In this document: one piece after another, positions 1-64,000 of the stretch
Layout of the letters: each line of letters starts with the position of its first letter
Position numbering within the stretch: the first letter of the stretch is position 1
Origin: Ostreococcus lucimarinus
Lineage: Eukaryota
Assembly: GCA_000092065.1 (NCBI GenBank)
Contig: CP000582.1
Reading direction: 5' to 3' (one strand)
Length of the DNA stretch: 64,000 nucleotides
Made by a program: the position numbers and the translations under genes
The notes under the pieces: generated by a model
What the model was told of the DNA's origin: nothing
Seen by the model: only the letters and a program-made list of their open reading frames with translations
Databases searched by the model: none

Positions 1-2755
1 TTCCGACCGACGCAGTATTCCAGGACGATATGGGTTGATTGAACGTGGACGCGCCGCTGAACATTCCAGCCATGTTCGTGACCGCGCGCGTATTCCACGT
101 CGATAGAGCACCGTTGAACAGATTTGCACTCGCAAACATGTTCTGCATATTCTTCACGTTGACCACGTCGAAGCCGCTCAAGTCACTCGGTGCGAACGCC
201 TTCGCCGACGAAAACATAGAACTCATGTCCGTCACCGAACTCGTCACCCAACCGCCAGCCGAACCGAGTCCCGGACGGTTGAAATCAAACGCGCTCTCGA
301 ACATAGAGCTCATATCTAGCACAGACGCCGTGTTCCAGCCCGAGATGTCCTCGTTAAACTTGAGCGCCAATTTGAAAGTGCCGGCCATATCGACGACGTT
401 CCTCGTGTTCCAAGCACCAATACCGGCGCCTGGGAAGTCGGATGCCATCTCAAACATGCTCGAAATATTTCCCACATTCACCATGTTCCAAGTGCCGACG
501 TTCTGTGTAAAAAAGTTGGCTTTATAAAACATTTGACTCATGTCCGTCACCAACGCCGTACTCCAGCTTCCGATCGCCTTGTTGAATCGGCTGGCGCCGG
601 CGAACATTCCAACCATTTTCGTCACCGCAGCCGTATTCCACGCCGAGATGTCCGCATTGAACGATTGCGCATCCTTGAACAATTCCGACATATCGGTGAT
701 GAGCGCGGTGTTCCACTGCGTAATATCGTCGTACACGGCAGGACCACAGTCCACCGGCGCACTGTCGCAATTGCACGCCCCGGAAGAGGAAGCGGCCAAG
801 CAACTGCTCACGGCGGCTTTCAGCTGACTCAAGGACGTGAACGGACCTGGGCTAACCCAAACAGAAGGCGGACCGTCGCGCGATGCGGAGAAATCAGGCT
901 GGCGGTACATCGTCAACCAAGCCGTGGCGGAACTGAACATGTTTGTCACGCCGGCGCCGGCGGGGACGGACCAGTTACGAATGCCGTCTTGCAAGAAAGC
1001 CGTCGCCCCTTGAAACATGCGCGTCATCGAAACCGCAGACGTCACGACCCACGAAGAAATATCTTGATTGAATGAAGGGTTACCCTCAAACATGTATTCA
1101 AAATCTTCAACTTTGGACACGTCCCACCCGCCAATCGATCCGTTGAAGGAAGTGCCCTGAAACATGTACGCCGTGCTGCGAACCTCACCAGTGTTCCAGA
1201 TGGTCAGGTTCAGTAAAGGCGCGTTGGTGCCCTGAAACATCGCATGCATGCCCGTGACTTTACTCGTGTCCCACGTGTTGAGGGGCTGATTGAAAGAGGT
1301 CGCGCTTTCAAACATGTACTCCATGTCCGTCACTTCCCCGGTGTCCCACTTGGTGATGTCCTGATTGAAACTCGTCGCCTGTTTAAACATCGAATTCATG
1401 TTCGTCACTCTCGCCGTGTTCCACGATTGTATATTTTGATTGAAGGCGGTCGCGCCTTGTAACATATTTCTCATGTTCGTGACCTTCTCCGTATTCCATG
1501 CCGTGATATCCGAATTGAAACTCCGCGCGCCATAAAAGGCTGATTCAAGGTTCGTCACTCGCCGCGTGTTCCATGCTCCGATGTTCTGATTGAACGCGGT
1601 AGCTTCTTCAAAAATAGCCTGCATGTCGAGCACGCTTTCCGTGTTCCAGCTTCCGATGTTCTGATTGAACGCAGACGCTCTATAAAACATGTACCTCATT
1701 TTCTGCACGTTGTTCGTGTTCCAAGAAGAGATGTCCTGATTGAACGCCGCGGCTTCTTGAAACATAAAGTTCATCCTCGTCACAAGAGCCGTATTCCACG
1801 CCGAGATGTCCGCGTTAAACGATGTCTTACCTCGAAAAACCTCCGATAAGTCCGTAAGTTGTTCAACGCGCCATAGACGTATCGGCGCGCCCTCGCCGCT
1901 TCCGCAGTCTACGCTCTGCAATTTGCAGTTGCACGCCCCAGAAGGCGAAGCGGCGAGACAGTTGTCCACCGCGGTTTTCAAGGCCGTTTTACTCGTAAAC
2001 GGCGACGGTCCCGTCCAGGCAGAGGCTGGTCCGGCCTTCAACGTCGTCCAATCGTTTCTGCGATACTTCTCAAGCCACTTGGTCGCGCCCTCGAACATAT
2101 CGTTGACATTATTGGTCCCACCGTGCGGCCAACCTGTGATATCTTGATCAAAATTCACGGCGTTTTTGAACATATCAGTGAACCAATTGATCGCGTTTGT
2201 GTTCCAACTAGAGATATCTTCATTGAACGACCTGGCGTTGTCAAACATACCCTCGCAATCAGTGACTTTGGTGACGTTCCAAGCGCCGATGCCCGCGCCG
2301 GTGAACGAACTCGCGCCTCTGAACATGTCCCACATTGTCACTTGCACATTTGACGCTGTGTTTATGGTCCATCCGCCCAGGTTGGCGTTGAATTGGTTTG
2401 TTCTGTACGGAATATTACCGAAACTTTGATCAGTGGCGTATTCAGAATCCGCGAAGACACCCTTGAAACTGACGACGTTCGACACGTCCCACGAGCTTAT
2501 AGGGGGAATGGCATAAGTAACGCCACCTATAGTCACTGTTCCACACGAAGCGCCGGTCGCATCGTGGGCTAAGCAGTGCTTTATCGTCGAGCACATATTG
2601 CATCCCGAGCTTGAATCCCGATTATGTTGCCCTGTGAACGCGCCCGTCGTACAGATGGTGGCGTTGTTGGGCGCGCACAGGACCTGCGCGTCGACGCCGA
2701 TCCATCGCGACCCGATCGCGACGACGACCATCGCCTCCACCATCATCCGCGCCAT
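1..2755 (-). CDS. Secreted DUF285-type (PF03382-like) repeat protein with Cys-rich linkers. N-terminus (signal peptide) is at about 2755; the C-terminus lies beyond the window start, so the CDS is partial.
   Basis: The minus-strand frame is open from the ATG at about 2755 to position 1 and was checked at several points. It begins MARMMVEAMVVVAIGSRWIGVDAQVLCAPNN (signal-peptide-like). It then carries more than 30 copies of a 26-28 aa unit F-x2-A-x2-FNQDIS-x-WNT-x2-VT-x-M-x2-MF. Two CLAASxSGACNC Cys-rich linkers split two large modules. The plus-strand track ORFs 39-2429 are antisense readings of the same periodic DNA. The ORF is absent from the track because it has no in-window stop. Confidence 0.6.
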   Translation of the reverse strand, partial: MARMMVEAMVVVAIGSRWIGVDAQVLCAPNNATICTTGAFTGQHNRDSSSGCNMCSTIKHCLAHDATGASCGTVTIGGVTYAIPPISSWDVSNVVSFKGVFADSEYATDQSFGNIPYRTNQFNANLGGWTINTASNVQVTMWDMFRGASSFTGAGIGAWNVTKVTDCEGMFDNARSFNEDISSWNTNAINWFTDMFKNAVNFDQDITGWPHGGTNNVNDMFEGATKWLEKYRRNDWTTLKAGPASAWTGPSPFTSKTALKTAVDNCLAASPSGACNCKLQSVDCGSGEGAPIRLWRVEQLTDLSEVFRGKTSFNADISAWNTALVTRMNFMFQEAAAFNQDISSWNTNNVQKMRYMFYRASAFNQNIGSWNTESVLDMQAIFEEATAFNQNIGAWNTRRVTNLESAFYGARSFNSDITAWNTEKVTNMRNMLQGATAFNQNIQSWNTARVTNMNSMFKQATSFNQDITKWDTGEVTDMEYMFESATSFNQPLNTWDTSKVTGMHAMFQGTNAPLLNLTIWNTGEVRSTAYMFQGTSFNGSIGGWDVSKVEDFEYMFEGNPSFNQDISSWVVTSAVSMTRMFQGATAFLQDGIRNWSVPAGAGVTNMFSSATAWLTMYRQPDFSASRDGPPSVWVSPGPFTSLSQLKAAVSSCLAASSSGACNCDSAPVDCGPAVYDDITQWNTALITDMSELFKDAQSFNADISAWNTAAVTKMVGMFAGASRFNKAIGSWSTALVTDMSQMFYKANFFTQNVGTWNMVNVGNISSMFEMASDFPGAGIGAWNTRNVVDMAGTFKLALKFNEDISGWNTASVLDMSSMFESAFDFNRPGLGSAGGWVTSSVTDMSSMFSSAKAFAPSDLSGFDVVNVKNMQNMFASANLFNGALSTWNTRAVTNMAGMFSGASTFNQPISSWNTASVG

Positions 2756-2796
2756 CGTCCGCGCGCGCGCGCGCCGTCCGATCCCGCCCCGCGCCG

Positions 2797-2833
<37 letters not shown>

Positions 2834-3400
2834 ATTCGCGCGGCCCGCGGCGACGTTCGAGTTCGACCCCGCGTCCGCGCGCCTCGCCGCGCCTCGCCGC
2901 GATCGCGCGTCGCGCGTCGCGCGCGCCTCGCCGCGCGCGCCTCGCCGCGTCCGCGTCCGCGTCCGCATCGTCGTCGGCGTCGCGCGCGCGCGTTTGACGC
3001 GCGCGGTCGTTCGTCCCCGTCGCCGACGAACGGTCGATTCTCTGCCAGAGAATCTCTGGATTTGATTTTTCATGGGATCGCGTGCGCGCGGATTACGTGA
3101 TCGACCGCGGTCGCGCGGTGTAAACAGGTGTTCGGACATTCGGTCACCCCGCGGACTGTTTGCCCAGTGCGATGCGCGTCGCGCGGCGTCGCGTCGCCCC
3201 GCGCGCGGCGCGCGGCGCGCGCGCGGCACGCGTCGACGCGACGCGCGCGCGCGATCGAGCGCGCGCGCGCACCGGCGACGGACGACGCGGCGACGAGGGC
3301 GCGCGAAGGCGCGAACGCGCGCGAGACGGCGAATTCACGGGCGCGGAATTCAGTTTGAATCGATCGCGCGCGCGACGGACGACGGACGACGGACGACGGC
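2756..3400. promoter_or_regulatory. Hyper-GC divergent intergenic region between the DUF285 gene (minus) and the lysine-rich gene (plus). It is built from (GTC)n and CG-rich direct repeats and is a probable bidirectional promoter or 5'UTR region.
   Basis: There is no ORF with GC3 bias or conserved motifs. It contains (GTC)11 at about 2798-2832 and tandem cgcgcctcgccgcg units at 2870-2960. It is flanked by two divergent start codons. Confidence 0.35.
2798..2832. repeat. (GTC)n trinucleotide microsatellite
   Basis: gtcgtcgtc... about 11 units, visible directly. Confidence 0.9.
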
Positions 3401-3925
3401 ATGCCGCCGAAGACGACGGCGACGGGGAAGAAACCGGCGGGGAAGGGGACGAAGAAACCGGCGGGGGTGAAGAAGCCGGCGGCGAAGAAGAAGAAAGCGG
3501 CGACGAAGAAGAAGAAGGCGGCGACGAAGAAGAAGGCGACGGCGAAGGCGGAGGCGCCGAAGAACGATTACGAATTGCACGGACAGAAGCGGGACGCGCC
3601 GGACGAGACGGATCCGTTGAGGAAGTTTTACGCGTCGTTGAGGCGACAGAATCCGAAGAGCGTGATGGCGGAGGTGTGGTTGATGGAGCACGGGTTGCTC
3701 GAGGACGCCGAGGCGCAGGCGGACGCGTACAAGCGGTTTTTGAAGAGTAAGGGGAGAGCGGTGCCGAAGCTTGCGGTGAAAAAGACGACCACGGTGAAGA
3801 AGGAACCGAAATCGGAGGTGAAGACGGAAGCGGTGAGTGAAGAACAGGTGAAACCGACGGTGGCGTTGGACGACGAGGACTCGGACTCGGACGTGCCGCT
3901 CGCGCGACGCGCTTCGCTGAAATAA
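3401..3925 (+). CDS. Lysine-rich basic protein with an H1/HMG-like K/A/P-rich N-terminal tail and a C-terminal acidic stretch. Probably a nuclear/chromatin protein.
   Basis: A true ATG is at 3401 and GC3 bias is strong. Sequence begins MPPKTTATGKKPAGKGTKKPAGVKKPAAKKKKAATKKKK, then DYELHGQKRDAPDETDPLRKFYASLRRQNPKSVMAEVWLMEHGLL. Confidence 0.5.
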   Translation: MPPKTTATGKKPAGKGTKKPAGVKKPAAKKKKAATKKKKAATKKKATAKAEAPKNDYELHGQKRDAPDETDPLRKFYASLRRQNPKSVMAEVWLMEHGLLEDAEAQADAYKRFLKSKGRAVPKLAVKKTTTVKKEPKSEVKTEAVSEEQVKPTVALDDEDSDSDVPLARRASLK

Positions 3926-4131
3926 AGACTCGAAGCGACGCCGTCGGCGATTCACCAGCGCACGACGACGCGTATTCGTATAGCCCTTAGTGCTCTTTTA
4001 ATCAATCGCGAGTTGTGGATTGATCGGTCGCGGTCGATGATCGCGGCGTCGCCGAGCTATTTCTGGATAGCGCTTTTTGTGGAAGCAGCACACCGCGGAG
4101 CCTCGAGGAGCGCTCGCGCGCGTGTCGCCCG

Positions 4132-4854
4132 ATGCCTCGCGAGGCGCGATATGACACCCTCTACCCCGTGTCCGCGCGTCAATACTACGATTTAATGCTC
4201 TCGAGCGCGTTTCAGCGCGACGTGCACGTCAATGGATTGGGCATGCGGGTCTGGGACAACGTCGACGAATACCCGCGACCGCGGCGATTACATCGTAAGG
4301 CGTACAGCGAACCGACGCTGCGATTGCCAAAATGGATGGCTCGATTCGCGCGCAAGTCGCAGGCGTACACGGAGTATTCGGAATTCGACCCGGAGACACT
4401 GTCGAGAACGACGCGCGTCGTCCCGACGTTGGGCGCGAACGTGATGGAGTTCACCGTGGAGGAGCGATACGTCGATCGCGAACCGAGTGCGAACTCAAAG
4501 ACGAAACGGGGTAAGCGGTCCACGACGGTCGAGCGTGCGGGCTGCGTGGTTATTTCAGTGGTGCGTATTCGATGCAAGGTGCGGTTGTTTCGTAACTTGT
4601 TTGAGCGATGGATTTTAGAACAAAGCGAACTCAAAGTGGCGCAGAGAGATGCGTACGTGTTGAACGCGTTGAAAGAAAACGCTTACGACGATCTGTTGGC
4701 TCGCGACGAGCTCGAGAAAGCTCAATCGCAACGTGACGCGATCGACGCGCACGCTTCGTCGCCGCTGACGTCGATTGCGCGCACCGCCACCGCATCTGCT
4801 GCTATCGTCGTGGTAAGGCTTCTCGTCGCGCGGCCCGGCCGCCGAAGCCGCTAA
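4132..4854 (+). CDS. Hypothetical protein. The 3' end is uncertain and a small 3' intron is possible.
   Basis: ATG at 4132, 240-aa ORF with diverse composition and moderate codon bias. The tail ...AAIVVVRLLVARPGRRSR looks like read-through into non-coding sequence. Confidence 0.35.
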   Translation: MPREARYDTLYPVSARQYYDLMLSSAFQRDVHVNGLGMRVWDNVDEYPRPRRLHRKAYSEPTLRLPKWMARFARKSQAYTEYSEFDPETLSRTTRVVPTLGANVMEFTVEERYVDREPSANSKTKRGKRSTTVERAGCVVISVVRIRCKVRLFRNLFERWILEQSELKVAQRDAYVLNALKENAYDDLLARDELEKAQSQRDAIDAHASSPLTSIARTATASAAIVVVRLLVARPGRRSR

Positions 4855-4890
4855 CTTCTATACCTATAGCGAATTAATTAATTCTAGTTT

Positions 4891-6165
4891 CTAGTGCTTT
4901 CTACTCATCCAAGCCGTGTACTTGTGCTCGACGACATTTACGAGAGGTTCGAGCTTTACGAGCGCGTTCGACTCCGTCGGTCCGACTACCTCAACAACGC
5001 CACAACGTCCGAAATGCTGCGCCAGACTCAAGCCGCTGAGACAATAACACGTGTGATAGTGATCTCGACCCGTTCCAGGCTTGTCGCGCAACCCGCCCGC
5101 ACCCTGTTCGGATTGGCAACAATCCAGAATCCACCCTTGCAGGGCGCCGTTCGCAAACGGAGCCGGCGCAGGGATCGACGACGGAAACTCTGCGGGCGTA
5201 AACAAAGTCGCCGCACACGCACCCATGGGACGAGCATTGAATGCGAAATCTCTTGGATCGATTTGAGAGCCTTCTGGTGTCACCACGTGTCGGCTTTGGT
5301 GAATAAACTGTTCGAGAAGGTGCGAGTTCGCGAGGGCCAACAGCGGAAAGCAACCACCTTGCCAGAACGAATAGCACCCATCAACGAGTTTGTTCGTTCG
5401 ACCATTAAACCCGCCCTCGATCTCTCCTTGCCTGTTCGCCAACCAGCGCTCGAGACTCGCTAGATCTAACGCCCCAATGTCGCCCGCCAACGCGCACGCC
5501 GCGAGCCCGCAAAACGTGTAACCGCCGTGCGCCTCCCCACGCGGCTCGCCACCGATACCACCCTCGTAACTCTGACAGCTCGCCACGAATGAGCTCACAC
5601 CACGCGTCAACTCTTCATCGAGGACTCCGCACAAGTGCGCGGTCGCCAACGCGGCGTAGCATCCTCGCGTATCGCTCTCGCCGCCTTCGTGCACGCGAAA
5701 GCCACCCGTGCGCGAATCCTTCAGAGACAACAAAAAAGCCCTCAAATCCGCCCCTACGATCGCCTCGCGCGCCTCATCGGTGCCGATCGTCACCAACGCG
5801 CACGTCGCCGCGTACGTCGTCGCGATGTGCGGCATCTGTCCCGGACCACCGCCGAAGCCAAAGCACGCGCGCTCGCCGCGTCGACTTCGGCAGCGCCTCA
5901 AAAACCGCACGACGTCCGACGCCAGCGCTTCATCGCGCTCGCGTAGGTCCACACCGAGGAGTGCGAGTCCGTGCACGCACCAGTACACGACCCACGCCCG
6001 CGAGGCGTCGAGCGAGGTGAAAGCGGTCGGGAGCGTTCTCAGGCCACCGAGCAAATACTCCACGTGTGCGTCCCTGGCGAGCGCGGACGCGCGATCGGGG
6101 CGCTCGTAGATGTCGCGCGCGATGTTTTCGAGGTTCAACACCGCCTCCGCGGATGCGGAGGTCAT
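4891..6165 (-). CDS. FNTB: Protein farnesyltransferase beta subunit (prenyltransferase alpha-alpha toroid repeats)
   Basis: Repeated GGFxGRxNKLVDGCYSFW-type toroid motifs. The C-terminal signature RDKPGTGRDHYHTCYCLSGLSLAQHFG matches FTase-beta (RDKPGKSRDFYHTCYCLSGLSIAQHFG). Confidence 0.85.
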   Translation of the reverse strand: MTSASAEAVLNLENIARDIYERPDRASALARDAHVEYLLGGLRTLPTAFTSLDASRAWVVYWCVHGLALLGVDLRERDEALASDVVRFLRRCRSRRGERACFGFGGGPGQMPHIATTYAATCALVTIGTDEAREAIVGADLRAFLLSLKDSRTGGFRVHEGGESDTRGCYAALATAHLCGVLDEELTRGVSSFVASCQSYEGGIGGEPRGEAHGGYTFCGLAACALAGDIGALDLASLERWLANRQGEIEGGFNGRTNKLVDGCYSFWQGGCFPLLALANSHLLEQFIHQSRHVVTPEGSQIDPRDFAFNARPMGACAATLFTPAEFPSSIPAPAPFANGALQGWILDCCQSEQGAGGLRDKPGTGRDHYHTCYCLSGLSLAQHFGRCGVVEVVGPTESNALVKLEPLVNVVEHKYTAWMSRKH

Positions 6166-6310
6166 GTCGCTCGAGCGATCGCTCTAGGGAGGCGAACTGT
6201 GGCGGCGGGACGCGGCGTACCAACCAACTCGTGCTAGAAATTAAATAAGCTATTACGCGTCGAGCAACGCGCGACAACGGACGCGAACGAAGTGTTACCG
6301 TGGGTGCGAC

Positions 6311-7258
6311 TCACAGTGGCTCAAGCAAGCGCTTCATCCACTCCACGCTCACGAACCGCACCATGTTGAGCGGTACCTGCCGAGCGGTGGTCGGGACGAG
6401 CCCCTTGTACACGGCGAACACGCCCTCGCGTCTGACCGTCTTCGCGATGCAATCTAACGTCCCAGAATACGGCATTTTACCGTGTTCGTCGGCTTTCATG
6501 CTCATCAAGCGCGACTTGGCGAGATCGATCGGGTTCGACGTCAGCGCGGCGACGACGCCGGCGCCAAACGACGCCCCGGTTTGCGCCAACAATCCATCGT
6601 TTAACGACGTGTGCTCGACGATGTAATGCTTGGCTTGATCGTACACCGCCATCTGACTCGCCGTGACGATCATCGCTCGATTCACCGTCGGCGCGCACCC
6701 TCGCCAGAGCGCTCCGACGCCTTCCTCTCTCGCCACTCGCATCAACGCGTCGGCGCCGTTGCGATAATTCCTTCGCAACTCCACCGGCAACCGTCCATCG
6801 GCCTGCATCCGCACCATGGCTAAGTCCGCTGGATTTCCAACCGCCGCGCCGATCGCGCCCGCGCCGATCCCACACATCGTCATCTTCCAAAACGGCAACT
6901 TTTCGTCGCCTTCGCTTCGCAGCGCCGCCTTGAGCGCGTCGTACGCCCCGAACTTGGTCCCTATGAACGACGCCTGTCGCATCAGCGACGCCGTGAGCCC
7001 TTTGTAAAGTCCGAGCGCACCTTCCACTCGCAGGACGTGCGCGAACGTGGACACCATCCCCGGCGCGCGCGTCGAGGCGCGCGAAGATGCGGCGGCCGCC
7101 GCTTTATCCACCTCGCCTCTGAGCTGCATGCGAACTTTGACGAGGTCTATCGGGTGCGTCACCGCGCCCGACGCCATGGCGCCCAAAGAGCCGCTCGCGA
7201 AGCCTTTCCACGCGGCGGGGCCGGAGGGCTGAGACAGTCCCGCGGCGTTTGTGCTCAT
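6311..7258 (-). CDS. Mitochondrial carrier family protein, 2-oxoglutarate/malate (dicarboxylate-tricarboxylate) carrier-like
   Basis: Three carrier repeats: PIDLVKVRMQL, PADLAMVRMQADGRLPVELRRNYRNGADALMRVAREEGVGALWRG (the OGC signature) and PIDLAKSRLMSM. Confidence 0.8.
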   Translation of the reverse strand: MSTNAAGLSQPSGPAAWKGFASGSLGAMASGAVTHPIDLVKVRMQLRGEVDKAAAAASSRASTRAPGMVSTFAHVLRVEGALGLYKGLTASLMRQASFIGTKFGAYDALKAALRSEGDEKLPFWKMTMCGIGAGAIGAAVGNPADLAMVRMQADGRLPVELRRNYRNGADALMRVAREEGVGALWRGCAPTVNRAMIVTASQMAVYDQAKHYIVEHTSLNDGLLAQTGASFGAGVVAALTSNPIDLAKSRLMSMKADEHGKMPYSGTLDCIAKTVRREGVFAVYKGLVPTTARQVPLNMVRFVSVEWMKRLLEPL

Positions 7259-7323
7259 CGCGCGTCGAAGTCTGGGACGGCTGAGGCGCGAGGCGCGAGT
7301 TACAAGGCAAACGTCGCCGCGGG

Positions 7324-8877
7324 CTAAGTCTTTCGTTCTATGGGCTTTTGATCGGCACCGCGGGCGTTCCAGAGTAATCCCTGCTTAACGGCGGCGAACC
7401 AATCGTTGTTTTCGCTGGCGTTGCACACGCTCGGGACGGGAAAACCGGCGACGCGCACGACGACGGCGTCGCCGCGGGCGAGCTCGGTTTGGAATTTGCC
7501 GTCGAACGCGGCCCAGGCGGTGTTGCGAGCGTCGCGCGGGCACGTGATGGTGACCACGACGGAGTCAGGCAGAACGATGGGGCGGAAAGAGAGGGAGTGC
7601 GGACAAATCGGGGTGACGCACAGCGCCGGTACGCCGGGATGCACCATGGAGCCGCCGGCGGCGAGCGAGTACGCCGTGCTCCCGGTGGGGGAGCTTAAAA
7701 TGACGCCATCAGCGGCGACTTTGGTGACGTGATAACCGTCGACTGCGATATCGAGCTCGACCATGACCGGCTTCGGACCGCGATCGATGAGAACTTCGTT
7801 TAGGACGTATCGCCACTGCGACGACACGCCTTCGGCTGAGACGACTTTAGCCACGAGTCGGCTTCGCATCGAGATCGTAAAATCTCCCTGCATCACGACA
7901 GCGAGTTTCTTCTCCATGTCATCCACCCTGTGCGACGTGAGAAATCCGAGCGAACCCATGGCGAAAGGCACCACGGGGGGCATCGCCTTCGGGAAATACT
8001 TTGATGCCCACAAAATCGTGCCGTCCCCGCCCAAGACGACGATGAAATCGATAATCTCATCCAGATGAAAGCTTGCATCGCCTGCATCCCAAGTCTGACA
8101 ATCACCCTGTAACTCGGCGAACTCATCCCACACCGCGCGTTCGAGCCAAGCGGTAACGCCCTTACTCTTCAGCACGCGCGTCGCGCGAATCATCATCTCC
8201 GCCGCCGCGGCGTCGTGAATCTTCTTCACCACAAGCGCATTCCTCGGCGCCTCGAGCCAGGAAAACTTACTGTGCGGCAAACCTTTCTGCTTCGTGCGGA
8301 TCTTTCTATCGAGCGGTTCCAGGACTTCCACTCCCTCGTCGTTCGCCAGCACCAACTCGAACGCCGCCTTGAGCGTCCCTCGCGCCTCCGCCGACGCCGA
8401 CGGCGGCGATTCGATCAACGACTGCGCGCTCGCCCGCCCTCGCCCACACGGCGGCTCTACGCCATCGTCCAATCCATCGCTATCGTCGTCGGCCTCGCCG
8501 CCGCCCGCGCTGCTCGTGAATCCTTCGCCTTGCTCGTCGCACTCGCGAACGACGAATTTGTGACTCTTCGTGCGGAAGCCAGCCAACCGCTTTTCCCTGG
8601 CGCTCGTCGTGAGCGACTCCGTGCTCTCGCTCCGGTGCACGCTGATTGGCTCGACGCCCTCGTCTTCGAAGCGCACGCCGCGCGCGCGCGACGACGGCGC
8701 CGAGGCGTCGACATCGGGACGATTACGCAGCGATTCGACCAAACGTTTGAGCTCGACGTTCTCGCGCTCGAGCGCGCGCGCGCGGTCCTCGGCGCGCGCG
8801 TCGTCGGCGTGGATAGTTTTTAGACGCTCGAGCGCGCGCTCGAGCGCGGGCACGTCGATCGGGTCGGCGCGGGACAT
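7324..8877 (-). CDS. NADK: NAD(H) kinase with a long coiled-coil/acidic N-terminal extension (plant NADK2-like)
   Basis: Motifs FIVVLGGDGTILWA (GGDG), NEVLIDRG (NE/D), SSPTGSTAYSLAAGG. The track ORF starts at a TTG at 8976. The first ATG (MSRADPIDVPALERALERL) is at about 8877. Confidence 0.8.
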   Translation of the reverse strand: MSRADPIDVPALERALERLKTIHADDARAEDRARALERENVELKRLVESLRNRPDVDASAPSSRARGVRFEDEGVEPISVHRSESTESLTTSAREKRLAGFRTKSHKFVVRECDEQGEGFTSSAGGGEADDDSDGLDDGVEPPCGRGRASAQSLIESPPSASAEARGTLKAAFELVLANDEGVEVLEPLDRKIRTKQKGLPHSKFSWLEAPRNALVVKKIHDAAAAEMMIRATRVLKSKGVTAWLERAVWDEFAELQGDCQTWDAGDASFHLDEIIDFIVVLGGDGTILWASKYFPKAMPPVVPFAMGSLGFLTSHRVDDMEKKLAVVMQGDFTISMRSRLVAKVVSAEGVSSQWRYVLNEVLIDRGPKPVMVELDIAVDGYHVTKVAADGVILSSPTGSTAYSLAAGGSMVHPGVPALCVTPICPHSLSFRPIVLPDSVVVTITCPRDARNTAWAAFDGKFQTELARGDAVVVRVAGFPVPSVCNASENNDWFAAVKQGLLWNARGADQKPIERKT

Positions 8878-8997
8878 CGCGCGAGGCGCGCAGTGCGTTC
8901 GAAGCCGACCCGCCGCGCGCGCTCGCCAATCTTCATAAAACGAATGAAACGACCATCGTCTCGCATCACAATTCAAATCAATCGGCGTTCGTCGAGG

Positions 8998-9324
8998 CTA
9001 CAGCTCATCGTCCTCGTCGAAGGCGTTTCGACGACGATCAAAGTTAATTTTACCCACGCGTCCGCTCGCCGCGCCGCTCGCGCCGCCAGCCGCGTTTTCC
9101 AACATTCCAATCAACGCCTGTTCGCTCACCCTGCGCACGCGTCCCGCCCGCGCGGCGCGAAGTATGCTCTCCTCGAGCGCTCGCGCTTTTTCCGGCTTCA
9201 CGATCGCTATTCGGCTCAGTCGCTCTCTCGCCGCGGGTTCGAGCGCGCTCGCGAGCGCCGCGCCGCGTCGCGCCTCGTCCTCCCTCGCGCGCGCCTCCGC
9301 GTTCGCCGTCTCCTCCGCGTTCAC
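8998..9324 (-). CDS. PDCD5: Programmed cell death protein 5 (PDCD5/TFAR19, dsDNA-binding domain)
   Basis: ARERLSRIAIVKPEKARALEESILRAARAGRV...VSEQALIGML...KINFDRRRNAFDEDDE aligns with PDCD5 ([32 protein letters not shown]...VSEQGLIEIL...KFNRRKVMDSDEDDD). It sits inside a spurious 530-aa R-rich antisense track ORF. Confidence 0.75.
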   Translation of the reverse strand: MNAEETANAEARAREDEARRGAALASALEPAARERLSRIAIVKPEKARALEESILRAARAGRVRRVSEQALIGMLENAAGGASGAASGRVGKINFDRRRNAFDEDDEL

Positions 9325-9350
9325 GACGCCGTCGCCGTCCGCGTCCGCCT

Positions 9351-9412
9351 GTCGTCGTCGTCGTCGTCGTCGTCGTCAGTCTCGCGGTTTCGTCGTCGGC
9401 GTCCGTCGCGCG

Positions 9413-9445
<33 letters not shown>

Positions 9446-9474
9446 GTCAAAGTCGCGGTTTCGTCGTCGTCGTC
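9351..9474. repeat. Cluster of (GTC)n / (GAC)n microsatellites in the GC-rich spacer upstream of PDCD5
   Basis: Runs of gtcgtcgtc at 9351-9376, 9421-9443 and 9461-9474. An adjacent 20-nt direct repeat gcgcgggctcgcgtcgcgtc occurs twice at about 9487-9526. Confidence 0.8.
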
Positions 9475-10278
9475 GCGCGCGCGCGCCGTCGCGCGGGCTC
9501 GCGTCGCGTCGCGCGGGCTCGCGTCGCGTCGCGTCGCGCGCGCACCGTCCGAAGCGCCGCGGCGTCCATCGCGCGCGCCGTCGCGCGTCGCGCGGTGCCG
9601 CCGCACACGTCGACGCGCGCGCGATGGCTCGAGAGCAGAGGTGCGCGACGACGGCGCGCGCGACGGACGACGACGGCGCGAGGCGCGTCGAGGACGACCG
9701 CGCGATGGACGACCGCGGGTCGAGGACGCGGCGACGCGCGACGGACGCGCGACGGATGCGCGCGAGTTGTTTGAGTTGTTTGAGTTTTTGAGTTTCGACG
9801 CGACGACTGACGCGAGACGACGGACGCGCGCAGCGCGAACGACGAGGACGCGTCGACGAGCTTTTTCTTGGTGTCGCCGAGCGCGGTGGTGGGCGCGAGG
9901 AAGCGCGGGTCGGACGCGGCGTTCGGGACGAGGGACGGCGCGGACGCGCGCGACGGCGCGGAACGCGCGGGGAAGCGACGGAGGAGTTTGCGACTCGCGC
10001 GCGCGGCGCCGGCGCGGGCGAAGGATGATTGCGGCGATGCGCGCGCGAAGGGGACGGGCGCGGCGCGCGCGGTGCCGAAACCGCGAGTTTTGACGAAGGC
10101 GAACGCGAACGTTCCGGCGCCGAGAGGCGCGGCGACGAAAGTCGTCGGCGAGGTCGCGCCGGCGAAGAAATCGTTTCCGGCGCCGCGGTTGGATAAACTG
10201 CGGGGGACGTGAGTGTCGTGACGCGCTCGCCGCGCGGTCGGGTCCTCGAACGTCGCTGAGAAATAGTTACAAGCGTAC

Positions 10279-12267
10279 TCAAATAGATTCCGCGAAGCGG
10301 ACGACGTCGCGAACCGCGCCGCCGCGACACTGACTTCCAGAGCCGTCTAGCCCGTCGAAAGTTCGGGACCAGACGTCGTGCACGAACGCGCGCTCGCGCT
10401 CGAGCGCGAAGCGCGGCTCGCCGTGGACGCCGATGAGCCAAGGAAGGGGCTTTTCTCCGTTTTCTATGACGAATTCGAGCTCGAAGAATACCGGAGCGCC
10501 GACGGCGGCGTATCCGGCGTAATGCGAGTCTTGTATGACGTTCCGTTCTTCCCTGACGCGCGCGCGGAAAGCGCGCACGACGGTTTGACACTGCGCGATC
10601 ATAGTCTTTGAAATGTCGTCCAATCCAAGCAAGCGCGCGCACAAGTCATCGATGTCGACTTCTCGCACCACGGCGGAGGCTTCGTCGCCGCTCAAGCCTC
10701 GATTTGTGAACTCGCGCAAGAACAGCTCGTCGTCGTATTCGTCACCCAAAATCACGCCATCGCCGTACTCGCGCACCGTGGAGTGCACTGACACGTATTG
10801 CGCGATGTACGCGACGTCGAAGCTCGGTTCGCGATCGGGAACGAACGCCGCGCGGACGCGTACCGAGCACTTTCGACCGAGCTCGTCCGTCACGCAGTCC
10901 TCGACGCGTCGCTGTGCGATGAGCCCACCTCGCGATCGTCGCGACGACGAGTCGATGATTTCCTCGCGAAAATACGCCAGCGTCCCGATGCGATTCTTGC
11001 GCTGTTTGAAAAGGCCTGGAAATTTCACGTGCTCGCCTTTGAGAACGTAGAGACGATTCGCGTCGCCAGAGCTCAAGTTTTCATCGATGTTCTCACTCGT
11101 GACCAACGTGGGCGATGAGACCGCGCCAGTGCCGTCGTACTGCGCGATAGCCTCGTGCGCTCGCGTTTTCGATGTCAGGAGTTCGTGCCAATGAGCGCCG
11201 TGGCTCACACTGTTGAACATGTCGAGCGAAGCGAAGAGGGAATCTTCGCCGCGCTCGGCTTCTGCGACCGACTCGCGCGCATTCCGCCACATTTCGCGGT
11301 ACGCCTCCACACTCTCATCGTCTCCACCATCGCACGCTAAGCGTGCGAGCGGATATACCGCCATGATTCCCGCGCCCGCGTGGAGCGCTTGCGTGTACAA
11401 ACTCGTCGGCTCGGCGGCGTAGCCGTTGAGATGCAGCGCGTGCGCGAGCGTGAACAACAACAGCGGATGCTTACCCGGTCTCACGAACTTACCCTCGGGA
11501 CCTCCTGATTTAGCCAACCGCATGAGTTTCACCGCACTCGCGATCGCGCCGAACTGCACGCACATCAGTCGCGCCAGCGCGATCCACGCGTCTGGATAGT
11601 CAAACGCGACGTTGACGCACTTGGCGTACTCCTCCTCGGCGTGATTGTACAACCCCAGATCTTCGCACATTCGTCCCGCGAATACGTACGCGGCGACGCA
11701 ACTGGGCGTGTGCTCGTACGTCGATCGCACGCATGAGAGACCGCGCGCGACGTACCCCTGCGCGCGATACACCGCGCCCAGCTGCAGCGACGCCTCGTAG
11801 TACTCTGGTTCAATCGCCAACGCGCGCTCCACCTTTTCCGCGAACGCGACCGCGGCCGCCCGCGCGCGCGGCGCGCCCTCGGGCGCCACCATCGCGTTCC
11901 TCGCGTCCTCCATCAGCTCCACGACCCTCGGATCGCGATCGCGCGCCTCGGCCGCCGCCGTCATCGCGCGCACCTCGGCGTCTCGCTTCGCCTCGTCCAG
12001 CCCCTCCCGCGCGCTCGCCTCGGCGTCCTCGCGAAGCGCCGCCTCCACGTCGTCCAGCGCGCGACGCGCGTCGTTCACGTCATCGTCGTCGCGCTCGTCC
12101 TCGTCGCCGTCGCGCGCGCGATCCATCGCGTCCGCGCGCGCGCCCTCGATCGCCGCTCGAATCTTTTTCGCATCCTCGAGCACGACCCTCGCGTCGCGTC
12201 TTCGCGCCGTCTCCGCCGCGCGCCGTCGCGCCGTCGCGTACGACGTCGCGCGCTCGAATCCATACAT
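10279..12267 (-). CDS. TPR-repeat protein with a C-terminal tubulin-tyrosine-ligase-like (TTL/ATP-grasp) domain
   Basis: The N-terminal half is TPR-like (EPEYYEASLQLGAVYRAQGY..., AWIALARLMCV...). The C-terminus has RLYVLKGEHV..., and PVFFELEFVIENGEKPLPWLIGVHGEPRF resembles the TTL motif F(D/E)LxGxDFxxD...PWLLEVNxxP. GC3 bias is strong. Confidence 0.6.
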   Translation of the reverse strand: MYGFERATSYATARRRAAETARRRDARVVLEDAKKIRAAIEGARADAMDRARDGDEDERDDDDVNDARRALDDVEAALREDAEASAREGLDEAKRDAEVRAMTAAAEARDRDPRVVELMEDARNAMVAPEGAPRARAAAVAFAEKVERALAIEPEYYEASLQLGAVYRAQGYVARGLSCVRSTYEHTPSCVAAYVFAGRMCEDLGLYNHAEEEYAKCVNVAFDYPDAWIALARLMCVQFGAIASAVKLMRLAKSGGPEGKFVRPGKHPLLLFTLAHALHLNGYAAEPTSLYTQALHAGAGIMAVYPLARLACDGGDDESVEAYREMWRNARESVAEAERGEDSLFASLDMFNSVSHGAHWHELLTSKTRAHEAIAQYDGTGAVSSPTLVTSENIDENLSSGDANRLYVLKGEHVKFPGLFKQRKNRIGTLAYFREEIIDSSSRRSRGGLIAQRRVEDCVTDELGRKCSVRVRAAFVPDREPSFDVAYIAQYVSVHSTVREYGDGVILGDEYDDELFLREFTNRGLSGDEASAVVREVDIDDLCARLLGLDDISKTMIAQCQTVVRAFRARVREERNVIQDSHYAGYAAVGAPVFFELEFVIENGEKPLPWLIGVHGEPRFALERERAFVHDVWSRTFDGLDGSGSQCRGGAVRDVVRFAESI

Positions 12268-12336
12268 GCGTTCGATCGCGCGCGCGCGCGACGCGTCGTC
12301 GTCTCGCGCGTCGGTCGCGCGGTTTCCGCGCGCCGC

Positions 12337-13164
12337 GTGCGTTTTCGAAAAAGCGTTTTTTCGACGATTCGACTCGGCGCGCGGTCAAACCGCGACGCCG
12401 CGTCGTTCGCGCGCTCGATGCGCGCGCTCGTCGGCGGCGCGGACTGCGCGCGCGCGGGCGTCGCGATCGTCCTCGGCGGATTCGCGCGCGATCGCGCGTG
12501 GCGCGACGTCGCGCGCGACGACGACGGCGCGCGATCGTCGCGCGCCGTCGTCGACGATGATTTCGACGACGACGACGCGCGCGCGACGGCGACGGCGACG
12601 CCGACGCTCGGCGCGGCGCGCGACGGCGACGACGCCTTCGTCGCGCTGAACGCGCGCGTCGACCGCGCGGACGCGGCGCGCGTCGCGCTGGAGGCGATCG
12701 ACGCGCTGGACGCGCTCGCGGGCGACGACGCGCTGGACGAGGCGTGCTTCGTCGTGGCGGTGCGCGACGACGCGCTCGAGCGGGACGCGCGCGAGGTGGA
12801 CGACGCGGAGGCGTTTCTCGCGTTCGAAGACGCGCGAAACGGCGCGCGGGCGTCGCGAGCGGAGGGGATCGTGGCGAGGGCGCTCGGCGCGCGAGGGCTC
12901 GACGCGCGAGACGGCGGCGCGCTGGCGACGACGCTGCGGGCGTTGGAGGCGCGCGGGACGAAGACGAGGGTGCTGTACGCGCCGGCACACGAGGCGGGGA
13001 AGTTCGACGCGGACGGCGGGCGAGCGGCGATGGCGGTGAGGCATCGGTTGGGGCGGGCGGTGGAGGCGAGCGCGTTCGCGACGGCGCGCGCGTACGACGA
13101 GGACGCGGCGGCGAGATTGACGCCGGCAGCGGCGGCGAACGAGCGCGAGTCCCTGTACGTGTGA
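12337..13164 (+). CDS. Hypothetical Ala/Asp/Arg-rich protein of unknown function
   Basis: Almost every codon in this frame ends in G/C (coding-like GC3). The overlapping minus-strand ORFs (12075-13220) are S/R/A homopolymer-like. The track start is GTG; the first ATG gives MRALVGGADCARAG... No family recognised. Confidence 0.3.
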   Translation: MRFRKSVFSTIRLGARSNRDAASFARSMRALVGGADCARAGVAIVLGGFARDRAWRDVARDDDGARSSRAVVDDDFDDDDARATATATPTLGAARDGDDAFVALNARVDRADAARVALEAIDALDALAGDDALDEACFVVAVRDDALERDAREVDDAEAFLAFEDARNGARASRAEGIVARALGARGLDARDGGALATTLRALEARGTKTRVLYAPAHEAGKFDADGGRAAMAVRHRLGRAVEASAFATARAYDEDAAARLTPAAAANERESLYV

Positions 13165-13216
13165 TGGCGCGCTAAACTGAACGGTATTGTAATATTAAAT
13201 CGACGAACGCGTTCGC

Positions 13217-14302
13217 TCACGCGGACGGTGGCGGCGGCGGCGGCGGCGGCGGTCCGCGCGCCGGCGGCATCACGATGGTCGGTCGCCCTCGCGCGTCGTA
13301 TCGCACCGGCACGTACATCATCGGCTGCCCAGCGGCGGACGGTGGCGGCGGCGCGCCGCCGACGCCCATCTGTCCCATTGCCGCGCTCGGCGGCGGCGGT
13401 GGCGGTCGCGGAAGCCCGCGCATGCCGAACATACCGCCGCCGCCCATCGGCGACGGCTTGGCGCCGCCGCCGCGCGCGCCGGACGATCGCTTCTTTCCGT
13501 TCGCCTTTTTCCGCGCCGCTTTCGCCGCGGCTTCCTCTTCGTCGTCGCTGAACTCTTCCTCCTCGACCACTTCCTCGTCATCCTTACCGCTCGCGTCGTA
13601 CCCCTTCTTATACAACCTCGCGACGTTCGGAATCCTCCTCGACCGCCCGACGACGACGAACACCTCGTCCCCCGTCTCCGCCGTCACCTCCTCCGGCAAC
13701 CGCAGCGCGTACAGCGGCGCGCTCACCGGTCCAAACACCTCCTCGATCGCTCCCAACCCTCGCCGATCGCGCGTGCACAGCACGCTCTCCTCGTCCAGCG
13801 TCTCGTCGACGCCGTCCAGATCCGTCTCTCGCTCGCGCGTCGCGTCGCCCCTCCCGCTCTGCACCACCATCGTCCGTCCCACCACCGACACCACCCGTCC
13901 CACCGCCTCGATCGTCTCGTCGCTCCCGATCGCCGCCACCGGCGTCACCGCCCCGTCGTCGTTCGCGATCTCGTTCCGCGTCCTCGGCGGCGCGTCGCCG
14001 TCTTCGCCGTCCTCGTCGTCGTCGTCGTCGTCCCCCCCGTCGCGCGCGCGCGCCAACCACTTCGGCACGTCCCTCGCGCTCACGCTCTCGCACGACGTCG
14101 ACCCATCGTCTTCGTCGCTCTCGCTCGTCGTCCACGCGCTCGACGAGCTCGCGTCGTCGCGCCGTCGCGCCTCGTCGAACGCGAATTCCGGCACGCGCGC
14201 CTCGTCGCTCGCGTCGTCGCGTCGCGCGTCGCCCGTCGCGCGGGCCGCCGCCGCGGCGACGCGCACGTCGAGCGGCGCGCGTTCGAGCGCGCGCTCGAGC
14301 AT
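13217..14302 (-). CDS. NAF1: H/ACA snoRNP assembly factor NAF1-like (Gar1-type domain plus Pro-rich C-terminus)
   Basis: RGLGAIEEVFGPVSAPLYALRLPEEV...GDEVFVVVGRSRRIPNVARLYKKGYDASGKDDEEV is a Gar1/Naf1 fold signature. It is followed by acidic and poly-Pro/Gly tails. The track ORF extends antisense into exportin up to 15346, which is implausible. The ATG at about 14302 (MLERALERAPL) is taken as the start. Confidence 0.6.
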   Translation of the reverse strand: MLERALERAPLDVRVAAAAARATGDARRDDASDEARVPEFAFDEARRRDDASSSSAWTTSESDEDDGSTSCESVSARDVPKWLARARDGGDDDDDDEDGEDGDAPPRTRNEIANDDGAVTPVAAIGSDETIEAVGRVVSVVGRTMVVQSGRGDATRERETDLDGVDETLDEESVLCTRDRRGLGAIEEVFGPVSAPLYALRLPEEVTAETGDEVFVVVGRSRRIPNVARLYKKGYDASGKDDEEVVEEEEFSDDEEEAAAKAARKKANGKKRSSGARGGGAKPSPMGGGGMFGMRGLPRPPPPPPSAAMGQMGVGGAPPPPSAAGQPMMYVPVRYDARGRPTIVMPPARGPPPPPPPPPSA

Positions 14303-14430
14303 CGCGCGCGCCGTCGCGGCGCGACGACGCGAAGTGCGGCGCTCGATCGAGTCGTTGCGGGACGTCGCGACGACCGCCGGCACACGCGCGCGCGCTCGCG
14401 ATCGCGACGACGCGACGGCGCGACGACGCG

Positions 14431-14517
14431 ATGGACGTCGCGCGCGCGGTGCTCGACGGCGACGTCGCGGCGCTGGACGAGGTGGTGGAGCAATTCTACG
14501 GCGGTGACTCTGGCAAG
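14431..14517 (+). CDS. XPO1: Exportin-1 (CRM1) exon 1
   Basis: ATG at 14431. MDVARAVLDGDVAALDEVVEQFYGGDSGK aligns with the yeast Crm1 N-terminus ([27 protein letters not shown]). It ends at AAG|GTGCGACG. Confidence 0.55.
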
Positions 14518-14864
14518 GTGCGACGAATCGAACGCGCGAACGAACGAATCGGGACGGAAAGGGCGCGGAAGCGGGCGCGGGACGCGCCGAGACGGGATCG
14601 AAGGCGAGGACGAACGATGGGACGTCGATGGACGGGGCGCGAACGCGCGAGGGCGCGCGGAGGGACGAAAGGGGGGGGGGGGGATCGATGAGATGATCGA
14701 CGCGCGAGCGAAGGCGCGGAGCGAAGGCGCGGAGCGAAGGCGTGGACGGCGCGACGCGCGACGCGCGACGCGAGGGGAGGACGCGCGGACGCGAAAACGC
14801 GCGGATCGGGACGGGCGACGAGAATTTGAGGACTGACGAAGACGGTTCGACTCGACGGCGACAG
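14518..14864 (+). other. XPO1: Predicted spliceosomal intron of XPO1 (about 347 nt; donor GTGCGA, acceptor gacAG)
   Basis: Splicing 14517 to 14865 joins ...FYGGDSGK|RAEAEKILQSLQEHEQTWTRVDGILE in phase 0. This recreates the conserved CRM1 N-terminus. The main ORF otherwise begins at a GTG and lacks it. Confidence 0.5.
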
Positions 14865-17800
14865 CGCGCGGAGGCGGAGAAGATTTTGCAGAGTTTGCAA
14901 GAGCACGAACAGACGTGGACGCGCGTGGATGGGATCTTGGAGACGTCTAAGAATGCGAATACGAAGTTTTTCGCGCTGCAAGTGCTGGATGGGGTGATCA
15001 AGTACCGATGGGGGTTGTTGCCGAACGACCAACGCGAGGGGATCAAAAATTTCGTGAGCAATTTGATCATCAAGTTGAGCGCCGATGAGACGACGTTTAG
15101 GCGGGATCGGGCGTACATCAACAAGATCAATAACGTGCTGGTGCAGATTTTGAAACACGATTGGCCGCATCGCTGGCAGAGTTTCATTCCGGATTTGGTG
15201 GGCGCGGCGAGGACGAGCGAGTCGCTGTGCGAAAACTGCATGAGCATCTTGAAATTGCTGTCGGAGGAAGTTTTCGATTTCAGTCGAGGGGAGATGACGC
15301 AAGACAAAATTAGAGCGCTGAAGACTTCTTTGAACAGCGAGTTCAAGATGATTCACGAGCTGTGCGAGTTTGTCCTGACGCATTCGCAAAAACCAGAGTT
15401 GATAAAGACGACGCTCACGACGCTCAACGCGTTCTTGTCGTGGATACCTCTCGGTTACATCTTCGAGTCGTCGTTGTTGGACACCTTGCTCGCGCTCGCG
15501 CCCAATCCGGCGTATCGCAACATCGCATTCCTCTGTCTGTCGGAGATTGGTGGTTTGAACGTCGAGGCGAAATACGACGCGCACTTCATCAAGCTCTACA
15601 CCGTCGCCGTGGAACACCTGCTGGGCATCTTGCCTCGCGGCGTGAACATCGCCCAGGCGTACGCCAACGGTACGGATGACGAGCAGGCGTTTGTGCAAAA
15701 CTTGGGCATCTTCCTCACTCAATTTTTCAAAGCTCACATCGTGCTCTTGGAATCGACCGCCGAGTTGCAGCAATCGATGCTCATCGGCATCGAGTATCTT
15801 TTGAACATTTCCTACGTGGAAGAACCTGAAGTTTTCAAGGTTTGCCTCGATTACTGGCACTTCATGGTGTGTGATGTGTTCCAATCCGAAGGCGGTGATG
15901 CCGGGGACTTCCGATTCGGCGGAGATGTCGTCGCTCAAAACGAGCGAGGCGTAAACCGTCGAGTGCTGTACGCCGCGCCGTTTAGCAAACTGCGCTTGCT
16001 GATGATTTCGCGCATGGCCAAACCGGAGGAGGTTTTGATCGTAGAGGATGAAAATGGGAACATCGTGCGAGAAACTTTGAAGGATAACGACGTCTTGGTG
16101 CAGTACAAGATTATGCGCGAGACTCTGATTTACCTTGCGCATCTCGACCACAAGGATACCGAAACGCAAATGCTCGAAAAACTGCACGCGCAGCTCAACG
16201 GTCGTGAGTACACGTGGCATACGTTGAACACGCTCTGTTGGGCCATCGGTTCGATCAGTGGATCCATGCAAGAGGATCAAGAGAACCGATTTCTGGTGAC
16301 CGCCATTCGAGACTTGCTCAACCTGTGCGAAATCATGCGCATGAAGGACCACAAAGCCGTCATCGCGTCAAACATCATGTACGTTGTCGGACAGTACCCG
16401 CGCTTCTTACGTCTACATTGGAAGTTCTTGAAGACCGTGGTGAACAAGCTGTTCGAGTTCATGCACGAGACGCATCCGGGTGTGCAGGATATGGCGTGCG
16501 ATACGTTTCTGAAGATCTCCATGAAATGCAAGCGCAAATTTGTCATTTTACAAGTTGGCGAGACGGAGCCGTTCGTCGACGAACTTTTGCGAGGACTGTC
16601 TGACACTATTCGCGACTTAGAGCCGCATCAAGTGCACACGTTCTACGAATCTGTCGGTCACATGATCGGCAGCGAGTTGAACCCGGCGAAGAGAGAAGAG
16701 TACGTGCAGCGATTGATGGCGCCTCCCAATGAGCAGTGGCAACAAATCATGACTCAGGCGCGCCAGAATAGTGAGTGCTTGAAGAATCAAGACGTCATCA
16801 AAAACATCTTGAACATTCTCAAGTCGAACACGCACTTTTGCATGTCTCTTGGCCAACCGTTCCAAAACCAAATGTCAGCCATTTACGCGGATGTTTTGAA
16901 CGTTTACAAGCTTTACAGCGAATTGGTCAGTCAAAGCATCGCGGAAGGCGGGCCGTACGCAAGTAAGTCGTCCTTTGTCAAGTTGTTGCGCTCCGTCAAA
17001 CGAGAAGTTCTTCGACTCATCGAAACATTTGTCGAACGCTGCGACGACCCGCATCTCGTCGCGCAGCAGCTCGTGCCGCAGATGTACGATCCCATCTTGG
17101 GTGACTATGCGCGGAACATTCCGGACGCGCGCGACGCCGAGGTGTTGTCGCTCTTCGCGGCAATCATCAATAAGGTGGAGACTGCGATGACCGATGAAAT
17201 TCCGAAGATCTTCGACGCCGTGTTTGAGTGCACGTTGTCGATGATTACGAAGAACTTTGAGGACTTCCCCGATCATCGACTAAAGTTCTTCCTGCTTCTT
17301 CGTTCGGTAACGAATCACTGCTTCCGAGCTCTCGTTGCGTTGAGCCCGGCGCATTTGAAACTCATCATTGATTCCATTGTCTGGGCATTCCGTCACACCG
17401 AGCGCAACGTCGCGGATGAAGGTTTGAACTTACTTTTGGAGATGATGAAGTACTTTCAACTCTCCGAATACTGCAATCAATTCCACCAAAGCTTCTACTT
17501 GATGACGATGAGCGAGGTCTTCGCCGTCATGACGGATGGTTTTCACAAGCCAGGTTTCAAATTGCACGCTCTCATTCTGCAAAATCTCTTCACTATTAGC
17601 GAAAGTGATCAATTGAGTGCGCCTCTTTGGGACGTTGCGGCGAAGGGGGCGGGCGCTTATCCGTCCAACGCGGCTTTCGTTCAAGAGCACTGCGCGCAGT
17701 TGTTGTGCACCTCGTTCCCGAACATGCCACCAGCTGAAGTTCAAACGTTAGTTCTCGCGATGTTCCAATGCAAGAATGACCTCGCGGCGTTCAAGTCAAC

Positions 17801-17957
17801 GTTGAGGGACTTCTTAGTGCAGACGAAACAATTTAGCAGCGTGGATTTTGCAGAGGAAGAGCAAAGCCGGTTAGCGGCTCAGCGACAAGCGCGGCTTTCA
17901 GCTATTCCGGGGATGGTCAGCGGCGCGAACGTCGGTGACATGGATGACGACGAGTAG
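14865..17957 (+). CDS. XPO1: Exportin-1 (CRM1) main exon
   Basis: The 1071-aa ORF is colinear with CRM1: importin-beta N-terminus WTRVDGILETSKNANTKFFALQVLDGVIKYRWGLLPNDQREGIKNFV, and the CRM1 central and C-terminal regions along its length. Confidence 0.9.
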   Translation, partial: RAEAEKILQSLQEHEQTWTRVDGILETSKNANTKFFALQVLDGVIKYRWGLLPNDQREGIKNFVSNLIIKLSADETTFRRDRAYINKINNVLVQILKHDWPHRWQSFIPDLVGAARTSESLCENCMSILKLLSEEVFDFSRGEMTQDKIRALKTSLNSEFKMIHELCEFVLTHSQKPELIKTTLTTLNAFLSWIPLGYIFESSLLDTLLALAPNPAYRNIAFLCLSEIGGLNVEAKYDAHFIKLYTVAVEHLLGILPRGVNIAQAYANGTDDEQAFVQNLGIFLTQFFKAHIVLLESTAELQQSMLIGIEYLLNISYVEEPEVFKVCLDYWHFMVCDVFQSEGGDAGDFRFGGDVVAQNERGVNRRVLYAAPFSKLRLLMISRMAKPEEVLIVEDENGNIVRETLKDNDVLVQYKIMRETLIYLAHLDHKDTETQMLEKLHAQLNGREYTWHTLNTLCWAIGSISGSMQEDQENRFLVTAIRDLLNLCEIMRMKDHKAVIASNIMYVVGQYPRFLRLHWKFLKTVVNKLFEFMHETHPGVQDMACDTFLKISMKCKRKFVILQVGETEPFVDELLRGLSDTIRDLEPHQVHTFYESVGHMIGSELNPAKREEYVQRLMAPPNEQWQQIMTQARQNSECLKNQDVIKNILNILKSNTHFCMSLGQPFQNQMSAIYADVLNVYKLYSELVSQSIAEGGPYASKSSFVKLLRSVKREVLRLIETFVERCDDPHLVAQQLVPQMYDPILGDYARNIPDARDAEVLSLFAAIINKVETAMTDEIPKIFDAVFECTLSMITKNFEDFPDHRLKFFLLLRSVTNHCFRALVALSPAHLKLIIDSIVWAFRHTERNVADEGLNLLLEMMKYFQLSEYCNQFHQSFYLMTMSEVFAVMTDGFHKPGFKLHALILQNLFTISESDQLSAPLWDVAAKGAGAYPSNAAFVQEHCAQLLCTSFPNMPPAEVQTLVLAMFQCKNDLAAFKSTLRDFLVQTKQFSSVDFAEEEQSRLAAQRQARLSAIPGMVSGANVGDMDDDE

Positions 17958-18010
17958 ATCGACGGCTCTTTAAATACTACGAAATCTAACAATAGCTAAA
18001 TATATATAGT

Positions 18011-19276
18011 TCACACGCCGCTCTTGGGATCGTACACGCGCATCAGCTCCTTCGCCGCTCGCTCGTACGTCTCATCGCTCGTATTCTCGAGGAACAGTGG
18101 TTTTGCGTTTTCGACTTCCTGCGGGCGCGATCGAGCCGCGGCTGCGGCGTACGCCGAGTCGTAGTGTTCTTCTAGTATATCTTGCACGAAAGCATCCCAG
18201 TCTCCACCGGCGATGAGCGCCTTCCACGCATTCACCCTCTCGTGTCCGACGCGCTTCACGAGAACATCTATACACTCCAACAAGCGATCCGTCTCCGTCG
18301 TCTCAAAGTGCTGGTACCCCGCTCGAATCCACTTCACGCGCTCCGACATGGGTATCTCCAGCTGTGTCACCGCTCCTTTGCGCATGCCTGACCACATCGT
18401 GCTGGGCACTTGGACTTTTCCAATCATTGAGCTCTCGCCCTCGACGAACACGGGCCTTGTGGGATCGAACCGGCGCGCCTTGCACGCGATGCGAGAGTCA
18501 AAAAGTTTTTGACTTGGCTGCTCGCGTGCGCCGGGTTCTTCCCCTAGAATCGAGCCACGATGATTTGCCATCACTTCTAAATCGATCACCTGCGCACCCG
18601 CGGCTTCGAGAGCGTCCAATAACTTACCCTTTGCACAACCGGTTTTTCCCGCGACGACGTGATAGGAAAATTGATCCATCCCTCGCAACCATTCGAGCAC
18701 GCCAGCTCGGTAACGTTTATACCCGCCGGGGGCAAAGTGAACATCAAAACCAATTCTGCTGAGCACGTGCGCCAGACTGAGCGACCGCTCACCGCCGCGC
18801 CAACAATAAACTAAAATCTTCGTCGACTTTTCGCAAGCCATGAAATTTTCATCAATTATCTTACTCAAGTTTTGTGCCACGAGCGCTGCCCCGAGTTTCT
18901 TCGCCTCAAACGGGTCGACTTGCTTATATATAGTTCCCACACGTTTCCTCTCTTCGTCATCAAGCACTGGGGTGCTTATCGCTCCCGGGACGTGGTCGTC
19001 CTCGTACTCGCTCGGCGCGCGCGCGTCGCACACGTAGTCGAACGCTCCCGCGTCGAATCCATCGTCGTCGAGCGTCACCGTTCGAATGCGTGGGCCGAGG
19101 TCCAAGAAGTCCTCGGGATAGGTGTGTTTAGCCTGCGCGCGCGCGGGCGCAGGTCCAGCGCGATGTCCCCAGTGCCTAACGACCGCTTCAGGTTTTCGCG
19201 CGAAATGCGCGACAAGCGACGTCGCACGACCGCGCGTCGAGCTCGCGCGAAGTGCGTGCGAGCACATGTGACGCAT
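18011..19276 (-). CDS. selU: tRNA 2-selenouridine synthase (SelU/MnmH/YbbB): rhodanese domain plus P-loop domain, with an approximately 60-aa basic N-terminal extension (putative organellar presequence)
   Basis: VLDDEERKRVGTIYKQ (E. coli LMNDDERAAVGTCYKQ). Rhodanese active-site VYCWRGGERS (LCCARGGQRS). P-loop HVVAGKTGCAKGKLL (VLIGGCTGSGKTLLV). The track start is TTG; the first ATG is at about 19276 (MRHMCSHALRASSTRG...). Confidence 0.8.
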   Translation of the reverse strand: MRHMCSHALRASSTRGRATSLVAHFARKPEAVVRHWGHRAGPAPARAQAKHTYPEDFLDLGPRIRTVTLDDDGFDAGAFDYVCDARAPSEYEDDHVPGAISTPVLDDEERKRVGTIYKQVDPFEAKKLGAALVAQNLSKIIDENFMACEKSTKILVYCWRGGERSLSLAHVLSRIGFDVHFAPGGYKRYRAGVLEWLRGMDQFSYHVVAGKTGCAKGKLLDALEAAGAQVIDLEVMANHRGSILGEEPGAREQPSQKLFDSRIACKARRFDPTRPVFVEGESSMIGKVQVPSTMWSGMRKGAVTQLEIPMSERVKWIRAGYQHFETTETDRLLECIDVLVKRVGHERVNAWKALIAGGDWDAFVQDILEEHYDSAYAAAAARSRPQEVENAKPLFLENTSDETYERAAKELMRVYDPKSGV

Positions 19277-19447
19277 TGAACTCGCGAGCGAATTTGCGAC
19301 ACGCGTCGCGTCACGGTCGACGCGCTGGCGTGTGCTGCACAAGCAGGCGGCGGGACAACGCCGTATTCGGCGAGAAGACGCATTTGAACATTCGTCGGCG
19401 TGTCCGTCACAATGGGCTAGTCTATATCAGCTAATTATCGTGTATTT

Positions 19448-21646
19448 TCATTCGTCGTCGTCGTCTGAATCGCTCTCGTCGTCGTCCTCGAGATCGTAAA
19501 CTTGAACGCGCGTAGCGCCGACGAGAACGCTCGCCAGGCCGCGGTTCGCGCTGACGGCTAAAGGCGCGAGCGGCTCGACGCAGGGTAAAACGCGCTCGCG
19601 AATTTGTATGGAGTTCAAATCCACCAGCGCACCATCGCGCGGCAGCGCTTGAAACGCGCCATCATCCAGGAGCACGAGTCGCGCCTTGGCGCCTCCCATC
19701 ACGTCCTTGGGCTTGAGGAGGAGCGCGATGGAATCGCCCTTGTAAGCGCACGCGTCGACGATGAGCTCGTTCGGCGTTGTCACTGTTGCGGTTCTAAGGC
19801 ACTTATCGTCAAACGCGCGATACATGTGCACGCGATCTCGCAAAGTGTCGACGTGGAAACTTTCTCTGTGCGCTTCGACGGCTTCGGCGTTGGAAAACAC
19901 TGATTGCTCGGTGTTGTCCTGCACCTCATCCGCGTACGTCCACGCACATTTTGCGCTCAACACATCACATGACGATTCTAAAACACCGTTTACTTCACGT
20001 GTGATGCGCGTGAGCGTTTCACACAACGAAAGCGGCTCGCCATCCGAAAGGGCATCGTTGAGTCGTAGCATGGATTCGAGAGGAGGCTGCGCGCCGCGCA
20101 AGAATACTCCGTCGCCGGTGTGCACACGGTCATGACGCACTGAAAGTGCGTAGTCAAGACAATCTTGAGAAACGCCGTTTTTGCTGAACGCCAAATCCAA
20201 GTACTCTTTTACTAAATCCAAACGTGGCGACGGAAGCTGAGCGCCGTGCGCGTCGCCGTCTTCGGCGACGATTTGCGCTCTAATGATGTACACGAAAAAT
20301 GCACGCAGTTGCATCGTTCGTTTTGTCACCACGCGCCCGGCGTCGATAATGGCAAATGTGAACTGCTCACACATCTTTATGACTTCTTCCACGCGCGATT
20401 CATCGATGCCCACGCCATCTGATCCGTAACCGAGTCGCGCCAACCCGAGCAGGGCGTTCAGCCGAAGCATGATGTCATCCATCAAAGGAGCGACCACGCT
20501 CACGAGATGCTCGTGCACGATCGTTAACGCAACGTCTACATCTTTCGCCATTCGCTTGACGTGCGCCATTTTGAATGTGGTCATAAAGAAATGCTCCAAC
20601 GCTTCGTCAAACGTTCCCGTCGTCAAAAGCATCAACAGTCGCTCGCGAAGTTCATAGTACAGGTCCATTTCTTCGCCGTACATCTCTGTCATGAGTAACG
20701 TGTCCGTAAACTGCTTAAATTGATCATCGAGACGACGTTTGTACCCTTGCTCGTACTTCGCGCTAGCTTCCCGCACGACGATAATCGCGCGCTCCAGTGA
20801 CGTCTTCAAGTGCGCAGCGTGCGTGGACACCAAATACACCTCTCTTACGTGCACCGCCATGTACGCCGCGTCCAATCGCGCGAAAGAAGCCTTTCTTCGC
20901 GATGCGTCGCGAACTATCGCATCAACGCTCGTAAAATCATCTCTCGACGCCAACGCCTCGACGCTGCCTGTCTTCGCGAACGCGTCTCGCCATAAGCCCA
21001 CGCGAAACATCCCGAACGCGTGCATCGCGACCACCCCGTTCGCGTTCGCCGCGACGAGGGCGCTAAACTTGCCCGTACTTTCAAAATGATCCACCAACCC
21101 GGCGGCGTTCCACGACTCGCGCTTGCCCGTGAATCTCGCGCTCGCGCCGCCTTCTCTCTCCCGCGCGCCGTCGCGCGTGCCGTTCCATCCGTGCCTCGCC
21201 GCTCGACTCTCGTCGCGCACCACCGCTCCCTCGCGCGCGTCGATCCATCGTAAGCACGTGATTCCACACCCATCGCTTCCGCCTTCTCCGCCTTTATCCC
21301 GTTCCGCCGCTGTCCCGCTCGCGCCGTCGCGCGCGTCCCGCTCGAAGCCTTCCAGCCCCGTAATCACCCTCAAACACTCCCCGTCCTCCGTCGCGTGCGC
21401 CGTGATCGCTCCCGAGGCGTAGCCGACGACGAGAACCTTGCCGTCCGGGCGAAACGTCGCGCGCGTGGGCGTTTCGAGCTCGGGCGCTAAGGTTTTCGTC
21501 CAGAGTTTGTTCCAGTTCAACCGAAACGCGGTTAAAGTGCCGCCGTTCGCGCACGCGACGACGACGAGATCCATCGTCGGACACAGCGCGATCGTCGTCG
21601 CGGGTGCGCCGAGCTTTGCGTCTCGCGCGAGGACGAAGGACGTCAT
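19448..21646 (-). CDS. ANAPC4: Anaphase-promoting complex subunit 4 (APC4) with N-terminal WD40 beta-propeller
   Basis: TIALCPTMDLVVVACANGGTLTAFRLNWNKLWT matches the APC4 N-terminal signature (WSPKRDLIALANTAGEVLLHRL..W). A long helical C-terminal domain follows. The track start is TTG; the ATG at about 21646 is MTSFVLARDAKLG. Confidence 0.75.
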   Translation of the reverse strand: MTSFVLARDAKLGAPATTIALCPTMDLVVVACANGGTLTAFRLNWNKLWTKTLAPELETPTRATFRPDGKVLVVGYASGAITAHATEDGECLRVITGLEGFERDARDGASGTAAERDKGGEGGSDGCGITCLRWIDAREGAVVRDESRAARHGWNGTRDGAREREGGASARFTGKRESWNAAGLVDHFESTGKFSALVAANANGVVAMHAFGMFRVGLWRDAFAKTGSVEALASRDDFTSVDAIVRDASRRKASFARLDAAYMAVHVREVYLVSTHAAHLKTSLERAIIVVREASAKYEQGYKRRLDDQFKQFTDTLLMTEMYGEEMDLYYELRERLLMLLTTGTFDEALEHFFMTTFKMAHVKRMAKDVDVALTIVHEHLVSVVAPLMDDIMLRLNALLGLARLGYGSDGVGIDESRVEEVIKMCEQFTFAIIDAGRVVTKRTMQLRAFFVYIIRAQIVAEDGDAHGAQLPSPRLDLVKEYLDLAFSKNGVSQDCLDYALSVRHDRVHTGDGVFLRGAQPPLESMLRLNDALSDGEPLSLCETLTRITREVNGVLESSCDVLSAKCAWTYADEVQDNTEQSVFSNAEAVEAHRESFHVDTLRDRVHMYRAFDDKCLRTATVTTPNELIVDACAYKGDSIALLLKPKDVMGGAKARLVLLDDGAFQALPRDGALVDLNSIQIRERVLPCVEPLAPLAVSANRGLASVLVGATRVQVYDLEDDDESDSDDDDE

Positions 21647-21833
21647 CGCGGCGCGGTGTGCGGTTGATTCTTCAGTGGATGCGCGCGGCGCGACAGCCAG
21701 AGCGACAGACGCGGCGAATTTCAAACTCGGGGGGCGACAAACAGCGGCGAATCGAGCGGGCGGTGTGGCTAAGACTGTCTTATGATACAAGAGGCTAGTT
21801 ATTACGGTTCGCGGTTGACGATGACGAAGTCCA

Positions 21834-23144
21834 TCACGCGACGTTGGCGACGCTTTCGGCGCCGCGCGGCCGCGATAAAAAGGAGAAATCGGGCTCGACG
21901 ACGGGCTTTAAAAACAGCACTGGTTGCGCCATCAACGCGTTGCCGACGATCAAAGGGAGCCAGAGCGCGCCCGCGGAGAGGCGGAACGACAGTGGGGCGG
22001 CGGGCCACACTCGATCGATGAGCATGCTGAACCCGCGAACGAGCAAGATGTGCGTGAGATAGCAGTAGAGCGTTCGCGAACCCATGGCGGTGATGAAGGA
22101 CTTCTTACTCGGCACGAGCGCCAAGACGCCCAAGCCGGCGAATGCGGTGAAGACGTAAAGCGCGATGCGTTTGAGCATGTCGATGAACTGCGCGGCCACG
22201 GAGGACGACTTGTACGGCGCGATGGACCAGATGAACCACTGCACGTCGTCGAAGCACTCTTCGAAGACGTTGAGCACGACGTAGAGAAGCGCGTACGCCA
22301 CCGCGAGAACAATCGCCCCGAACGTCGCGCGACGACCGTAATCGATACTCTGCAAGCGCTGCAAGTGCTCCGGCTTCAACGCGACGCAGCCGAGGAAAAA
22401 ATACACGGAATACACGAAGACGCGCTGCCAATCGAAAGCCGCGTTTCCATTCTTCGTCGTCGCCGTCTCCGTGAACCCCACGAACAGCCCCATGAACACA
22501 CTCAGCGCCACGATGACCCCATTTCGTAACCCCCCCACCACGAGCACGCTCATGCGCCAAAAGAACAGCGCGAGCAAGTACCACATCACCCCCACCGGCG
22601 CCCACCACTGCAGCGGCGCGACGTCGTAATAATTAATCGCCACGTAAAACGCCTGCCACACCGCGTACGTCCCCAACAGCGTCCCGAACGCCCCTCGCAC
22701 GCGCACCAACAAATTCACCGCGCTCGCCTCGTCCTCCCTCGCCGCGCGGAGCCAACTCTTCGACAGGTATCCGCTCGCGCCCGCGAACAACGGCATCCCC
22801 GTCGCGCACAACACCAAATATAACGTTCGCACGTGTCCGTGCGTCGTCGCGTTCACCGCGTCCCTCTCGCACCACCCTCGCCGCTCGTGCGCGTCCAGCG
22901 CTCTCAGGAACTCCTGCAGCGCGTGATTCCACACGACGATCAGCATGAGCGCGTACTTCAGGTTGTCCAGGTACGCGTCCCGTCGGTCGCTCGCGCGTTC
23001 GTCGAACGCGCGCGGCGTCGCCGCGTCCGCGTCCAGGCTCGCGTCGAGGTTTCTCGCCCGTCGCGTCGCGCGCGCGTCGCGCGACATCGCGTATCCGGTC
23101 GCGTCGCCGTCTCGCGCCGTCGCGTAACACCATCCAGTTTTCAT
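21834..23144 (-). CDS. Acyltransferase family 3 (OatA-like) multi-pass membrane protein
   Basis: True ATG at 23144. LDNLKYALMLIVVWNH opening motif of PF01757, and about 10 predicted hydrophobic helices. Confidence 0.65.
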   Translation of the reverse strand: MKTGWCYATARDGDATGYAMSRDARATRRARNLDASLDADAATPRAFDERASDRRDAYLDNLKYALMLIVVWNHALQEFLRALDAHERRGWCERDAVNATTHGHVRTLYLVLCATGMPLFAGASGYLSKSWLRAAREDEASAVNLLVRVRGAFGTLLGTYAVWQAFYVAINYYDVAPLQWWAPVGVMWYLLALFFWRMSVLVVGGLRNGVIVALSVFMGLFVGFTETATTKNGNAAFDWQRVFVYSVYFFLGCVALKPEHLQRLQSIDYGRRATFGAIVLAVAYALLYVVLNVFEECFDDVQWFIWSIAPYKSSSVAAQFIDMLKRIALYVFTAFAGLGVLALVPSKKSFITAMGSRTLYCYLTHILLVRGFSMLIDRVWPAAPLSFRLSAGALWLPLIVGNALMAQPVLFLKPVVEPDFSFLSRPRGAESVANVA

Positions 23145-23308
23145 CAGTCAGAAGCGTCTTAACACACGGATCATCGGTCGGACGCGCTTGAACACACGGA
23201 CCATCAGCGCCGCCGACGACGATCGACGCGCGCGCGCGACGTCGGACATCGCGCGACGCCGCGCGCGCTCGGACGCCGCGACGACGCCGCGGTCGACGCC
23301 GGTCCGCG

Positions 23309-25399
23309 ATGTCCGACACGGCTCGCGCGACGCGGGTGAAGAATAAAGCGCCCGCGCCGGTGCAAATCACCGCGGAACAAATCGTGCGCGAATCCGCGGA
23401 GCGCGCGGAGGACGTGTACGGGGCGCCGAAGCGGAAGATCGCGGACCAGGAGGAGCTGAAGGAGTACAGATACGAACAGCGGAAGCAGTTCGAGGATCGA
23501 GTGCGGTCGTCGTACTGGGAACCGCGGGCGTGGATACGGTACGCGAAGTGGGAGGAGGGACAGGGGGATTTGCCGAGGGCGCGAAGCGTGTGGGAGCGAG
23601 CGCTGGAACATCACGGACGGGACGTGCCGATATGGTTGCAGTACGCGGAGATGGAGATGAAGAACAAAGCGATCAATCACGCGAGGAACGTGTGGGAGCG
23701 GGCGTGCTCGACGCTGCCGAGGATTGATGTGTTTTGGTACAAGTACGTGAACATGGAGGAGACGCTCGGGCAGGTTGCGGCGGCGAGACAGGTTTTCGAG
23801 AAATGGATGAAGTGGGAACCCGAACACACGGCGTGGAACGCGTATGTGAAGATGGAGCAGAGGTACGGGGAGAAAGAGCGGGCGAGGGATATCTTTCAGC
23901 GGTATGTGCAGGTGCACCCGGACGTGAAGGCGTGGACGCGCTGGGCAAAGTTTGAGTTTTCGTCGGGCGAACGCGACAAGGCGCGCGAGGTGTACGAAGC
24001 CGCGGTGGAGTTTCTGCGGAACGAACCAGAGGTTGGGAACTTATACGCCAACTTTGCCAAGTTTGAGGAGATGTGTCACGAAGTTGAGCGCGCTCGGGCG
24101 ATTTATAAATTCGCTCTCGATCGTTTGCCCAAGGAGCAAGCCGAGTCTGTGTACAAGGAGTTTATGAAGTTTGAAAAGATGCACGGAAATCGAGAAGGGA
24201 TCGAGGACGTCGTTGTGGGGCAACGACGGTTCAAGTACGAGGAAGAAGTGTCCAAGAATCCGCTGAACTACGACACTTGGTTCGATTACATTAGACTAGA
24301 AGAAAACGCCGGCGACATGGCGAAGACGCGCGAGGTGTACGAACGCGCCATCGCCAACGTGCCGCCAGCGAACGAAAAACGCTTTTGGCAGCGATACATT
24401 TATATTTGGATCAACTACGCGCTTTACGAAGAGCTCGAGGCGCGAGACGTGGAACGCACGCGAGAGGTGTACCGAGCGTGCCTCAAGGTGATTCCACACG
24501 CCGAGTTTTCGTTTTCAAAGATTTGGATCATGGCGGCAAAGTTCGAGCTTCGTCAGCGACGACTCGATGCGTGCCGTAAGATTTTTGGATTGGCCATTGG
24601 ATTAGCACCGAAGGCAAAGATATTCGCGACTTACATTGAGATCGAGTTCCAGCTCGGGAACGTCGACAGGTGTCGCACCCTGTACGAAAAGTACTTGGAA
24701 ATTGAGCCGCAAAATTGCTCGACGTGGATCAAGTACGCCGAACTCGAGCGATCGCTCGGAGAAATCGAACGTGGGCGCTCGATTTTCGAACTCGCGGTTG
24801 ATCAGGCCATGCTAGACATGCCGGAGGTACTTTGGAAGGCGTACATCGATTTCGAGACGTCCGAGGGAGAGCGCGAGCGTACGCGCGCGCTTTACGAGCG
24901 TCTTCTCGAGCGTACGAAGCACGTCAAGGTATGGATGTCTTACGCGCGCTTCGAAGCAACACCGATTGTTGTTGTGGATGACGACGCCGACGACGCTGCG
25001 ATAGCCGCCGCCACCGCCGCGGCGGAGAACGACGAGCACGAACGCCTCGAGACGCGCCAAGCGAAAAGCCGCGCCGTGTACGAGCGAGCGCTCGCTGAAC
25101 TCAAAGAAATCGATCCAGACGCCAAAGAAGAGCGTGTCATGCTTCTCGAGGCGTGGAAGTCATTCGAAGACACCTTACCGAGCGAATTCTCGAAATCCGC
25201 CGACGTCAAGGCGCGTCTTCCCAAGCGCGTTAAGCGCAAGCGCGCCGTCGAGGACGACGACGGTCGCGAAATCGCACAGGAAGAGTACTACGATTACGTC
25301 TTCCCCGACGACGCCGGCGCCGCGCAACCGTCGCTCAAGCTTCTCGAAGCCGCGTACGCGTGGAAGAAGGCCAAAGCCGCGGCTGAGGCGACGGATTAA
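23309..25399 (+). CDS. CRNKL1: Crooked-neck-like pre-mRNA splicing factor (CRNKL1/Clf1/Syf3, HAT repeats)
   Basis: True ATG at 23309. The N-terminus VKNKAPAPVQITAEQIVRE...YWEPRAWIRYAKWEEGQGDLPRARSVWERALE is followed by more than 14 HAT repeats (W..Y..FE...). It is colinear with Clf1/CRNKL1. Confidence 0.9.
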   Translation: MSDTARATRVKNKAPAPVQITAEQIVRESAERAEDVYGAPKRKIADQEELKEYRYEQRKQFEDRVRSSYWEPRAWIRYAKWEEGQGDLPRARSVWERALEHHGRDVPIWLQYAEMEMKNKAINHARNVWERACSTLPRIDVFWYKYVNMEETLGQVAAARQVFEKWMKWEPEHTAWNAYVKMEQRYGEKERARDIFQRYVQVHPDVKAWTRWAKFEFSSGERDKAREVYEAAVEFLRNEPEVGNLYANFAKFEEMCHEVERARAIYKFALDRLPKEQAESVYKEFMKFEKMHGNREGIEDVVVGQRRFKYEEEVSKNPLNYDTWFDYIRLEENAGDMAKTREVYERAIANVPPANEKRFWQRYIYIWINYALYEELEARDVERTREVYRACLKVIPHAEFSFSKIWIMAAKFELRQRRLDACRKIFGLAIGLAPKAKIFATYIEIEFQLGNVDRCRTLYEKYLEIEPQNCSTWIKYAELERSLGEIERGRSIFELAVDQAMLDMPEVLWKAYIDFETSEGERERTRALYERLLERTKHVKVWMSYARFEATPIVVVDDDADDAAIAAATAAAENDEHERLETRQAKSRAVYERALAELKEIDPDAKEERVMLLEAWKSFEDTLPSEFSKSADVKARLPKRVKRKRAVEDDDGREIAQEEYYDYVFPDDAGAAQPSLKLLEAAYAWKKAKAAAEATD

Positions 25400-25759
25400 A
25401 CGGATAAACACACCATATCCATCTATGATAGCACTCCAGACCCTTCGAATACGACAAAACCAAAACCTACGCCATCCGTACCTCAACGCCGCGCGCGCTC
25501 GAACGTCACACGCGCTCGCCCGACGCGTACGGCGGACTCGCGCCGGGCCGACACGACGGATCACTGAGGTGACTCCGCGCACACGCACGATTCAGCGCGC
25601 GCACGCGGCGCCCGCGCGCGCCGCGCACGGGCCGCGCGCGAACGCGAATTCCAGGCGGCGACCGACGCGGCGACGCGACCGACGCGCGACGACCAAACGC
25701 GCGTCCATCGGCTACCCGAGCGGTGAAGACGTCGACGTCAGCATCGACATCGACGCCGA

Positions 25760-28427
25760 AATGTCGAAGATCGCGGTCGAGCGCGCGCTGCCGACGATGT
25801 TCAGCGACCTGACGATGACGGACCCCAAGCACTGGCGGTCGACGCACGCGAGAATCGCGAACGGACCGGTGGTGCCGCAACAACTCATCGGTGGGACGCC
25901 GATGATCGATTTGAGTGAATTCAGTGCGAATCCAAAGGTGAAGATTTATGGCAAGTGCGAGTACTTGAATCCGAGCGGGAGTATTAAGGATCGAATCGCG
26001 CAGGAAATTTTGGCGAGAGCGCTGGAAACGGGAGAGCTGAAGGCGGGGATGACGGTCGTCGCGGCGACGAGTGGGAACACGGGTGCGGCGATTGCGATGG
26101 CGTGTGCGATTCGCGGGTTTCCATACATCGTGATTACGAATCAGAAGACGAGCAAGGAGAAGATTGACGCCATGCGGGCGTATGGGGGGGAGGTCATCGT
26201 CGCACCGAGCGGGGTGCCGGCGGATCACCCGGATCATTATCAAAACATCGAAGCGACGATGTGCGCAAAAAATCCGAAATTTTATGGTGTGAATCAATAC
26301 GACAATCCGTACAACGCGGATGCGTACGAAAAGACACTTGGTCCTGAGATTTGGTCGCAAACCGAAGGGGCGGTGACGCACTTCGTCGCCGGTGGCTCGA
26401 CTGGCGGTACGATCACAGGCACGGGTCGTTATCTTAAGAGTGTCGACCCGACGATTAAAATCGTCTTGGCCGATCCCAAGGGAAGCGTTCTGTGGGATTA
26501 TTTTGTGAACGACATTCCTGAAGAAGAACTCGTGGCGAAGAGTTGGGAAGTCGAGGGTGTGGGTAAAGATTCCATTCCGGGTGTACTCGACACCGAATAC
26601 ATTGACGGCGCCGTCATGGGTGACGACAGTAGTTCCTTCCGCATGGTTCGCACGGTTGCTGAATCTTCTGGTGTCTTGCTCGGTGGTAGCTCCGGTCTAA
26701 ACCTGCACGCTGCTCGCGTGCTCTCGAGTCACATCAAGGAGGGGACCATCGTCACGGTACTGTGCGACAGCGGTGTCAAGTACTTGTCCAAGATCTATAA
26801 CGATGAGTGGCTTCAAGCGAAGAATCTTGACAAACCGTTAGCCGACGTTTCGAAGTACGAAGTCCACTGGAAGAACGGCTCGCATGAAGTAACGGAGGAT
26901 GAAGAAAACGACAGCTTGTGGGGCCGTGAACAGGAAGAGAAAGAACTTCGTTTCCTCGATGAAGTGGCGACGCACATGGTTGAATACCACCGTAACTCGA
27001 TTCGAGCGACGGAACCGGTGAGTGTGTACAACTCTCCCGCCGATCTCCACGCCAGCTTCGAAGAGATGGGCGTTCCACTGAATTTTCGCTCCGGCGAATC
27101 GCCAATTTCCATCAACAATCTTACAACCGCTATGAATGCTGTTTTGGACAACAGTGTGCGAAGCTCGCACCCGATGTTCATGAATCAGCTCTACGCAGGC
27201 GTTGACCCCATCGCGCTCGCGGGCGAATGGGCATCAAGCGCGCTGAACTCAAACGTGCACACCTTTGAAGTAGCACCGATTCTCACCGAAATTGAGCGTT
27301 CAATGCTCGCAAAGATTGCGTCACTCTGGCTTGGAGAGAATGCAGATGGCTCGGCGCCTGATCACGACGGCTTATTTGTACCGGGAGGTTCCATCGCTAA
27401 TCTGTACTCTATGATCTTGGCGCGCGAGCGCGCATGCCCAGAAGCGAAGAAAACCGGAATGCCGCAAGGCTACGTTGCCTTCTGCTCTGAACAATCGCAC
27501 TACTCCTACAAGAAGTGCGCCCACATGATAGGTTTAGGTATGGATAACATGATCAAGGTCGATTGTGGCAAGAATGGTGCCATGCTTCCTGAAGCACTCG
27601 AAGCCGCGATAGCGGCCGCGAAGGCTGCGGGCAAGACACCGTTTTACTGCGGCGCCACGGCGGGGAGCACTGTTTTGGGCGCGTATGACCCGTTTGCTGC
27701 GTTGGCCGACGTGTGTGCCAAAGATAACGTTTGGTTGCACGTCGATGGGGCGTGGGGTGGCGCTGCGCTCGTCTCCAAGCAGCACAAACACTTGATGAAC
27801 GGCGTCGAGCGAGCAGACAGCTTTTGCTGGAACCCGCACAAGCTGTTGGGCATTCCTCTCCAGTGCTCCATCGTTCTGAGTAGACACGCTGGAGAATTCA
27901 TGGCGGCCAATTCTTACAAGGCGGACTACTTGTTCCAGCCCGACAAGAATAACACCGAAGCTGATTTGGGCGATCGCACTATCCAATGCGGCCGCAAGTC
28001 TGACGCGCTCAAATTGTGGCTCGCGTGGAAGTACCGCGGCGACGAAGGTTGGGAAAAACTCGTTGACCACGCCTTCTCTTTGGCCAAGTTCGTCGAAGCA
28101 GAAGTCGTGCAGGACACCACGGGTGCTTGGGCGCTGGCCACACCCGCGCAGTGCGCCAATGTCGGATTCTGGTACGTGCCGCCGCGCCTACGTCCGTTCA
28201 ACAAGGACACCGCGACGCCCGAACAATTCGCGGAAATTGCCAAGGTTGCCCCGAAGCTCAAGGATCGGATGCAACGCGCCGGTGACGCTATGATCGGTTT
28301 CCAACCCGTTCCGGCGCTCAACCTGCCCAACTTTTTCCGTCTCGTATTGCCGAATCCTCGTCACAACAGCGAGACCAAGCTTCGCGAGCTCATGAAGCGC
28401 ATGGACGCGATGGGCGCCGACCTCTGA
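25760..28427 (+). CDS. Bifunctional PLP enzyme. N-terminal cystathionine-beta-synthase/cysteine-synthase-fold domain (PALP) is fused in one ORF to a complete group-II decarboxylase domain (CSAD/GAD family). An alternative in-frame ATG at about 25425 would add an R/T/S-rich presequence.
   Basis: PALP domain: LIGGTPMIDL...YLNPSGSIKDRIA (Lys), TSGNTGAAIAMACAIRGFPYIVI, GGSTGGTITG, DPKGSVL...WEVEGVGKDSIPGVLD (CBS-type). There is no stop between the domains. Decarboxylase domain: SHPMFMNQLYAGVDPIALAGEWASSALNSNVHTFEVAPILTEIERSMLAKIASLWLG (compare GAD/[26 protein letters not shown]...TYEIAPVF...GW). It has the PLP-lysine motif SFCWNPHKLLGIPLQCS. The track ORF starts at a GTG inside the crooked-neck CDS and is therefore trimmed. 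Confidence 0.8.
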
Positions 28428-28649
28428 GTGCGGTCATCCGTCTCTATTTAAACGCACAATAAGCCCACCGTGGGCAACATATTACACGACAATATCACGG
28501 GTTGAAGTCATTATTCGTTTAAATCGTTGTCTTATTAAATCGTTGTCTGGTTGTCAATACAAAACACATCCAAGTTTTGTCGCTTAGCTTCGCGCGCCGT
28601 CGTTTGAACTCGGAACGACAGACGCCAGCGCATCCGTCTCGCCCTCGCC

Positions 28650-28703
28650 ATGGTTCGCGTCAAAACCATCGAAATCGCGTGGCACAACGTCGAGAAAACA
28701 AAC
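28650..28703 (+). CDS. CHAF1B: Chromatin assembly factor 1 subunit B (CAF-1 p60) exon 1
   Basis: ATG at 28650. MVRVKTIEIAWHN(VEKTN) matches the human CAF1B N-terminus MKVITCEIAWHNKEP. It is followed by donor GTACGCGCG. The exon end is uncertain (28688 or 28703). Confidence 0.5.
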
Positions 28704-28789
28704 GTACGCGCGCATCGCGCCCTCGCCGCGCGCATCGCGCGTCGCATTCGTCGCACTAACGTCTCGTCGTCGTCACTTTTCGAACGCAG
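28704..28789 (+). other. CHAF1B: Predicted intron of CAF-1 p60 (about 86-100 nt, acceptor gcAG at 28788-28789)
   Basis: The downstream frame opens only after a TAA at 28757. The splice gives ...AWHN..|[29 protein letters not shown], matching EPVYSLDFQHG...LASAGVDTNVRIWKV. Confidence 0.45.
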
Positions 28790-30061
28790 CAACCGATTCT
28801 TTCGGTCGATTTTAATCCCCGCACGGGCGCGTTGGCGACCGCGGGCGCGGATAACGAGATCAAACTCTGGCGCGTGGACCGATCGATCGATGGTGAGGTG
28901 ACGGTGACGCACACGGAGACGCTGACGGGACACGCCAAGGCGGTGAACTGCTGTCGGTTTAGCGCGAACGGTCGAGCGTTGGCGAGCGCGGGAGACGCGG
29001 GAGACGTGTACGTGTGGCGAGAGGTGGACGTGGGGTCGACGACGGTCAATTCGCACGGAGACGTTGTCGGGTGGAAGCCGATGAAGACGCTGCGCGGGCA
29101 CTCGGACGATGCGTTGAGCGTCTGCTGGGGACCGAGGGAGACGCTGGCGAGCGCTTCGGTGGATAACACGACGATTTTATGGGATTGCGAGAGTGGTAAC
29201 GGTGTGGTGCAGTTGCGCGAACACGCGCATTACGTGCAGGGAGTGAGTTATGATCCGCGGGGGGAGTTTATAGTCTCGCAGAGTCCCGATCGAACCGCAC
29301 AAGTGTACGCCGTTGTCGGCGGCGGTAAGCCGTCGGCGAAGAGCGTGAAACACGTGCGGGCGATTAAGGCGATTAACGACACGAATGAGAGAGTCGATGG
29401 CGGGCGCATGGCGTCAATCTTTCACGACGACTCTATGACGTCGTTTTTCCGCCGCCCGGCCTGGTCACCAGATGGTTCGTTCGTAGTGTTTCCGGCTGGA
29501 GTGTTCAAACGCCCGGGCGCCAAGCGAGCCATGCATACGACGTATGTCTACGCTCGTGGGAACTTTGAAACGCCCGTCATGCACTTACCAGGCGGCGAGA
29601 CGCCATCTGTGTGTGTTAGATTCAATCCTGTGCTGTTCAAGCGTCGAAAAGACGCCGCTGATCCTACGACACCGTCAGACTTGCCGTATCGCGTCGTCTT
29701 CGCGGTGTGCTCGCAAGACGGCGTCACGATCTACGACACCGATGAAACCGAACCGATCGTGTACGTCGCTGGTATCCACTGCACGTCTATCACAGACTGC
29801 GCATGGTCCCCGGATGGTGGAATGCTTGTCGTGAGTAGCACGGACGGTTTCGCGAGCGTCGTCGCCTTCGATGAAGGCGAGCTTGGCGCGCCAGAGACTA
29901 ACATCCCCGAACACGTGAAGTCTTTGCTAGCGTCGTCGAGGATAGGAGAAAGCGTGCCCGATGAAGTTGTCGTTGTTGCGCCGGCGGTACCCAATCCGGT
30001 AGCCGCTGGACCGGGACCGACGAGAATCGCGCCAGTGCGCATCGCGCCGACGCCCATGTAG
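28790..30061 (+). CDS. CHAF1B: Chromatin assembly factor 1 subunit B (CAF-1 p60) main exon, WD40 repeats
   Basis: [93 protein letters not shown] are all colinear with CHAF1B/Cac2. The track M at 28832 is a TTG. Confidence 0.8.
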   Translation, partial: [423 protein letters not shown]

Positions 30062-30257
30062 AACTTAGGACACAATTTGATGCTTCACGATTTCATTCGA
30101 ATTAAAAGGTACAAATGTCGTGAGACTTTCTAAAAAGTTGAGCGCTAACCGAGCCTGGTCAGCGTCTCCCCCCTCGTTATGATTTCAGAACTAAAACTGT
30201 TGAACATGATGCGCGTGCCAGCGCTCGAAACATTTAACACTTGCACGAGTGATTTTT

Positions 30258-32480
30258 TTAGAACGTGGCGTTCCAATCGCTCGTCTTTACACGCGTCGAT
30301 CGACGCGTTGGCGTCGTCGGTGCGCTTAGATGACCCCCGACGGATCCATTAACCAAAAGACATTTTTTCCCGTTACCACCGTAGCCAAGAGCGCACCCAA
30401 CAGAAGACACAAAGTTTTTCACCAACGCGCCCGCCTTGGCCGCCGCCGCTCCCATCGGAGACTTCAAATGAGGGTCGGATTGCGGCAAGACAGACTCGTT
30501 CGGAACAACGATTTGCGCGACGTCGAACTCAGTTTTCTCAACCGAACGACGGGGAGGAGACGCGAGGGCATCCGGCGCAGGTCTGTTCGCGCCAGATTTC
30601 TTCACGGGTTCCTCCTTTTTAATCGCACGTTCCTTTGTGCTTTCGCTGATAATTTTCTTCTTCTTGGGCACAACGCACGTGCTGGGATCGTACTGAACGA
30701 CGTCCCACCCGTGCGCTAAGAGCTCATCGAGCGGATCAAACGTAATCGTCAGAGGTAGTGAGACGGCATCGTCCATCGCCGCCTGGACGCGGCGACGACG
30801 CTTTGTCGCAGCCGGATTGAAACACGGTCTGCGGCGTCGCTTCCTCTGCGCTTCAGCTTGCTCTGCTCTAAGCGCTCTCTCTTTTTGCTGCCTCGAGACG
30901 GCCTGAAGATTGAAACAGAATAAATAAGCGAGTTGCTCAGATTCCGTGGCAAGTTCGGGACGCTCTCTCAGCCGCAACGGAGGCACTGGATCAAAGCGCG
31001 AAAGCAAAGGTTTCCCTCCGTTTTTCCATCGCATGTTGAGCCAGTACCGGTAGATCTTGCAAAACACCGCAAGAGAGGGTGCTTTTTTGTTGATCTTGAA
31101 TATTTTGTCGTTTATTTGGTTAACGATTTTGACTGCGTTCTTGAGCTCACTCTTGCCTCCAGTCGGGGGGCGCGGCACACGGGCGCCGCGAGCGATAAAC
31201 ATAGATTTACCGCCGCGACGCGTCATACCCACATGGGCGCGGGTGCCGAGATCACTGCTCTTTACGTTTTCCGACGGTTGACGAACCGTATTCGTCGCAT
31301 ACTGACGTTCGATGAGATCGTCGGCAGACTGCGTCGACGAATTGTCGTCACCGTTTTCCGATGGAACGCCGTCCGAAGGAGACGCTCGCTTCTGCAAGAA
31401 TTGAACGCTCCCACTCGGTGTCAACGGTGCCGCGGCCGTTTCCGATGAGCTTTGATTGGATCGTTCGTCATTCAAATCGAATGGGTTCCAGTTTTCAGCC
31501 TCAGCCTTGAGGTTAACGAGTTGACCGTCGCCCAACTGTGCGTTCGACGCCCAGTGCAAAACATCCTCAAGCTTCCCCTCCGCGGTGTTGGCCGAGTTGA
31601 AGATGTTGCCGAGTACGGTTTGCGCCGCCTGCTCTTGCGTTGGCATCGCAGACGCCGCCCAAGACGTTTCCTCAAAGACGTCGAAGAGCTTCTCCAAGTG
31701 TTCTGGACGCATGTAGTTGGCGTTCGGCGTCGTCGTGCACACCTCCGATCCCTTGCCTTCAAGTGGCTCGTCAGCATTCATGTGTTCGAGCCACTTGAAA
31801 TCCGCTGCCGTGGCCTCGTACATGGACGCCGCCGTGCCCGGGCCGAATCGGTGAAGTTGATGATCCGGCGCTTGCTGACGCAAATACTTGGCCGGTTGTC
31901 TGAATCCGCCGGCGTGCAACGCTTCGTAATCCGACACAACGTTGAAGTTCGGAACGTGAATGTTTGCCTTTGGCGCGAAGTAATCGCGCGCGGGCTTCTG
32001 TTTCTTGGCATCCTTCTTCTCCCCCTTGCTCGGCGACGATGCGCCTCGCTTTTTCCCCTCTCCTTTTCCGTTTGATTTACCCCCCTTTGACGCTTTCGGC
32101 GTCGACGGCTTCGCCACTCGATTCGCCTTCGCGTGTCTCCTATTATCTCTCACCCCACACGCGTTACACAGCGTTTTCGGGCCATCCGGGCCGTTTCGCC
32201 ACAACGGCGTCGTCTGCGTGTTGCAGTGCGCGCACCGCTTCCCAGCCACTCCCGGCAGACCTTGCGCCGACGTCGCGGCGTCCATCACCTTATCGCGCAC
32301 GAAAAGTTCACCGAAGTCAGTTTCATCGCACGCGCGACGGATAACGCGACAATTTCGCGCGTGAAAACAAGCGCGCGCGCGCGTCGTCGCGTCCCGCGCG
32401 TATTGAGGCTCCAGAAACCCCAACCGTTCGCCGTCGCGCGTTCTCGTCGTCTCGACAACCCGCGGACGCACCTTCGCCAT
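30258..32480 (-). CDS. GATA-type zinc-finger protein with an Enhancer-of-polycomb-like (EPC N-terminal) region
   Basis: GATA finger CAHCNTQTTPLWRNGPDGPKTLCNACGVR. EPC-like stretches MYEATAADFKWLEHMNADE...RPEHLEKLFDVFEE and FCKIYRYWLNMRWKNGGKPLLSRF (compare EPC1 VYEYWIKKRKNCRGPSLIP). The first about 160 aa of the track ORF are poly-Arg junk. The start is taken at the ATG at about 32480 (MAKVRPRVV). Confidence 0.55.
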   Translation of the reverse strand: MAKVRPRVVETTRTRDGERLGFLEPQYARDATTRARACFHARNCRVIRRACDETDFGELFVRDKVMDAATSAQGLPGVAGKRCAHCNTQTTPLWRNGPDGPKTLCNACGVRDNRRHAKANRVAKPSTPKASKGGKSNGKGEGKKRGASSPSKGEKKDAKKQKPARDYFAPKANIHVPNFNVVSDYEALHAGGFRQPAKYLRQQAPDHQLHRFGPGTAASMYEATAADFKWLEHMNADEPLEGKGSEVCTTTPNANYMRPEHLEKLFDVFEETSWAASAMPTQEQAAQTVLGNIFNSANTAEGKLEDVLHWASNAQLGDGQLVNLKAEAENWNPFDLNDERSNQSSSETAAAPLTPSGSVQFLQKRASPSDGVPSENGDDNSSTQSADDLIERQYATNTVRQPSENVKSSDLGTRAHVGMTRRGGKSMFIARGARVPRPPTGGKSELKNAVKIVNQINDKIFKINKKAPSLAVFCKIYRYWLNMRWKNGGKPLLSRFDPVPPLRLRERPELATESEQLAYLFCFNLQAVSRQQKERALRAEQAEAQRKRRRRPCFNPAATKRRRRVQAAMDDAVSLPLTITFDPLDELLAHGWDVVQYDPSTCVVPKKKKIISESTKERAIKKEEPVKKSGANRPAPDALASPPRRSVEKTEFDVAQIVVPNESVLPQSDPHLKSPMGAAAAKAGALVKNFVSSVGCALGYGGNGKKCLLVNGSVGGHLSAPTTPTRRSTRVKTSDWNATF

Positions 32481-33395
32481 CTCCCGCGCGCTCGTTCCGC
32501 GCCAAACACCCCCCCGCACCGAACACTGCGCGCACGAACGCTCGCTAGCGCGCGCGACACATCGCTTCGTCAGTCTCCGCGCGTCGTCATCGCGGCATCG
32601 AAACACCGACACGCCACCATCGGCGCGCGCGCGTCGCCCTCCCGCGCGTTTCCGCGTCTCCCGCGCGCGCGAACGACGCGTCTTAATCCCATCCACCATC
32701 GCGCGCGCGCGCGCGCCGCACCGCGCGCGGGCGACGACGCCCGCGCGCGCTTCGTTCGCGCCATCGAGCGCCCGCGCGCATCCAGCCCCCGAAACCGCAA
32801 CGCGACTTCGCGCAAAATCTAGCCCCCAACGCCCGCGCGCGCGCGTTCCCATCGCGCCGCGACGGCCGAGCGACGTCGATAATTTCACTCGATCCCTCGC
32901 GCGCGTCGAGCGTCGAGCGCACGCACCGCGTCGTCGAAAAACCGGCGTTCGATTCGCGCGCGCGAACAATCAATCGGTCGCGCGATTGACGGAAATCGCT
33001 CGCGTTCGCGCGCGTCGACGGCTTCGTTCGTCGTCTGCGCCGAGGCGGGCGGTCAAGAAGACGCGCGTGCGTCGCGCCCGCGCTTCGCGGGACCTTCGGC
33101 TCGACGCTCGCGCCACCGACTGCGGGGGGGCCGGCGGGGCGTGCGGGCAGGACAGAATCACACGCCACCAAAGTTTTGTGCGTGGGATTAGTGACGGTTC
33201 GCGAACGGTAAATAAAAAATCTTGCGCGTAATTTTTTATGTGGTATAAGGGCTCGTATTCGAGCTATAAGATTCGCTATGTTTAATGAACGGCGGAGACG
33301 ACGCCACGTCGATCGCGCGGCGCCGCGCGGCGCCGCGCGAGTCGCGCGACGAAGGTTGGTTGCGCTTGAAAAAACGATGCTTGGGTATTACGTAG

Positions 33396-35104
33396 CTAGG
33401 GTGACGACGCGGGGTCAGTGAAAGAGACGCACCACATCTCGGCGGTGCCGCCTCGGGTCGCGCGCGTCGCGCCGCGGCGGAGGACGTCAGCGGCGAGGAC
33501 GCTCGCGCACGCCTCGCGTAGACACTCCGCGCACCAAGGTTCGGGATGGGACACCGCGCTCGAGAGCGCGGCGTGGTTTGCGTCAAATTTTAACGCTGGG
33601 ACTCGATCGATGTCGCCGAGGGTGAGGAGAACGTCGTCTCGGCGTTCGCCGCGCGCCGCGTCGACGAAGACGGCGGCGCGCGGGCTCGGGACGCTCGCGA
33701 GCGGGACGAATCGGCCTCCGGCTTTGCGTATCTTCGCACCGGAGACGAAGTGGTCGAGAGGACACGTTCCTGGAAGGTAGTTCTCGTCGTTCGCGCCCGG
33801 ATATCGACACTTTGCGCTGAACACGTCGTCATGGCCGCTCCAAACTTTGTCGCACCGACACGGCAGTGGGGGAATCGCAAGCGTGCGGTTGAGGGATACG
33901 GCGTACGCGAACGCCTTCACGAGCGCGCGAACGTTCGCGCTCGCGACAATGAGGTGGTCCTCAATCGTCGGTTCCTCGCTCGTCAAGTTTTGAGGCGCGA
34001 GTTCAAACGTGAGGAACTTTTCGTCCTCGCCCGCGGCGTCGTGCAGCGCCCACAAGCCAACCTCTTGAAACCTATACCGCTTCGCCTCTCCACCACTACC
34101 GTCGAACGTGTACGTCGCGTGCACGGCGTACGGTTTAACGTCATCCCAGACGCCGTCTTTTCGATTCACCCACTGCATGAAGTATCCGTGACCGTTCACG
34201 AAGAGTCGAAGCGGCAACGCGCCAATCGCGAACGGCGAACCGGTCGACGGCAACGGCGAACCCGATTGCAGCACTCGCGTCTTCGCCGACGCTCCCGGGG
34301 CAACATCTAGTCCCGGCCACGCATTTTCCTCGCGCACCATCTTGTTAAACACTTGTTGGTGCGTCGTGAGCTTTGAGTACGCCCCGTCCTTTGCCTGTAA
34401 ATTTCGCGCCCAGTCGCTCAAGAAATCCTTCCCCGCGCGCGTGTTCCTGATGAACATCATCCCAGTGTTGAAGATCCCGCGCATCGCGTATCTCGCTCCT
34501 AATTCCCAATCCATCGTCGGGCTTAAATTATCGCTGCTAATCATCACGTCCGCCCCGCGAATCTCCTCGCACCCGTCCACGTCGCCGCTCTCGCACTTGA
34601 AGTACGGCGCCGCGTCTCGAAGCCACACGACGTCGACGTCGGATAAAATCACGTCAAACCCGGCGTCGAGCACCGCGCGCAATTCCTTCACCATCAACGC
34701 GCAAAACTTCTTCCAACTCTCGCTCGCGTGATCCGCGGCGTCGTTCAAATCGCCGTACTCGGCGCGATACGTCGCCACGCCCAGCGCGCGCGCCGCGTCA
34801 TGCGTCTCCGCGTCCAACGCCACGAGCACCGGCCGCACGCGCGCGCGCGACGCCTCCGCGCCGCTCCCATCCCCCCCCTCGCCCGCGCGCGCCCGCATCG
34901 CGTGCGTCGCCCAATTCTTCGCCACGTCGAGCACCTTCGCGTCGGCGAACGCGACGACGACGACGTCCTCCCCCTCCCGCGCGCCGACGTCGCGCAGCGT
35001 CGCCGCCGCGCCCGCGACCTCGACCGCCGGCGTCGTCCTCGCCGCGCGCGCGTCGCCGATCGCGCCCGCGTCGCCGATCGCGTCCGTCGCCGCGTCCGTC
35101 GTCC

Positions 35105-35137
<33 letters not shown>

Positions 35138-35255
35138 GCGCGCCTCCCGCGCGCGTCCGCGTCGCCGCGACCGCGCACGCCGCGACGACGACGCACGCGA
35201 GCGCCCTGCGCGCGCGCCGCGCGCGCGACGCGCCCTCGCGCGCGCCCGCGCGCAT
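33396..35255 (-). CDS. Type-II membrane glycosyltransferase of the nucleotide-diphospho-sugar transferase (GT77, RRA/XEG113-like arabinosyltransferase) family
   Basis: Signal anchor RALACVVVAACAVAATRT. Then VVVVAFADAKVLDVAKNWATH, VLVALDAETHDAARALGV, FDVILSDVDVVWLRDAAPYF, GADVMISSD, which is the PF03407 pattern. The start is taken at the ATG at about 35255 (MRAGAREG); upstream is poly-Arg. Confidence 0.6.
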
Positions 35256-35422
35256 CGCGCCGCGCGCGCGCGTCTCGCGCGTCGGCGTCGTCGCGCGTCG
35301 CGCGCGCGCGTCCTCGCGTCGCGCGCGTCGCGCGAGACGCGCGCGACGTCCCCGCGGGCTCGCCGCGCGTCGCGCGCCGCGAGACGCGCGCGCGCGACGC
35401 CGCGAGACGCGACGAAGCGACG

Positions 35423-38400
35423 ATGGATTCAAACGCGTCGCGGCTGTCGCGACACATCGCGACGACGATGCGACGCGCGGCGCGCGCGAACGACGACGAC
35501 GCGACGAAGCGACGAAAGAGTGATCCCGATGACGACGCGCTGCTGCGCGACGCCGAGGACGCGCGCGACGACGACGACGACGGCGCGACGACGGGAGGCG
35601 CGCGCGCGACGGGGGACGACGGCGCGGAGGAGTACGCCGACGACGTCGATTACGACGAGGAGGAGGTGTACGCGCGGACGACGAACGGCGAGGGCGAAGG
35701 ATTGATCGATGTGCGAGCGGCGGATCGCGCGAATTGGGTGCGACGACCGCTGGCGCGGGCGGTGGACGCGACGCGGGACGCGCTGCTGTTTCAACAGTTG
35801 GACATCGATTACGCGGTGGAGAAGCCGCACGAGGGACTGGGGGCGCGACGGGCGAAAGGTGACGCCGCGGTGGTGCGGATGTTCGGGGTGACGAAAGAGG
35901 GACACAGCGTGTGCGCGCACGTGCACGGGTTCGAGCCGTATTTTTACGCGTCGGTGCCGGAAAATTTCGGCGAGGCGGATTGCGCGGCGTTCAGGCGACG
36001 TTTGAACGAGGAGGTGAGCGCGGCGAGGAAGAACGCGCCGGGAGTGCACGTCGTGGACGTGTCGCTCGAGAGGAAGCAGAGTTTGATGCATTATAGCGAC
36101 GTGAAGGATCGCTTGTTCGCCAAGATCACGATGGGGCTGCCGAATATGGTGAGCGCGGCGCGAGGGATTTTGGAAAAGGGATTCAGCGTGCCGGGGGTTC
36201 GGGACGGGGCGTTCACGACGTACCCGACGTTTGAGTCCAACATCGTGTACGCCTTGCGGTTTATGGTGGACTGCGCCGTGGTCGGTGGGAACTGGATCGA
36301 GTTTCCGGTGAATTCGTACACGGTTCGTGCGAAGAAGGCGTCGCACTGTCAAATCGAAGTGGACATCATGTACGACAAGCTCATCTCGCACCCGGCGGAG
36401 GGTGAGTACTCCAAGCTCGCCCCGTTTCGCATCTTATCCGTGGATATCGAGTGTGCGGGGCGTAAAGGCCACTTTCCCGACGCACAATTGGATCCGGTGA
36501 TTCAGATCGCGACTCTAGTCACCGAGCAAGGGAGCGATAAACCGATTATTCGAGCCGTGTGGACGCTCGATACGTGCGCTCCGATCGTCGGCGCTGACGT
36601 CTTGAGTTTTAAGGATGAGCGGGAACTGCTTCGGAACTGGGGTAATTTTCTTCGCGGGTGCGACCCGGATTTGTTGATCGGCTATAACATCGTCAATTTC
36701 GATTTCCCGTACTTGTTGGAGCGCGCCGAGAAGCTCGGCGTCGCCGACTTTCCGTACTGGGGACGCTTGATCGGCACCAAGGTGCGCATGCGCGACACGG
36801 TTTTCTCGTCCAAGGCGTACGGTACGCACGAAAGTAAAGAAATATCTTGCGAGGGACGCGTGCAATTCGACATGCTTCGCGCTATTCAGCGCGATTACAA
36901 GTTGTCTTCATATTCGCTCAACGCAGTTTCTGCGCATTTTTTGGGCGAGCAAAAAGAAGACGTGCACTACAGCGCTATCTCGGAGCTGCAAAACGGTACG
37001 CCCGAGACGAGACGGCGTTTAGCGGTGTACTGTTTGAAGGATGCGTATCTTCCGCAGAGATTGCTGGACAAGTTGATGTACATGTACAACTACATCGAAA
37101 TGGCTCGCGTCACCGGCGTGCCGCTGAATTACCTGTTGACTCGCGGTCAGTCCATCAAGGTCATGTCGCAGCTTTTGCGCAAGGCGAGGCAGCGAAACAT
37201 GCTGATTCCTCACCATGTGAAGCAGGGCGGTGGCAACGTTCAAGCGGAGGGTGGTGTCGCGTACGAAGGTGCGACGGTCTTAGACGCCAAGGCTGGTTAC
37301 TACGAGATGCCCATCGCGACGCTCGATTTCGCTTCGCTGTATCCATCCATCATGATGGCTCACAATCTGTGCTACTCGACTTTAGTGCCAAAGGATAAGG
37401 TGGGTAAGCTCAACCCGGATGATTACGGGACATCGCCATCGGGAGATACGTTCGTGAAGGCATCCAAGGTGAAGGGGATTTTGCCAGAAATTTTAGAGGA
37501 ACTCTTGGGGGCGCGTAAACGCGCCAAGGCTGATCTTAAAAAAGCCACTGATCCGTTGCAAAAAGCGGTCTTAGACGGTCGCCAGCTCGCGCTGAAAGTC
37601 TCAGCAAACTCTGTGTACGGTTTCACCGGTGCCATGGTCGGACAGCTGCCTTGCCTCGAAATTTCTTCTTCAACGACGGCGTACGGCCGTACGATGATTG
37701 ATCACACGAAGAAAATGGTGGAAGAGAAGTATCGAACCGTGAATGGATACACTGGAAATGCCGAGGTCATTTATGGTGATACCGACTCCGTGATGATCAA
37801 GTTCAATACGCCGGATTTGGCGGAGTCTATGAAACTCGGTGAAGAAGCCGCGGTGTACGTCTCTGAGACGTTCTTGAAGCCTATCAAACTCGAATTCGAA
37901 AAGGTGTACTGGCCATATCTCTTGATTAGCAAGAAGCGCTACGCTGGTTTACTCTGGACGAACACTGAAAATTACGACAAGATGGACACCAAAGGTATCG
38001 AGACCGTGCGTCGCGATAACTGTTTGCTCGTGCGACAAGTCATCGAGACGGTTTTGGAGAAGATTTTGAAGCAGCGAGATGTGCAGGGCGCGGTGAAATA
38101 CGTGCAGAGTACGATCGCAGACTTGCTCATGAATAGATTAGATTTCTCACAGCTCGTGATCACGAAGGGTTTCACAAAAGAAGCAGACTCGTATGGGGTC
38201 AAGATGGCACACATAGAGCTCGCGCAGCGCATGCGCCAGCGCGATCCCGCCACCGCGCCGGTAGTCGGCGATCGTATCGCGTACGTCATCATTAAAGCGG
38301 CGAAGAACGCAAAGGCGTATGAAAAGTCAGAGGATCCGATTTTTGCTTTGGACAACAACTTACCCATCGATACGAAGCACTATTTGGATCACTACTTGAC

Positions 38401-38827
38401 CAAGCCTCTGCTGCGTATTTTCGAGCCCATCTTGCACAACGCGCAATCCGTACTGTTGCACGGCGAGCACACGCGTCGCATCGCGCAGCCGACGCCGACT
38501 GCGAAAGCTGGCGGAATCATGCAGTTTGCCAAGATTCGTTTAAGCTGTATCGGTTGCCGCGCACCGATATCGGATGAGAAAATGTCCAAGTCGCTGTGCA
38601 AGAATTGCCTCAACGACGAATCGCAGCACCTGAGAAAAGCGCTCGCCTCCGTGAACAACCTCGAGGGAGACTTCAACCGGCTTTGGACGCAGTGTCAGCG
38701 GTGCCAAGGCTCACTTCACCAGGACGTCCTCTGCACATCGCGGGATTGTCCCATTTTCTACCGTCGCAAAAAAGTCCAAAAAGATTTAACCGAAGCCACG
38801 GCGCAGCTGCGACGTTTCGATTGGTGA
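35423..38827 (+). CDS. POLD1: DNA polymerase delta catalytic subunit (family B polymerase with 3'-5' exonuclease and C-terminal CysA/CysB zinc modules)
   Basis: ATG at 35423. Exo I FRILSVDIECAGRKGHFPD. Exo II LIGYNIVNFDFPYLLERAEKL. Pol motif A DFASLYPSIM. Motif C VIYGDTDSVMI. KKRYAGL. C-terminal CysA/CysB zinc-module cysteine clusters: CIGCRAPI...CKNC and CQRCQGS...CTSRDCPIFY. Confidence 0.9.
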   Translation: MDSNASRLSRHIATTMRRAARANDDDATKRRKSDPDDDALLRDAEDARDDDDDGATTGGARATGDDGAEEYADDVDYDEEEVYARTTNGEGEGLIDVRAADRANWVRRPLARAVDATRDALLFQQLDIDYAVEKPHEGLGARRAKGDAAVVRMFGVTKEGHSVCAHVHGFEPYFYASVPENFGEADCAAFRRRLNEEVSAARKNAPGVHVVDVSLERKQSLMHYSDVKDRLFAKITMGLPNMVSAARGILEKGFSVPGVRDGAFTTYPTFESNIVYALRFMVDCAVVGGNWIEFPVNSYTVRAKKASHCQIEVDIMYDKLISHPAEGEYSKLAPFRILSVDIECAGRKGHFPDAQLDPVIQIATLVTEQGSDKPIIRAVWTLDTCAPIVGADVLSFKDERELLRNWGNFLRGCDPDLLIGYNIVNFDFPYLLERAEKLGVADFPYWGRLIGTKVRMRDTVFSSKAYGTHESKEISCEGRVQFDMLRAIQRDYKLSSYSLNAVSAHFLGEQKEDVHYSAISELQNGTPETRRRLAVYCLKDAYLPQRLLDKLMYMYNYIEMARVTGVPLNYLLTRGQSIKVMSQLLRKARQRNMLIPHHVKQGGGNVQAEGGVAYEGATVLDAKAGYYEMPIATLDFASLYPSIMMAHNLCYSTLVPKDKVGKLNPDDYGTSPSGDTFVKASKVKGILPEILEELLGARKRAKADLKKATDPLQKAVLDGRQLALKVSANSVYGFTGAMVGQLPCLEISSSTTAYGRTMIDHTKKMVEEKYRTVNGYTGNAEVIYGDTDSVMIKFNTPDLAESMKLGEEAAVYVSETFLKPIKLEFEKVYWPYLLISKKRYAGLLWTNTENYDKMDTKGIETVRRDNCLLVRQVIETVLEKILKQRDVQGAVKYVQSTIADLLMNRLDFSQLVITKGFTKEADSYGVKMAHIELAQRMRQRDPATAPVVGDRIAYVIIKAAKNAKAYEKSEDPIFALDNNLPIDTKHYLDHYLTKPLLRIFEPILHNAQSVLLHGEHTRRIAQPTPTAKAGGIMQFAKIRLSCIGCRAPISDEKMSKSLCKNCLNDESQHLRKALASVNNLEGDFNRLWTQCQRCQGSLHQDVLCTSRDCPIFYRRKKVQKDLTEATAQLRRFDW

Positions 38828-39037
38828 GCGCGACGAAGATTCCCGACGCGATAGTCGAGTCGATTCCCGACGCGATAGCCAAGTCTGCATTGAAAACCAC
38901 TCACCGCGCGCACAGCAACGAACGAACCGCGACGTAGGTCTCGACGAGCGAATCGCCGCGCGCTCGCCGCTTTTCGCGTCGCCGCCTCGCTCCAATCCAA
39001 AATCCAATTCGCCCGCACACCCCCCCGCGTCGCCGCG

Positions 39038-40660
39038 ATGTCCGCGCCGCGCTCGCCCGACGCGCCGATGATCGACGACCGTTACGTCTTGCTCGCCAAG
39101 GTCGGTCGCGGCGCCACGGGCGAGGTGTACAAGGCGCGCGACGTCCGCACCGACGCAACCGTCGCGGTGAAACTCGTCGACCTGGAAGACGCCGAGGACG
39201 ACGTCGCGGACATCCAGCGCGAGATATCCACGCTCGCGCAGTGCGCGAGCCCGTACGTGACGAAATATCTCGCGAGCGCGCTGGTGCGAGGGACGAGCAA
39301 GCTGGCGATCGTGATGGAGTACATGGCGGGAGGGAGCGCGCGACACCTCGCGGACGAGGCGGCGAAAGGAGAGGGCGAGACGACGGCGATCGAGGACGAA
39401 GCGAAGGTTGGATTGGAAGAGGGAGAGATATCGTACATCACCAGGGACGTGCTGCGGGCGTTGGAGTACTTGCACGAGGAGGGGAAGATTCATCGAGACG
39501 TGAAGGCGGCGAACGTGTTGCTGACGGAGGGCGGCGAGGCGCGATTGGCGGATTTCGGTGTGAGCGGACAGATGACGCACACGTTAGGAGCGCGGAGGAA
39601 AACGTTCACGGGGACGCCGTTTTGGATGGCGCCCGAGGTGATTCAAGGTGGGGAAGGGTACGATGAGAAGGCGGATATTTGGAGCTTGGGCATTACGTGT
39701 TACGAGTTGGCGTTGGGCGCCGCGCCGCACGCGGATTTACATCCGATGCGCGTGTTGTTCGTGATCCCTAAAAATGACGCTCCTCGACTGCCAGATGATG
39801 GGAGATTTAGCGCAGATTTTCAAGACTTCGTGGCTAAGTGCTTACAAAAAGATGCGAAAGCGAGGCCGAGTGCGAGAGAGTTGTTGAACCATCCATTCGC
39901 GAAACAATTCGATGGCGCGGCTGTGGACACGTTGAAGGCTCGAGTTGAAAAACATATTTCTTTGACGGAAGGAGATGCGTCGCAAGCCAGCGGCGCGGAG
40001 ACCGCGTTAGCACAAAAGCAGACGAGTAAAGCTGCGCCGACTTGGGACTTCGGCGAAGATTCGCTCGGGAGGAAGTTTTCGAAGCAGCAACTGGAACAGC
40101 AACAGGCGCAAACGCAAGATGTTGAAATCGCTTCCGATCACGGCGGAAGTTCGATTTATCAATCCATGGGCGGGACGATTCGCATGGCGAGTCGCCCTTC
40201 GATGGAGGGTACGGACGACGATGCGGATGCTAGCTCCATGGGAACCGCCACGGTTGGCACGGAGAGCTCTCGAGGCGCTCAAACGCGTTACAAGCTCGAC
40301 GATATCCTCGACAGTGGCACGGTGTACACACCTCTGATGCAGAGTCTGATCGCGCCGGCGTTCGAGCGGGTACAAACGAGCAACGACGCTGGTGCTGCCG
40401 CAGCTCTGGCCGCCGCCGAAGCTTTGGACAAGCTTGAAATCGTCTCGCCAGGCTCGCTCGCGTCCTTCGTACAAGCCGTCATGTACGAGCTGTCGACGAG
40501 TCAGGACGAGTCGATGCGAGGTTTGAAGTCGCGCGCGTCTAAGTTGTTCGGTGGTACGAGCGAAGATTCAGTTGCGGTCTCTAACGGCGGTCGATCCGTC
40601 GTGGCCAATTACCTGCTGCAGCGTTGGCAAGCAGACGTGCGCAAACAAGCGCAGAAATAG
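39038..40660 (+). CDS. STE20-family Ser/Thr protein kinase (GCK/MST-SOK-like)
   Basis: ATG at 39038. YKARDVRTDATVAVKLVDLE, HRDVKAANVLL, DFGVSGQ, and the STE20 signature GTPFWMAPEV. Confidence 0.85.
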   Translation: MSAPRSPDAPMIDDRYVLLAKVGRGATGEVYKARDVRTDATVAVKLVDLEDAEDDVADIQREISTLAQCASPYVTKYLASALVRGTSKLAIVMEYMAGGSARHLADEAAKGEGETTAIEDEAKVGLEEGEISYITRDVLRALEYLHEEGKIHRDVKAANVLLTEGGEARLADFGVSGQMTHTLGARRKTFTGTPFWMAPEVIQGGEGYDEKADIWSLGITCYELALGAAPHADLHPMRVLFVIPKNDAPRLPDDGRFSADFQDFVAKCLQKDAKARPSARELLNHPFAKQFDGAAVDTLKARVEKHISLTEGDASQASGAETALAQKQTSKAAPTWDFGEDSLGRKFSKQQLEQQQAQTQDVEIASDHGGSSIYQSMGGTIRMASRPSMEGTDDDADASSMGTATVGTESSRGAQTRYKLDDILDSGTVYTPLMQSLIAPAFERVQTSNDAGAAAALAAAEALDKLEIVSPGSLASFVQAVMYELSTSQDESMRGLKSRASKLFGGTSEDSVAVSNGGRSVVANYLLQRWQADVRKQAQK

Positions 40661-40717
40661 CCCATTCTAGTACAAGTAGTACATCATACTGTTGCAACGC
40701 TACTTCTAACGCTATAG

Positions 40718-43516
40718 CTAAGTTCGTCGAAACTTTTGATACATTTCCAACAGTTCGCGGTGCGGCGGAGGGCTCGGACGCACGCGCGTCATCGCCGTGG
40801 CGACGTGACGGGCAAAGACTCTGTCGGCGTCGATGCTCTCCTCCAGCGCCGCCAGCGCAGCCTCTCGGGATATCGCGGACAGGTCTGCACCCGTATAACC
40901 ATGAGTCGACATCGCGGCCAAGCTCAAATCGACGTCATCCGCAAGCGGCGTATTCTTAAATTGCACTCGCAGAATAGCCATTCGATCTTCGGACGACTGC
41001 GGCGGCGGCACGTAGAGCAGGCGATCGAATCGGCCGGGGCGCAACAGTGCGCCGTCGACTAAGTCGGGACGGTTAGTCGCCGCGACAACAGTCACGTTCG
41101 TCGTCGGGGATAAGCCATCCATCTCTCCAAGGAGCTGCGTGATGACGCGGTCCTGCACGGAGGGCGCGCCGCCTTGTTCGCCACCGCCGCGTGTGCCGGC
41201 CAATCCGTCTACCTCATCTATGAATATCACTGAAGGAGCGGATGTCCTGGCGCGGGAAAACACCGCGCGCACGGCTTTTTCAGAGTCTCCTACCCATTTT
41301 GAAAACAGCTCAGATCCCTTAATGGAGATGAAATTGCGTCCCGACGCGCTCGCCACCGCTCGCGCCAGCATTGTCTTGCTACACCCGGGAGGGCCGTATA
41401 GCAGAATACCTTTAGGCGGCGAAGCTCCGACGCGCTTCATTGCGTCTGGATGCTTCTCCGCCCACTCAACGGCTTCTTTCAAGCGATCCTTTACTTCGTC
41501 AAGACCTCCGACGTCGTCCCAAGCGACGTTTGGAACTTCGATGGCTACTTCGCGCAACGCGCTCGGCCGGACTTTCACGCGCGCGTGCTCGAAATCGTCC
41601 ATAATCACTCGCTCGTCACGAGATGATATGTCGATGTCGCCAATCGCACGTGCGACGCCGTCGACATCATCGCTGACGCCGGATGACCGCTTGGACGTTT
41701 TTTCGATCACGCGAGTCAGCGCGCGCATCGCCGCGTTTTGGCACAGCGACGCGATGTCGGCGCCGACGAACCCGTGCGCTCGTCGCGCGAGATCCACGAT
41801 GTATTCCTCAGTCAAATCGTGATTTAAACCACGAAGATGCGTTTGAAGAATTTCTAATCGATCGCTGGGCGTGGGCACGCCCACTTCGAGCTCGCGATCG
41901 AATCTTCCAGGGCGCCGAAGAGAGCGTTCGATTGCGTCCGGTCTATTCGTCGTCGCGATGACGACGACGCGATCGAGCTCGGGAACGTTCGATGATGTAC
42001 CGTCAAATATGGCGAGCATCGTGGCGACGATTCGCGACGACATCATATCGTCTCCCCCCGAGGACTGATTGCGCGCGGGAGCGATGGCGTCGAGTTCGTC
42101 GAGCAGCACCACGCTCGGGGCTGCTTTCACCGCGGCGAGAAAGACGCCGCGAAGCGCCTCTTCGCTCTCTCCCATGTGCGCGCTCACGAGCTCTGGACCG
42201 TTCACGACGAACAATTTTGCGTTCGATGCTTGCGCGGCGGCGCGCGCGAGACGCGTTTTCCCCGAACCCGGCGGTCCGTAAAGTAACACTCCCCGAGGCG
42301 GCTTCACTCCGCATCGCGTGAACACCTCTGGGCTTTCGAGTGGCAGCGTCACGAGCTCGCGCAGCGCCGCTTCGTGGTCAGCCACGCCACCGAGACTATC
42401 GAACGAGACATCTTGCGACATCGCCACTCGAGACGCGCGCTTCACCGCGGACGCGACAACGTCGTCGTCGTCGTCATCTGACTCGCTCGCTCCGTCGCTC
42501 GACGACGCGTCGTCGCCGCCTTCCTCGCGCGGGTACAAAACGATGCGCGTCCTCGCCGAAATCTCCACGCCCCTGTCACCGACATCGGGCTCGAGCCGAA
42601 TCACTTTGAACATCGCGCTCGTCCCGAGCAATGGCAAGCGCACGAGATTCCCGACCAACAGTCCGCGGCCGTCCAGCGCGCGTCTGGCGAGCGCTTCCAA
42701 AATACCGCGCTGCCGCGCCGCCGTTCGCCCACCGCCTCCCGCGCGTAGTCCACGCTCGAGCCACACCGCGGCCTCTCCGCCGACGTCCAACTCGAGCGCC
42801 CAAAGCTTCAAATGGGCCACGATTTCACCCTCCGCCTCGAACGCGTCAATCGGTCCAGCCGCGTCCCGTCGCGTCTGCGCGCTCAAAATCGTCCCGCCCG
42901 ACGGGCACCCCATCGATAACCAAACCTTCCGCGAAAGCGACACGCCGTCGTCCCCTAAACCCGCGGTCGGCCACGCGCGCGCCAACACCACGCGCGCGCC
43001 GCACGTCTCGTCTTCGTCGTCTTCATCGCGATCCGCGTCGACGTCCAAGTTTAACGCGCGCCGCGCCGCCGCCGCGTGCGTCGTCGCGCGCGTCGCCCTC
43101 TCATCACCATTCTCCACCATTTCCACCCGCGTCGCCGCCCGCGCGTCGCCCGCGTCGCTGGTTTTCGTTTTCCCTCTCCCTCGCTTCGGCGTCGCGAGCG
43201 TCGCGCCGTCGTTTCCGTCTTCTCGCCGCGCGTAGCTTCGCAACTCGACCCACGCGCCCGCGCGAGCGCCGACCGCCCGCGCGAGCTTCGCCGACATCAC
43301 GCAGTGCGCGTGCGCGCCCGCGCCCTGCGCCACGGGCTCGCGCGCGTCGACGCGCATCGCGCGAACGCCGTCGGGGAGGTAGACGACGCCATCGTCGCTC
43401 GTCAAAGACGCCGACGCGACCGCCGCCGGGACGCATTCGTCGGGAGAATCGTCGCGGTGTCGCCCGCGCGCGCGACGCGCGGGCGAACGCGCGCGTCTGG
43501 ACGCGCGCGACGCCAT
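40718..43516 (-). CDS. Type-II AAA+ ATPase with two tandem AAA domains (NVL/Rix7 or AFG2/SPATA5-like; ribosome-biogenesis family; Cdc48 relative)
   Basis: D1 GVLLYGPPGSGKTRLARAAA...FLDELDAIAP. D2 GILLYGPPGCSKTMLARAVASASGRNFISIKGSELFSKWVGDSEKAVRAVFSRARTSAPSVIFIDEVDGLAG, with SRH motifs. The track start is TTG; the first ATG (MASRASRRARSP) is at about 43516. Confidence 0.8.
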   Translation of the reverse strand: MASRASRRARSPARRARGRHRDDSPDECVPAAVASASLTSDDGVVYLPDGVRAMRVDAREPVAQGAGAHAHCVMSAKLARAVGARAGAWVELRSYARREDGNDGATLATPKRGRGKTKTSDAGDARAATRVEMVENGDERATRATTHAAAARRALNLDVDADRDEDDEDETCGARVVLARAWPTAGLGDDGVSLSRKVWLSMGCPSGGTILSAQTRRDAAGPIDAFEAEGEIVAHLKLWALELDVGGEAAVWLERGLRAGGGGRTAARQRGILEALARRALDGRGLLVGNLVRLPLLGTSAMFKVIRLEPDVGDRGVEISARTRIVLYPREEGGDDASSSDGASESDDDDDDVVASAVKRASRVAMSQDVSFDSLGGVADHEAALRELVTLPLESPEVFTRCGVKPPRGVLLYGPPGSGKTRLARAAAQASNAKLFVVNGPELVSAHMGESEEALRGVFLAAVKAAPSVVLLDELDAIAPARNQSSGGDDMMSSRIVATMLAIFDGTSSNVPELDRVVVIATTNRPDAIERSLRRPGRFDRELEVGVPTPSDRLEILQTHLRGLNHDLTEEYIVDLARRAHGFVGADIASLCQNAAMRALTRVIEKTSKRSSGVSDDVDGVARAIGDIDISSRDERVIMDDFEHARVKVRPSALREVAIEVPNVAWDDVGGLDEVKDRLKEAVEWAEKHPDAMKRVGASPPKGILLYGPPGCSKTMLARAVASASGRNFISIKGSELFSKWVGDSEKAVRAVFSRARTSAPSVIFIDEVDGLAGTRGGGEQGGAPSVQDRVITQLLGEMDGLSPTTNVTVVAATNRPDLVDGALLRPGRFDRLLYVPPPQSSEDRMAILRVQFKNTPLADDVDLSLAAMSTHGYTGADLSAISREAALAALEESIDADRVFARHVATAMTRVRPSPPPHRELLEMYQKFRRT

Positions 43517-43681
43517 CGCGCACGTCGTGCGCGCGCGCGCGCGGTCGTTCGCGGGCGCGCGCGGCGGTGTGCAGCTCGAAATCGATGGACGATTGAGATA
43601 CAAAAAGAAAAGCGTCGTTACAACAAAATGCGCGTACGCGCGGCGCTTAAAGGCGCGACGATCGACGATGACGACGATCTA

Positions 43682-44425
43682 TCACGCTCGTAAAGTTTGA
43701 TCAAAGTGCCAGGCCGCCATGCCGTCGCCCGGCGGACCCATGCGCAGGAGCGTGGCGACCATCTCGCTCACCTCGCGAACGCTCTCCACCTGCGGCGCGA
43801 GCATCTCGCCCTCGAGAAAATCGCACATGTGCGCGTCCCCGGCGTCGTCCGCCACGCGATGCAGCTCGCACAGCTTATCGTTGTTTAACTTTTCCAAGCT
43901 CAGGCTCAGTTCGAGCGCGTACAGCGCGCATCCCTTCTCCGGATGATCGTACTCGCTCTGCGGCGGCAACAGTTGCTGCAGCTCGACGCGCCCGCCGCGC
44001 AGATTCATGTATTCCATCAACTGTTCCGCGTGCTCGCGCTCCTCCAGCGCCTCGCGCTTGAAGTGTTCCGCGAATCCCTTCAGCGCGACGTTATCTCTCG
44101 AGAAATACGCCCACATCGCGTGATAGATGTACGACACGTTGTACTCGACGTTGATTTGCGCGTTGAGCGCGAGCTCGCACTCGTTGGCGAATCCGCTCCT
44201 CGCGAACGAGTACTCCACCGATTGCGTCTTCACCGGGTGCGTCGTCTGCGCCTCGACGATCGCTCGACTCTGCGTCGTTTCGTTCGCCGCGTCCGCGTCG
44301 GTCGCGTTCGCGCGCGCGCGCGCGCGTTCGATCGGTCGACGTCGATCGCGATTCGAATTCGATCGCCGCGCGGCGTTCGATCGTCGCGCCATCGTCGCGC
44401 GCGTCGCCGTCTCGGCGCGCATCGC
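43682..44425 (-). CDS. Ferritin (plant/plastid type) with N-terminal transit-peptide-like extension
   Basis: QNYAEECE-type core. FANECELALNAQINVEYNVSYIYHAMWAYFSRDNVALKGFAEHFKREALEEREHAEQLMEYMNLRGGRV carries the ferroxidase ligands E, ExxH. The track start is a GTG 5 bp from the COG3 ATG. The start is moved to the internal ATG at about 44425 (MRAETATRATMARR...) and is uncertain. Confidence 0.75.
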   Translation of the reverse strand, partial: AMRAETATRATMARRSNAARRSNSNRDRRRPIERARARANATDADAANETTQSRAIVEAQTTHPVKTQSVEYSFARSGFANECELALNAQINVEYNVSYIYHAMWAYFSRDNVALKGFAEHFKREALEEREHAEQLMEYMNLRGGRVELQQLLPPQSEYDHPEKGCALYALELSLSLEKLNNDKLCELHRVADDAGDAHMCDFLEGEMLAPQVESVREVSEMVATLLRMGPPGDGMAAWHFDQTLRA

Positions 44426-44601
44426 GCGGGCGAATCGAGCGGTCGTCGTCGTCGTCGTCGTCGCGGTCGTCGTCGCGGTCAAAGTCGCGCCGCGCGTCGC
44501 GGTCGGCGTCGCGAAGTGCGAATTCGTGACGTCGCACATCGCGACGACGCGCGACGACCGCGCGGGCGCGACGATCGAGCGCGGCGAAATATTCACCGTC
44601 G

Positions 44602-44847
44602 ATGGAGACGGCGCGCGCGATGGAGACGGCTCGAGACGCGCGCGACGCGAAGCCGCGTGCGGTGCGACGCGCGTACGCGGTGGCGCACGGGTGGGAGCAC
44701 GCGAGCGCGCTGCGCGAGACGCAGCGCGCGGCGATCGGAGCGCTCGGGACGCGCGCGCGCGACGGTCGCGGACGCGCGCTCGGGACGCGGGCGGCGCGGG
44801 ACGGGACGGAGACGGCGACGCGCGAGGGAGGGGAAGGGGAGGCGGGA

Positions 44848-44880
<33 letters not shown>

Positions 44881-47040
44881 ACGACGAGCGGGAAGGGGCG
44901 CGAAGACGCGATGAAAGGGCTGACGACGGCGCACGCGTTTTACGCGTGGTACGCGGACGTGGAGGAGACGATGGACGAGGCGCGGAGGCGAGCGAGACGA
45001 CGGGAGGCGGACGCGCTGCGCGCGGAGATTGAGAGGCGAGACGACGCGTTACGAAAATTGGAGGAGGTGGAGACGGGGGTTAAAACGCTCGTCGACGCGC
45101 AGGCGGCGCTGAAGCTGAGGGCGAGGCGGACGCAGGAGGAAAGCGAGCGGTTGATCGCGGAGAAGGATCGTCTGCTTGAGTTCGCGGACGCGCTGCGGGG
45201 AAAGCTGGATTATTTCGACCAGTTGGAAAAGGTGGCGGAGCAGTTTCAGGCTGGGGTTATCATCTCGGGCGCGAGCGATGCGAGTGGGGCGAGCTTGGCG
45301 CCGCGCGAGCAGGTGATGCCGATGCTGAAGCGTCTGGACGATTGCCTGGATTTTGTGGCGTCGCATCCGCAATACGCCGACGGCGGAAGTTACGGGACCA
45401 AGTTTCGACAGTTGCAAAATCGAGCGATGAGCACAGTGCGCGAATATTACGTCTCAGCCTTGCGCAAGGCGACGAAACACGTGCAAGATGTAGCGAAGGG
45501 TAAGACTGGTGTGAGCGGCGGCGAGGATGAGTACGACGAGCTCGTGGTCGAGGAGGGGAGTGCGACGACTTTGTTGTACGTTCGCTTTCGCGCCGCCGCG
45601 GCGGAACTGCGCGATCTCACCGAGGAGCTCGAAAAGCGAGGGCATCACGAAGAGTACGCCGCGCTTCTCTCGGACTGCCACGTGTTATACTGCGAGCAGC
45701 GTGCTCTTCTCCTCGCCGGGTCGGTTCGGACGAAGATGCGCGCCATAGCGACAGCCGAGCGTGGAGCGGATGTCATAGCTCTCGCGAGAATCGGCACTGC
45801 CTATCTCGTCGAAGTTTGTCAGGCAGAGTTCGCTCTGTTCAAACACTTTTTCCCGCAAACCGATCCCACGGGGGCCTTGTCCGCGCTCATGATTCCGCTC
45901 GGAACGTACTTGAGCGACATTTTGCGGCCAAAGTACATTTCAATCACCGAGTTGGCTTTATTGGCTGAGCTCGTCGAGGCGCTCAAGGGCGAGATCATCG
46001 AGGACGTAACCTCGAAGATTGACAATGCGCTAGCCTTGGAGCCGGCGATGCGAAGAATCCTGTCAGATGTTCAAGAGAGACTGATCTTCCGCGCGCAGAC
46101 TTACGTGAAGGATCAGGTGGGCAACTATCGAGCCACCGCGGCTGATTTGGACTTTCCCGCCAAACTCGTGCGCGCACTGCAAGCGAAGTCGTCTGGCGGC
46201 GACTCGGAGGACGACATTAAAAATTGGTACCCTCCACTCGAGCGCACACTGACGTGCTTATCTAAACTATATCGCTGCGTGGAGATCAAAACATTCGCGG
46301 GATTGGCGCAAGAGGCGGTGTCGCTGTGCGCGGACAATATCGCCGCCGCTGCGCGCGCAGTGGCGTCGAAAGCGACTCCGGTAGACGGTCAGCTCTTCCT
46401 CATCAAGCACTTGATCATCTTGCGCGAACAAATCGCGCCATTCAACGCCGAGTTTGCGGTTTCCATCAAGGATTTGGACTTTACCCATATGCGCGGGCAA
46501 ATGCGCCGAATGCTCGGCGGAGAGATGTCCTTCTTTTCGCTGACGCAAGACAACGCATTCTACCAGCTCGCTTCTGAAGGTCGACCGCGCGTCGTCGAGA
46601 GCAAAATCGACTCCAAGAGAGAGCTCGAGAAGCAACTTCAAGCCGCGTGTGAAGCGTACATCATGAGTATCACGAAACTCATCGTCGATCCAATGCTCAG
46701 TTTCATCACCAAGGTGACCGCGTTTCGCGTGTCGACGACGTCGCAGGGGAAATCCATCAAAGACGCAGCCTTTGCTTCGGAAGAAAAACTCGCAGCCATC
46801 GCGAAACAAGTCAAAACCTCGCTCGCAGACGAGCTCCCGAAGGCCGTCTACACCATGAAGTTGTACTTGCACGCGGAAAATACCCGCGAGGCGTTGCTCA
46901 AGCCCATCAAGAGCAACGTCGCCGAAGCCTTCGCGCAAATCGCCGCCATCATCGACGCCGACTTTCCTCCCGGCACCGCCGCGCGCGTCGGCCTTCTCGA
47001 CCCCGCGCAGCTCGCCGCCGCGATTGAGGACGCGAGTTAG
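44602..47040 (+). CDS. COG3: Conserved oligomeric Golgi complex subunit 3 (COG3/Sec34)
   Basis: ATG at 44602. CLDFVASHPQYADGGSYGTKFRQLQNRAMSTVREYYVSALRKAT aligns with human COG3 CIAYVKAHPNFKDYPIYLLKFKQCLSKAMHLMKTYTVNTLQTLT. Length is about 810 aa. An internal (GAC)10 encodes a poly-Asp insert. Confidence 0.7.
44848..44877 (+). repeat. (GAC)n microsatellite inside the COG3 CDS (encodes a poly-Asp tract)
   Basis: gacgacgac... x10; translated as GDDDDDDDDDDATT. Confidence 0.9.
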
Positions 47041-47105
47041 CGTCGCGACGCGCGCGCCAGATTAGAATCGCTCCGTGTAACACCCCACACTGCGCCGATC
47101 GCTCG

Positions 47106-48572
47106 ATGCCCTCGGACGACGACGACGACGTCCCGGAGCAGACCGCCGGAAATCGACGCCTGCTCGCGTCGGAGGAGGACGCGCGCCGTCGTAAGCGCGA
47201 GCGCCCGCGCGCGGTGTCGGTTTGGAAACTTTGCGGAATCAATGCGTTTTTCCTCGCCTACGGCGCGTGGATATCCTCGTTCGCCATCGTGACGCTGCCG
47301 TACGAGTCGACGAGGTTTTTCCCGGACGCCGACGCGGTGGCGCTGGGAGGGTTCATGTTCATCGCCGGCGCGAGTCAGATGTCGGGGCCGTGGGCGGGAT
47401 ACGTGAGCGATCGCACGCGGAGCGCGTACGGTAGACGGCGCCCGGTGCTCGTCAAAGGCGCCGTCGTCGCGGCGCCGTCGTTGGTGATGTTACTCGTGGC
47501 GCGAACGTACTACGGCTCGCTGGGGGGGTGGGCGCCGACGCTGTATTACGTCGCGTTCACGGCGACGATGCTGGCGCTGAACGTGATGTACACGGCGGCG
47601 AGCGGCATCGTGCCGGATATGATTCCGGACGATCAGACGGGACAGTCGAATGGGGTGCTGGCGGCGATGAGTGCGGCGGGGGCGTGCATGGGATTCGTGT
47701 ACACGATGGTGTATCCAGACGTGGGGAGCTTGTATTGGTTTTATCTCGCGCTGTTGGCGACGTGCGTGCCGATTACGTGTTATTGCGCCACGGAAGAGTC
47801 TTCGCTCGGTGGTGTAGCATCGTCAGATGACGTAGAGAGCAGTGCGAGGGAAGGTTCGACTTCTGCGACGGTCGACTCGGCGTTTTCGTGGCGCGAGCTG
47901 GCGTCGATGTACACGATTTCGCCTTTTGTTCCGGAACAAAAATCATTCTTTTGGCTCTTCGTTTGCCGCACGTTGTACTATACCGGCATCAGCGCTCAAG
48001 TGTTTTTGCTGTACTTGCTCAGAGATACCGCCGTGAAAGAAGATGGAAGTGGGCTCGAGGGACACGAGCCACAGCAAACGGTTGCACGCTTGTCCTTCAT
48101 CGGCCAAGTCGGCGGCATGATCGCCGCCTATCCCGCTGGTTTGCTGAGCGACGTCTTCGGTCGAAAGCCATTGATCGTCATCGCGTGCGCGGGCATTATA
48201 TCTGTGTACATCATGTTTATGTACATCCACCGATTGACGTCGATCATGTACATTGGCGTGTATTACGGCGCGTTGAACGGCATGTTCCTCTCGGTCGATT
48301 ACGCGCTCGCCATCGACTGTTTACCGAGCCGAGAAAACGCCGCGCGATGGCTCGCGGTTTGGGGTGTCGCCAGTTTCATCGGCACCTCCATCGGTCCGAC
48401 TGTGTTCGCCTTGATTCTTCACTTTTCTCCGCAGCCCGCCGACGGACGAGCGTACGGTTCGTCTCAAGAAGGGTACGACGTCATGCTCGTCGTCGGCGCC
48501 GTGTGGATGGCCCTCTGCGCCTCGTTCCTGTGCTTGGTCGACTCGAAGAAGCCCCGCGCGCGCGAACTGTAG
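47106..48572 (+). CDS. Major-facilitator-superfamily transporter (MFS_2/GPH, sugar/cation symporter-like)
   Basis: ATG at 47106. Twelve hydrophobic segments. The loop motif GPWAGYVSDRTRSAYGRRRPVLVKG is the GPH/SLC45-type D-R-x-x-x-GRRRP. Confidence 0.7.
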   Translation: MPSDDDDDVPEQTAGNRRLLASEEDARRRKRERPRAVSVWKLCGINAFFLAYGAWISSFAIVTLPYESTRFFPDADAVALGGFMFIAGASQMSGPWAGYVSDRTRSAYGRRRPVLVKGAVVAAPSLVMLLVARTYYGSLGGWAPTLYYVAFTATMLALNVMYTAASGIVPDMIPDDQTGQSNGVLAAMSAAGACMGFVYTMVYPDVGSLYWFYLALLATCVPITCYCATEESSLGGVASSDDVESSAREGSTSATVDSAFSWRELASMYTISPFVPEQKSFFWLFVCRTLYYTGISAQVFLLYLLRDTAVKEDGSGLEGHEPQQTVARLSFIGQVGGMIAAYPAGLLSDVFGRKPLIVIACAGIISVYIMFMYIHRLTSIMYIGVYYGALNGMFLSVDYALAIDCLPSRENAARWLAVWGVASFIGTSIGPTVFALILHFSPQPADGRAYGSSQEGYDVMLVVGAVWMALCASFLCLVDSKKPRAREL

Positions 48573-48777
48573 AACTGTAAGCCACGCCTAGATCGAGTCA
48601 GCTCTCGTCGCGCCCTGCGCACCGCGCCGCGTCGACGTCGCGCGTCCAATCGAATCGGAACATCGCGCCGTTCCTTTTTTCGGAAATGAAAAGGGAGACG
48701 AAGAGTCGCCGAAACGCTCGCGCGCGCGCGGGGTGCGCGGCCGCACGTCGACGCGCGCGGCGTCGCGAGCGCGCGGG

Positions 48778-51609
48778 ATGGGATGCCTGAAAGGTTGCAT
48801 GTTCTCGCGCGACGTGCTCACCGCCGCGTCGTGGGACGCCTTCGCCAAGGACGCCCTCGACGTCGATTTGGATTCCAAACCGACGCTCGACGATGGCGCG
48901 CGCGCGGGGACGAAACGCGCGCGCGCGCGCAAGCGCCTCGCCGTCGGAGAGGCGCTCGGGGATGAAAACGAATCGAAACAGACGAATCTCGACGCGCGAG
49001 AGGCGGCAAACGAGCGAACGGAGGGGTCGCTGCGGGCGATGGAATCAGCGATGGATGGGAATTTGCTCTTCGTCGAGCTGGACGCGCGAGCGCGACGACG
49101 GGTGATGGACGCCATGACGCCCTCGTACGTCGACGAGGGCGAGATCGTGATCGCGCAGGGCGATACGAATTGCGATCGATTCTACGTGATCGAAATCGGG
49201 GAGGTGCGGGTGATGAAGAATGAAAATTCGAAGCGGTCGAGCTTGTCGAACGATAGCGCGAACGAAGAGGGATCGCCGCGCGCTGCGCGGCTGGCGACGT
49301 CAAAGCGTTCGTTTGAAGGGTGTGCGTACCATCCCGAGACCGCCAAGCAAGTGGCAACGCTTGGCCCGGGTCGGGGATTCGGCGAGCTCGCGCTGCTGTA
49401 CGCCTGCCCGCGATCGGCGACGGTCGTGGCGGCGACGCCGTTGAAACTGTGGACGCTGCACGCGAGCGCGTTCAAGGCGATAAAGCGTTCCATCGCGACG
49501 AAGGATGCATCTTGTATGCTCGAACTTCTGGAGAGCGTGGAGCTATTCAACGCTCTGTCAGAGCAACAGCTGATTGCGATATGTACCGCGGCGAGAAGAG
49601 AGGTGTACGAGACGAATGACGTTGTATTCAATCAAGGCGATCCCGGAAATTGCTTCTACATCGTGGAACGCGGCGAGGTGAGCGTTCGAGTCCATGGTGG
49701 CGAAGTCGCGAAACTCTCGCGTGGCGATTTCTTCGGTGAGCGCGCACTGATAAATAATGAACCTCGTGCGGCGACGATCGTCGCCGCAACCGACATTTCG
49801 TGTTTGGTGCTTAATCGCCAAACTTTTGTCTCCATGCTCGGTTCCATTGAAGAGGCGCGATGTTTTGCCGGTTTGGCCGAATGCCCGATTCTCGCCGCTT
49901 TGAGCGACGCACAGTTGACGGATATCTCAAGTTTGATGAAAATGCAAACGTTCGTCAAAGATGAAGTCGTGTTTCAACAGAACTCTCTCGGAGATGCTTT
50001 TTACGTCATCATCGACGGGGAATTCGTGGTTACGAAATCATCCGTTGACGAACCGTTGGCCAAACTCACTCGAGGTCAGTACTTCGGCGAACTCGCACTG
50101 CTGCGTAAAGATAAGCGTGCAGGCACAGTCACATGCGTGAGCCAACACGCGAAGGTCGCGTGCATGACGAAGACGGCGTTCGAGAAGAAATTGGGCAACT
50201 TGGAAGTCTTGCGCAAGGCTTGGCGACTCGAGACGTTGAGAAAGGTGCCGATTCTCTCAAAGCTCTCTCCTGACGAAGCTCGAGCGTTATCGGACGAACT
50301 CACCGATGTGTCTTTTCGAGAGAATGAAACGATCGTTCGTCAAGGCGACAAAGGTGACGCCATGTTTATTTTGGAATCTGGCGAAGTTGAAGTCGTGGAC
50401 GAAAAGACGCTCGACGCCGAAGGAGCGCCGAAACTGTTATGCAAGCTCGGTCCGAGCTCCTACTTTGGCGAGCTTGGACTACTAAATTCTGAAACTAGAG
50501 CCGCTACCGTACGTGTTCCGCATCGAGCGACTGTTTTGATCATCACCCGTCGCACCTTCGAGCAACATCTCGGCAACTTGAAGGACATCCTGAAGAGAAA
50601 CGCCGAGGAAATGTACGCTAAGAGCGGTAGCGGCTCGTACAAGAAACCGGTGACAGCTGAGCTCGAGGAGCTCCAAACCATCGGTTTCTTAGGCGTTGGA
50701 TCGTTCGGTCGAGTGACGCTTGTGGCTCACGATGGAGAGACGTACGCGCTGAAGGAAATTGGCAAAGCACAAGTTGTCGCTCGCGGGTTGGTCGAGCACG
50801 TGTGGCGCGAAAAGCAAACCATGGCGCAATGTGACTCACCGTTCTTGGTAAACCTTCGGCGTACCTACGTCAGCGAAAGATCGATTTACATGCTCATGGA
50901 CAAAGTTCTTGGTGGAGAGCTTTTTACGTACTTGCAAACTCGAAACTCGCCGCTGCCCGAGGCGCACGCCAAATTTTATGCGGCGTGCGTGGTGCTGGCA
51001 TTCGAGTATCTGCACGACCGGCAGATCACTTACCGCGATTTAAAGCCAGAGAACCTTCTGATTTGTACAAATGGTTATCTCAAAGTCACGGACTTTTCGT
51101 TCGCGAAGAAACTTCCGAAGGGCGCGAAAACTTTTACGCTGTGCGGCACGCCACAATACTTGGCGCCCGAGCAAGTACAACAAGTCGGCCACAATCGCGC
51201 CGTCGATTGGTGGGCGGTTGGCGTTTTGGTGTACGAACTCGTCAACGGCGTCCCACCTTTCAATCAAGACGACCACTACCAAATGTACAAGGCGATCAAC
51301 GAGGTCAAATTCCACTTTTCGCCTCGCAACGGCCCCAAATTCCGCGCCGTCGTCTCCGGCCTCCTTCGCCGCATGCCCGCGAGTCGACTCGGCATGGGCA
51401 AAACCGGCGCACGCGAAATCAAGCAGCACGAGTGGTTTGCAGACATAAACTGGAGCGCTCTCGCGCAGCAACGCGCGCGCGCGCCGTACGTGCCGCTCGT
51501 CGAAGACGTTCGCGATTTAAGGCACTTTGTGGACACCGGCGACGACGTCCCGGGACTCTCCGCGAAGTGGGGCACCTACGCCTCCATCGGGCGATTTACC
51601 GACTTTTAA
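48778..51609 (+). CDS. cGMP-dependent protein kinase-like (PKG): four cyclic-nucleotide-binding domains plus a C-terminal AGC kinase domain, with an N-terminal MGCxxGC acylation motif
   Basis: Four cNMP PBC cassettes: GFGELALLY...RSATVVA, FFGERALIN...RAATIVA, YFGELALLR...RAGTVTC, YFGELGLLN...RAATVRV. Kinase motifs: LGVGSFGRV, YALKE, YRDLKPENLL, DFSFAK, GTPQYLAPE. The start is placed at the ATG at 48778 (MGCLKGCMF); the track start is GTG. Confidence 0.85.
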   Translation: MGCLKGCMFSRDVLTAASWDAFAKDALDVDLDSKPTLDDGARAGTKRARARKRLAVGEALGDENESKQTNLDAREAANERTEGSLRAMESAMDGNLLFVELDARARRRVMDAMTPSYVDEGEIVIAQGDTNCDRFYVIEIGEVRVMKNENSKRSSLSNDSANEEGSPRAARLATSKRSFEGCAYHPETAKQVATLGPGRGFGELALLYACPRSATVVAATPLKLWTLHASAFKAIKRSIATKDASCMLELLESVELFNALSEQQLIAICTAARREVYETNDVVFNQGDPGNCFYIVERGEVSVRVHGGEVAKLSRGDFFGERALINNEPRAATIVAATDISCLVLNRQTFVSMLGSIEEARCFAGLAECPILAALSDAQLTDISSLMKMQTFVKDEVVFQQNSLGDAFYVIIDGEFVVTKSSVDEPLAKLTRGQYFGELALLRKDKRAGTVTCVSQHAKVACMTKTAFEKKLGNLEVLRKAWRLETLRKVPILSKLSPDEARALSDELTDVSFRENETIVRQGDKGDAMFILESGEVEVVDEKTLDAEGAPKLLCKLGPSSYFGELGLLNSETRAATVRVPHRATVLIITRRTFEQHLGNLKDILKRNAEEMYAKSGSGSYKKPVTAELEELQTIGFLGVGSFGRVTLVAHDGETYALKEIGKAQVVARGLVEHVWREKQTMAQCDSPFLVNLRRTYVSERSIYMLMDKVLGGELFTYLQTRNSPLPEAHAKFYAACVVLAFEYLHDRQITYRDLKPENLLICTNGYLKVTDFSFAKKLPKGAKTFTLCGTPQYLAPEQVQQVGHNRAVDWWAVGVLVYELVNGVPPFNQDDHYQMYKAINEVKFHFSPRNGPKFRAVVSGLLRRMPASRLGMGKTGAREIKQHEWFADINWSALAQQRARAPYVPLVEDVRDLRHFVDTGDDVPGLSAKWGTYASIGRFTDF

Positions 51610-51775
51610 ACCCCCCTTAAATAATTTGTGTAATAATTTACGAGCGCGTGCGACTGCGCCGTCGCGTCCGTCGAAGAAATTCCGCTCGCCGCCGCGCTCG
51701 ATATCCAGTACTGGCAGCGCTGTTCAAACGCGTTGCCCGTCCGCGCGTGCCGCACACACGCGCGCGACGCACGAC

Positions 51776-53575
51776 ATGCTCGTCGCGCGCGCGCGCGCGA
51801 CGACGCGCGCATCGCCGCGCGCATCGCGCGCGCGCGCGTCTTCCGCACCTCGCGTCGCCCGTCGCGTGGCCGCGCGCGCGACAAAGTTGACGATGGGTCC
51901 GGTGGGACAACCTGTCCCGAATGGATACGGCGATTATTACCCCACCCCGCGCGACGATCGCCGCGCGGGCGTGATCATGCACCCCACGAGTCTGCCCGGA
52001 GCGTACGGGATCGGCGACGCGGGCCCGGAGGCGCGCGCGTTCGTGGATTGGATGGCGAAAGGAAAGATGAGTATCTGGCAGGTGCTGCCGCTCGTGCCGC
52101 CGGGACGTCCGATACCGGGCGTGCGGGAAGACTATTGGTCGCCCTACAGCGGACGCGACGCGCACTGTGGAAATACGCTCGTGATATCGCTGGATGATTT
52201 GGTCGCGGACGGGCTGCTCGAGACGAAAGATTTGCCGAAGGCGTACGGCGGAAGCGAAAACGTGGATTTCGGACGCGTCGCGGCGACGAATGAGCCGCTG
52301 ATTGCAAAGGCGGCGGAAAAGTTGCTCGCGATGGCGAGTGGTAGTGGACTAAAGGGGGAGTATGATGCGTTCTGCGCGCGCGCGGATGTGAAGGCGTGGT
52401 TAGATCCCGCCGCGACGTTCGACGCCATCGATTCGACGCCGGAACTCTTGGGTAAATATTGGTGGGATTGGCCCGCGGAATATCGCGATCGCGATCCAGG
52501 CGCGCTCGCGGCGATCGAAAGCGAAAAAGCGAGTTCGATTGAACTCTTCAAGGCGACGCAATTTCTGTTCCATGTGCAGTGGATGCGTTTGAAAAAGTAC
52601 GCCAACGATAGAGGCGTTTCTCTGGTGGGCGACATGCCTATCTACGTCGGCGGTCACAGCGCCGACGTGTGGGCGAATCAAAACTTATTCTTGCTCGGTG
52701 ACGATAAACGCCCGTCGGCGTTGGCGGGTGTACCACCCGACGCGTTCTCCGAGGACGGTCAGTTGTGGGGTAACCCGTTGTTTGATTGGGGCGAGCACGC
52801 GCGAACGGATTACGCGTGGTGGGCTCAGCGATTGAAGCGCACGCTCGAACTTCACGACGAGGTGCGCATCGATCACTTCCGCGCCTTTGCGGCGTACTGG
52901 GAAGTCGAAGCCGGCGCGCCGACGGCGAAGAGCGGTCGATGGATGGTCGGTCCGGGGGTGGATATGTTCAACAAGCTCAAGCCGGCGCTCGGCGACGCGA
53001 AAATCGTCGCGGAAGATCTCGGGGTCATCACCGCCGACGTCGTCGATTTGCGTCAAGAGTGCGGTTTCCCGGGTATGGTTGTCCTTCAGTTCGCGTGGGG
53101 TGGTAACGGGCGCAACCCGCACTTGCTGCACAACCACTACGAAAATTCATTTTGCTACCCGGGCACGCACGACAACGAAACGTCGCAAGGCTGGTACGCG
53201 CAACAGGACGAGGACACCAAGCGCCGCTTGGAGGCGTACGCCGGCATCGCCTACGGCGACGGCGCGTGGGGCATGATCAAGGCTGGGATGTCCAGCGTGA
53301 GCAAGGCGTGCGTATTCACCATGCAAGACGTCCTCGCCCTCGGCAACGAGGCGCGCATGAACACCCCCGGCGTCGCCGACGGCAACTGGTCCTGGCGCAT
53401 CGGTGAACCGGGCGTTTTCGCCACCCTCGACGCCGAGGCGCACAAGCTCGCGAGTTTAGCCACCGTCTACGATCGCGTCGCCGACCCGGACGCGCAGTCC
53501 ATGCGCGAATCCTGTCAATCCGTCGCCGGCGGCGGTCGAGGCGGCTTATTCGGTTTAGGCTTCTGGATCTTCTAG
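51776..53575 (+). CDS. DPE1: 4-alpha-glucanotransferase (disproportionating enzyme DPE1, GH77) with plastid transit peptide
   Basis: RRAGVIMHPTSLPGAYGIGDAGPEARAFVDWMAKGKMSIWQVLPL is the GH77 N-terminal signature. The catalytic region is colinear with MalQ/DPE1. The start is moved to the ATG at 51776 (MLVARARATTRASPR), because the track ORF overlaps the PKG 3' end. Confidence 0.85.
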   Translation: MLVARARATTRASPRASRARASSAPRVARRVAARATKLTMGPVGQPVPNGYGDYYPTPRDDRRAGVIMHPTSLPGAYGIGDAGPEARAFVDWMAKGKMSIWQVLPLVPPGRPIPGVREDYWSPYSGRDAHCGNTLVISLDDLVADGLLETKDLPKAYGGSENVDFGRVAATNEPLIAKAAEKLLAMASGSGLKGEYDAFCARADVKAWLDPAATFDAIDSTPELLGKYWWDWPAEYRDRDPGALAAIESEKASSIELFKATQFLFHVQWMRLKKYANDRGVSLVGDMPIYVGGHSADVWANQNLFLLGDDKRPSALAGVPPDAFSEDGQLWGNPLFDWGEHARTDYAWWAQRLKRTLELHDEVRIDHFRAFAAYWEVEAGAPTAKSGRWMVGPGVDMFNKLKPALGDAKIVAEDLGVITADVVDLRQECGFPGMVVLQFAWGGNGRNPHLLHNHYENSFCYPGTHDNETSQGWYAQQDEDTKRRLEAYAGIAYGDGAWGMIKAGMSSVSKACVFTMQDVLALGNEARMNTPGVADGNWSWRIGEPGVFATLDAEAHKLASLATVYDRVADPDAQSMRESCQSVAGGGRGGLFGLGFWIF

Positions 53576-53797
53576 CCGCGCGTTCGCGACGATCACCGAC
53601 GTCCCGTCCGATCCGCGCGCGCGCGATCGACGCCCGCGCACCACCCTCTCACTTCCCATCGCGTTCTTCGCTACGTCCGTGCGGATTGAATTACAAAAAG
53701 AAACCTACGAGCCTTCGCGCGTCGTCTCGCGCGTCCCGCTCGCGTCCCTTAGGGGTATCCTCGCCGTCCCGTCTCTCGTCGTCTCTTCGCTCTTCGC

Positions 53798-54118
53798 TCA
53801 CGTCTCCTCGAGTTCGCTCTCGTCCAGGTGCGCGATGAAATCTTTCCCGCCGTTCGGGTTCGGGATCGCCACCTTGACCGCGAGCGTCGCGCTCGTCGTC
53901 GCGCCCTCGTGCGCGTCCGCGCGCGAATCGACGACGCCCGTCATGCCGATGAGATCCGTCGCCGCGCCCTTTGATTTCGGGACGTGGTACACGACGACGG
54001 ATGATTTCACGCGAACCTTCGCGCCGACGCCGAGCGCGGCGCGGGCGACGACGGCGGCGCGGGCGGGAGGGCGCGCGACGGCGCGCGCGAGGGGGGCGCG
54101 CGAGGACGACGCGAACAT
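53798..54118 (-). CDS. FTRV: Ferredoxin-thioredoxin reductase variable (alpha) subunit with transit peptide
   Basis: ATG at about 54118. KVRVKSSVVVYHVPKSKGAATDLIGMTGVV...KDFIAHLDESELEE aligns with FTRV (KVRVKSPLKVYHVPK...FFAHLKEDEFE). Confidence 0.75.
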   Translation of the reverse strand: MFASSSRAPLARAVARPPARAAVVARAALGVGAKVRVKSSVVVYHVPKSKGAATDLIGMTGVVDSRADAHEGATTSATLAVKVAIPNPNGGKDFIAHLDESELEET

Positions 54119-54232
54119 CGCGGCGAGAGGCGCGAAGTGCGGACGAAGGGGCGAAGTCGAAAGCTACGATGCGACGGGGTGCGTGTTGAAAAGAATCGAT
54201 TCGACGAGGCGATCGGTGGGGCGACAGGACGG

Positions 54233-55192
54233 TCACGCGTCGGCGTCGTCGCGGTCGGCGCGGTCGGTGTGGTCGCGAAGCGACATCGCGAGCGCGGCGC
54301 GAAGCTCGGCGTCGTCGTCGTCCTCGGCGGTCGCCGTCGCGGCGTCGGCGATTTCGGCGCTCGGACGCTGACCCATGCTCAGCGCGAGGGCTTGTTGGAG
54401 TAAAGCGTCGTCGTCGAGCATCATGGGATCGGCGGTGGCGTCGACGGGGGAGGTGTCGGCGCTGCCGGCGCCCTCGCTCGCGGCGACGCCCTCCTCGGCG
54501 GCGGCGGGCGCGGACGCGCCGGCGGCGGCGGCGGCTTCCTGACGCGCGCGCTCTTCTTCGAGCGAAATTCGCAGCGCCATCATCAACGCTGGATCGTCTC
54601 CCATGTCTCCCATGTCTCCCATGCCCTCGAGGCCCTGCATCGCCGCCTGCGACTGCGCCGCCGCCGCCGCCGCCGCGAATCCGCTCCCCGACGCCGCTCC
54701 GTCTTGATTGAAAATCGCCGTCCCGCACAAGACATCGCTCAGATTCGCCCCCGGCTCGACGACGACCAGATTCGAGTTATTATTCTTATTCACGCTCGTC
54801 ACGAACGCGTCCAACTTCTCTCGATTCGCCTCGACGTCGCCGAACGACACCACGTCCACCGCCACGTTGCACTTGCGCAATTTTTTCCCCACCGCTCGCA
54901 GCGCCTCGATCTCATCCCTCAGCGGGCTTCCGACGAACAGCACGATCCGCATTCGCTGGTGTTTATTCTGTCTGTGTTTCAGCGCCAAGTGCGCCACCTG
55001 GACGCCGACGCAGACGTTGATCTCGCCCTCGATCTTCACCCCGTGCACCGAGTTGAGCACCGCGCCCAGGTCCTGCGTCGGCGTCGTGAGCACGCGCGGC
55101 GTCTTTCCCGCCAGCGACAGCACGCCGACCGCGTTCTCGGGGTTGCTCTGCGTCTTCGCCCCGGCGAGCAGGTTCAATGCGTCCGCCTCGGC
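54233..55192 (-). CDS. RPN10: 26S proteasome regulatory subunit RPN10/PSMD4 (vWA domain plus ubiquitin-interacting motifs), exon 2
   Basis: LLAGAKTQSNPENAVGVLSLAGKTPRVLTTPTQDLGAVLNSVHGVKIEGEINVCVGVQVAHLALKHRQNKHQRMRIVLFVGSP is colinear with PSMD4. Two UIMs: DPALMMALRISLEEER and DDALLQQALALSMGQ...ELRAALAMSL. Confidence 0.8.
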   Translation of the reverse strand, partial: AEADALNLLAGAKTQSNPENAVGVLSLAGKTPRVLTTPTQDLGAVLNSVHGVKIEGEINVCVGVQVAHLALKHRQNKHQRMRIVLFVGSPLRDEIEALRAVGKKLRKCNVAVDVVSFGDVEANREKLDAFVTSVNKNNNSNLVVVEPGANLSDVLCGTAIFNQDGAASGSGFAAAAAAAQSQAAMQGLEGMGDMGDMGDDPALMMALRISLEEERARQEAAAAAGASAPAAAEEGVAASEGAGSADTSPVDATADPMMLDDDALLQQALALSMGQRPSAEIADAATATAEDDDDAELRAALAMSLRDHTDRADRDDADA

Positions 55193-55313
55193 CTGCGATC
55201 GCGCGGCGCGCGTCAGTCGTCGCGTCGCGCGCGTCGTCGGTCGTCGGTCGTCGCCGCGGTCGTTGGGCGATCTGCGCGCGAGAAAAACGTCGCGCGCGGC
55301 GCGGCGCGCGCAC
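55193..55313 (-). other. RPN10: Predicted RPN10 intron (about 121 nt; donor CAG|GTGCGCGCG, acceptor CAG)
   Basis: Joins exon 1 ...SRLQ to exon 2 AEADAMNLLAGAKTQ. This reproduces [36 protein letters not shown] of PSMD4. Confidence 0.55.
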
Positions 55314-55394
55314 CTGAAGACGCGAGGGGGCGTAGTCGGAGTTGCGAACGTGTTCGCTGTTATCGAGACACAGGATCGTGGCCTCGAGGACCAT
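55314..55394 (-). CDS. RPN10: RPN10/PSMD4 exon 1 (MVLEATILCLDNSEHVRNSDYAPSRLQ)
   Basis: ATG at about 55394 on the minus strand. The 27 aa are almost identical to the universally conserved Rpn10 N-terminus. They are embedded in a spurious 363-aa R-rich track ORF. Confidence 0.6.
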
Positions 55395-55525
55395 GACGCG
55401 CGCGCGGGGGGGGGTGTGACGCGATCGAGCGCGGAGGCGCGGCGACGCCGAGGCGAAGCGGCGAAGCGGCGCGCGGATTACAAAAGCTCGAGACGCGAGC
55501 GTGGGGCGCGCGAAGCGCTGGGTGA

Positions 55526-56530
55526 CTAGACGACGCCGACGAAATCTTCGCCCTCCCAATCGTCGTATATGGAGCGGCGCGCGAGGTCGGGAACGGGGGC
55601 GTCGCAGTCCATCGCGTCCGTCGCGTCCGTCGCGTCCGTCGCGCGCGCCGCGTCGGACGACGGCGCGAATCCCGGACGCTTGCGAGGCGTCGGGGTGACG
55701 GCGTCCCAACCGGGGCTCATGTCCGCGCGCGATGGAAGCGTGGAGCGCGTCGCGACGTCGGCGGCGCGCAGCGGCGCGAGGCGGACCACGGGAAGGCGTC
55801 GACCGTCGCGCGCGGCGGCTTCGGCTTCGGCTTTGGCGCGCGCGCGCGCCTCGGCGGCCTCGGCCAACTCTCGCGGCACGTACTCTCCGGGTTTCAGCGT
55901 CCCGTTCGGTCTCGCGAGTGGATCCACGGGCACGCGAACCATCTCCTCGTCGTCCTCCACCGGCGGATCGTACGCGTGCAACAACCGTCGCCACTTGCGC
56001 ACCGCGCCGTCGAACGCGCGTTTCGACATTCCCGCGCGAATGTTCGGCGTCCACGCATCGCTCGATCTCCTCGCGCTCTTCGCCACGAGCTCGCGATATC
56101 GCGCGTACCCGAGCGTGTTCTTCCCGTAATCGATCTGTCGCTGTCGTTGTCGCAGCTTGTGCGGATCCGTCTCCTCGCGCGTCGTCGCGTCGTCGCCCGA
56201 GCCGCGCCGCGCGTCGCCCGCCGCGGCGTTCGTCAGGTCGTACACGTCCTCGATCTCCCCGTCTTCGATCGCGCGCTTGACGTCGATTCGTTTGCGTTCG
56301 TTCGAGCGCCTCGCGCGCGCGCCCTCGCGCGATCGCGCGACGAGGCCGCGCGAGACGTCGCCGTCGCGCGTCGCTTTTCGCGCGCTCGCGGGCTTGACGA
56401 TCGCGCGCGCGGGCGCGGTGCGCTTGACGTTGGCGTCGTGCTTGCGCGCGAACGGACGGTGCGATGGCGATTCGTCGTCGCGCGCGGCGCGCGGCGCGCG
56501 CGAGGGCGACGGACGCGGACGAGGCGTCAT
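55526..56530 (-). CDS. SLBP: Histone RNA hairpin (stem-loop)-binding protein, SLBP
   Basis: TDPHKLRQRQRQIDYGKNTLGYARYRELVAKSARRSSDAWTPNIRAGMSKRAFDGAVRKWRRLLHAYDPP aligns with the SLBP RNA-binding domain (TDPHKLRRRQKQIDYGKNTIGYDRY...WKVALHFWDPP). ATG at 56530. Confidence 0.7.
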   Translation of the reverse strand: MTPRPRPSPSRAPRAARDDESPSHRPFARKHDANVKRTAPARAIVKPASARKATRDGDVSRGLVARSREGARARRSNERKRIDVKRAIEDGEIEDVYDLTNAAAGDARRGSGDDATTREETDPHKLRQRQRQIDYGKNTLGYARYRELVAKSARRSSDAWTPNIRAGMSKRAFDGAVRKWRRLLHAYDPPVEDDEEMVRVPVDPLARPNGTLKPGEYVPRELAEAAEARARAKAEAEAAARDGRRLPVVRLAPLRAADVATRSTLPSRADMSPGWDAVTPTPRKRPGFAPSSDAARATDATDATDAMDCDAPVPDLARRSIYDDWEGEDFVGVV

Positions 56531-56655
56531 GGAGTGGGGCGTCTGTCGCGACGCGATTTAAATAAAGTCGACGCGGCGGAGCTGATGTCGCGTCGGGCCG
56601 TTACAATGGCTCTACTAGGAAGCTAAGTTCGCGTTCGACAGATAAAAACGATCGA

Positions 56656-57334
56656 TTAGAAGCCGATGAACTTGGCGGCGAACACGTTGTTGTGCGCGGG
56701 ATCCGCCATGTGGGACACCAAGTTGGCCACCGGGCCGACGCCGGTGTGGTCGTATTGCACCATGATGCCGGCGAAGGCGACCATCGCGAGACGACCGTTG
56801 GCGATCTCCTTCGCCTTCAAGGTCTTCAAGTCACCCTTGGCGTAGCCGAGCGGGTCGAAGATGCCACCCGGGTAACCCACAACGCCAGCCGGGAGCTTGG
56901 CGTTGGAGAACGGCGTCGGATCTTCGCTCACCGAACCCGGCTTGCGAATGTCTTGCCATCTGCGCACTTCGGCCCAGTTCATCATGAGCATTTGCACCCA
57001 GAACAAAGTCGTGGCGTCGGTGAAGTAGCCGTCGTACGACGGGGCCTCGTGCCAGTTCGGCAAGTTGCTGATGCCCATGTTGGTGAGGATCTCCGGCGCC
57101 GCGGCGCCGGCGACGCCGAGCATCGCCCAGCGGCCGTGTTGAAGCTCGGCTTGCACGTACCACTTCAAATCCTCCGGATCCTTGCCGAGTTCGAGCGGAT
57201 CGAAGCCGTAATCACCCGGCAACTCGTTCTTCAAGTGCGCCGGCGCGGTCGCACCCGGCATCCACATCGGTTGCGTCGCGGCGCTCGCGCGCGTCTTCAA
57301 GCTTTGACGCTTTTGCGCCTTCGCCGCGCGCAAA
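56656..57334 (-). CDS. Light-harvesting chlorophyll a/b-binding protein (LHC, Lhca-like), exon 2
   Basis: PMWMPGATAPAHLKNELPGDYGFDPLELG...ELQHGRWAMLGVAGAAAPE...EIANGRLAMVAFAGIMVQY: the two LHC helix motifs (ELxHGRxAML / NGRLAM). Confidence 0.85.
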
Positions 57335-57813
57335 CTGCATTCGCGAAATCGCGCGTTCGTCGTCAGTCGCCCGTTCGTCGCGTTCGCGTCCCGTCCATCC
57401 CATCCCTCCCTCGCGCCGCGCGTCTCGCCGCGCCGCCTCGCCGCGCGCCGTCGCTCCCTCGCGTCGCTCGCGCGCCCGCGGCGGCGCCGCGGACGGCGTC
57501 GAGTCCGAAGCCCCGCGCGCGTCGCCGCGCGCGTCCCGCCCCGTCCCGCCGCGCCCGATCGCCGCTCGAACGTCCGCCCCCCCCGCGCCCTCGCGCGCGC
57601 TTCCGCGCCGCTCGATCGCCGCGCGCGACGCGCGAAATTCCCTCGAATCGAAATCCCCGTTCGAAGACGCGCGTCCGCGCGCGCGCGCCGCGTCCGCGCG
57701 CGCGCGAGCCCGTCGCCGTATCTCCCTCGCGCGATACGATACGATCGCGATACGACGCGCGCGATCCGTTCGCGGCGCGTCTCCGAGCGCGCGACGTCGC
57801 GTCGAGCGCGCAC
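57335..57813 (-). other. Predicted LHC intron (about 479 nt; donor AG|GTGCGCG, acceptor atgcAG), located within the transit peptide. It contains (cgatacgat)-like tandem repeats.
   Basis: Exon 1 ends with 2 nt (AG), completed by T of exon 2 to give AGT Ser. The result is MSAAVQFSSTAVA-S-LRAAKAQKRQSLKTRASAATQPMWMPG, which is LHC-presequence-like. The LHC frame otherwise has no ATG upstream of the mature protein. Confidence 0.5.
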
Positions 57814-57854
57814 CTGGCGACGGCGGTGGAAGAGAATTGAACGGCGGCGGACAT
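57814..57854 (-). CDS. LHC exon 1 (MSAAVQFSSTAVA + 2 nt)
   Basis: ATG at about 57854. The donor GTGCGCG is the same donor heptamer as the RPN10 intron. Confidence 0.45.
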
Positions 57855-58455
57855 GACGACGGGTGTGCGTTTCGCGCGCGGGTGTGTCGCCGGCGCGCGA
57901 TCGGCGCGCGCGGCGATGGTTGGTGTTTATGTCACACATCGTTTGTGTGGGTTTGTAGTGACAGATATAATATAGCATGTCGGACATTCGGTATGTATTT
58001 AAGGGATTCGTAACGGTTTTATTTCACGCGCTCGATATATCCGTTCGGCGCGCCATCGCCCGCACAGCGCGACGCGGGCGGCGCGATGACGCGACGCGTC
58101 GACGCGAACGCGCGCGCCGTCGACGCGCGCGAGCGCGAGTGCGGTGAACTCAGGGTGCGTCGGAAGCGCGAACGCGACGCGAGATGGCGCGGACGCGACG
58201 CGAACGCGAACGATGAATGAATTCGAGTGACCGTTCGACCGTTCGACCGTTCGCGCGACCGTCGACGCGTCGACGGCGCGCGACGGCGACGCGGAGGCGC
58301 GCGCGACGGCGCGAAACGGTGATGCGAAACGCGTCGAACGCGCGCGAGCGAGCGCGAGGCGCGAGGACGGGCGCGGGAGACGCGAGGGGACGCGAGCGCG
58401 GACGGGGGACTGACGGCGAGGCGAGACGCGCGCGCGACAGGGATTTTCGCACTCG

Positions 58456-59958
58456 TTGCTCGGGAAATTGGACGCCGCGAGACAGGCTGGGAGGTTCGGT
58501 GAGGCGGAGATCGCGTTGTTGAAGGAAAAGCTCGCGATCGTGGTGAGCGCGTTTCAGAGCGAGCGGGAGAAGAGGGAGAAGGAATTGGAGGCGCTCGGGA
58601 GCGCGGCGCGCGTGGAGCTGAGCGAGCGAGAGTTCGCGTTGTCGAGCGCGAGATTGGAGCTCGCGGAGGCGAGACGGTTGATAAAGATTTTGGAAGCGAG
58701 AGAGGATAGTACGAGAGATGATCTCGACGAGGCTTTGACGGCGAATGAGATTTTGAAGGCGCAGTTGCTGGACGAACACGAGTGCGCTTCGACGCTTCGA
58801 CGCGAGTGCGCGCGGTTGCGCGAGGCGCTGCGAGATGCGGGCGAGGCGTTGGCGTACGCGGCGGAAAGAGAAGAAGAACTCACGAATAAGCCGGCGGGAA
58901 TGGATGACGTGGAGGTGAGACTCGAGCGTGAGGCGCAAAACGCAAAGATTGCGCGCTTGGAAGAAAAGCTCGTCGAGACGAGGGACGAAAACAAATTGCT
59001 CAGACGAGACTTGGTGGAGCGCGACGGAGAAAACTCAGAGTTACATCGCGCGGTTGCCGAGCGCGATGGTGCGCAGCGGTTCCTCAAAACGCAACTCGCG
59101 GACTGGAATCAGCGTTTGTACGCTCGCGCCGAAGGAAGCGACTCCCAACTCGCCGGTACGACGACGAGCGCGAGCGAAGGTTCGGCGACTGAACTGCGAA
59201 CGAGGTTGGATCAAGTCGAGATCGAACTCGGTGCGAAGACTGGCGCGGTTATCGCGTTGGAGCGTCGCGTGAAAGATCAAGACAAGGCACTCGAACGCGC
59301 GCGTGCGGAGATCGAAAAGATGCGCGAGAAGCTCTTCGCGCGCGAGACGACGGATGTCCGCGCCACGGCACCGAAGCAGCGATCCAAGTACGTCGAGGAC
59401 GCCGAGAATACCGCGGCGCAGGTTATGGAGACGCTTCGCGCGACGCGCGACAGACATGCAGAGAAGCGTAGTCGCGACGCTCGCGCGGCACGACGCGTCG
59501 GTGGCCCCAAGAGCGCGCAGAGCCGACCGGCGACGAAGAAACGCGAGCGAGCGCCGCCGTCATCCGTGGTCATTGACGCGAACGCCCCGTACCAACCGCC
59601 GCGAGCGAATGACGACGAGGACGAGGACGACGATGGCGATGATGACAGCGAGTACGAAGAAATTGACGTGCCGATCAAGCGCACGACGAAGAAGGGAATG
59701 TCGAAGAAGAAGTCAATCGCGCCCGCCGCCGCCAAGGAAAATGCCGCGACGGACGCCGCGCCGGCGAACGACGGTCCGCGCATGCCTCTCGGCATGCTTC
59801 AGATGCCCAAACTAGGCGCAAAGAAAGACAAGGGCGCGGTCGACGATGTCGCGCAGAAGAAGCGCCGATTGAATCGTCAATCGGCGATTCCCGAAGCGTT
59901 GCCGTCTTTAATGTTCGGCGTCGCCGACGGCGATTTTCAAGTCGCCCCGGCAAAGTGA
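58456..59958 (+). CDS. Coiled-coil protein of unknown function with an acidic (DEDEDDDGDDD) tail and a basic C-terminus. The 5' end is undefined.
   Basis: A 500-aa ORF with good GC3 bias and heptad-rich E/R/L/A sequence (LEALGSAARVELSEREFALSSARLELAEARRLIKILE...). The track start is TTG and there is no in-frame ATG before about residue 160. An upstream exon is therefore likely. Confidence 0.4.
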   Translation: MLGKLDAARQAGRFGEAEIALLKEKLAIVVSAFQSEREKREKELEALGSAARVELSEREFALSSARLELAEARRLIKILEAREDSTRDDLDEALTANEILKAQLLDEHECASTLRRECARLREALRDAGEALAYAAEREEELTNKPAGMDDVEVRLEREAQNAKIARLEEKLVETRDENKLLRRDLVERDGENSELHRAVAERDGAQRFLKTQLADWNQRLYARAEGSDSQLAGTTTSASEGSATELRTRLDQVEIELGAKTGAVIALERRVKDQDKALERARAEIEKMREKLFARETTDVRATAPKQRSKYVEDAENTAAQVMETLRATRDRHAEKRSRDARAARRVGGPKSAQSRPATKKRERAPPSSVVIDANAPYQPPRANDDEDEDDDGDDDSEYEEIDVPIKRTTKKGMSKKKSIAPAAAKENAATDAAPANDGPRMPLGMLQMPKLGAKKDKGAVDDVAQKKRRLNRQSAIPEALPSLMFGVADGDFQVAPAK

Positions 59959-60272
59959 GCCACCCGAGAATTACCCTCGTTCGCGTCCTTTGCACGATGA
60001 AACACCACACGAGCTAAATACTATCACGCATCGCTGCGTCCTACGCGTCCCTCCCGCGCCGCGTCGCCCCCTCGCCGCCGCCTTCGCCGCGTCGACTCAA
60101 ACGTCCCGCGTCTCTCGCGCCGTCCCATCGCCACCAACCGCACCAACAGCCCCCCCACGACGAGCGCGCTCACCACGCACACCCCCACCAGCGCCTCGCG
60201 CGCGCGCGCCCCCCCCCTCGCGTCGTCTTTCCACCGCCAGTCCTCGAACATGCCCGCACACCGCGCCTCGCA

Positions 60273-61307
60273 ATGGCGTCCGTCGCCCCGCGCGCGCGCG
60301 CGTCGACCGCCTCGCGCGCGCGCGCGCGCGTCGCGTCGTCCGCGTCGGCGTCGTCGACCGCGCGTCGGCGCGCGTCGCGCTCGAAACACGGCGACGCGCG
60401 CGGCGTCGACGTCAACCGACGCGCGGTCGCGGTCGCGCTCGCGGTCGCGCTCGCGACGCGCGCGGCGCCGCGCGCGCGCGCGACGGCGACGACGACGACG
60501 GATGAATTCAACGCGCTCGAGCGACGGGCGAAGCGGGCGTACTACGCGCGCGATTTGAAGCGGGCGCGCGAGGACTTGACAGCCATCATCGCGATGGAGC
60601 CCGAGACGCCCGAGTGGCGCGAGCGCCGCGCGCAGGTGCTCGTCGACATGAAATTGTTCGAAGAAGCCATCGCGGATTACGACGAGGCGGAGCGAATGTA
60701 TCGAGCGATGTACGACGACGCGACGACGACGTACAAGTCGCTCGGGATGCTGAGTAATCGCGCGTTGGCGTACGAAGGGTTGAGTCGCTGGGACGCGGCG
60801 ATCGCGGATTACTCGGAGGCGTTGAAGTACTCGTCGATGATGGGAGCGACGCCGCCGTACGTGCTGAATTCGCGTGGGAATTGTTATAACTCGATCGGGG
60901 AGTACGAGAAGGCGCTGGATGATTACTCGCGCGCGGCGGGCATTTTTCAGCAGTCTCGAAATCTTAGCGGAGCGATCTACGCGCAGAGCAACGCGGCGTT
61001 GATGCTCGCCGAACTCGGCCGAATCGACGAGGCGATAGAGGACATGGAAAAGGTTAAAAGACGAGCCGCCGGGAGCGTTGACATGCGCGCCGCGCTCGCG
61101 GCTCTCTATTGGTCGCGAGGGGAGGAGCAGCGCGCGGAGGATAATTGGAATTGGAGCTGCACGGCGATCAACAGTGGCCAAATGGTCGAAGGTGGTCCAG
61201 TGCTCGACGGCTGCGAGCTTTATCGCGATTACGATTGGCTCGGTCGCATTCGACGTTGGCCCCCGTCAATGGTGCAAAAGTTTAAAAGATTCATTGAGTT
61301 GAGTTGA
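60273..61307 (+). CDS. TPR-repeat protein with an Ala/Arg/Ser-rich presequence (possibly plastid-targeted)
   Basis: ATG at 60273. After the presequence MASVAPRARASTASRARARVASSASASS come about 5 TPR units (AIADYDEAERMY, WDAAIADYSEALKY, YEKALDDYSRAAGIF, IDEAIEDMEKV). Confidence 0.55.
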   Translation: MASVAPRARASTASRARARVASSASASSTARRRASRSKHGDARGVDVNRRAVAVALAVALATRAAPRARATATTTTDEFNALERRAKRAYYARDLKRAREDLTAIIAMEPETPEWRERRAQVLVDMKLFEEAIADYDEAERMYRAMYDDATTTYKSLGMLSNRALAYEGLSRWDAAIADYSEALKYSSMMGATPPYVLNSRGNCYNSIGEYEKALDDYSRAAGIFQQSRNLSGAIYAQSNAALMLAELGRIDEAIEDMEKVKRRAAGSVDMRAALAALYWSRGEEQRAEDNWNWSCTAINSGQMVEGGPVLDGCELYRDYDWLGRIRRWPPSMVQKFKRFIELS

Positions 61308-61341
61308 AAACAATGATTTAGTGATACAATAGTCGTTAGAT

Positions 61342-63963
61342 CTAGTTGAAATACCACAGCGTCGTTCCCTCGATGAGCCCGAGCGTGTCTACGTTTGATT
61401 CCAAGTCGCCGCTATCGCCAGAACCTTTGCGGCGCTTTGCCACGCACACGACGACGGGAAGCCCTCTCGGCGCCTTTGAGAAGTGCACGATAGGCACTGG
61501 CGCTTGGTCGGGTGCTTGCGAATTCGTGTACTGACGTCCCGTTTTTCTGGGATCAATGTCAATCATCGCTTCTACGCGTGCTCTCGCGGCGGGCGAAATT
61601 TCATTCATGAAATTTTTCGCGTCACGCCCTGCGCCCCACACGATGAATTTCTCCCACGACTTCATGGGAAGAATGCGTTCCTCGAACGCTTGCGCGCGAA
61701 CCTGCAACAGCCGACGGCGACTACACCGTGCTGATGCGCTCTGTGGACTCCAGCGATACAACAGCACCGGGTTATGCGGGTAGTCCCCGGCGCGTAAAAG
61801 CGATGGCAAGCCCTTTTTCAAGTTCTGCTCGTAATTTAACGCCAAGTGCCGTTGGAAGAAAATTAAATCTTCCGCCTCGCCCGAACCAGGCGGTGCCTCA
61901 ACAAAACCGCCTACGGTTTCTGCGACCGTTCGCGCCATGCACCACGTCGGCAAGAGTACCGTGCACTCTCGGAATTGTTCGAGGTGAAGCTCGTTTTGCG
62001 TCATCATGTTCGCCCAGGCTTCGTAATGCTCCGTTGAACCGCTTGGATACCGTTTCCAGCACCCTCCAACGATGGCCGTCCGATTTTCCGCGGCGAGTGG
62101 CACTTGTAGCTCGAGTCGCTGTGGCATCATGACGTCGTCAGAGTCCAGGAAGACTAAAATGTCTCCGTGACTCTGCTCGATGCAACGATTTCGACAGAAC
62201 CCGATACCAAAGTTGGGCGCGTCTTCCGCGACAAACTTCGAGCTCTCTGGCCACCTGCTTCCGTTCACCACAACGGCGATGCCCACTCGGGTAAACGCCT
62301 CGCGCCAGATTTTGATGATGTCTGGCGACCCATCCGTACTGCTGTCGTCGAAGATGCTCACCTCGATTGGACCTCGGTACGTTTGAGCGCATATAGAGCT
62401 CAAAGTCTCATCTAACCAACGAGATGCGTTATACACGGGAACAATGATACTGACGCTCGGCAAAGTAGTATCCACCGGAGGTCGAACGGGTTGCTCCTTG
62501 GGCGACGTCGACACTAGGAAATCGAGCACGCGCTTGAGCTTCGGCTTGGCGGATACGACTTCTTTGAGGATGGGAATCCCAACCTGCTCATACGATTCTT
62601 GCTTCACTCGAGCCATGCCATTCGCCAAAAGGCGTACTGACGAAGTCAAGTTACTCGTTCCACTATGAATCATCCACGGGTGTAACAACGCCACGGTCCC
62701 AGCCTTCCCGACAAGTTGCTCGATGACGCCATCGATGTCGTCTCGTCGAATCGCATTTTCAGCTTCGTGCGCATCTAGCTCGTACGAAAGCGGGAGACGT
62801 CCTTCGGTCGACAATTCGCTCACTAGATCAATAGCCCATGAGTTCAAATCTTGGTGAATGATGCCGCCCTTTGAGCGCAAATGCGACGCGATCCACTTGT
62901 GTGAACCCTTGATGAACGCCGTACCGCCGCCGCCCGGGACGCAGTCGGATAAAAATACCAAAATAATCACGCCTTGGTACGGATGTCCGTCCGGTGTGCG
63001 CTGCGCATCCGTGCTGAATCCCGCGCCAATGTCTAAGTGCCAGCCTCGGTTGAGCATACGCCTTCGATTGACCGGATGCCACGACCTGGCCGCCTCGAGC
63101 TCCTCCGCCTTTGGCTCTGGAGATCCCTCCCTGACTTGTCTGTCTACGATATTTGCCGACCTTTCGTCTAAAAGCATCATCGCCCGCCCTCGCACTTGTT
63201 TTTTCGTGCACGAAGGGCGTACTCTCTGCATCAACTGCGTGATGTACTGCCACTTCTCCCCGTGCTCCGTAACAGCCGCCAGAAGCGCGGCGTCGTGCTC
63301 GGGCGCCCATGCGCTTTCATAATGCTCCTCACACTGCTTCGCCGTCCACGTCAACTCACTCGTGCTCATCATCTTCGCGATGGCATCCCAATTGTGACCG
63401 CCCTCCTTCAACTTTCTCACGTTCCCGCTGTCGCACTCTGTCCATCTCGCAGGCGCCGGCGCGCACGCCCCGCTCTCGTCGCTCACTTTCCTTCGCTTCT
63501 CGCTCTGTTCCGCCCTCGCCGCCCTCGCTTTGGCTTCCTCCGCCACGAGCATCGCTTGTTCACTATCCTTTTCCGGAAACGTCACCGGGCAGTACCAATG
63601 CCGCACGTCGCACGCGCGTCGCCGTTCGTCCACCGCGTTCAGTTCTATGTCCCACGCCGCGCGCCCGAGCACTTCGTCCAGCGCTTTCGCGAGCTCGGGC
63701 GAGTTCCTCAGCGCGTCCCACGGCGCGCCGTCGCTCGGGGCGACGACTTCGATCACCCTTCGCGCGTTCCCGCGCGGCCACGTCGAGGGGTCGTCCAAAG
63801 CGAGCGGCGTCGACGCATTTCTTTCGCGACCGCTCTCGGCGGTGACGCACGGGTCGGCGAGTTCGCGACGCAACTGCGCGCGTATACCGTCGACGACGGA
63901 CGCGGAGACGGCGTCGGGGATGAGAACGATGCCGTCGGCGATGAATCGCTCGCGGAGCGACAT
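61342..63963 (-). CDS. Multidomain protein: PhyH-like Fe(II)/2-oxoglutarate dioxygenase (interrupted by a Myb/SANT-like insert), a GT2 family glycosyltransferase, and a C-terminal Rossmann-like region
   Basis: ATG at 63963. The PhyH N-terminus is FIADGIVLIPDAVSASVVDGIRAQL. The Myb-like insert is W..E...L..AV..HG.KW. The dioxygenase core is WHLDIG...(HxD), GGGTAFIKGSHKW, TVALLHPWMIHSGTSN. GT2 motifs: SVSIIVPVYNASRWLDETLSSICAQTY, IFDDSSTDGS, VFLDSDDV. The C-terminus has FIVWGAGRDAKNF. The 873-aa ORF has no in-frame stop. Confidence 0.7.
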   Translation of the reverse strand: MSLRERFIADGIVLIPDAVSASVVDGIRAQLRRELADPCVTAESGRERNASTPLALDDPSTWPRGNARRVIEVVAPSDGAPWDALRNSPELAKALDEVLGRAAWDIELNAVDERRRACDVRHWYCPVTFPEKDSEQAMLVAEEAKARAARAEQSEKRRKVSDESGACAPAPARWTECDSGNVRKLKEGGHNWDAIAKMMSTSELTWTAKQCEEHYESAWAPEHDAALLAAVTEHGEKWQYITQLMQRVRPSCTKKQVRGRAMMLLDERSANIVDRQVREGSPEPKAEELEAARSWHPVNRRRMLNRGWHLDIGAGFSTDAQRTPDGHPYQGVIILVFLSDCVPGGGGTAFIKGSHKWIASHLRSKGGIIHQDLNSWAIDLVSELSTEGRLPLSYELDAHEAENAIRRDDIDGVIEQLVGKAGTVALLHPWMIHSGTSNLTSSVRLLANGMARVKQESYEQVGIPILKEVVSAKPKLKRVLDFLVSTSPKEQPVRPPVDTTLPSVSIIVPVYNASRWLDETLSSICAQTYRGPIEVSIFDDSSTDGSPDIIKIWREAFTRVGIAVVVNGSRWPESSKFVAEDAPNFGIGFCRNRCIEQSHGDILVFLDSDDVMMPQRLELQVPLAAENRTAIVGGCWKRYPSGSTEHYEAWANMMTQNELHLEQFRECTVLLPTWCMARTVAETVGGFVEAPPGSGEAEDLIFFQRHLALNYEQNLKKGLPSLLRAGDYPHNPVLLYRWSPQSASARCSRRRLLQVRAQAFEERILPMKSWEKFIVWGAGRDAKNFMNEISPAARARVEAMIDIDPRKTGRQYTNSQAPDQAPVPIVHFSKAPRGLPVVVCVAKRRKGSGDSGDLESNVDTLGLIEGTTLWYFN

Positions 63964-64000
63964 GGCCGCGACGGGCGCGGCGCGCGCTGCGGGACGAAGT

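Follow-up and report, generated by a model that had tools for sequence, protein, structure and literature searches.

The gene and its reading frame

The window, that is, the whole 64-kb stretch of Ostreococcus lucimarinus CCE9901 DNA analysed, begins inside a gene of the minus strand (Table 1). The first-pass annotation had placed the true gene on this strand, open from an ATG at about 2755 to beyond position 1, and no stop codon is indeed encountered from 3334 to 2, a stretch of 1111 codons. In-frame ATGs occur at 3073, 2968 and 2755, the first two of which were taken as starts by metagenome gene callers. Because the ORF of an orthologue opens just 7-21 codons upstream, ATG 2755 is favoured as the start. 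The 918 codons that follow it cover a signal-like N-terminus, DUF285 modules I and II and part of module III. Differences among assemblies in the upstream region (2756-3400) are few, too few to choose between the start codons.

A signal peptide at residues 1-23 is plausible by the usual rules of thumb only: the n-region is positive, the hydrophobic core spans 12 residues and V-D-A precedes Gln24. The N-termini of orthologues are similar (MRHEARGAVVAVVVAVVARGARA and MRALVVVACALARAARA).

Table 1. Features of the DUF285 gene and its upstream flank in the window
Feature	Position (nt)	Strand	Basis
Start of gene, first 918 codons; continues beyond window start	2..2755	-	Open frame, PF03382, contig continuation
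Signal-peptide-like N-terminus, MARMMVEAMVVVAIGSRWIGVDA followed by QV, aa 1-23	2687..2755	-	Heuristic reading of sequence
Cys-rich N-terminal cap, aa 24-88, 6 Cys	2492..2686	-	Translation; Pfam: nothing besides DUF285
Module I, aa 89-235, 6 degenerate DUF285 units; putative membrane-distal tip	2051..2491	-	Unit HMM
Cap/linker 1, aa 236-294, with CLAASPSGACNC at nt 1925-1960	1874..2050	-	Sequence
Module II, aa 295-612, 13 DUF285 units, predicted LRR-fold solenoid	920..1873	-	Unit HMM, structure prediction
Cap/linker 2, aa 613-680, with CLAASSSGACNC at nt 767-802	716..919	-	Sequence
Module III, first 10 units, aa 681-918; extends past window	2..715	-	Unit HMM
1083-bp (361-codon) segment, tandem duplicate in four wild assemblies, single here	575..1657	-	blastn offsets
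GC-rich low-complexity region between the DUF285 gene and the divergent 174-aa gene; (CGT)n at 2798-2832	2756..3400	.	

On the plus strand, antisense ORFs of 72-180 aa are found. Such a ladder had been noticed at first pass and ascribed to the periodicity of the DNA. The ORFs exist, but they are not a special product of periodicity, since codon-shuffled controls are equally open: observed antisense stops number 11, 20 and 60, versus 11.0, 14.9 and 60.3 in 500 shuffled sequences. The ladder is a by-product of codon usage.

Repeat arrays and linkers

The 918 residues score 736.7 bits with PF03382/DUF285 (E 4.9e-226, 8 matched stretches), the gathering cut-off being 25 bits, so that the family assignment of the first-pass annotation holds. 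Residues 1-280 alone score 97 bits. The TIGR02167 PARCEL repeat reaches 206.5 bits for a cut-off of 30. In Pfam at E <= 0.01, DUF285 is the sole family matched, and no LRR family appears. No solved structure matches the DUF285 part by sequence.

With a unit HMM built from the protein itself, 29 units are counted in the window (Table 1), fewer than the more than 30 previously announced. About 20 of the 29 are canonical units of 25 residues, and the last unit of module III is incomplete. The DNA period is 75 nt, and most units have exactly 25 residues, arranged in tandem with the consensus WNTxxVTxMxxMFxxAxxFNQxI. An alignment of 36 sequences shows the W, V, M, F and F/N columns to be conserved. 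Between units, DNA-level identity is 60-75%. No further DUF285 unit was found in the rest of the 64-kb window. The array DNA does not look strongly palindromic: the coding DNA holds one palindrome (18 nt, 78%), imperfect inverted repeats of 10-12 nt slightly outnumber those in codon-shuffled sequences (z 2.6-2.9), and perfect 8-mers are absent.

In the structure model, cap/linker 1 consists of a helix and then a Cys cluster, both placed before the solenoid. Cap/linker 2 is probably flexible, because pLDDT is low there. The two-linker layout is present also in an orthologue of just 48% identity.

Both modules and their CLAASxSGACNC linkers had been described at first pass as near-identical, which was taken to indicate recent internal duplication. 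The linkers are both present and, as DNA repeat D9, 77% identical. However, the arrays that follow them share merely 130 of 280 aligned residues (46%) and are thus not recent duplicates; judged from their sequences, the two modules are old and diverged.

The full-length gene and its membrane module

Everything past residue 918 was read from near-identical metagenome contigs (~99% DNA identity) lying outside the window. In contigs L001-L005 and L009, the ORF continues without a stop to 2415-2776 residues, the complete gene having ~42 units in its single-copy form and ~54 when duplicated. The order along the full-length protein is a signal-like N-terminus, three DUF285 solenoids (four in the duplicated alleles), a Cys-rich stalk, predicted membrane helices and a putative cytosolic helical domain. 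Between the arrays, the cap/linker elements are conserved as a helix plus four cysteines, and the module III array reaches residue 1277 in L003. In seven independent assemblies the ORF extends into the stalk, 6-8 predicted membrane helices and a predicted cytosolic domain of ~470 residues. In the 2776-aa allele, hydropathy peaks of 1.76-2.46 are found at six positions, together with two weaker ones, between residues 1746 and 2304. A disordered loop of ~150 residues is located between TM4 and TM5. The ~470-residue helical domain matches no known family.

These observations change the reading of the gene product as secreted. The first-pass annotation had proposed that a C-terminus and an anchor be sought; what the contigs reveal is a predicted multi-pass membrane domain followed by a putative cytosolic domain. 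Since the ORF runs into stalk, membrane helices and cytosolic domain, 'secreted' is wrong, even though the N-terminus is signal-like. It is highly unlikely that DUF285 repeats alone, perhaps with a simple C-terminal anchor, would make up a giant soluble protein that is secreted or serves in surface adhesion. The signal-like N-terminus would suit such a protein, as would the lack of any hydrophobic segment after it in the 918 residues of the window; lipoproteins and secreted proteins are frequent among bacterial DUF285 proteins, e.g. M. bovis MbovP0145 (PMC8707762), and proteolysis could still shed the ectodomain. However, a single unbroken ORF leads into the membrane helices and the large cytosolic domain in all seven assemblies, nonsynonymous polymorphic codons are absent from the 1136 C-terminal codons, and full-length relatives at 46-48% identity, which have 35-36 units, still carry the same membrane module attached to their arrays. 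For genome scanning, the lesson is that a repeat ORF truncated at the edge of a window is not to be labelled secreted.

The membrane module would be a remote relative of the TRP-like (Flc/Pkd2-type) PF06011 domain, the link being transitive, through relatives. PF06011 itself (gathering cut-off 28.5 bits) finds no match in the C-terminal half of the O. lucimarinus protein at E <= 10, nor among 25 Mamiellales family members at E <= 1. Among 47 distant relatives of the module, PF06011 is found in 12 and DUF7630 in 14; PF06011 scores above the cut-off include 38.8 and 32.3 bits. The ectodomains of these distant relatives are of other kinds, and their tails contain SH3, SH2 or EF-hand domains. In profile-profile comparison with hhalign, the stalk and TM1-4 give E 4.8e-54, and TM5-8 are colinear within the PF06011-matching part of the relative P0240 (probability 94%, E 1.3e-7). 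The structure model of the module is mediocre (pLDDT 62), and its fold search against the PDB returned nothing under E 0.01. By sequence, no solved structure matches the membrane module: matches to profile A2 reach E 0.0028 at best, and P0240 is matched only via its SH3 tail.

Locus, orthologues and family

Three genes neighbouring the DUF285 gene match O. lucimarinus CCE9901 proteins exactly. A syntenic orthologue is found in another Ostreococcus species. The flanking genes (condensin Cnd1, the 174-aa gene, PRELI and farnesyltransferase) are the same in that second species and in a diverged lineage. The gene is probably XP_001416341.1, a PARCEL ORF with 38 domains in Röske et al. 2010, because this number adjoins the farnesyltransferase XP_001416342, the order fits Table 2 of PMC2996958, and 38 domains are listed there. 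Thus, the protein has probably been catalogued already, the DUF285 finding being ordinary and the architecture modestly interesting.

More than 7400 DUF285 homologues are found. The occurrence of the family in both Mollicutes/Firmicutes and marine protists, as stated at first pass, agrees with the literature (PMC2996958; 10.1101/2024.06.08.598090), but the large expansion also invoked does not apply, O. lucimarinus having only about 9 PARCEL ORFs (PMC2996958, Table 2). A single-protein scan found no close relatives in viral contigs; DUF285 is known in the giant virus AaV (PMC10720644).

PARCEL ORFs have been argued to spread horizontally, and chromosome 2 of Ostreococcus to be possibly exogenous (PMC2996958). 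The array could accordingly be imagined as a mobile 'mobilome' cassette in the sense of Röske et al. 2010, one that arrived recently through horizontal transfer and has no host function. The arrays closest by score are mostly bacterial, and GC3 is slightly lower in the DUF285 gene (0.57-0.67) than in its neighbours (0.70-0.85), in keeping with such an origin. Nevertheless, it is very unlikely: the neighbours are the same in the other species and in the diverged lineage, no mobile-element gene was found near the locus, dyad symmetry appears weak, and the membrane module to which the array is fused is of eukaryote type. The repeat itself may have been transferred anciently.

Copy-number variation and polymorphism

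The first-pass annotation had warned that such a gene is prone to copy-number variation and assembly collapse, and both concerns were well founded. Four wild assemblies (L001, L002, L004 and L005) carry an extra 1083-bp module (Table 1). Their duplicate copies differ at 9-13 end-clustered sites, common to the four, while the central ~900 bp is identical between both copies within each assembly. The junction lies inside a 13-nt microhomology, ATCGGAAGCTGGA. As to assembly, contig L006 stops inside the array at window position 1328, and the contig of an orthologue, L007, has a 100-N gap.

Over this segment, the window corresponds to the start of the first copy joined to the end of the second. 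Its two-linker structure might therefore be regarded as the assembly collapse of a three-linker gene, all the more as the identical central part of the copies and the two broken contigs show that assemblers struggle here. This is nonetheless unlikely. L003, the diverged allele L009/P0194 and the orthologue P0193 (48% identity) have the single-copy form as well, and at five junction-side sites the window has the same state as the outgroup. These single-copy forms and the outgroup state indicate that the single copy is ancestral and the duplication derived.

Amino-acid polymorphism is concentrated in the membrane-distal module. Residues 1-280 hold 14 nonsynonymous and 2 synonymous polymorphic codons, versus 0 and 3 in the 1136 codons of the stalk, membrane and cytosolic part (Fisher p = 0.01; piN/piS 1.18 versus 0), in a comparison of six or seven consensus assemblies whose small counts do not separate diversifying from relaxed selection. 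The C-terminal part is subject to strong purifying selection.

A candidate surface sensor

Taken together, positions 2-2755 probably encode the N-terminal extracellular or lumenal part of a polytopic membrane protein of very large size, a candidate receptor or adhesion sensor. The DUF285 arrays are predicted to fold as LRR solenoids joined by the cap/linkers. In this model, the solenoids would make a rod on the naked cell surface, tens of nanometres long as estimated from typical LRR geometry. The variable distal tip of the rod would bind an external partner. This binding, or mechanical loading, would be relayed by the membrane module into the cytosol, perhaps through an ion flux, which would make the protein a receptor or adhesion sensor and not a shed adhesin. 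In natural populations, the number of modules probably changes by unequal crossing-over of repeat units.

Alternatively, the array may be imagined as a passive structural or antifreeze-like coat, serving bulk ice binding, glycocalyx or spacing without signalling. In diatoms, DUF285 transcripts show enrichment towards high latitudes, and a resemblance of the solenoid to antifreeze proteins has been pointed out (10.1101/2024.06.08.598090); moreover, the ectodomain contains 12-13 N-x-S/T sequons. Such a role appears quite unlikely. Covalent attachment of the array to a multi-pass module that is conserved, and to a large cytosolic domain, points to surface sensing rather than to a passive coat. 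The SH3, SH2 and EF-hand tails of distant module relatives are typical of signalling proteins, and the gathering of polymorphism at the distal tip suggests partner recognition.

The sensor model may be carried further. The LRR-fold rod would gate a divergent TRP-like module or load it mechanically. An arms race, be it with prasinoviruses, bacteria or mating partners, would have moulded the distal tip, which would evolve fast and vary in copy number. In a small Mamiellales family, the module would serve as a chassis with interchangeable ectodomains (DUF285, Receptor L domain and others). This extended scheme is rather unlikely.

A Tara Oceans study of diatoms places DUF285 among the domains of unknown function with the highest transcription in marine phytoplankton (10.1101/2024.06.08.598090). 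With a single-copy, syntenic array, the O. lucimarinus locus offers a tractable case. The likely place of contact with a ligand, virus or partner is suggested by the natural variation in module number and by the variability of the distal tip. O. tauri is amenable to gene targeting, so that the orthologue there could be tested.

Comparison with known systems

PARCEL/DUF285 proteins, named 'BspA family leucine-rich repeat surface protein' at NCBI, have the same 25-residue tandem unit as the protein described here. Several features set the latter apart. The 2010 PARCEL paper modelled the repeat as an amphipathic helix, whereas the structure predicted here is an LRR solenoid. Dyad symmetry in the coding DNA characterises PARCEL and appears weak in the O. 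lucimarinus gene. A mobile-element or non-syntenic placement was proposed by Röske et al. 2010, whereas the O. lucimarinus locus is syntenic. Finally, the protein is not a lipoprotein of the Mbov_0838 type: it scores 441.9 bits with NF045896 (Mbov_0838 PARCEL surface lipoprotein), under the cut-off of 500, it has no lipobox, and its host is eukaryotic.

As modelled, the DUF285 solenoid can be superposed on solved LRR structures. The ectodomains compared were those of 4fs7 BACOVA_04585, the plant LRR receptor kinases GSO1 and RGFR1, LGR4/5 and Toll-like receptors, with which sequence identity is just 6-11%. The curvature of LRR receptors is unlike that of the DUF285 solenoid (Foldseek TM-scores 0.14-0.25). 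In LRR receptors such as plant kinases, the ectodomain is followed by a single helix and a kinase or TIR domain, the place of which is taken here by a multi-pass domain.

In polycystin-1, a giant ectodomain containing LRRs is joined to a TRP-like membrane part. Fungal PF06011 proteins include endomembrane proteins. Members of this family (fungal Flc1-3, S. pombe Pkd2, A. nidulans TrpR) likewise place a large ectodomain before a multi-pass module, and fungal members regulate Ca2+ homeostasis (PMC9600462, PMC8618638). The O. lucimarinus protein differs from them by having no ML-like TRP_N domain and by adding the TM4-TM5 loop of ~150 residues and the cytosolic domain of ~470 residues.

Closer at hand, Mamiellales paralogues share the stalk, the membrane and the cytosolic module at 26-46% identity. 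The ectodomain is a Receptor L domain in P0065, P0067 and P0068 and has no Pfam match in the others; none is DUF285. As the module is shared while the ectodomains of the paralogues differ, it would seem to be a chassis for different binding domains.

Reading frame and translation start

On the minus strand, the frame is free of stop codons from position 3334 to position 2 (1111 codons), and translation of the window offers ATGs at 3073, 2968 and 2755. The 918 residues read from ATG 2755 score 736.7 bits with PF03382/DUF285 (cut-off 25) and 206.5 bits with the TIGR02167 PARCEL repeat (cut-off 30). Thus, neither a stop codon nor a sub-threshold PF03382 score, the two reservations attached to the first-pass annotation, was encountered. 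Upstream of ATG 2755 (2756-3334), the same frame stays open for 193 codons of Arg-rich low-complexity sequence, including a (CGT)n tract (2798-2832) whose translation would be poly-Thr. The orthologue's ORF opens just 7-21 codons ahead of the hydrophobic segment, and all three orthologues start with positively charged sequence, followed by a hydrophobic core and then a small-x-small motif. By rule of thumb, ATG 2755 would be the start codon and residues 1-23 a probable signal peptide. Among alleles, polymorphism in 2756-3400 is too sparse to discriminate between start codons. Metagenome gene callers placed the start at 3073 or 2968; the 71-106 extra residues are probably spurious.

Architecture of the whole gene

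Exact-sequence look-up of the adjoining 174-aa protein led to metagenome contigs sharing about 99% identity with the window, from which the whole gene was recovered. In all of them the ORF runs far past window position 1, reaching, from the MARMM start, 2415 residues in contig L003 and 2776 in L001, L002, L004 and L005. Beyond the repeats come a stalk and predicted membrane helices (see table). The same layout is found in a diverged allele (P0194, on L009; 95% identical over the first 918 residues) and in two relatives with 46-48% identity (P0192 and P0193, 35-36 units each). The orthologue in another Ostreococcus species is flanked by the same neighbour genes. Thus, contrary to the earlier proposal, the protein is not secreted; with high confidence, it is a polytopic membrane protein whose ectodomain the window encodes.

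Features of the DUF285 gene and its neighbours (nt, window; aa, 2776-residue allele)
Feature	Position	Strand	Remark
Linker 1 motif CLAASPSGACNC	nt 1925-1960	minus	
Linker 2 motif CLAASSSGACNC	nt 767-802	minus	
Last DUF285 unit	aa 1638		
Cys-rich stalk	after aa 1638		DUF7630 and TNFR-like matches weak, under cut-offs
Hydrophobic helices	aa 1746-2304		six clear, two weaker
Ser/Thr/Lys-rich loop	after hydrophobic helices		
Helical C-terminal domain, acidic tail	after Ser/Thr/Lys-rich loop		
Neighbour gene	nt 3401-3925	plus	exact match XP_001416105 (O. lucimarinus CCE9901)
Neighbour gene	nt 4132-4854	plus	exact match XP_001416106 (O. lucimarinus CCE9901)
Farnesyltransferase gene	nt 4891-6165	minus	exact match XP_001416342 (O. 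lucimarinus CCE9901); next minus-strand gene

The DUF285 array

The repeat has a period of 75 nt, or 25 residues. An HMM of the unit, built on the protein itself, finds 29 units in the window, about 20 of them canonical: module I has 6, all degenerate, module II has 13, and module III has 10, of which the final one is truncated. The earlier count of more than 30 was therefore slightly too high for the window. Alleles of the whole gene carry either about 42 or about 54 units. The two CLAAS linkers lie where the first-pass annotation had placed them. Its idea of a recent internal duplication of near-identical modules is not borne out. The arrays following the two linkers are 46% identical, much of which is accounted for by the repeat consensus, and an orthologue only 48% identical likewise has two CLAAS linkers, spaced by about 362 residues; the duplication is thus old. 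At the DNA level, identity is 60-75% between repeat units and 77% between linkers. The ladder of antisense ORFs on the plus strand does exist, but its attribution to periodic DNA fails: 500 codon shuffles of the gene leave every antisense frame equally open, so these ORFs follow from codon usage.

An AlphaFold2 model of residues 240-700, computed with 35 homologues, has a mean pLDDT of 80.6, exceeding 95 over the 13-unit array and with low confidence for the segment beyond it. The linker is predicted as a helix and a Cys cluster in front of a solenoid. This model supersedes the amphipathic helices that Röske et al. 2010 (PMC2996958) had envisaged.

Copy-number variation

As anticipated, copy number varies. 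Window segment 575-1657 (1083 bp, 361 codons) is present as a tandem double copy, bringing a third CLAAS linker, in L001, L002, L004 and L005, and as a single copy in L003, in the diverged allele L009 and in the more distant orthologue. Differences between the two copies amount to 9-13 sites, concentrated at the copy ends, and identical copy-specific states recur across the four assemblies, from different samples. Two repeat units share a 13-nt microhomology, ATCGGAAGCTGGA, within which the junction falls. These recurrent states and the microhomology argue that the duplication is real and arose by unequal crossing-over. At the junction-side sites the window has the outgroup state, and it is probably the ancestral single-copy form rather than a collapsed assembly. 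The array is nevertheless prone to assembly trouble, as suspected: contig L006 stops inside it, at window 1328, and the scaffold of the syntenic orthologue (L007, a Tara Oceans assembly) has a 100-N gap in its array at about 5560-5660, so that the gene caller's 1753-aa product is truncated.

The membrane module and its relatives

The module is rare: searching 1.84 billion representatives exhaustively with P0069, a relative that consists of the module alone, gave 117 proteins at E <= 1e-3, of which 19 passed E <= 1e-30. The ectodomains of its close relatives are DUF285, Receptor L domain or of no assigned family. In three paralogous Mamiellales proteins (P0065, on L008 1122-6533, P0067 and P0068), the module recurs, from stalk to cytosolic part, behind a Receptor L domain (PF01030) instead of DUF285. 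Of the more distant relatives, 47 are 400 residues or longer. PF06011, the fungal/protist "TRP" domain found in Flc and Pkd2 proteins, is matched by 12 of these, DUF7630 by 14 and Ephrin_rec_like by 14. Kelch, FG-GAP, Filamin and Sushi are among the domains of their ectodomains, and SH3, SH2 and EF-hand among those of their tails. In profile-profile alignments, the O. lucimarinus stalk and TM1-4 match these proteins with E 4.8e-54, and TM5-8 are colinear with the PF06011-matching part of one of them, P0240 (probability 94%, E 1.3e-7). Since no Mamiellales member examined matches PF06011 directly whereas relatives do, the module may be termed TRP-like through transitive homology, and would be a putative channel. 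Its model (pLDDT 62) matched no solved structure.

Polymorphism along the protein

Polymorphism was compared in the window and five metagenome alleles, a small sample of consensus assemblies. The membrane-distal 280 codons hold 14 nonsynonymous and 2 synonymous polymorphic codons, against 0 and 3 in the 1136 codons of the stalk, membrane and cytosolic part (Fisher p = 0.01; piN/piS 1.18 versus 0). The diverged allele has 46 replacements, 25 of them within the first 245 residues. This distal polymorphism is compatible with a tip that recognizes a partner, or with one under relaxed constraint.

Elsewhere in the window, the NAD kinase gene (7324-8877, minus) shows 34 nonsynonymous versus 5 synonymous summed pairwise differences among six alleles (piN/piS 2.18), which may reflect a local indel, a frameshifted stretch or misalignment; other neighbour genes show no or few differences. 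Beyond it, at about 8900-9800, gene calls disagree among near-identical contigs (L001 15598-16411, L002 15493-16116, L006 7563-8447), some having a 108-aa dsDNA_bind gene (minus) and others a 207- or 294-aa ORF (plus); either structural variation or divergent gene calling could explain this. GC content swings from 0.73 at 12001-14000 to 0.51 at 16001-18000, and the window probably lies on chromosome 2, the Ostreococcus chromosome of unusual composition.

Relation to known proteins

The gene is probably XP_001416341.1 (PARCEL score 1195.7, 38 domains; PMC2996958, Additional file 1), as judged from numbering and entry order: this number directly precedes that of the farnesyltransferase, and the protein is the second O. 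lucimarinus entry, in agreement with "chx. 2 [1]" in Table 2 of that paper. Exact-sequence look-up gave no confirmation of this identity. Polytopic PARCEL proteins were already remarked on (PMC2996958), and records of DUF285 exist for giant viruses as well as phytoplankton (PMC10720644; 10.1101/2024.06.08.598090). What the first-pass annotation had singled out was thus already known, and that annotation stands in part, both in observation and in interpretation. New here are the LRR fold, a connection between the membrane module and PF06011-type domains whose ectodomains are interchangeable, the module duplication in natural populations and the gradient of polymorphism; no paper on these aspects was found in an incomplete literature collection.

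Most likely, the protein works at the cell surface, as a receptor or adhesion sensor with the TRP-like membrane module coupled to it, the mechanism being proposed tentatively. Fungal PF06011 proteins are regulators of Ca2+ homeostasis (PMC9600462, PMC8618638), and the name given by NCBI to homologues, "BspA family leucine-rich repeat surface protein", is consistent with the predicted fold.

Follow-up and report, generated by a model that had tools for sequence, protein, structure and literature searches.

A predicted bacterial-type tRNA 2-selenouridine synthase encoded in the nuclear genome of the green alga Ostreococcus lucimarinus

Organization of the locus

The stretch of Ostreococcus lucimarinus DNA analyzed here, hereafter termed the window, comprises 64,000 nucleotides of contig CP000582.1 (assembly GCA_000092065.1), and its context is that of a eukaryotic nuclear genome throughout the 64 kb. 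Between the genes for exportin-1 (CRM1) and for subunit 4 of the anaphase-promoting complex (APC4) lies a minus-strand open reading frame (ORF) whose maximal extent, as judged by translation of the window, is 443 codons, running from a TTG at position 19342 down to position 18011. The first ATG is codon 23 of this maximal frame, and the likely eukaryotic coding sequence is therefore the shorter one listed in Table 1, whose predicted product begins MRHMCSH. Within the 64-kb window we found no gene for SelD, no SECIS element or other Rfam match, and no tRNA gene.

Table 1. Coordinates of the SelU gene, its predicted protein features, and the flanking genes (positions are those of the window)
Feature	Position	Strand	Remarks
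SelU/MnmH ortholog, likely complete CDS	18011..19276	-	421 aa plus TGA stop; intron-less, intact
N-terminal extension, residues 1-61, putative organelle transit peptide	19094..19276	-	not in bacterial SelU
Motif YPEDFLDLGPRIR, residues 53-65	19082..19120	-	conserved in green-lineage orthologs, missing in bacteria
Rhodanese domain including SelU-specific insertion (DDEERKRVGTIYKQ...AKKLGAALV)	18683..19051	-	Pfam PF00581, E = 1.4e-09
Rhodanese active-site loop CWRGGERS, catalytic Cys158 (E. coli C97)	18782..18805	-	alignment
C-terminal P-loop domain (AAA_SelU, PF26341), nucleotide-kinase-like fold	18014..18667	-	PF26341 on orthologs, AlphaFold, Foldseek
Variant Walker A motif GKTGCAKG	18626..18649	-	Lys216 kept (E. 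coli K155); Ala for preceding Gly, Gly for following Ser/Thr
Exportin-1/CRM1 gene	14742..17957	+	convergent with SelU, stop codons 53 bp apart; neighbor also in Bathycoccus
Anaphase-promoting complex subunit 4 (APC4) gene	19448..21790	-	ends 171 bp upstream of SelU ATG; neighbor also in Bathycoccus

The gene is not new to the databases, as homology annotation has already labeled both this protein and its O. tauri ortholog (Q01DZ1/XP_003075190.1) "tRNA 2-selenouridine synthase". An identical 421-aa protein is present under that name in NCBI and JGI, and the RefSeq model for O. lucimarinus (XP_001416347.1) is a partial "predicted protein" of 295 aa. The two Ostreococcus proteins show no essential difference: the O. 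tauri ortholog likewise has a P-loop ending in Lys-Gly (K-G) and an N-terminal leader, and the representative of its 90% identity cluster (P0008) is 80% identical to the O. lucimarinus protein by BLASTP and 72% identical over the full alignment.

The predicted protein belongs to the SelU/MnmH family

Our starting point was the proposal, made from the DNA sequence alone (the original prediction), that this ORF is a full-length ortholog of bacterial SelU/MnmH residing in a eukaryotic nuclear genome. This proposal is upheld by the CRM1 and APC4 flanks and by profile scores in excess of the equivalog cutoffs. The product reaches 398.6 bits against NCBIfam equivalog NF008752 (cutoff 266), with a match spanning profile positions 15-350 of 357, and also exceeds the cutoffs of TIGR03167 (321.6 versus 219.75 bits) and NF008750 (307.4 versus 241 bits). 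Both halves of the split archaeal SelU can be recognized as well, although with scores far below the cutoffs of the archaeal profiles (TIGR04568, 68.5 versus 200 bits; TIGR04569, 33.2 versus 180 bits). In Methanococcus, these halves are encoded by two adjacent genes in an order reversed relative to that of the domains in the single algal polypeptide (PMC4830565).

The algal polypeptide consists of an N-terminal rhodanese domain joined to a C-terminal SelU-type P-loop domain, the latter being precomputed as PF26341 on a protein 99% identical to this one (P0001) and on all orthologs. E. coli SelU shares both the P-loop domain and the rhodanese domain with its SelU-specific insertion, and is 30% identical over the aligned core, whereas the 61-aa leader and the nuclear eukaryotic gene are peculiar to the algal protein. 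All of the motifs quoted in the original prediction are present, namely CWRGGERS (CARGGQRS in E. coli), DDEERKRVGTIYKQ, and GKTGCAKGKL. The SelU-specific insertion of about 33-36 aa, in the region DDEERKRVGTIYKQVDPFEAKKLGAALV, aligns free of gaps, and its residues A125 and G129 (E. coli A63 and G67) are invariant. Indeed, in alignments of 12 and 64 sequences, the equivalents of E. coli C97, K155, G67, A63, and R129 are all invariant. In E. coli, C97 is absolutely needed for selenation in vivo, and the K155A substitution abolishes geranylation (PMC4830565).

The AlphaFold model displays a confidently predicted two-domain core (mean pLDDT 87.4) preceded by a disordered leader. The rhodanese part matches the rhodanese domain of a SelU-like protein from Clostridium (PDB 3g5j; E = 3.1e-18), which covers this half only, and no full-length structural homolog was found in the PDB. 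The P-loop half yields Foldseek matches to dephospho-CoA, adenylate, and shikimate kinases that amount to weak resemblance only. As a matter of family membership, the assignment of the ORF to tRNA 2-selenouridine synthase (MnmH/SelU) orthologs is confirmed at the level of the predicted protein.

The gene is native to the algal genome

Because the SelU family is otherwise bacterial or archaeal, and a close relative of the algal protein (P0020) has been deposited in NCBI as "MnmH [bacterium]", it was necessary to consider whether the ORF stems from contaminating bacterial DNA, from a chimeric assembly, or from horizontal transfer in the very recent past. The deposited relative is probably mis-binned, given its 94-aa presequence and its placement inside the Mamiellophyceae clade. 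At the locus itself, eukaryotic genes lie only 53 bp and 171 bp away within one contiguous sequence, and the gene order APC4-SelU-CRM1 is retained in Bathycoccus. The Klebsormidium ortholog is interrupted by introns, with at least six exons, and the third-position GC content of the O. lucimarinus gene (0.64, versus 0.67-0.85 in neighboring genes) reflects native-like codon usage. Moreover, the same locus has been recovered independently in a metagenome contig, and the algal sequences form a clade of their own with a bootstrap value of 0.995 in a neighbor-joining tree of 124 sequences. The synteny, the introns, the codon usage, and the independent contig rule out contamination or chimerism, a check that the original prediction had called for, and we consider this entire category of explanation, recent transfer included, to be exceedingly improbable. 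The gene has been vertically inherited among algae.

This clade includes sequences from Mamiellophyceae, Cymbomonas, Trebouxia, Klebsormidium, and one pelagophyte, and it appears from the available sequences to be exclusively algal, with every named host being a photosynthetic alga. When the tree is enlarged to 241 sequences, all 68 K-G sequences still group together, but basal bootstrap values do not exceed 0.2, and the monophyly of the clade thus rests on the restricted set. The nearest bacterial sequences are betaproteobacterial MnmH proteins (from Burkholderiales, Nitrosomonadales, Usitatibacter, and others), which are 41-51% identical to the algal protein and have the CWRGGxRS loop in common with it, but which carry no leader and uniformly possess a canonical GK[ST] ending. 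They constitute the sister group of the algal clade in the neighbor-joining tree, with weak support (0.555). An origin from the cyanobacterial plastid endosymbiont, one of the sources initially envisaged, finds no support, as three cyanobacterial homologs fall outside the algal-plus-betaproteobacterial group in this distance tree, whose deciding node is the one supported at 0.555. Single alphaproteobacterial, Thiotrichales, and actinomycetotal homologs likewise fall outside this group.

A clade-specific P-loop and active-site loop

The original prediction had also identified GKTGCAKG as a Walker A motif. The lysine is indeed retained, but the motif is not canonical: where E. coli SelU has GCTGSGKT, the algal sequence departs from the consensus G-x4-G-K-[ST] by placing glycine at the position expected to be serine or threonine, a clade-specific change that had been overlooked. 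Among homologs from 80 GTDB bacterial species, the motif ends in K[ST] in all 79 in which it was found (one further sequence was unmatched); none ends in K-G, and no bacterial donor lineage with this ending was found in that set. Of the best-matching 150 representatives at the 50% identity level, 19 have the K-G ending, and these are found mostly among the top-ranked matches. A second substitution affects the active-site loop, in which the algal clade has glutamate and bacteria have mostly lysine, glutamine, or asparagine. Both substitutions are fixed across the algal clade, and both are absent or rare among the 80 bacterial species. Two short, leaderless K-G sequences (P0036 and P0045) reside on contigs of 2-3 kb; a GDA1_CD39 neighbor suggests that the former is eukaryotic, and the surroundings of the latter are uninformative.

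The noncanonical Walker A motif and the glutamate in the active-site loop mean that substrate use could differ from that of bacterial SelU. Carried further, such a change might have left the algal proteins without the capacity to make selenouridine, performing only geranylation or prenylation of tRNA, or some other sulfur transfer. That two functional motifs bear clade-fixed substitutions is in keeping with this alternative, as is the view that the P-loop is the geranyl-pyrophosphate site (PMC4830565). However, the equivalents of all five experimentally implicated residues are kept, the scores still exceed equivalog cutoffs, and a SelD or Sec system exists in every named host for which we found selenium data (Ostreococcus, Klebsormidium, and Trebouxia). 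The domain also has a kinase-like fold, and in adenylate kinase the P-loop, GxPGxGKGT, is of the K-G form and binds phosphate. We therefore regard a change of function as unlikely. The missing serine or threonine marks a variant of the clade and does not of itself indicate a loss of SelU membership.

The N-terminal leader has features of an organelle presequence

An N-terminal leader resembling organelle presequences in composition had been anticipated, and it is present, measuring 61 aa from the ATG to the conserved core at which bacterial homologs begin in the alignment. The extension is basic, rich in alanine, serine, and arginine, and poor in acidic residues: arginine and lysine make up 16% and alanine 18% of residues 1-61, the net charge is +6, and a single acidic residue occurs before position 55. 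AlphaFold pLDDT values are below 50 at residues 1-28 and 34-39, and exceed 84 only past approximately residue 60. All 26 eukaryote-type orthologs compared have an extension. In 25 of them it is net positive and 47-208 aa long, with abundant alanine, serine, threonine, and arginine and few acidic residues, and both its length and its sequence vary from one ortholog to the next. Such composition, disorder, and variability fit a role in organelle import. The motif YPEDFLDLGPRIR can be aligned among the Ostreococcus, Bathycoccus, Cymbomonas, and Klebsormidium proteins and has no counterpart in the sequences from E. coli and Burkholderiales; the mature protein probably begins at this motif.

Two additional observations concern the destination of the protein. 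Some members of the clade have hydrophobic, signal-peptide-like N-termini, as in algae with secondary plastids. In addition, this type of SelU is fused to DUF1823 in two related clusters, and, among free-standing DUF1823 proteins, the nearest relatives assigned to a named organism belong to plastid-bearing algae. Each of these observations speaks against the proposal that SelU stays in the cytosol and selenates mcm5s2U there, with the extension representing a disordered appendage rather than a transit peptide, and so does the occurrence on all eukaryote-type orthologs of leaders that, like import signals, are almost uniformly basic, acid-poor, and unconserved in sequence. A cytosolic enzyme would nevertheless accord with the ability of Salmonella MnmH to geranylate s2U bearing varied C5 side chains (PMC4830565), with the old reports of selenium-containing tRNAs discussed below, and with the apparent lack of a presequence on the algal SelD models, whose selenophosphate would then probably be cytosolic and serve selenocysteine synthesis. 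On this evidence we judge a cytosolic location improbable.

An organellar enzyme might reside in the mitochondrion, acting on mitochondrial tRNA-Lys, tRNA-Glu, and tRNA-Gln with wobble bases of the cmnm5s2U type. The arginine- and alanine-rich leader contains a moderately amphipathic stretch at approximately residues 16-40 (hydrophobic moment up to 0.52) that would suit this destination, and in green algae the presequences for plastids and mitochondria look alike. The exclusively photosynthetic named hosts and the plastid association indicated by the DUF1823 fusion tip the balance toward the plastid, although neither argument is decisive; we view the mitochondrion as the less probable destination, albeit a somewhat stronger contender than the cytosol.

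Selenium supply and a possible selenouridine trait in eukaryotes

A selenouridine pathway calls for a source of selenophosphate, and the co-occurrence of SelD elsewhere in the genome, which the original prediction had proposed to check, is supported by published models, in which an NADH-dehydrogenase-SelD(Cys) fusion is encoded on chromosome 17 of O. lucimarinus and chromosome 18 of O. tauri (Mariotti 2015 supplement). These models begin approximately 10-13 residues before the Rossmann motif, and no presequence is evident (Mariotti 2015 supplement), so that selenophosphate may arise in a compartment other than that of SelU. Among the other hosts, according to algal selenoproteome surveys, Klebsormidium possesses the full Sec machinery, and Trebouxia figures in the list of algae with selenoproteins.

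In bacteria, selD adjoins selU in 35 of 80 loci, and the algal SelU and NADH-SelD genes may have been acquired jointly from such a pair. Candidatus Puniceispirillum (L024) has an ndh-selD-selU arrangement. Co-transfer of ndh-selD and selU from a single operon is unsupported, as the SelU of this bacterium groups outside the algal clade.

Comparative genomics of selenium counts three traits, namely selenocysteine, selenouridine, and a selenium cofactor. That the literature regards selenouridine as a prokaryotic trait, as the original prediction stated, is reflected in the ybbB markers of Mariotti 2015, which are given for prokaryotes only, and in two algal selenoproteome surveys that do not mention this modification; full-text literature searches returned no paper on a eukaryotic SelU. 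Much earlier work described selenium-containing tRNAs of unexplained chemistry from Chlamydomonas, plants, and mammalian cells (PMC7216251).

A proposed organellar pathway

We favor, with somewhat better than even confidence, the interpretation that the native nuclear gene encodes a functional SelU/MnmH ortholog that is imported by means of its leader and selenates organellar tRNAs. From the homology with E. coli SelU and the character of the leader, we infer the following course of events. Cytosolic synthesis would yield a precursor whose first 50-60 residues or so form a cleavable presequence, and this precursor would be imported into an organelle, with the plastid favored and the mitochondrion as the alternative. 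The substrates of the enzyme would be the organelle-encoded, bacterial-type tRNA-Lys(UUU), tRNA-Glu(UUC), and tRNA-Gln(UUG) carrying (c)mnm5s2U at position 34. The P-loop containing Lys216 would hold the co-substrate by its phosphate group, as in E. coli, and the 2-thio group would be activated, which in E. coli proceeds via an S-geranyl intermediate derived from geranyl pyrophosphate. Cys158 of the rhodanese domain would then mediate replacement of sulfur by selenium, the donor being selenophosphate produced by the bacterial-type NADH-dehydrogenase-SelD fusion of the alga.

Plant plastid tRNAs carry mnm5s2U made by plastid-targeted enzymes of bacterial type (PMC9976899), and MnmM of Arabidopsis and rice offers a parallel to the algal SelU, in that a bacterial-type nuclear gene with an N-terminal chloroplast signal contributes to the plastid xm5s2U34 pathway (PMC9976899). 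The two proteins belong to unrelated families, however, with MnmM catalyzing methylation at C5 and SelU the exchange of sulfur for selenium at C2.

Within the green lineage, the SelU clade extends from Mamiellophyceae to the streptophyte Klebsormidium, and it also takes in pelagophyte stramenopiles. We tentatively raise the possibility that an organellar pathway devoted to selenouridine is common to photosynthetic eukaryotes of two or more supergroups, built on a eukaryote-specific SelU clade with the K-G P-loop and supplied by the NADH-SelD fusion found in the same kinds of algae. O. tauri is genetically tractable, and LC-MS of nucleosides is routine. If the organellar pathway exists, it would represent a second selenium-utilization trait of eukaryotes alongside selenocysteine, would provide a molecular basis for the decades-old reports of selenium-containing tRNA in Chlamydomonas and plants, and would allow selenium to act on organelle translation and perhaps, through plastid tRNA-Glu, on tetrapyrrole synthesis. 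The Lys-Gly P-loop constitutes a natural variant that could help to define the ligand of the SelU P-loop. More broadly, a leader-bearing algal SelU clade would mean that selenium tunes wobble decoding in the plastids or mitochondria of abundant marine phytoplankton, and would add a component at the level of tRNA to the known selenium requirement of these organisms.

Identity and gene model of the SelU protein

The original prediction placed a bacterial-type tRNA 2-selenouridine synthase (SelU/MnmH) in a eukaryotic nuclear genome, and both parts of this proposal are upheld. The protein exceeds the cutoffs of the NCBIfam MnmH equivalogs (398.6 against 266, 321.6 against 219.75, and 307.4 against 241) with nearly the whole profile aligned, and domain searches reveal eukaryotic content across all 64 kb of the window. 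Pfam detects the rhodanese domain, and precomputed annotation of the orthologs includes the SelU-type P-loop domain (PF26341). Alignment with E. coli SelU (MG1655; 30% identity) places C158 and K216 at the positions of Cys97 and Lys155, and the equivalents of A63, G67 and R129 are likewise kept, all in invariant columns. In the E. coli enzyme, selenation depends absolutely on the catalytic Cys97 and geranylation requires the Walker Lys155, while substitutions at A63, G67 or R129 of SelU increase geranylation (PMC4830565). In an AlphaFold model built from a 64-sequence alignment, both domains of the core are predicted with confidence (mean pLDDT 87.4, exceeding 90 over most of residues 70-420); in the PDB we found no full-length SelU structure, solely 3g5j, which covers the rhodanese portion of a Clostridium homolog. 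As judged by sequence comparison, the protein is confirmed as a correctly identified member of the SelU/MnmH family.

As no ATG precedes codon 23 of the open reading frame, the plausible eukaryotic coding sequence begins there (see table). An identical 421-aa protein exists in NCBI, JGI and other collections, and its 90% cluster includes XP_001416347.1 (O. lucimarinus CCE9901), a "predicted protein." The window accordingly belongs to the nuclear DNA of O. lucimarinus. This RefSeq record is partial at 295 aa; the window DNA supports the complete coding sequence.

Coordinates of features in the window and in related loci
Feature	Location	Strand	Description
SelU ORF	window 18011-19342	-	443 codons; first codon TTG, first ATG at codon 23
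SelU CDS	window 18011-19276	-	421 aa; N-terminus MRHMCSH, stop TGA
CRM1/exportin-1 ORF	window 14742-17957	+	No ATG ahead of IBN_N domain; first ATG is codon 167
APC4	window 19448-21790	-	
Block shared with Bathycoccus prasinos	window 13217-25399; L084 (B. prasinos locus) 1-13389		Gar1/Naf1, CRM1, SelU, APC4, one variable gene (acyltransferase in one species, alpha/beta hydrolase in the other), Syf1; order and orientation kept
PALP-Pyridoxal_deC ORF	window 25134-28427	+	1097 aa
PhyH-glycosyltransferase ORF	window 61342-63963	-	873 aa
High-G+C stretch	window 12001-14000		G+C 0.73
High-G+C stretch	window 54001-56000		G+C 0.70
ndh-selD fusion and selU	L024 (Ca. Puniceispirillum, SAR116, MAG locus) 107-3487		Fusion immediately upstream of selU, same strand
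SelU-DUF1823 fusions	marine metagenome loci L088 455-2317, L089 854-2716, L090 78-1940		DUF1823 is PF08853

Genomic setting

Contamination, a concern attached to the original prediction, is countered by synteny, metagenomic recovery, codon usage and gene structure, and SelU is a real algal gene. The window encodes CRM1/exportin-1, APC4, Syf1, DNA polymerase delta, a CAF1B/HIR1-type WD40 protein, COG3, a chlorophyll a/b-binding protein and a mitochondrial carrier, among others. SelU and CRM1 are convergent, with 53 bp between their stop codons, and 171 bp separate the APC4 stop from the SelU ATG downstream of it. In Bathycoccus prasinos, APC4, SelU and CRM1 occur in identical order and orientation, with Gar1/Naf1 and Syf1 lying outward on either side. 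The SelU locus was also recovered on a Kiel-Fjord metagenome contig at 99% protein identity. Its GC3 is 0.64, as against 0.67-0.85 in adjoining genes, with which its RSCU correlation is 0.75, and the Klebsormidium nitens ortholog comprises at least six exons over 4.6 kb.

Other features of the window were noted. Since the CRM1 reading frame lacks an early ATG, its true start must lie in a short upstream exon, implying a 5′ intron in an otherwise intron-poor genome. A PALP domain resembling cysteine synthase, cystathionine beta-synthase and cysteate synthase (all NCBIfam matches below cutoff) is fused to a group-II PLP-dependent decarboxylase domain (Pyridoxal_deC); this unusual fusion of two PLP enzymes possibly makes a sulfur-containing amine. 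Another odd pairing joins PhyH (phytanoyl-CoA dioxygenase-like) and family-2 glycosyltransferase domains. Two stretches are markedly richer in G+C than most other 2-kb stretches (0.5-0.65), and carry many overlapping reading frames on both strands, with a Gar1/Naf1 domain as the sole Pfam match.

A variant P-loop

The Walker A motif of bacterial SelU reads G-x-T-G-S-G-K-[ST] (GCTGSGKT in E. coli), whereas O. lucimarinus SelU and all close relatives have G-x-T-G-[CS]-[AG]-K-G. The Walker-A match first proposed (GKTGCAKGKL) thus stands as regards its Lys, which is kept, but is not canonical, with Lys-Gly (K-G) in place of K[ST]. The K-G ending is absent from the 80 closest GTDB bacterial species genomes (K[ST] in all 79 with the motif found) and occurs in 19 of the best 150 representatives from a library of 1.84 billion proteins, most of them top-ranked and leader-bearing. 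In the active-site loop, Glu or Asp is usual among K-G sequences (CWRGG[ED]RS) at a position that Lys, Asn or Gln mostly occupies in bacteria; Glu or Asp is likewise seen in a few that are Polynucleobacter-like.

In structure searches, the P-loop half shows a weak resemblance to dephospho-CoA, adenylate and shikimate kinases. Adenylate kinases bind phosphate through a GKG P-loop. Given this precedent, the kinase-like fold and the retained Lys, we take the K-G P-loop to be a variant rather than an inactivated site. Because the SelU P-loop is thought to be the geranyl pyrophosphate binding site (PMC4830565), its alteration could change co-substrate handling.

N-terminal leader and putative targeting

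The predicted N-terminal extension is present: 61 residues, counted from the ATG, precede the E. coli SelU start point, forming a basic, Ala-rich leader (16% Arg+Lys, 18% Ala, net charge +6, one acidic residue before position 55) that is disordered in the AlphaFold model. It is followed by the motif YPEDFLDLGPRIR, which is conserved in the green lineage and lacking in bacteria. All 26 eukaryote-type sequences compared bear a leader of variable sequence (47-208 residues), net-positive in 25 and, in most cases, holding a smaller share of acidic residues than the core does. The exception is the long Klebsormidium leader, with a net charge of -8 and no relative shortage of acidic residues; some non-green members have a hydrophobic, signal-peptide-like N-terminal segment. 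From the resemblance of this pattern to organelle presequences we infer, on good grounds, that import of SelU into an organelle is plausible.

As to the destination, two observations lead us to lean toward the plastid. Plant plastid tRNAs bear mnm5s2U, the SelU substrate, which bacterial-type enzymes targeted to the plastid produce (PMC9976899). In addition, two clusters of K-G-type SelU carry a C-terminal DUF1823 fusion, and the nearest free-standing DUF1823 proteins with an organism name come from plastid-bearing pelagophytes, dictyochophytes, diatoms, raphidophytes, haptophytes and cryptophytes. Named chromist sources include Aureoumbra, Guillardia, Diacronema, Emiliania and diatoms.

Distribution and origin of the algal clade

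Named K-G members comprise Ostreococcus lucimarinus, O. tauri, Bathycoccus prasinos, Cymbomonas tetramitiformis, Klebsormidium nitens, Trebouxia spp. and Pelagophyceae sp. CCMP2097. A neighbor-joining (NJ) tree (124 sequences, 352 columns, Kimura distances, 200 bootstraps) was computed from 44 eukaryote-type and 79 bacterial sequences, with E. coli as outgroup. Eukaryote-type SelU is monophyletic (bootstrap 0.995), and 73 sequences, most of them betaproteobacterial, make up its sister group (0.555). The endosymbiotic, cyanobacterial origin first entertained finds no support in this topology, in which three cyanobacteria fall outside the algal and betaproteobacterial group, as do one SAR116 alphaproteobacterium, one Thiotrichales and one Actinomycetota member. 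When the tree was enlarged by 117 more divergent representatives, all 68 K-G sequences stayed together, while basal support fell to at most 0.2. Our reading is that SelU, which bears no cyanobacterial signature, may have been acquired once, long ago, from a bacterium; it would then have descended vertically within the green lineage, and it also occurs in at least one lineage of ochrophytes. The leader-bearing K-G clade is widespread and seems to be confined to algae.

Two database records deserve comment. P0020, a MAG-derived NCBI protein named "tRNA 2-selenouridine(34) synthase MnmH [bacterium]," has a 94-aa basic leader and a K-G P-loop and falls within the Mamiellophyceae clade; its source is probably eukaryotic DNA, perhaps Micromonas-like, mis-binned as bacterial. 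P0172 (Trebouxia sp. C0005, DBA79308.1, "hypothetical protein," 2485 aa) shares a 90% cluster with Trebouxia SelU proteins of 511-670 aa, and its length probably stems from adjacent genes having been merged in the gene model.

Selenium supply

Domain searches found no SelD within the 64-kb window. The SelD envisaged elsewhere in the genome is documented by the literature: O. lucimarinus (chr17) and O. tauri (chr18) each have one bacterial-like NADH-dehydrogenase-SelD(Cys) fusion, which is further listed for Chlorella, Coccomyxa, Aureococcus, Phaeodactylum, Ectocarpus, Emiliania, Toxoplasma and, doubtfully, Hydra (Mariotti et al. 2015), and had been noted earlier in Ostreococcus (Zhang et al. 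2008). Most eukaryotic copies form one cluster that has two Rhodospirillales sequences inside it, and the published models lack a leader (Mariotti et al. 2015). This lack is a caveat on how selenophosphate would reach an organellar SelU. According to algal selenoproteome surveys, Klebsormidium has complete Sec machinery, and Trebouxia is among the selenoprotein-bearing algae. As selD adjoins selU in 35 of 80 bacterial loci, and as the SAR116 locus carries the ndh-selD fusion itself, joint acquisition of ndh-selD and selU by algae is an attractive idea; the SelU of that locus does not stand beside the algal clade in the NJ tree.

Relation to previous work

The original prediction overstated novelty: the proteins of O. 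tauri (Q01DZ1 / XP_003075190.1), Klebsormidium and, in JGI and elsewhere, O. lucimarinus are already named "tRNA 2-selenouridine synthase," so algal SelU is an annotated member of a known family. In the literature searched, we found no discussion of eukaryotic SelU. Markers for ybbB are given for prokaryotes alone (Mariotti et al. 2015); an earlier survey, which added no more than three animal genomes to its sets, did not report eukaryotic ybbB (Romero 2005); reviews assign selenouridine to prokaryotic selenium use; two algal selenoproteome surveys nowhere mention it; and a review of microalgal selenium genes lists mnmH solely as mainly bacterial. Old reports describe selenium-containing tRNA of unresolved chemistry from Chlamydomonas, plants and mammals (PMC7216251). 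What sequence comparison adds here is membership in a leader-bearing, apparently exclusively algal clade, a distinctive P-loop and an apparent lack of cyanobacterial affinity. The kind of protein and its probable chemistry were already known; eukaryotic SelU touches a blind spot of the selenium literature.

What the first reader, a model, noticed from the sequence alone, without database searches (positions are those of the whole stretch)
25425..28427. Single-ORF fusion of a CBS/cysteine-synthase-type PLP domain with a CSAD/GAD-type decarboxylase: candidate bifunctional sulfonate (taurine/hypotaurine-type) osmolyte synthase
The sequence shows one uninterrupted reading frame, in a region where genes are otherwise intron-free. 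It encodes a complete fold-type-II PALP beta-replacement domain with the Schiff-base Lys in SGSIKDR, TSGNTG, GGSTGGT and a CBS-like EVEGVG motif. This is followed, with no stop codon, by a complete group-II decarboxylase including its own N-terminal region (SHPMFMNQLYAGVDPIALAGEW...) and the PLP lysine (NPHKLLG). From established knowledge, CBS/CysK-fold enzymes do beta-replacements on serine/OAS/cysteine, including cysteine + sulfite to cysteate (cysteine lyase, a CBS paralogue). They also include cysteate-forming enzymes. CSAD-family decarboxylases convert cysteate or cysteine sulfinate to taurine or hypotaurine. My inference is that the physical fusion channels two consecutive steps of an amino-sulfonate pathway in a marine alga. 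Sulfonates such as taurine, DHPS and isethionate are major currencies in marine algae. An R/S/T-rich in-frame presequence (from the ATG at about 25425) could target it to an organelle. I cannot tell from sequence whether the decarboxylase is CSAD-, GAD- or aspartate-decarboxylase-like.
Basis: partly seen in the sequence, partly recalled or inferred. Interest (0 to 1): 0.85.

Follow-up and report, generated by a model that had tools for sequence, protein, structure and literature searches.

The report
Algal cysteate-synthase-like/decarboxylase fusion enzyme gene
This Ostreococcus gene really does join a cystathionine-synthase-like enzyme to a taurine-type decarboxylase in one protein, probably making taurine from activated serine plus sulfite, but the fusion is already named in public databases and its chemistry is still untested.

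Summary
One uninterrupted reading frame encodes a complete fold-type-II PALP domain followed by a complete group-II PLP decarboxylase. Every catalytic motif is intact in both halves. Independent metagenome assemblies carry the identical protein. Transcripts from related green algae encode the same fusion.

The proposed organelle presequence is not supported. The real start is most likely ATG 25761, giving 888 aa. Three sister Ostreococcus clades have no upstream in-frame ATG, and 25425-25670 shows no coding signal.

The N half is neither a canonical CBS nor a CysK. It belongs to a eukaryotic clade with Lys where CBS has Tyr (EGVGK versus EGIGY). It shares that Lys with the bacterial CapA-type cysteate synthase.

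The decarboxylase carries Tyr/Asn/His at the three selectivity positions, against Phe/Ser/Tyr in CSAD and Ser/Asn/Phe in GAD. The Tyr, as in GADL1, argues against glutamate.

Cysteate is the one beta-replacement product that is also a short acidic amino acid. Activated serine + sulfite → cysteate → taurine is therefore the best reading, at about 0.5 confidence. It is entirely inferred.

The fusion is old and widespread in marine green algae. In O. tauri it is already annotated "cysteine synthetase/pyridoxal dependent decarboxylase". It is known as a gene but uncharacterised as an enzyme.

The parts
25761..28427 (+). Most likely coding sequence of the fusion enzyme: 888 aa plus the stop codon, with no introns.
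   Evidence: The ORF is uninterrupted. Codon-bias signal in this frame begins around 25674-25734. The orthologous Met is the first in-frame ATG in three other Ostreococcus clades. The protein aligns colinearly with 16 fusion homologues.
25425..25760 (+). It is most likely 5' UTR or intergenic DNA.
   Evidence: ATG 25425 lies 25 nt after the stop of the upstream gene (25397-25399). Up to about 25670 there is no codon-bias signal in any frame, and GC is 0.69 against about 0.55-0.59 in the gene. The orthologous regions in L055, L056 and L057 have no in-frame ATG.
25881..26768 (+). Fold-type-II PLP (PALP) beta-replacement domain, CBS-like and of the 'K-loop' type.
   Evidence: Pfam PF00291, E 7e-75. 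It is 35-42% identical to CBS catalytic cores and 35% identical to the CapA-type cysteate synthase 9k2p.
25986..25988 (+). Schiff-base lysine of the PALP domain: K76 of the 888-aa protein, within SGSIKDR.
   Evidence: The motif was located, is invariant in alignment A1, and aligns with the CBS PLP lysine.
26565..26567 (+). Loop lysine K269 (EGVGKDS), which replaces the Tyr of canonical CBS (EGIGYDF) and is shared with the CapA-type cysteate synthase. It is a candidate anion-binding residue for phosphate or sulfite.
   Evidence: PDB 9k2p was identified as CapA-type from its NF053679 score of 614 bits against a cut-off of 600.
26844..26909 (+). Short acidic linker of about 22 aa between the two enzymes. 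Its length varies among homologues.
   Evidence: CBS homology ends near 26843 and GAD67 homology begins at 26910. The region is gapped in A1, and pLDDT is below 50 at residues 373-385.
26910..28424 (+). Complete group-II PLP decarboxylase of the GAD/CSAD/GADL1 superfamily. The Pfam core is at 27099-28175.
   Evidence: PF00282, E 3e-90. PDB matches: GAD67 395 bits, CSAD 366 bits, GADL1 345 bits.
27192..27260 (+). Substrate-selectivity triad Y478 / N498 / H500 (NQLY...NSNVHTFE).
   Evidence: The alignment to GAD67/65 (S/N/F) and to CSAD (F/S/Y) is. The role of the first position is described in bioRxiv 10.1101/2020.09.25.308866. Y/N/H is invariant in all fusions.
27840..27842 (+). Schiff-base lysine of the decarboxylase: K694, within NPHK.
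   Evidence: Also conserved are His580 (SHYS), the catalytic-loop Tyr723 (ADYLFQPDK) and Arg860 (NFFRLV).

Best explanation
The gene encodes a bifunctional, two-cofactor PLP enzyme of a marine prasinophyte (Ostreococcus).

Step 1 (inferred). The N-terminal CBS-like 'K-loop' PALP domain forms the PLP-aminoacrylate intermediate from an activated serine. By analogy with CapA this is most likely O-phospho-L-serine. O-acetylserine, serine or cysteine are not excluded. Sulfite is then added to give L-cysteate.

Step 2 (inferred). The C-terminal group-II decarboxylase has a Tyr/Asn/His side-chain pocket. It excludes glutamate and accepts short acidic side chains. It removes the alpha-carboxyl of cysteate to give taurine.

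The protein most likely starts at ATG 25761 and has no organelle presequence in Ostreococcus. Both halves belong to families of obligate dimers, so the fusion should form a dimer or a higher oligomer.

Shown here: the fused architecture, intact catalytic residues in both halves, conservation of the fusion, and the distinctive residues. Inferred: every substrate and product.
For: 1. Architecture and integrity are established.
2. The fusion is conserved as one gene in Ostreococcus (4 clades, same synteny), Bathycoccus, Mantoniella, Pycnococcus, Pseudoscourfieldia, Prasinoderma, Prasinococcus and Tetraselmis. MMETSP transcripts encode complete fused ORFs.
3. The N half fails the curated cut-offs for CBS, CysK/CysM and CapA. 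All 23 members of its clade have Lys where CBS has Tyr, and Lys where CBS has Asn and CapA has Arg. The first Lys is shared with PDB 9k2p, which NCBIfam scores as a CapA cysteate synthase (614 bits against a cut-off of 600). Bacteroidota cysteate synthase starts sulfonolipid synthesis from L-phosphoserine (PMC11211663).
4. The first selectivity position of the decarboxylase is Tyr, as in GADL1. It is Phe in CSAD, where it blocks glutamate, and Ser in GAD.
5. Chemical logic supports cysteate. Of the known beta-replacement products (Cys, cystathionine, S-sulfocysteine, cyanoalanine, cysteate), only cysteate is a short acidic amino acid of the kind this decarboxylase family uses. CSAD and GADL1 accept cysteate.
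6. A related prasinophyte, Micromonas, is inferred from bacterial reporter transcription to release taurine, N-acetyltaurine and isethionate (PMC9870897).
7. Annotators have already named the O. tauri orthologue 'cysteine synthetase/pyridoxal dependent decarboxylase'.
Against: - There is no biochemical or genetic data.
- Overall the N half is closer to CBS (306 bits; about 36-42% identity) than to CapA (258 bits; 35% identity). The shared Lys may therefore be convergent.
- The Tyr/Asn/His triad matches neither CSAD nor GAD. It also occurs in stand-alone decarboxylases of freshwater and terrestrial green algae, ichthyosporeans, Euglena and some arthropods. It is therefore not specific to marine taurine producers and is compatible with aspartate.
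- A GC-MS metabolite survey of O. tauri lists beta-alanine and no taurine, although the method is poorly suited to sulfonates (PMC5392535).
- I could not show that the Micromonas strain releasing taurine carries the fusion.
- AlphaFold gives no confident inter-domain packing (pTM 0.56).
Confidence: 0.5

Rival explanations
1. The two enzymes are functionally independent and happen to be fused. The C half is a PLP-dependent aspartate 1-decarboxylase or general CSAD-type enzyme supplying beta-alanine (for pantothenate and CoA) or hypotaurine. The N half is a cysteine-synthase or CBS-type sulfur-assimilation enzyme.
For: - Stand-alone Tyr/Asn/His decarboxylases about 50% identical to the C half occur in non-marine green algae (Coccomyxa, Trebouxia, Raphidocelis, Monoraphidium), in Euglena and in ichthyosporeans. 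This distribution suggests a housekeeping role.
- Arthropod proteins with Y/N/H or Y/N/Y cluster with animal CSAD/ADC-type enzymes. Insect ADCs use aspartate and CSA (PMC10594873).
- Beta-alanine is present in O. tauri and its source is unassigned (PMC5392535).
Against: - The fusion has been kept intact across very deep green-algal splits, from Prasinodermophyta to Mamiellophyceae. That is hard to explain without a functional link.
- The N half fails the CysK, CysM and CBS cut-offs and carries non-CBS active-site residues.
Confidence: 0.17
2. It is a coupled two-step enzyme with a different nucleophile or product. Examples: sulfide → cysteine → cysteamine (then hypotaurine and taurine through a dioxygenase); thiosulfate → S-sulfocysteine → S-sulfocysteamine; or another anion, giving an amine not yet described.
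For: - CysK/CysM/CBS-fold enzymes are promiscuous in their nucleophile. This is established knowledge; the family scores are.
- The His/Asn pocket has no characterised precedent that I could find.
- The cationic K269 and K340 would suit any anionic co-substrate.
Against: - Cysteine is not an acidic side chain. The decarboxylase retains the features of acidic-amino-acid decarboxylases and a bulky Tyr at position 1.
- The only characterised enzyme I found that shares the loop Lys is a cysteate synthase.
Confidence: 0.15
3. The C half is a glutamate decarboxylase that makes GABA, as many automatic annotations say ('glutamate decarboxylase').
For: - The best PDB score is GAD67 (395 bits, against 366 for CSAD). 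Part of the difference arises because the alignment extends further towards the N terminus.
- The second selectivity position is Asn, as in GAD.
- JGI and NCBI names say 'glutamate decarboxylase'.
Against: - Position 1 is Tyr, not the Ser that contacts the glutamate carboxylate in GAD. In CSAD a bulky aromatic residue here blocks the longer substrate.
- Position 3 is His, not Phe.
- In a neighbour-joining tree the fusions do not group with GAD65/67.
Confidence: 0.04
4. The single ORF is an artefact: an assembly chimera, a sequencing frameshift or a read-through of two genes.
For: One NCBI gene model for O. tauri (P0035) is indeed chimeric. It joins the PALP half to an unrelated SAPS-domain sequence.
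Against: - The identical ORF lies on at least 24 independent metagenome contigs.
- Four Ostreococcus clades have the same fused gene in the same synteny.
- Complete fused ORFs occur in transcriptomes of Ostreococcus, Mantoniella and Prasinococcus.
- The second O. tauri model, OUS42194.1, is the full fusion.
Confidence: 0.01

Closest known systems
Ostreococcus tauri OUS42194.1, 'cysteine synthetase/pyridoxal dependent decarboxylase' (888 aa), and its prasinophyte orthologues
   Same: It has the same two-domain architecture, the same length and the same first Met. It is 79-83% identical and has the same flanking genes (HAT-repeat splicing factor upstream, WD40 CAF-1B-like downstream).
   Different: Nothing of substance differs. 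The window gene is the orthologue in another Ostreococcus clade. Neither protein has published biochemistry in the library I could search. From memory, and unverified, patents describe a 'CS/PLP-DC' from Micromonas and Ostreococcus for taurine production.
Bacterial CapA-type cysteate synthase (NCBIfam NF053679; PDB 9k2p), the first enzyme of capnine and sulfonolipid synthesis
   Same: Both have the CBS-like PALP fold. Both have Lys in the EG(I/V)GK loop where CBS has Tyr, and a basic residue (K340 here, Arg in CapA) where CBS has Asn. The reaction proposed here is the CapA reaction.
   Different: Identity is only 35%. The score on the CapA model is 258 bits against a cut-off of 600. CapA is a stand-alone protein of about 330 aa that feeds a lipid pathway and is not fused to a decarboxylase.
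Cystathionine beta-synthase (catalytic core)
   Same: CBS is the best overall sequence match for the N half (36-42% identity; TIGR01137 306 bits). The PLP Lys, the Asn loop, the phosphate loop and the GGSSG Ser are all conserved.
   Different: The score is below the cut-off of 510. There is no haem domain and no C-terminal Bateman (CBS-pair) module. Thirteen clade-specific substitutions are present, including Y→K, F→S and GAGTGGT→GGSTGGT.
CSAD / GADL1 / GAD65-67 (animal acidic-amino-acid decarboxylases) and insect aspartate decarboxylases
   Same: The C half is alignable over its full length. The PLP Lys, the stacking His, the catalytic-loop Tyr and the carboxylate-binding Arg are all conserved. 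Tyr at selectivity position 1 matches GADL1.
   Different: The triad is Tyr/Asn/His, against Phe/Ser/Tyr in CSAD and Ser/Asn/Phe in GAD. The C half forms a separate, mostly protist and algal clade, and here it is fused to a PALP enzyme.
Sauropsid cysteine lyase (a CBS paralogue) plus CSAD: cysteine + sulfite → cysteate → taurine
   Same: It has the same two-step logic: a CBS-fold beta-replacement with sulfite followed by a group-II decarboxylase. The route is oxygen-independent. It is cited in PMC12019592; the details are from my own knowledge of Malatesta et al. 2020.
   Different: There the two steps are carried out by two separate proteins. Cysteine lyase is a recent CBS duplicate, not a member of the K-loop clade. 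I could not obtain its sequence to test this.

Membership tests
Fold-type-II PLP enzymes (Pfam PALP PF00291) | Domain match above the gathering score, with the Schiff-base Lys, Asn loop, Gly-rich phosphate loop and N1-binding Ser all present. | tested here: met
   252.5 bits against a cut-off of 35. SGSIKDR, TSGNTG, GGSTGGT and GGSSG are all present and invariant in 17 homologues.
Cystathionine beta-synthase (TIGR01137) | Score at or above 510 bits, a C-terminal Bateman (CBS-pair) module, and the EGIGYDF loop. | tested here: not met
   306 bits. Pfam finds no CBS domain. The loop is EGVGKDS.
Cysteine synthase CysK/CysM (TIGR01139, TIGR01136, TIGR01138, NF007989) | Score at or above the curated cut-off of the model. 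| tested here: not met
   Scores are 224 against 351, 245 against 344, 202 against 394 and 293 against 387.
CapA-type cysteate synthase (NF053679) | Score at or above 600 bits. | tested here: not met
   258 bits. The positive control, PDB 9k2p, scores 614 bits.
CapA-type cysteate synthase (NF053679) | Cationic residues in the active-site loops: Lys in EGxGK and Arg/Lys in the G-x-(R/K)-Y segment. | tested here: met
   K269 and K340 are conserved in 23 of 23 clade members. CapA has K and R there, and CBS has Y and N. Their catalytic role is assumed, not shown.
CapA-type cysteate synthase (NF053679) | Catalysis of O-phosphoserine + sulfite → cysteate. | not testable with these tools
   This needs an enzyme assay.
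Group-II PLP decarboxylases (Pfam PF00282) | Domain match above the gathering score, with NPHK Lys, the stacking His, the catalytic-loop Tyr and the carboxylate Arg. | tested here: met
   303 bits against a cut-off of 27. All four residues are conserved.
Cysteine sulfinate decarboxylase (CSAD) | Selectivity triad Phe/Ser/Tyr. | tested here: not met
   The triad here is Tyr/Asn/His. The triad definition is partly (position 1) and partly from my memory of Agnello et al. 2013 (positions 2 and 3).
Glutamate decarboxylase (GAD65/67 type) | Selectivity triad Ser/Asn/Phe. | tested here: not met
   Only the middle Asn matches. The fusions do not group with GAD in the tree.
Prasinophyte 'cysteine synthetase/PLP decarboxylase' fusion family | PALP followed by Pyridoxal_deC in one polypeptide, with the K-loop and the Y/N/H triad, orthologous by identity and synteny. 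| tested here: met

The most novel reading that the evidence does not exclude
The fusion acts as a 'Rosetta stone'. On this reading, the eukaryotic K-loop CBS-like clade is the missing cysteate synthase of marine eukaryotes. That clade is fused to a decarboxylase in prasinophytes. It stands alone in diatoms (Proboscia), dictyochophytes (Octactis) and a Micromonas-like alga, and it is tandemly duplicated in thraustochytrids (Hondaea). It would be the oxygen-independent entry point from sulfite into taurine and also into the C3 sulfonates (cysteate, sulfolactate, DHPS, cysteinolate). The algal biosynthesis of these compounds is still called unknown (PMC12814064).
Probability: 0.3. Interest if true: 0.75.

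Novelty: already known. Interest (0 to 1): 0.42.

Why it matters
Taurine and related sulfonates are major currencies between marine phytoplankton and bacteria. The algal enzymes that make them are poorly defined. A 2025 paper still calls algal cysteinolate biosynthesis unknown.

If this enzyme makes taurine from activated serine and sulfite, it defines a route independent of cysteine and oxygen. That route would be present in some of the most abundant picoeukaryotes: Ostreococcus, Bathycoccus and relatives. It would also give a one-gene marker for taurine production in metagenomes and metatranscriptomes. In addition it would point to the stand-alone K-loop homologues in diatoms and other algae as candidate cysteate synthases.

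The gene itself is not a discovery. The value lies in the testable assignment and in the residues to mutate: K269, K340, Y478, N498 and H500.

Tried and rejected
1. **Bacterial operon context for the decarboxylase.** Two scans of 185,579 bacterial and archaeal species genomes found no fusion. They did find 50 stand-alone decarboxylases in Acidimicrobiales, about 40% identical to the C half. In about 19-22 of these loci the next gene is a fused histidinol-dehydrogenase-like + DegT-aminotransferase gene. HpsN-family dehydrogenases make L-cysteate from L-cysteinolate (PMC12814064), so I first read this as support for cysteate. One search then showed that these bacterial enzymes carry Phe/Thr/Ala, not Tyr/Asn/His. 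The argument does not transfer, and I rejected it.

2. **A remembered aspartate determinant.** I recalled an aspartate-selectivity residue of insect ADC (Gln377) and guessed that it follows the catalytic-loop Tyr. Every sequence, arthropod ones included, has YLFQ there. The guess about its position was wrong, and no conclusion follows.

3. **Literature.** Ten full-text searches found no paper that describes this fusion. Durham et al. 2019, Agnello et al. 2013 and Malatesta et al. 2020 are not held in the library.

4. **Curated NCBIfam models.** No model is passed by either half.

5. **The organelle presequence.** Rejected for Ostreococcus. Mantoniella, Bathycoccus and others do have long N-terminal extensions that start with Met.

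6. **AlphaFold monomer.** Both domains are confident, but the model gives no information on inter-domain geometry. The decarboxylase pocket loops have low confidence, as expected for a site formed at a dimer interface.
Full report
**1. Observation**

The window is gene-dense, about 61% GC, and made of long intron-free ORFs. Orthologues identify it as an Ostreococcus species that is not O. tauri. O. tauri is about 79-83% identical at this protein.

The ORF 25134..28427 (+) is uninterrupted. Translated from ATG 25425, it gives two Pfam matches in one frame. PALP lies at aa 153-448 (E 7e-75) and Pyridoxal_deC at aa 559-917 (E 3e-90). Homology to human GAD67 runs from window 26910 to the last codon, so the decarboxylase is complete, including its N-terminal segment.

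The identical protein lies on at least 24 independently assembled marine metagenome contigs. All have the same neighbours: a HAT-repeat crooked-neck-like gene upstream and a WD40 CAF-1B-like gene downstream. Three further Ostreococcus clades have the same fused gene in the same synteny.

**2. One transcript**

I have no RNA data for this strain. Transcriptome-derived complete ORFs encode the same fusion in another Ostreococcus (891 aa), in Mantoniella antarctica (994 aa) and in Prasinococcus (1022 aa).

**3. Start codon**

The presequence idea does not hold for Ostreococcus, for three reasons.

- ATG 25425 lies 25 nt after the stop of the upstream gene.
- Up to about 25670 the region has no codon-bias signal in any frame, and its GC is 0.69. 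The signal in the gene's frame appears at about 25674-25734.
- In the three sister clades there is no in-frame ATG upstream of the conserved Met. The longer database versions (954, 921 and 894 aa) start at GTG or TTG codons chosen by prokaryote-style gene callers.

The NCBI model OUS42194.1 for O. tauri (888 aa) and the Ostreococcus transcripts start at the conserved Met. I therefore place the start at ATG 25761, giving 888 aa. Other genera (Mantoniella, Bathycoccus, P0018) do have long Met-initiated N-terminal extensions that look like transit peptides. Localisation may therefore differ between lineages.

**4. The N half**

This half is 36-42% identical to CBS catalytic cores and 35% identical to PDB 9k2p. 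It fails every curated NCBIfam cut-off:

| Model | Score (bits) | Cut-off (bits) |
|---|---|---|
| CBS | 306 | 510 |
| 'Cysteine synthase A' PRK10717 | 293 | 387 |
| CapA cysteate synthase | 258 | 600 |
| CysK | 224 | 351 |

It has no Bateman module.

From the printed alignment I reconstructed residues 15-328 of 9k2p and scored them. The result was 614 bits on the CapA cysteate-synthase model, above its cut-off of 600. So 9k2p is a CapA-type cysteate synthase by NCBI's criterion. Bacteroidota cysteate synthase opens the sulfonolipid pathway from L-phosphoserine (PMC11211663).

I compared 23 members of the algal clade with 11 CBS domains and with CapA. Thirteen positions separate the clade from CBS.

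- At one of them the clade and CapA share Lys (EGVGKDS and EGIGKNL, against EGIGYDF in CBS).
- At another the clade has Lys, CapA has Arg and CBS has Asn.
- The loop Lys is present in 218 PALP domains of my collection. The Tyr type is confined to canonical CBS.

That these cationic residues bind the phosphate leaving group or sulfite is my inference.

**5. The C half**

All catalytic residues are conserved: NPHK Lys, the stacking His, the catalytic-loop Tyr and the carboxylate-binding Arg.

| Enzyme | Position 1 | Position 2 | Position 3 | Source |
|---|---|---|---|---|
| This protein | Tyr | Asn | His | |
| CSAD | Phe | Ser | Tyr | |
| GAD65/67 | Ser | Asn | Phe | |
| GADL1 | Tyr | not checked | not checked | |

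Structural work on mouse CSAD shows that Phe94 blocks the longer glutamate and that GAD has Ser there (bioRxiv 10.1101/2020.09.25.308866). Tyr/Asn/His is invariant in all fusions, including those only 44-48% identical. It also dominates the nearest stand-alone homologues.

In a neighbour-joining tree the fusions sit among algal and protist Tyr/Asn/His enzymes, apart from GAD65/67 and from vertebrate CSAD.

The triad is not diagnostic for cysteate. It also occurs in non-marine green algae, in Euglena, in ichthyosporeans and in some arthropod proteins. Insect ADCs use aspartate and CSA.

**6. Distribution**

The fusion occurs in these taxa:

- Ostreococcus.
- Bathycoccus prasinos.
- Mantoniella.
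- Pycnococcus and Pseudoscourfieldia.
- Prasinoderma.
- Prasinococcus.
- Tetraselmis striata.
- A EukProt record labelled Pelagococcus subviridis.

It is therefore ancient in marine green algae. At 50% identity clustering, the full-length fusions collapse into essentially one cluster among 1.84 billion representatives. No fusion exists in 185,579 bacterial and archaeal species genomes.

Core chlorophytes and Pedinophyceae have the decarboxylase alone. Diatoms (Proboscia), Octactis, thraustochytrids (tandem PALP-PALP) and a Micromonas-like green alga (PALP plus coiled coil, 68% identical) have the K-loop PALP enzyme alone.

**7. Mechanism**

The most economical reading is this. The N half forms PLP-aminoacrylate from an activated serine and adds sulfite to give cysteate. 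The C half decarboxylates cysteate to taurine.

The argument is an intersection. The PALP fold makes beta-substituted alanines. This decarboxylase family, with a bulky residue at position 1, takes short acidic side chains. Cysteate is the one common member, and CSAD and GADL1 do accept it. The loop Lys shared with CapA adds weight.

A related prasinophyte, Micromonas commoda, is inferred to release taurine, N-acetyltaurine and isethionate (PMC9870897). I could not prove that strain carries the fusion.

AlphaFold (17-sequence alignment) gives two confidently folded domains with a mean pLDDT of 78.6, but pTM is 0.56. The first 43 residues, the linker and the dimer-interface pocket loops are disordered in the model. 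It gives no evidence for or against channelling.

**8. Weaknesses and rivals**

Nothing is shown experimentally. Overall the N half is nearer to CBS than to CapA. The decarboxylase clade is widespread outside marine taurine producers.

O. tauri contains beta-alanine of unassigned origin, and a GC-MS survey lists no taurine, although the method is poorly suited to sulfonates. A housekeeping aspartate/CSA decarboxylase fused to an unrelated sulfur enzyme therefore remains possible. So does a coupled enzyme with another nucleophile. GAD activity is unlikely, and artefact is excluded.

One line of evidence had to be withdrawn. The Acidimicrobiales decarboxylases sit next to a histidinol-dehydrogenase-like/aminotransferase fusion and looked like support for cysteate. 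They carry Phe/Thr/Ala, not Tyr/Asn/His.

**9. Novelty**

The O. tauri orthologue is already named 'cysteine synthetase/pyridoxal dependent decarboxylase' in NCBI and UniProt. JGI names several relatives 'cysteine synthase/glutamate/tyrosine decarboxylase-like PLP-dependent enzyme'.

From memory, and not verifiable here, patents describe a 'CS/PLP-DC' from Micromonas and Ostreococcus for taurine production. Also from memory, Tevatia et al. 2015 proposed a microalgal taurine route from serine and sulfate-derived sulfur.

Ten full-text searches found no paper that characterises the enzyme.

Noticed in passing
L003:8052-12045 and about 19-22 other Acidimicrobiales loci (e.g. L014, L026, L040): Marine Acidimicrobiales MAGs have a conserved two-gene module. 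A group-II decarboxylase with a Phe/Thr/Ala selectivity triad is followed immediately by a single ~837-aa protein that fuses a histidinol-dehydrogenase-like domain (PF00815) to a DegT-type aminotransferase. A DAO-GCV_T (dimethylglycine-dehydrogenase-like) gene often lies upstream. The substrate is unknown. HpsN-family members oxidise DHPS and L-cysteinolate, and Acidimicrobiia are reported as proficient taurine users.
   Followed up: partly
P0043 (Hondaea fermentalgiana) and P0040-P0046, P0086-P0091: Thraustochytrid and stramenopile proteins of about 750-800 aa consist of two tandem K-loop CBS-like PALP domains (EGVGKGS / EGVGKQN). They are annotated as cysteine synthase or CBS. Their summed score comes close to the CapA cysteate-synthase cut-off.
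   Followed up: partly
L058:4001-6556 (P0055; also P0027, P0047-P0085): The closest stand-alone relative of the N half (68% identity) is an 851-aa protein with a disordered N terminus, a K-loop PALP domain and a long coiled-coil tail. It lies on compact, 63% GC green-algal contigs next to an SDG2-type SET gene. One variant (P0027, 1233 aa) has the PALP domain duplicated. Mamiellales therefore seem to have an unfused paralogue as well.
   Followed up: partly
P0035 (NCBI O. tauri gene model, 808 aa): One public O. tauri gene model is chimeric. It joins the PALP half and the linker of this gene to an unrelated SAPS-domain (PF04499) sequence. A separate partial entry, XP_003075194.2 (493 aa), holds the decarboxylase half. 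The later model OUS42194.1 is the correct fusion.
   Followed up: yes
P0490 (Daphnia), P0502 (Homalodisca), P0504 (Nezara): Some arthropod CSAD/GAD-annotated proteins carry Tyr/Asn/His or Tyr/Asn/Tyr at the selectivity positions, not the vertebrate CSAD triad. They are probably insect ADC-type enzymes.
   Followed up: no
window 23309-25399 (+) and 28832-30061 (+): The flanking genes are a 696-aa HAT-repeat crooked-neck/Syf1-like splicing factor and a 409-aa WD40 CAF-1B/HIR1-like protein. This three-gene order is conserved in four Ostreococcus clades.
   Followed up: yes
window 12001-14000 and 54001-56000: Two 2-kb stretches have markedly higher GC (0.73 and 0.70) than the window mean of 0.61, with overlapping long ORFs on both strands.
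   Followed up: no
P0013 (EukProt 'Pelagococcus subviridis'): A full fusion labelled as coming from a pelagophyte is very close to the Mamiellaceae sequences (Mantoniella group) in the tree. This suggests either gene transfer between algae or contamination of that dataset.
   Followed up: no
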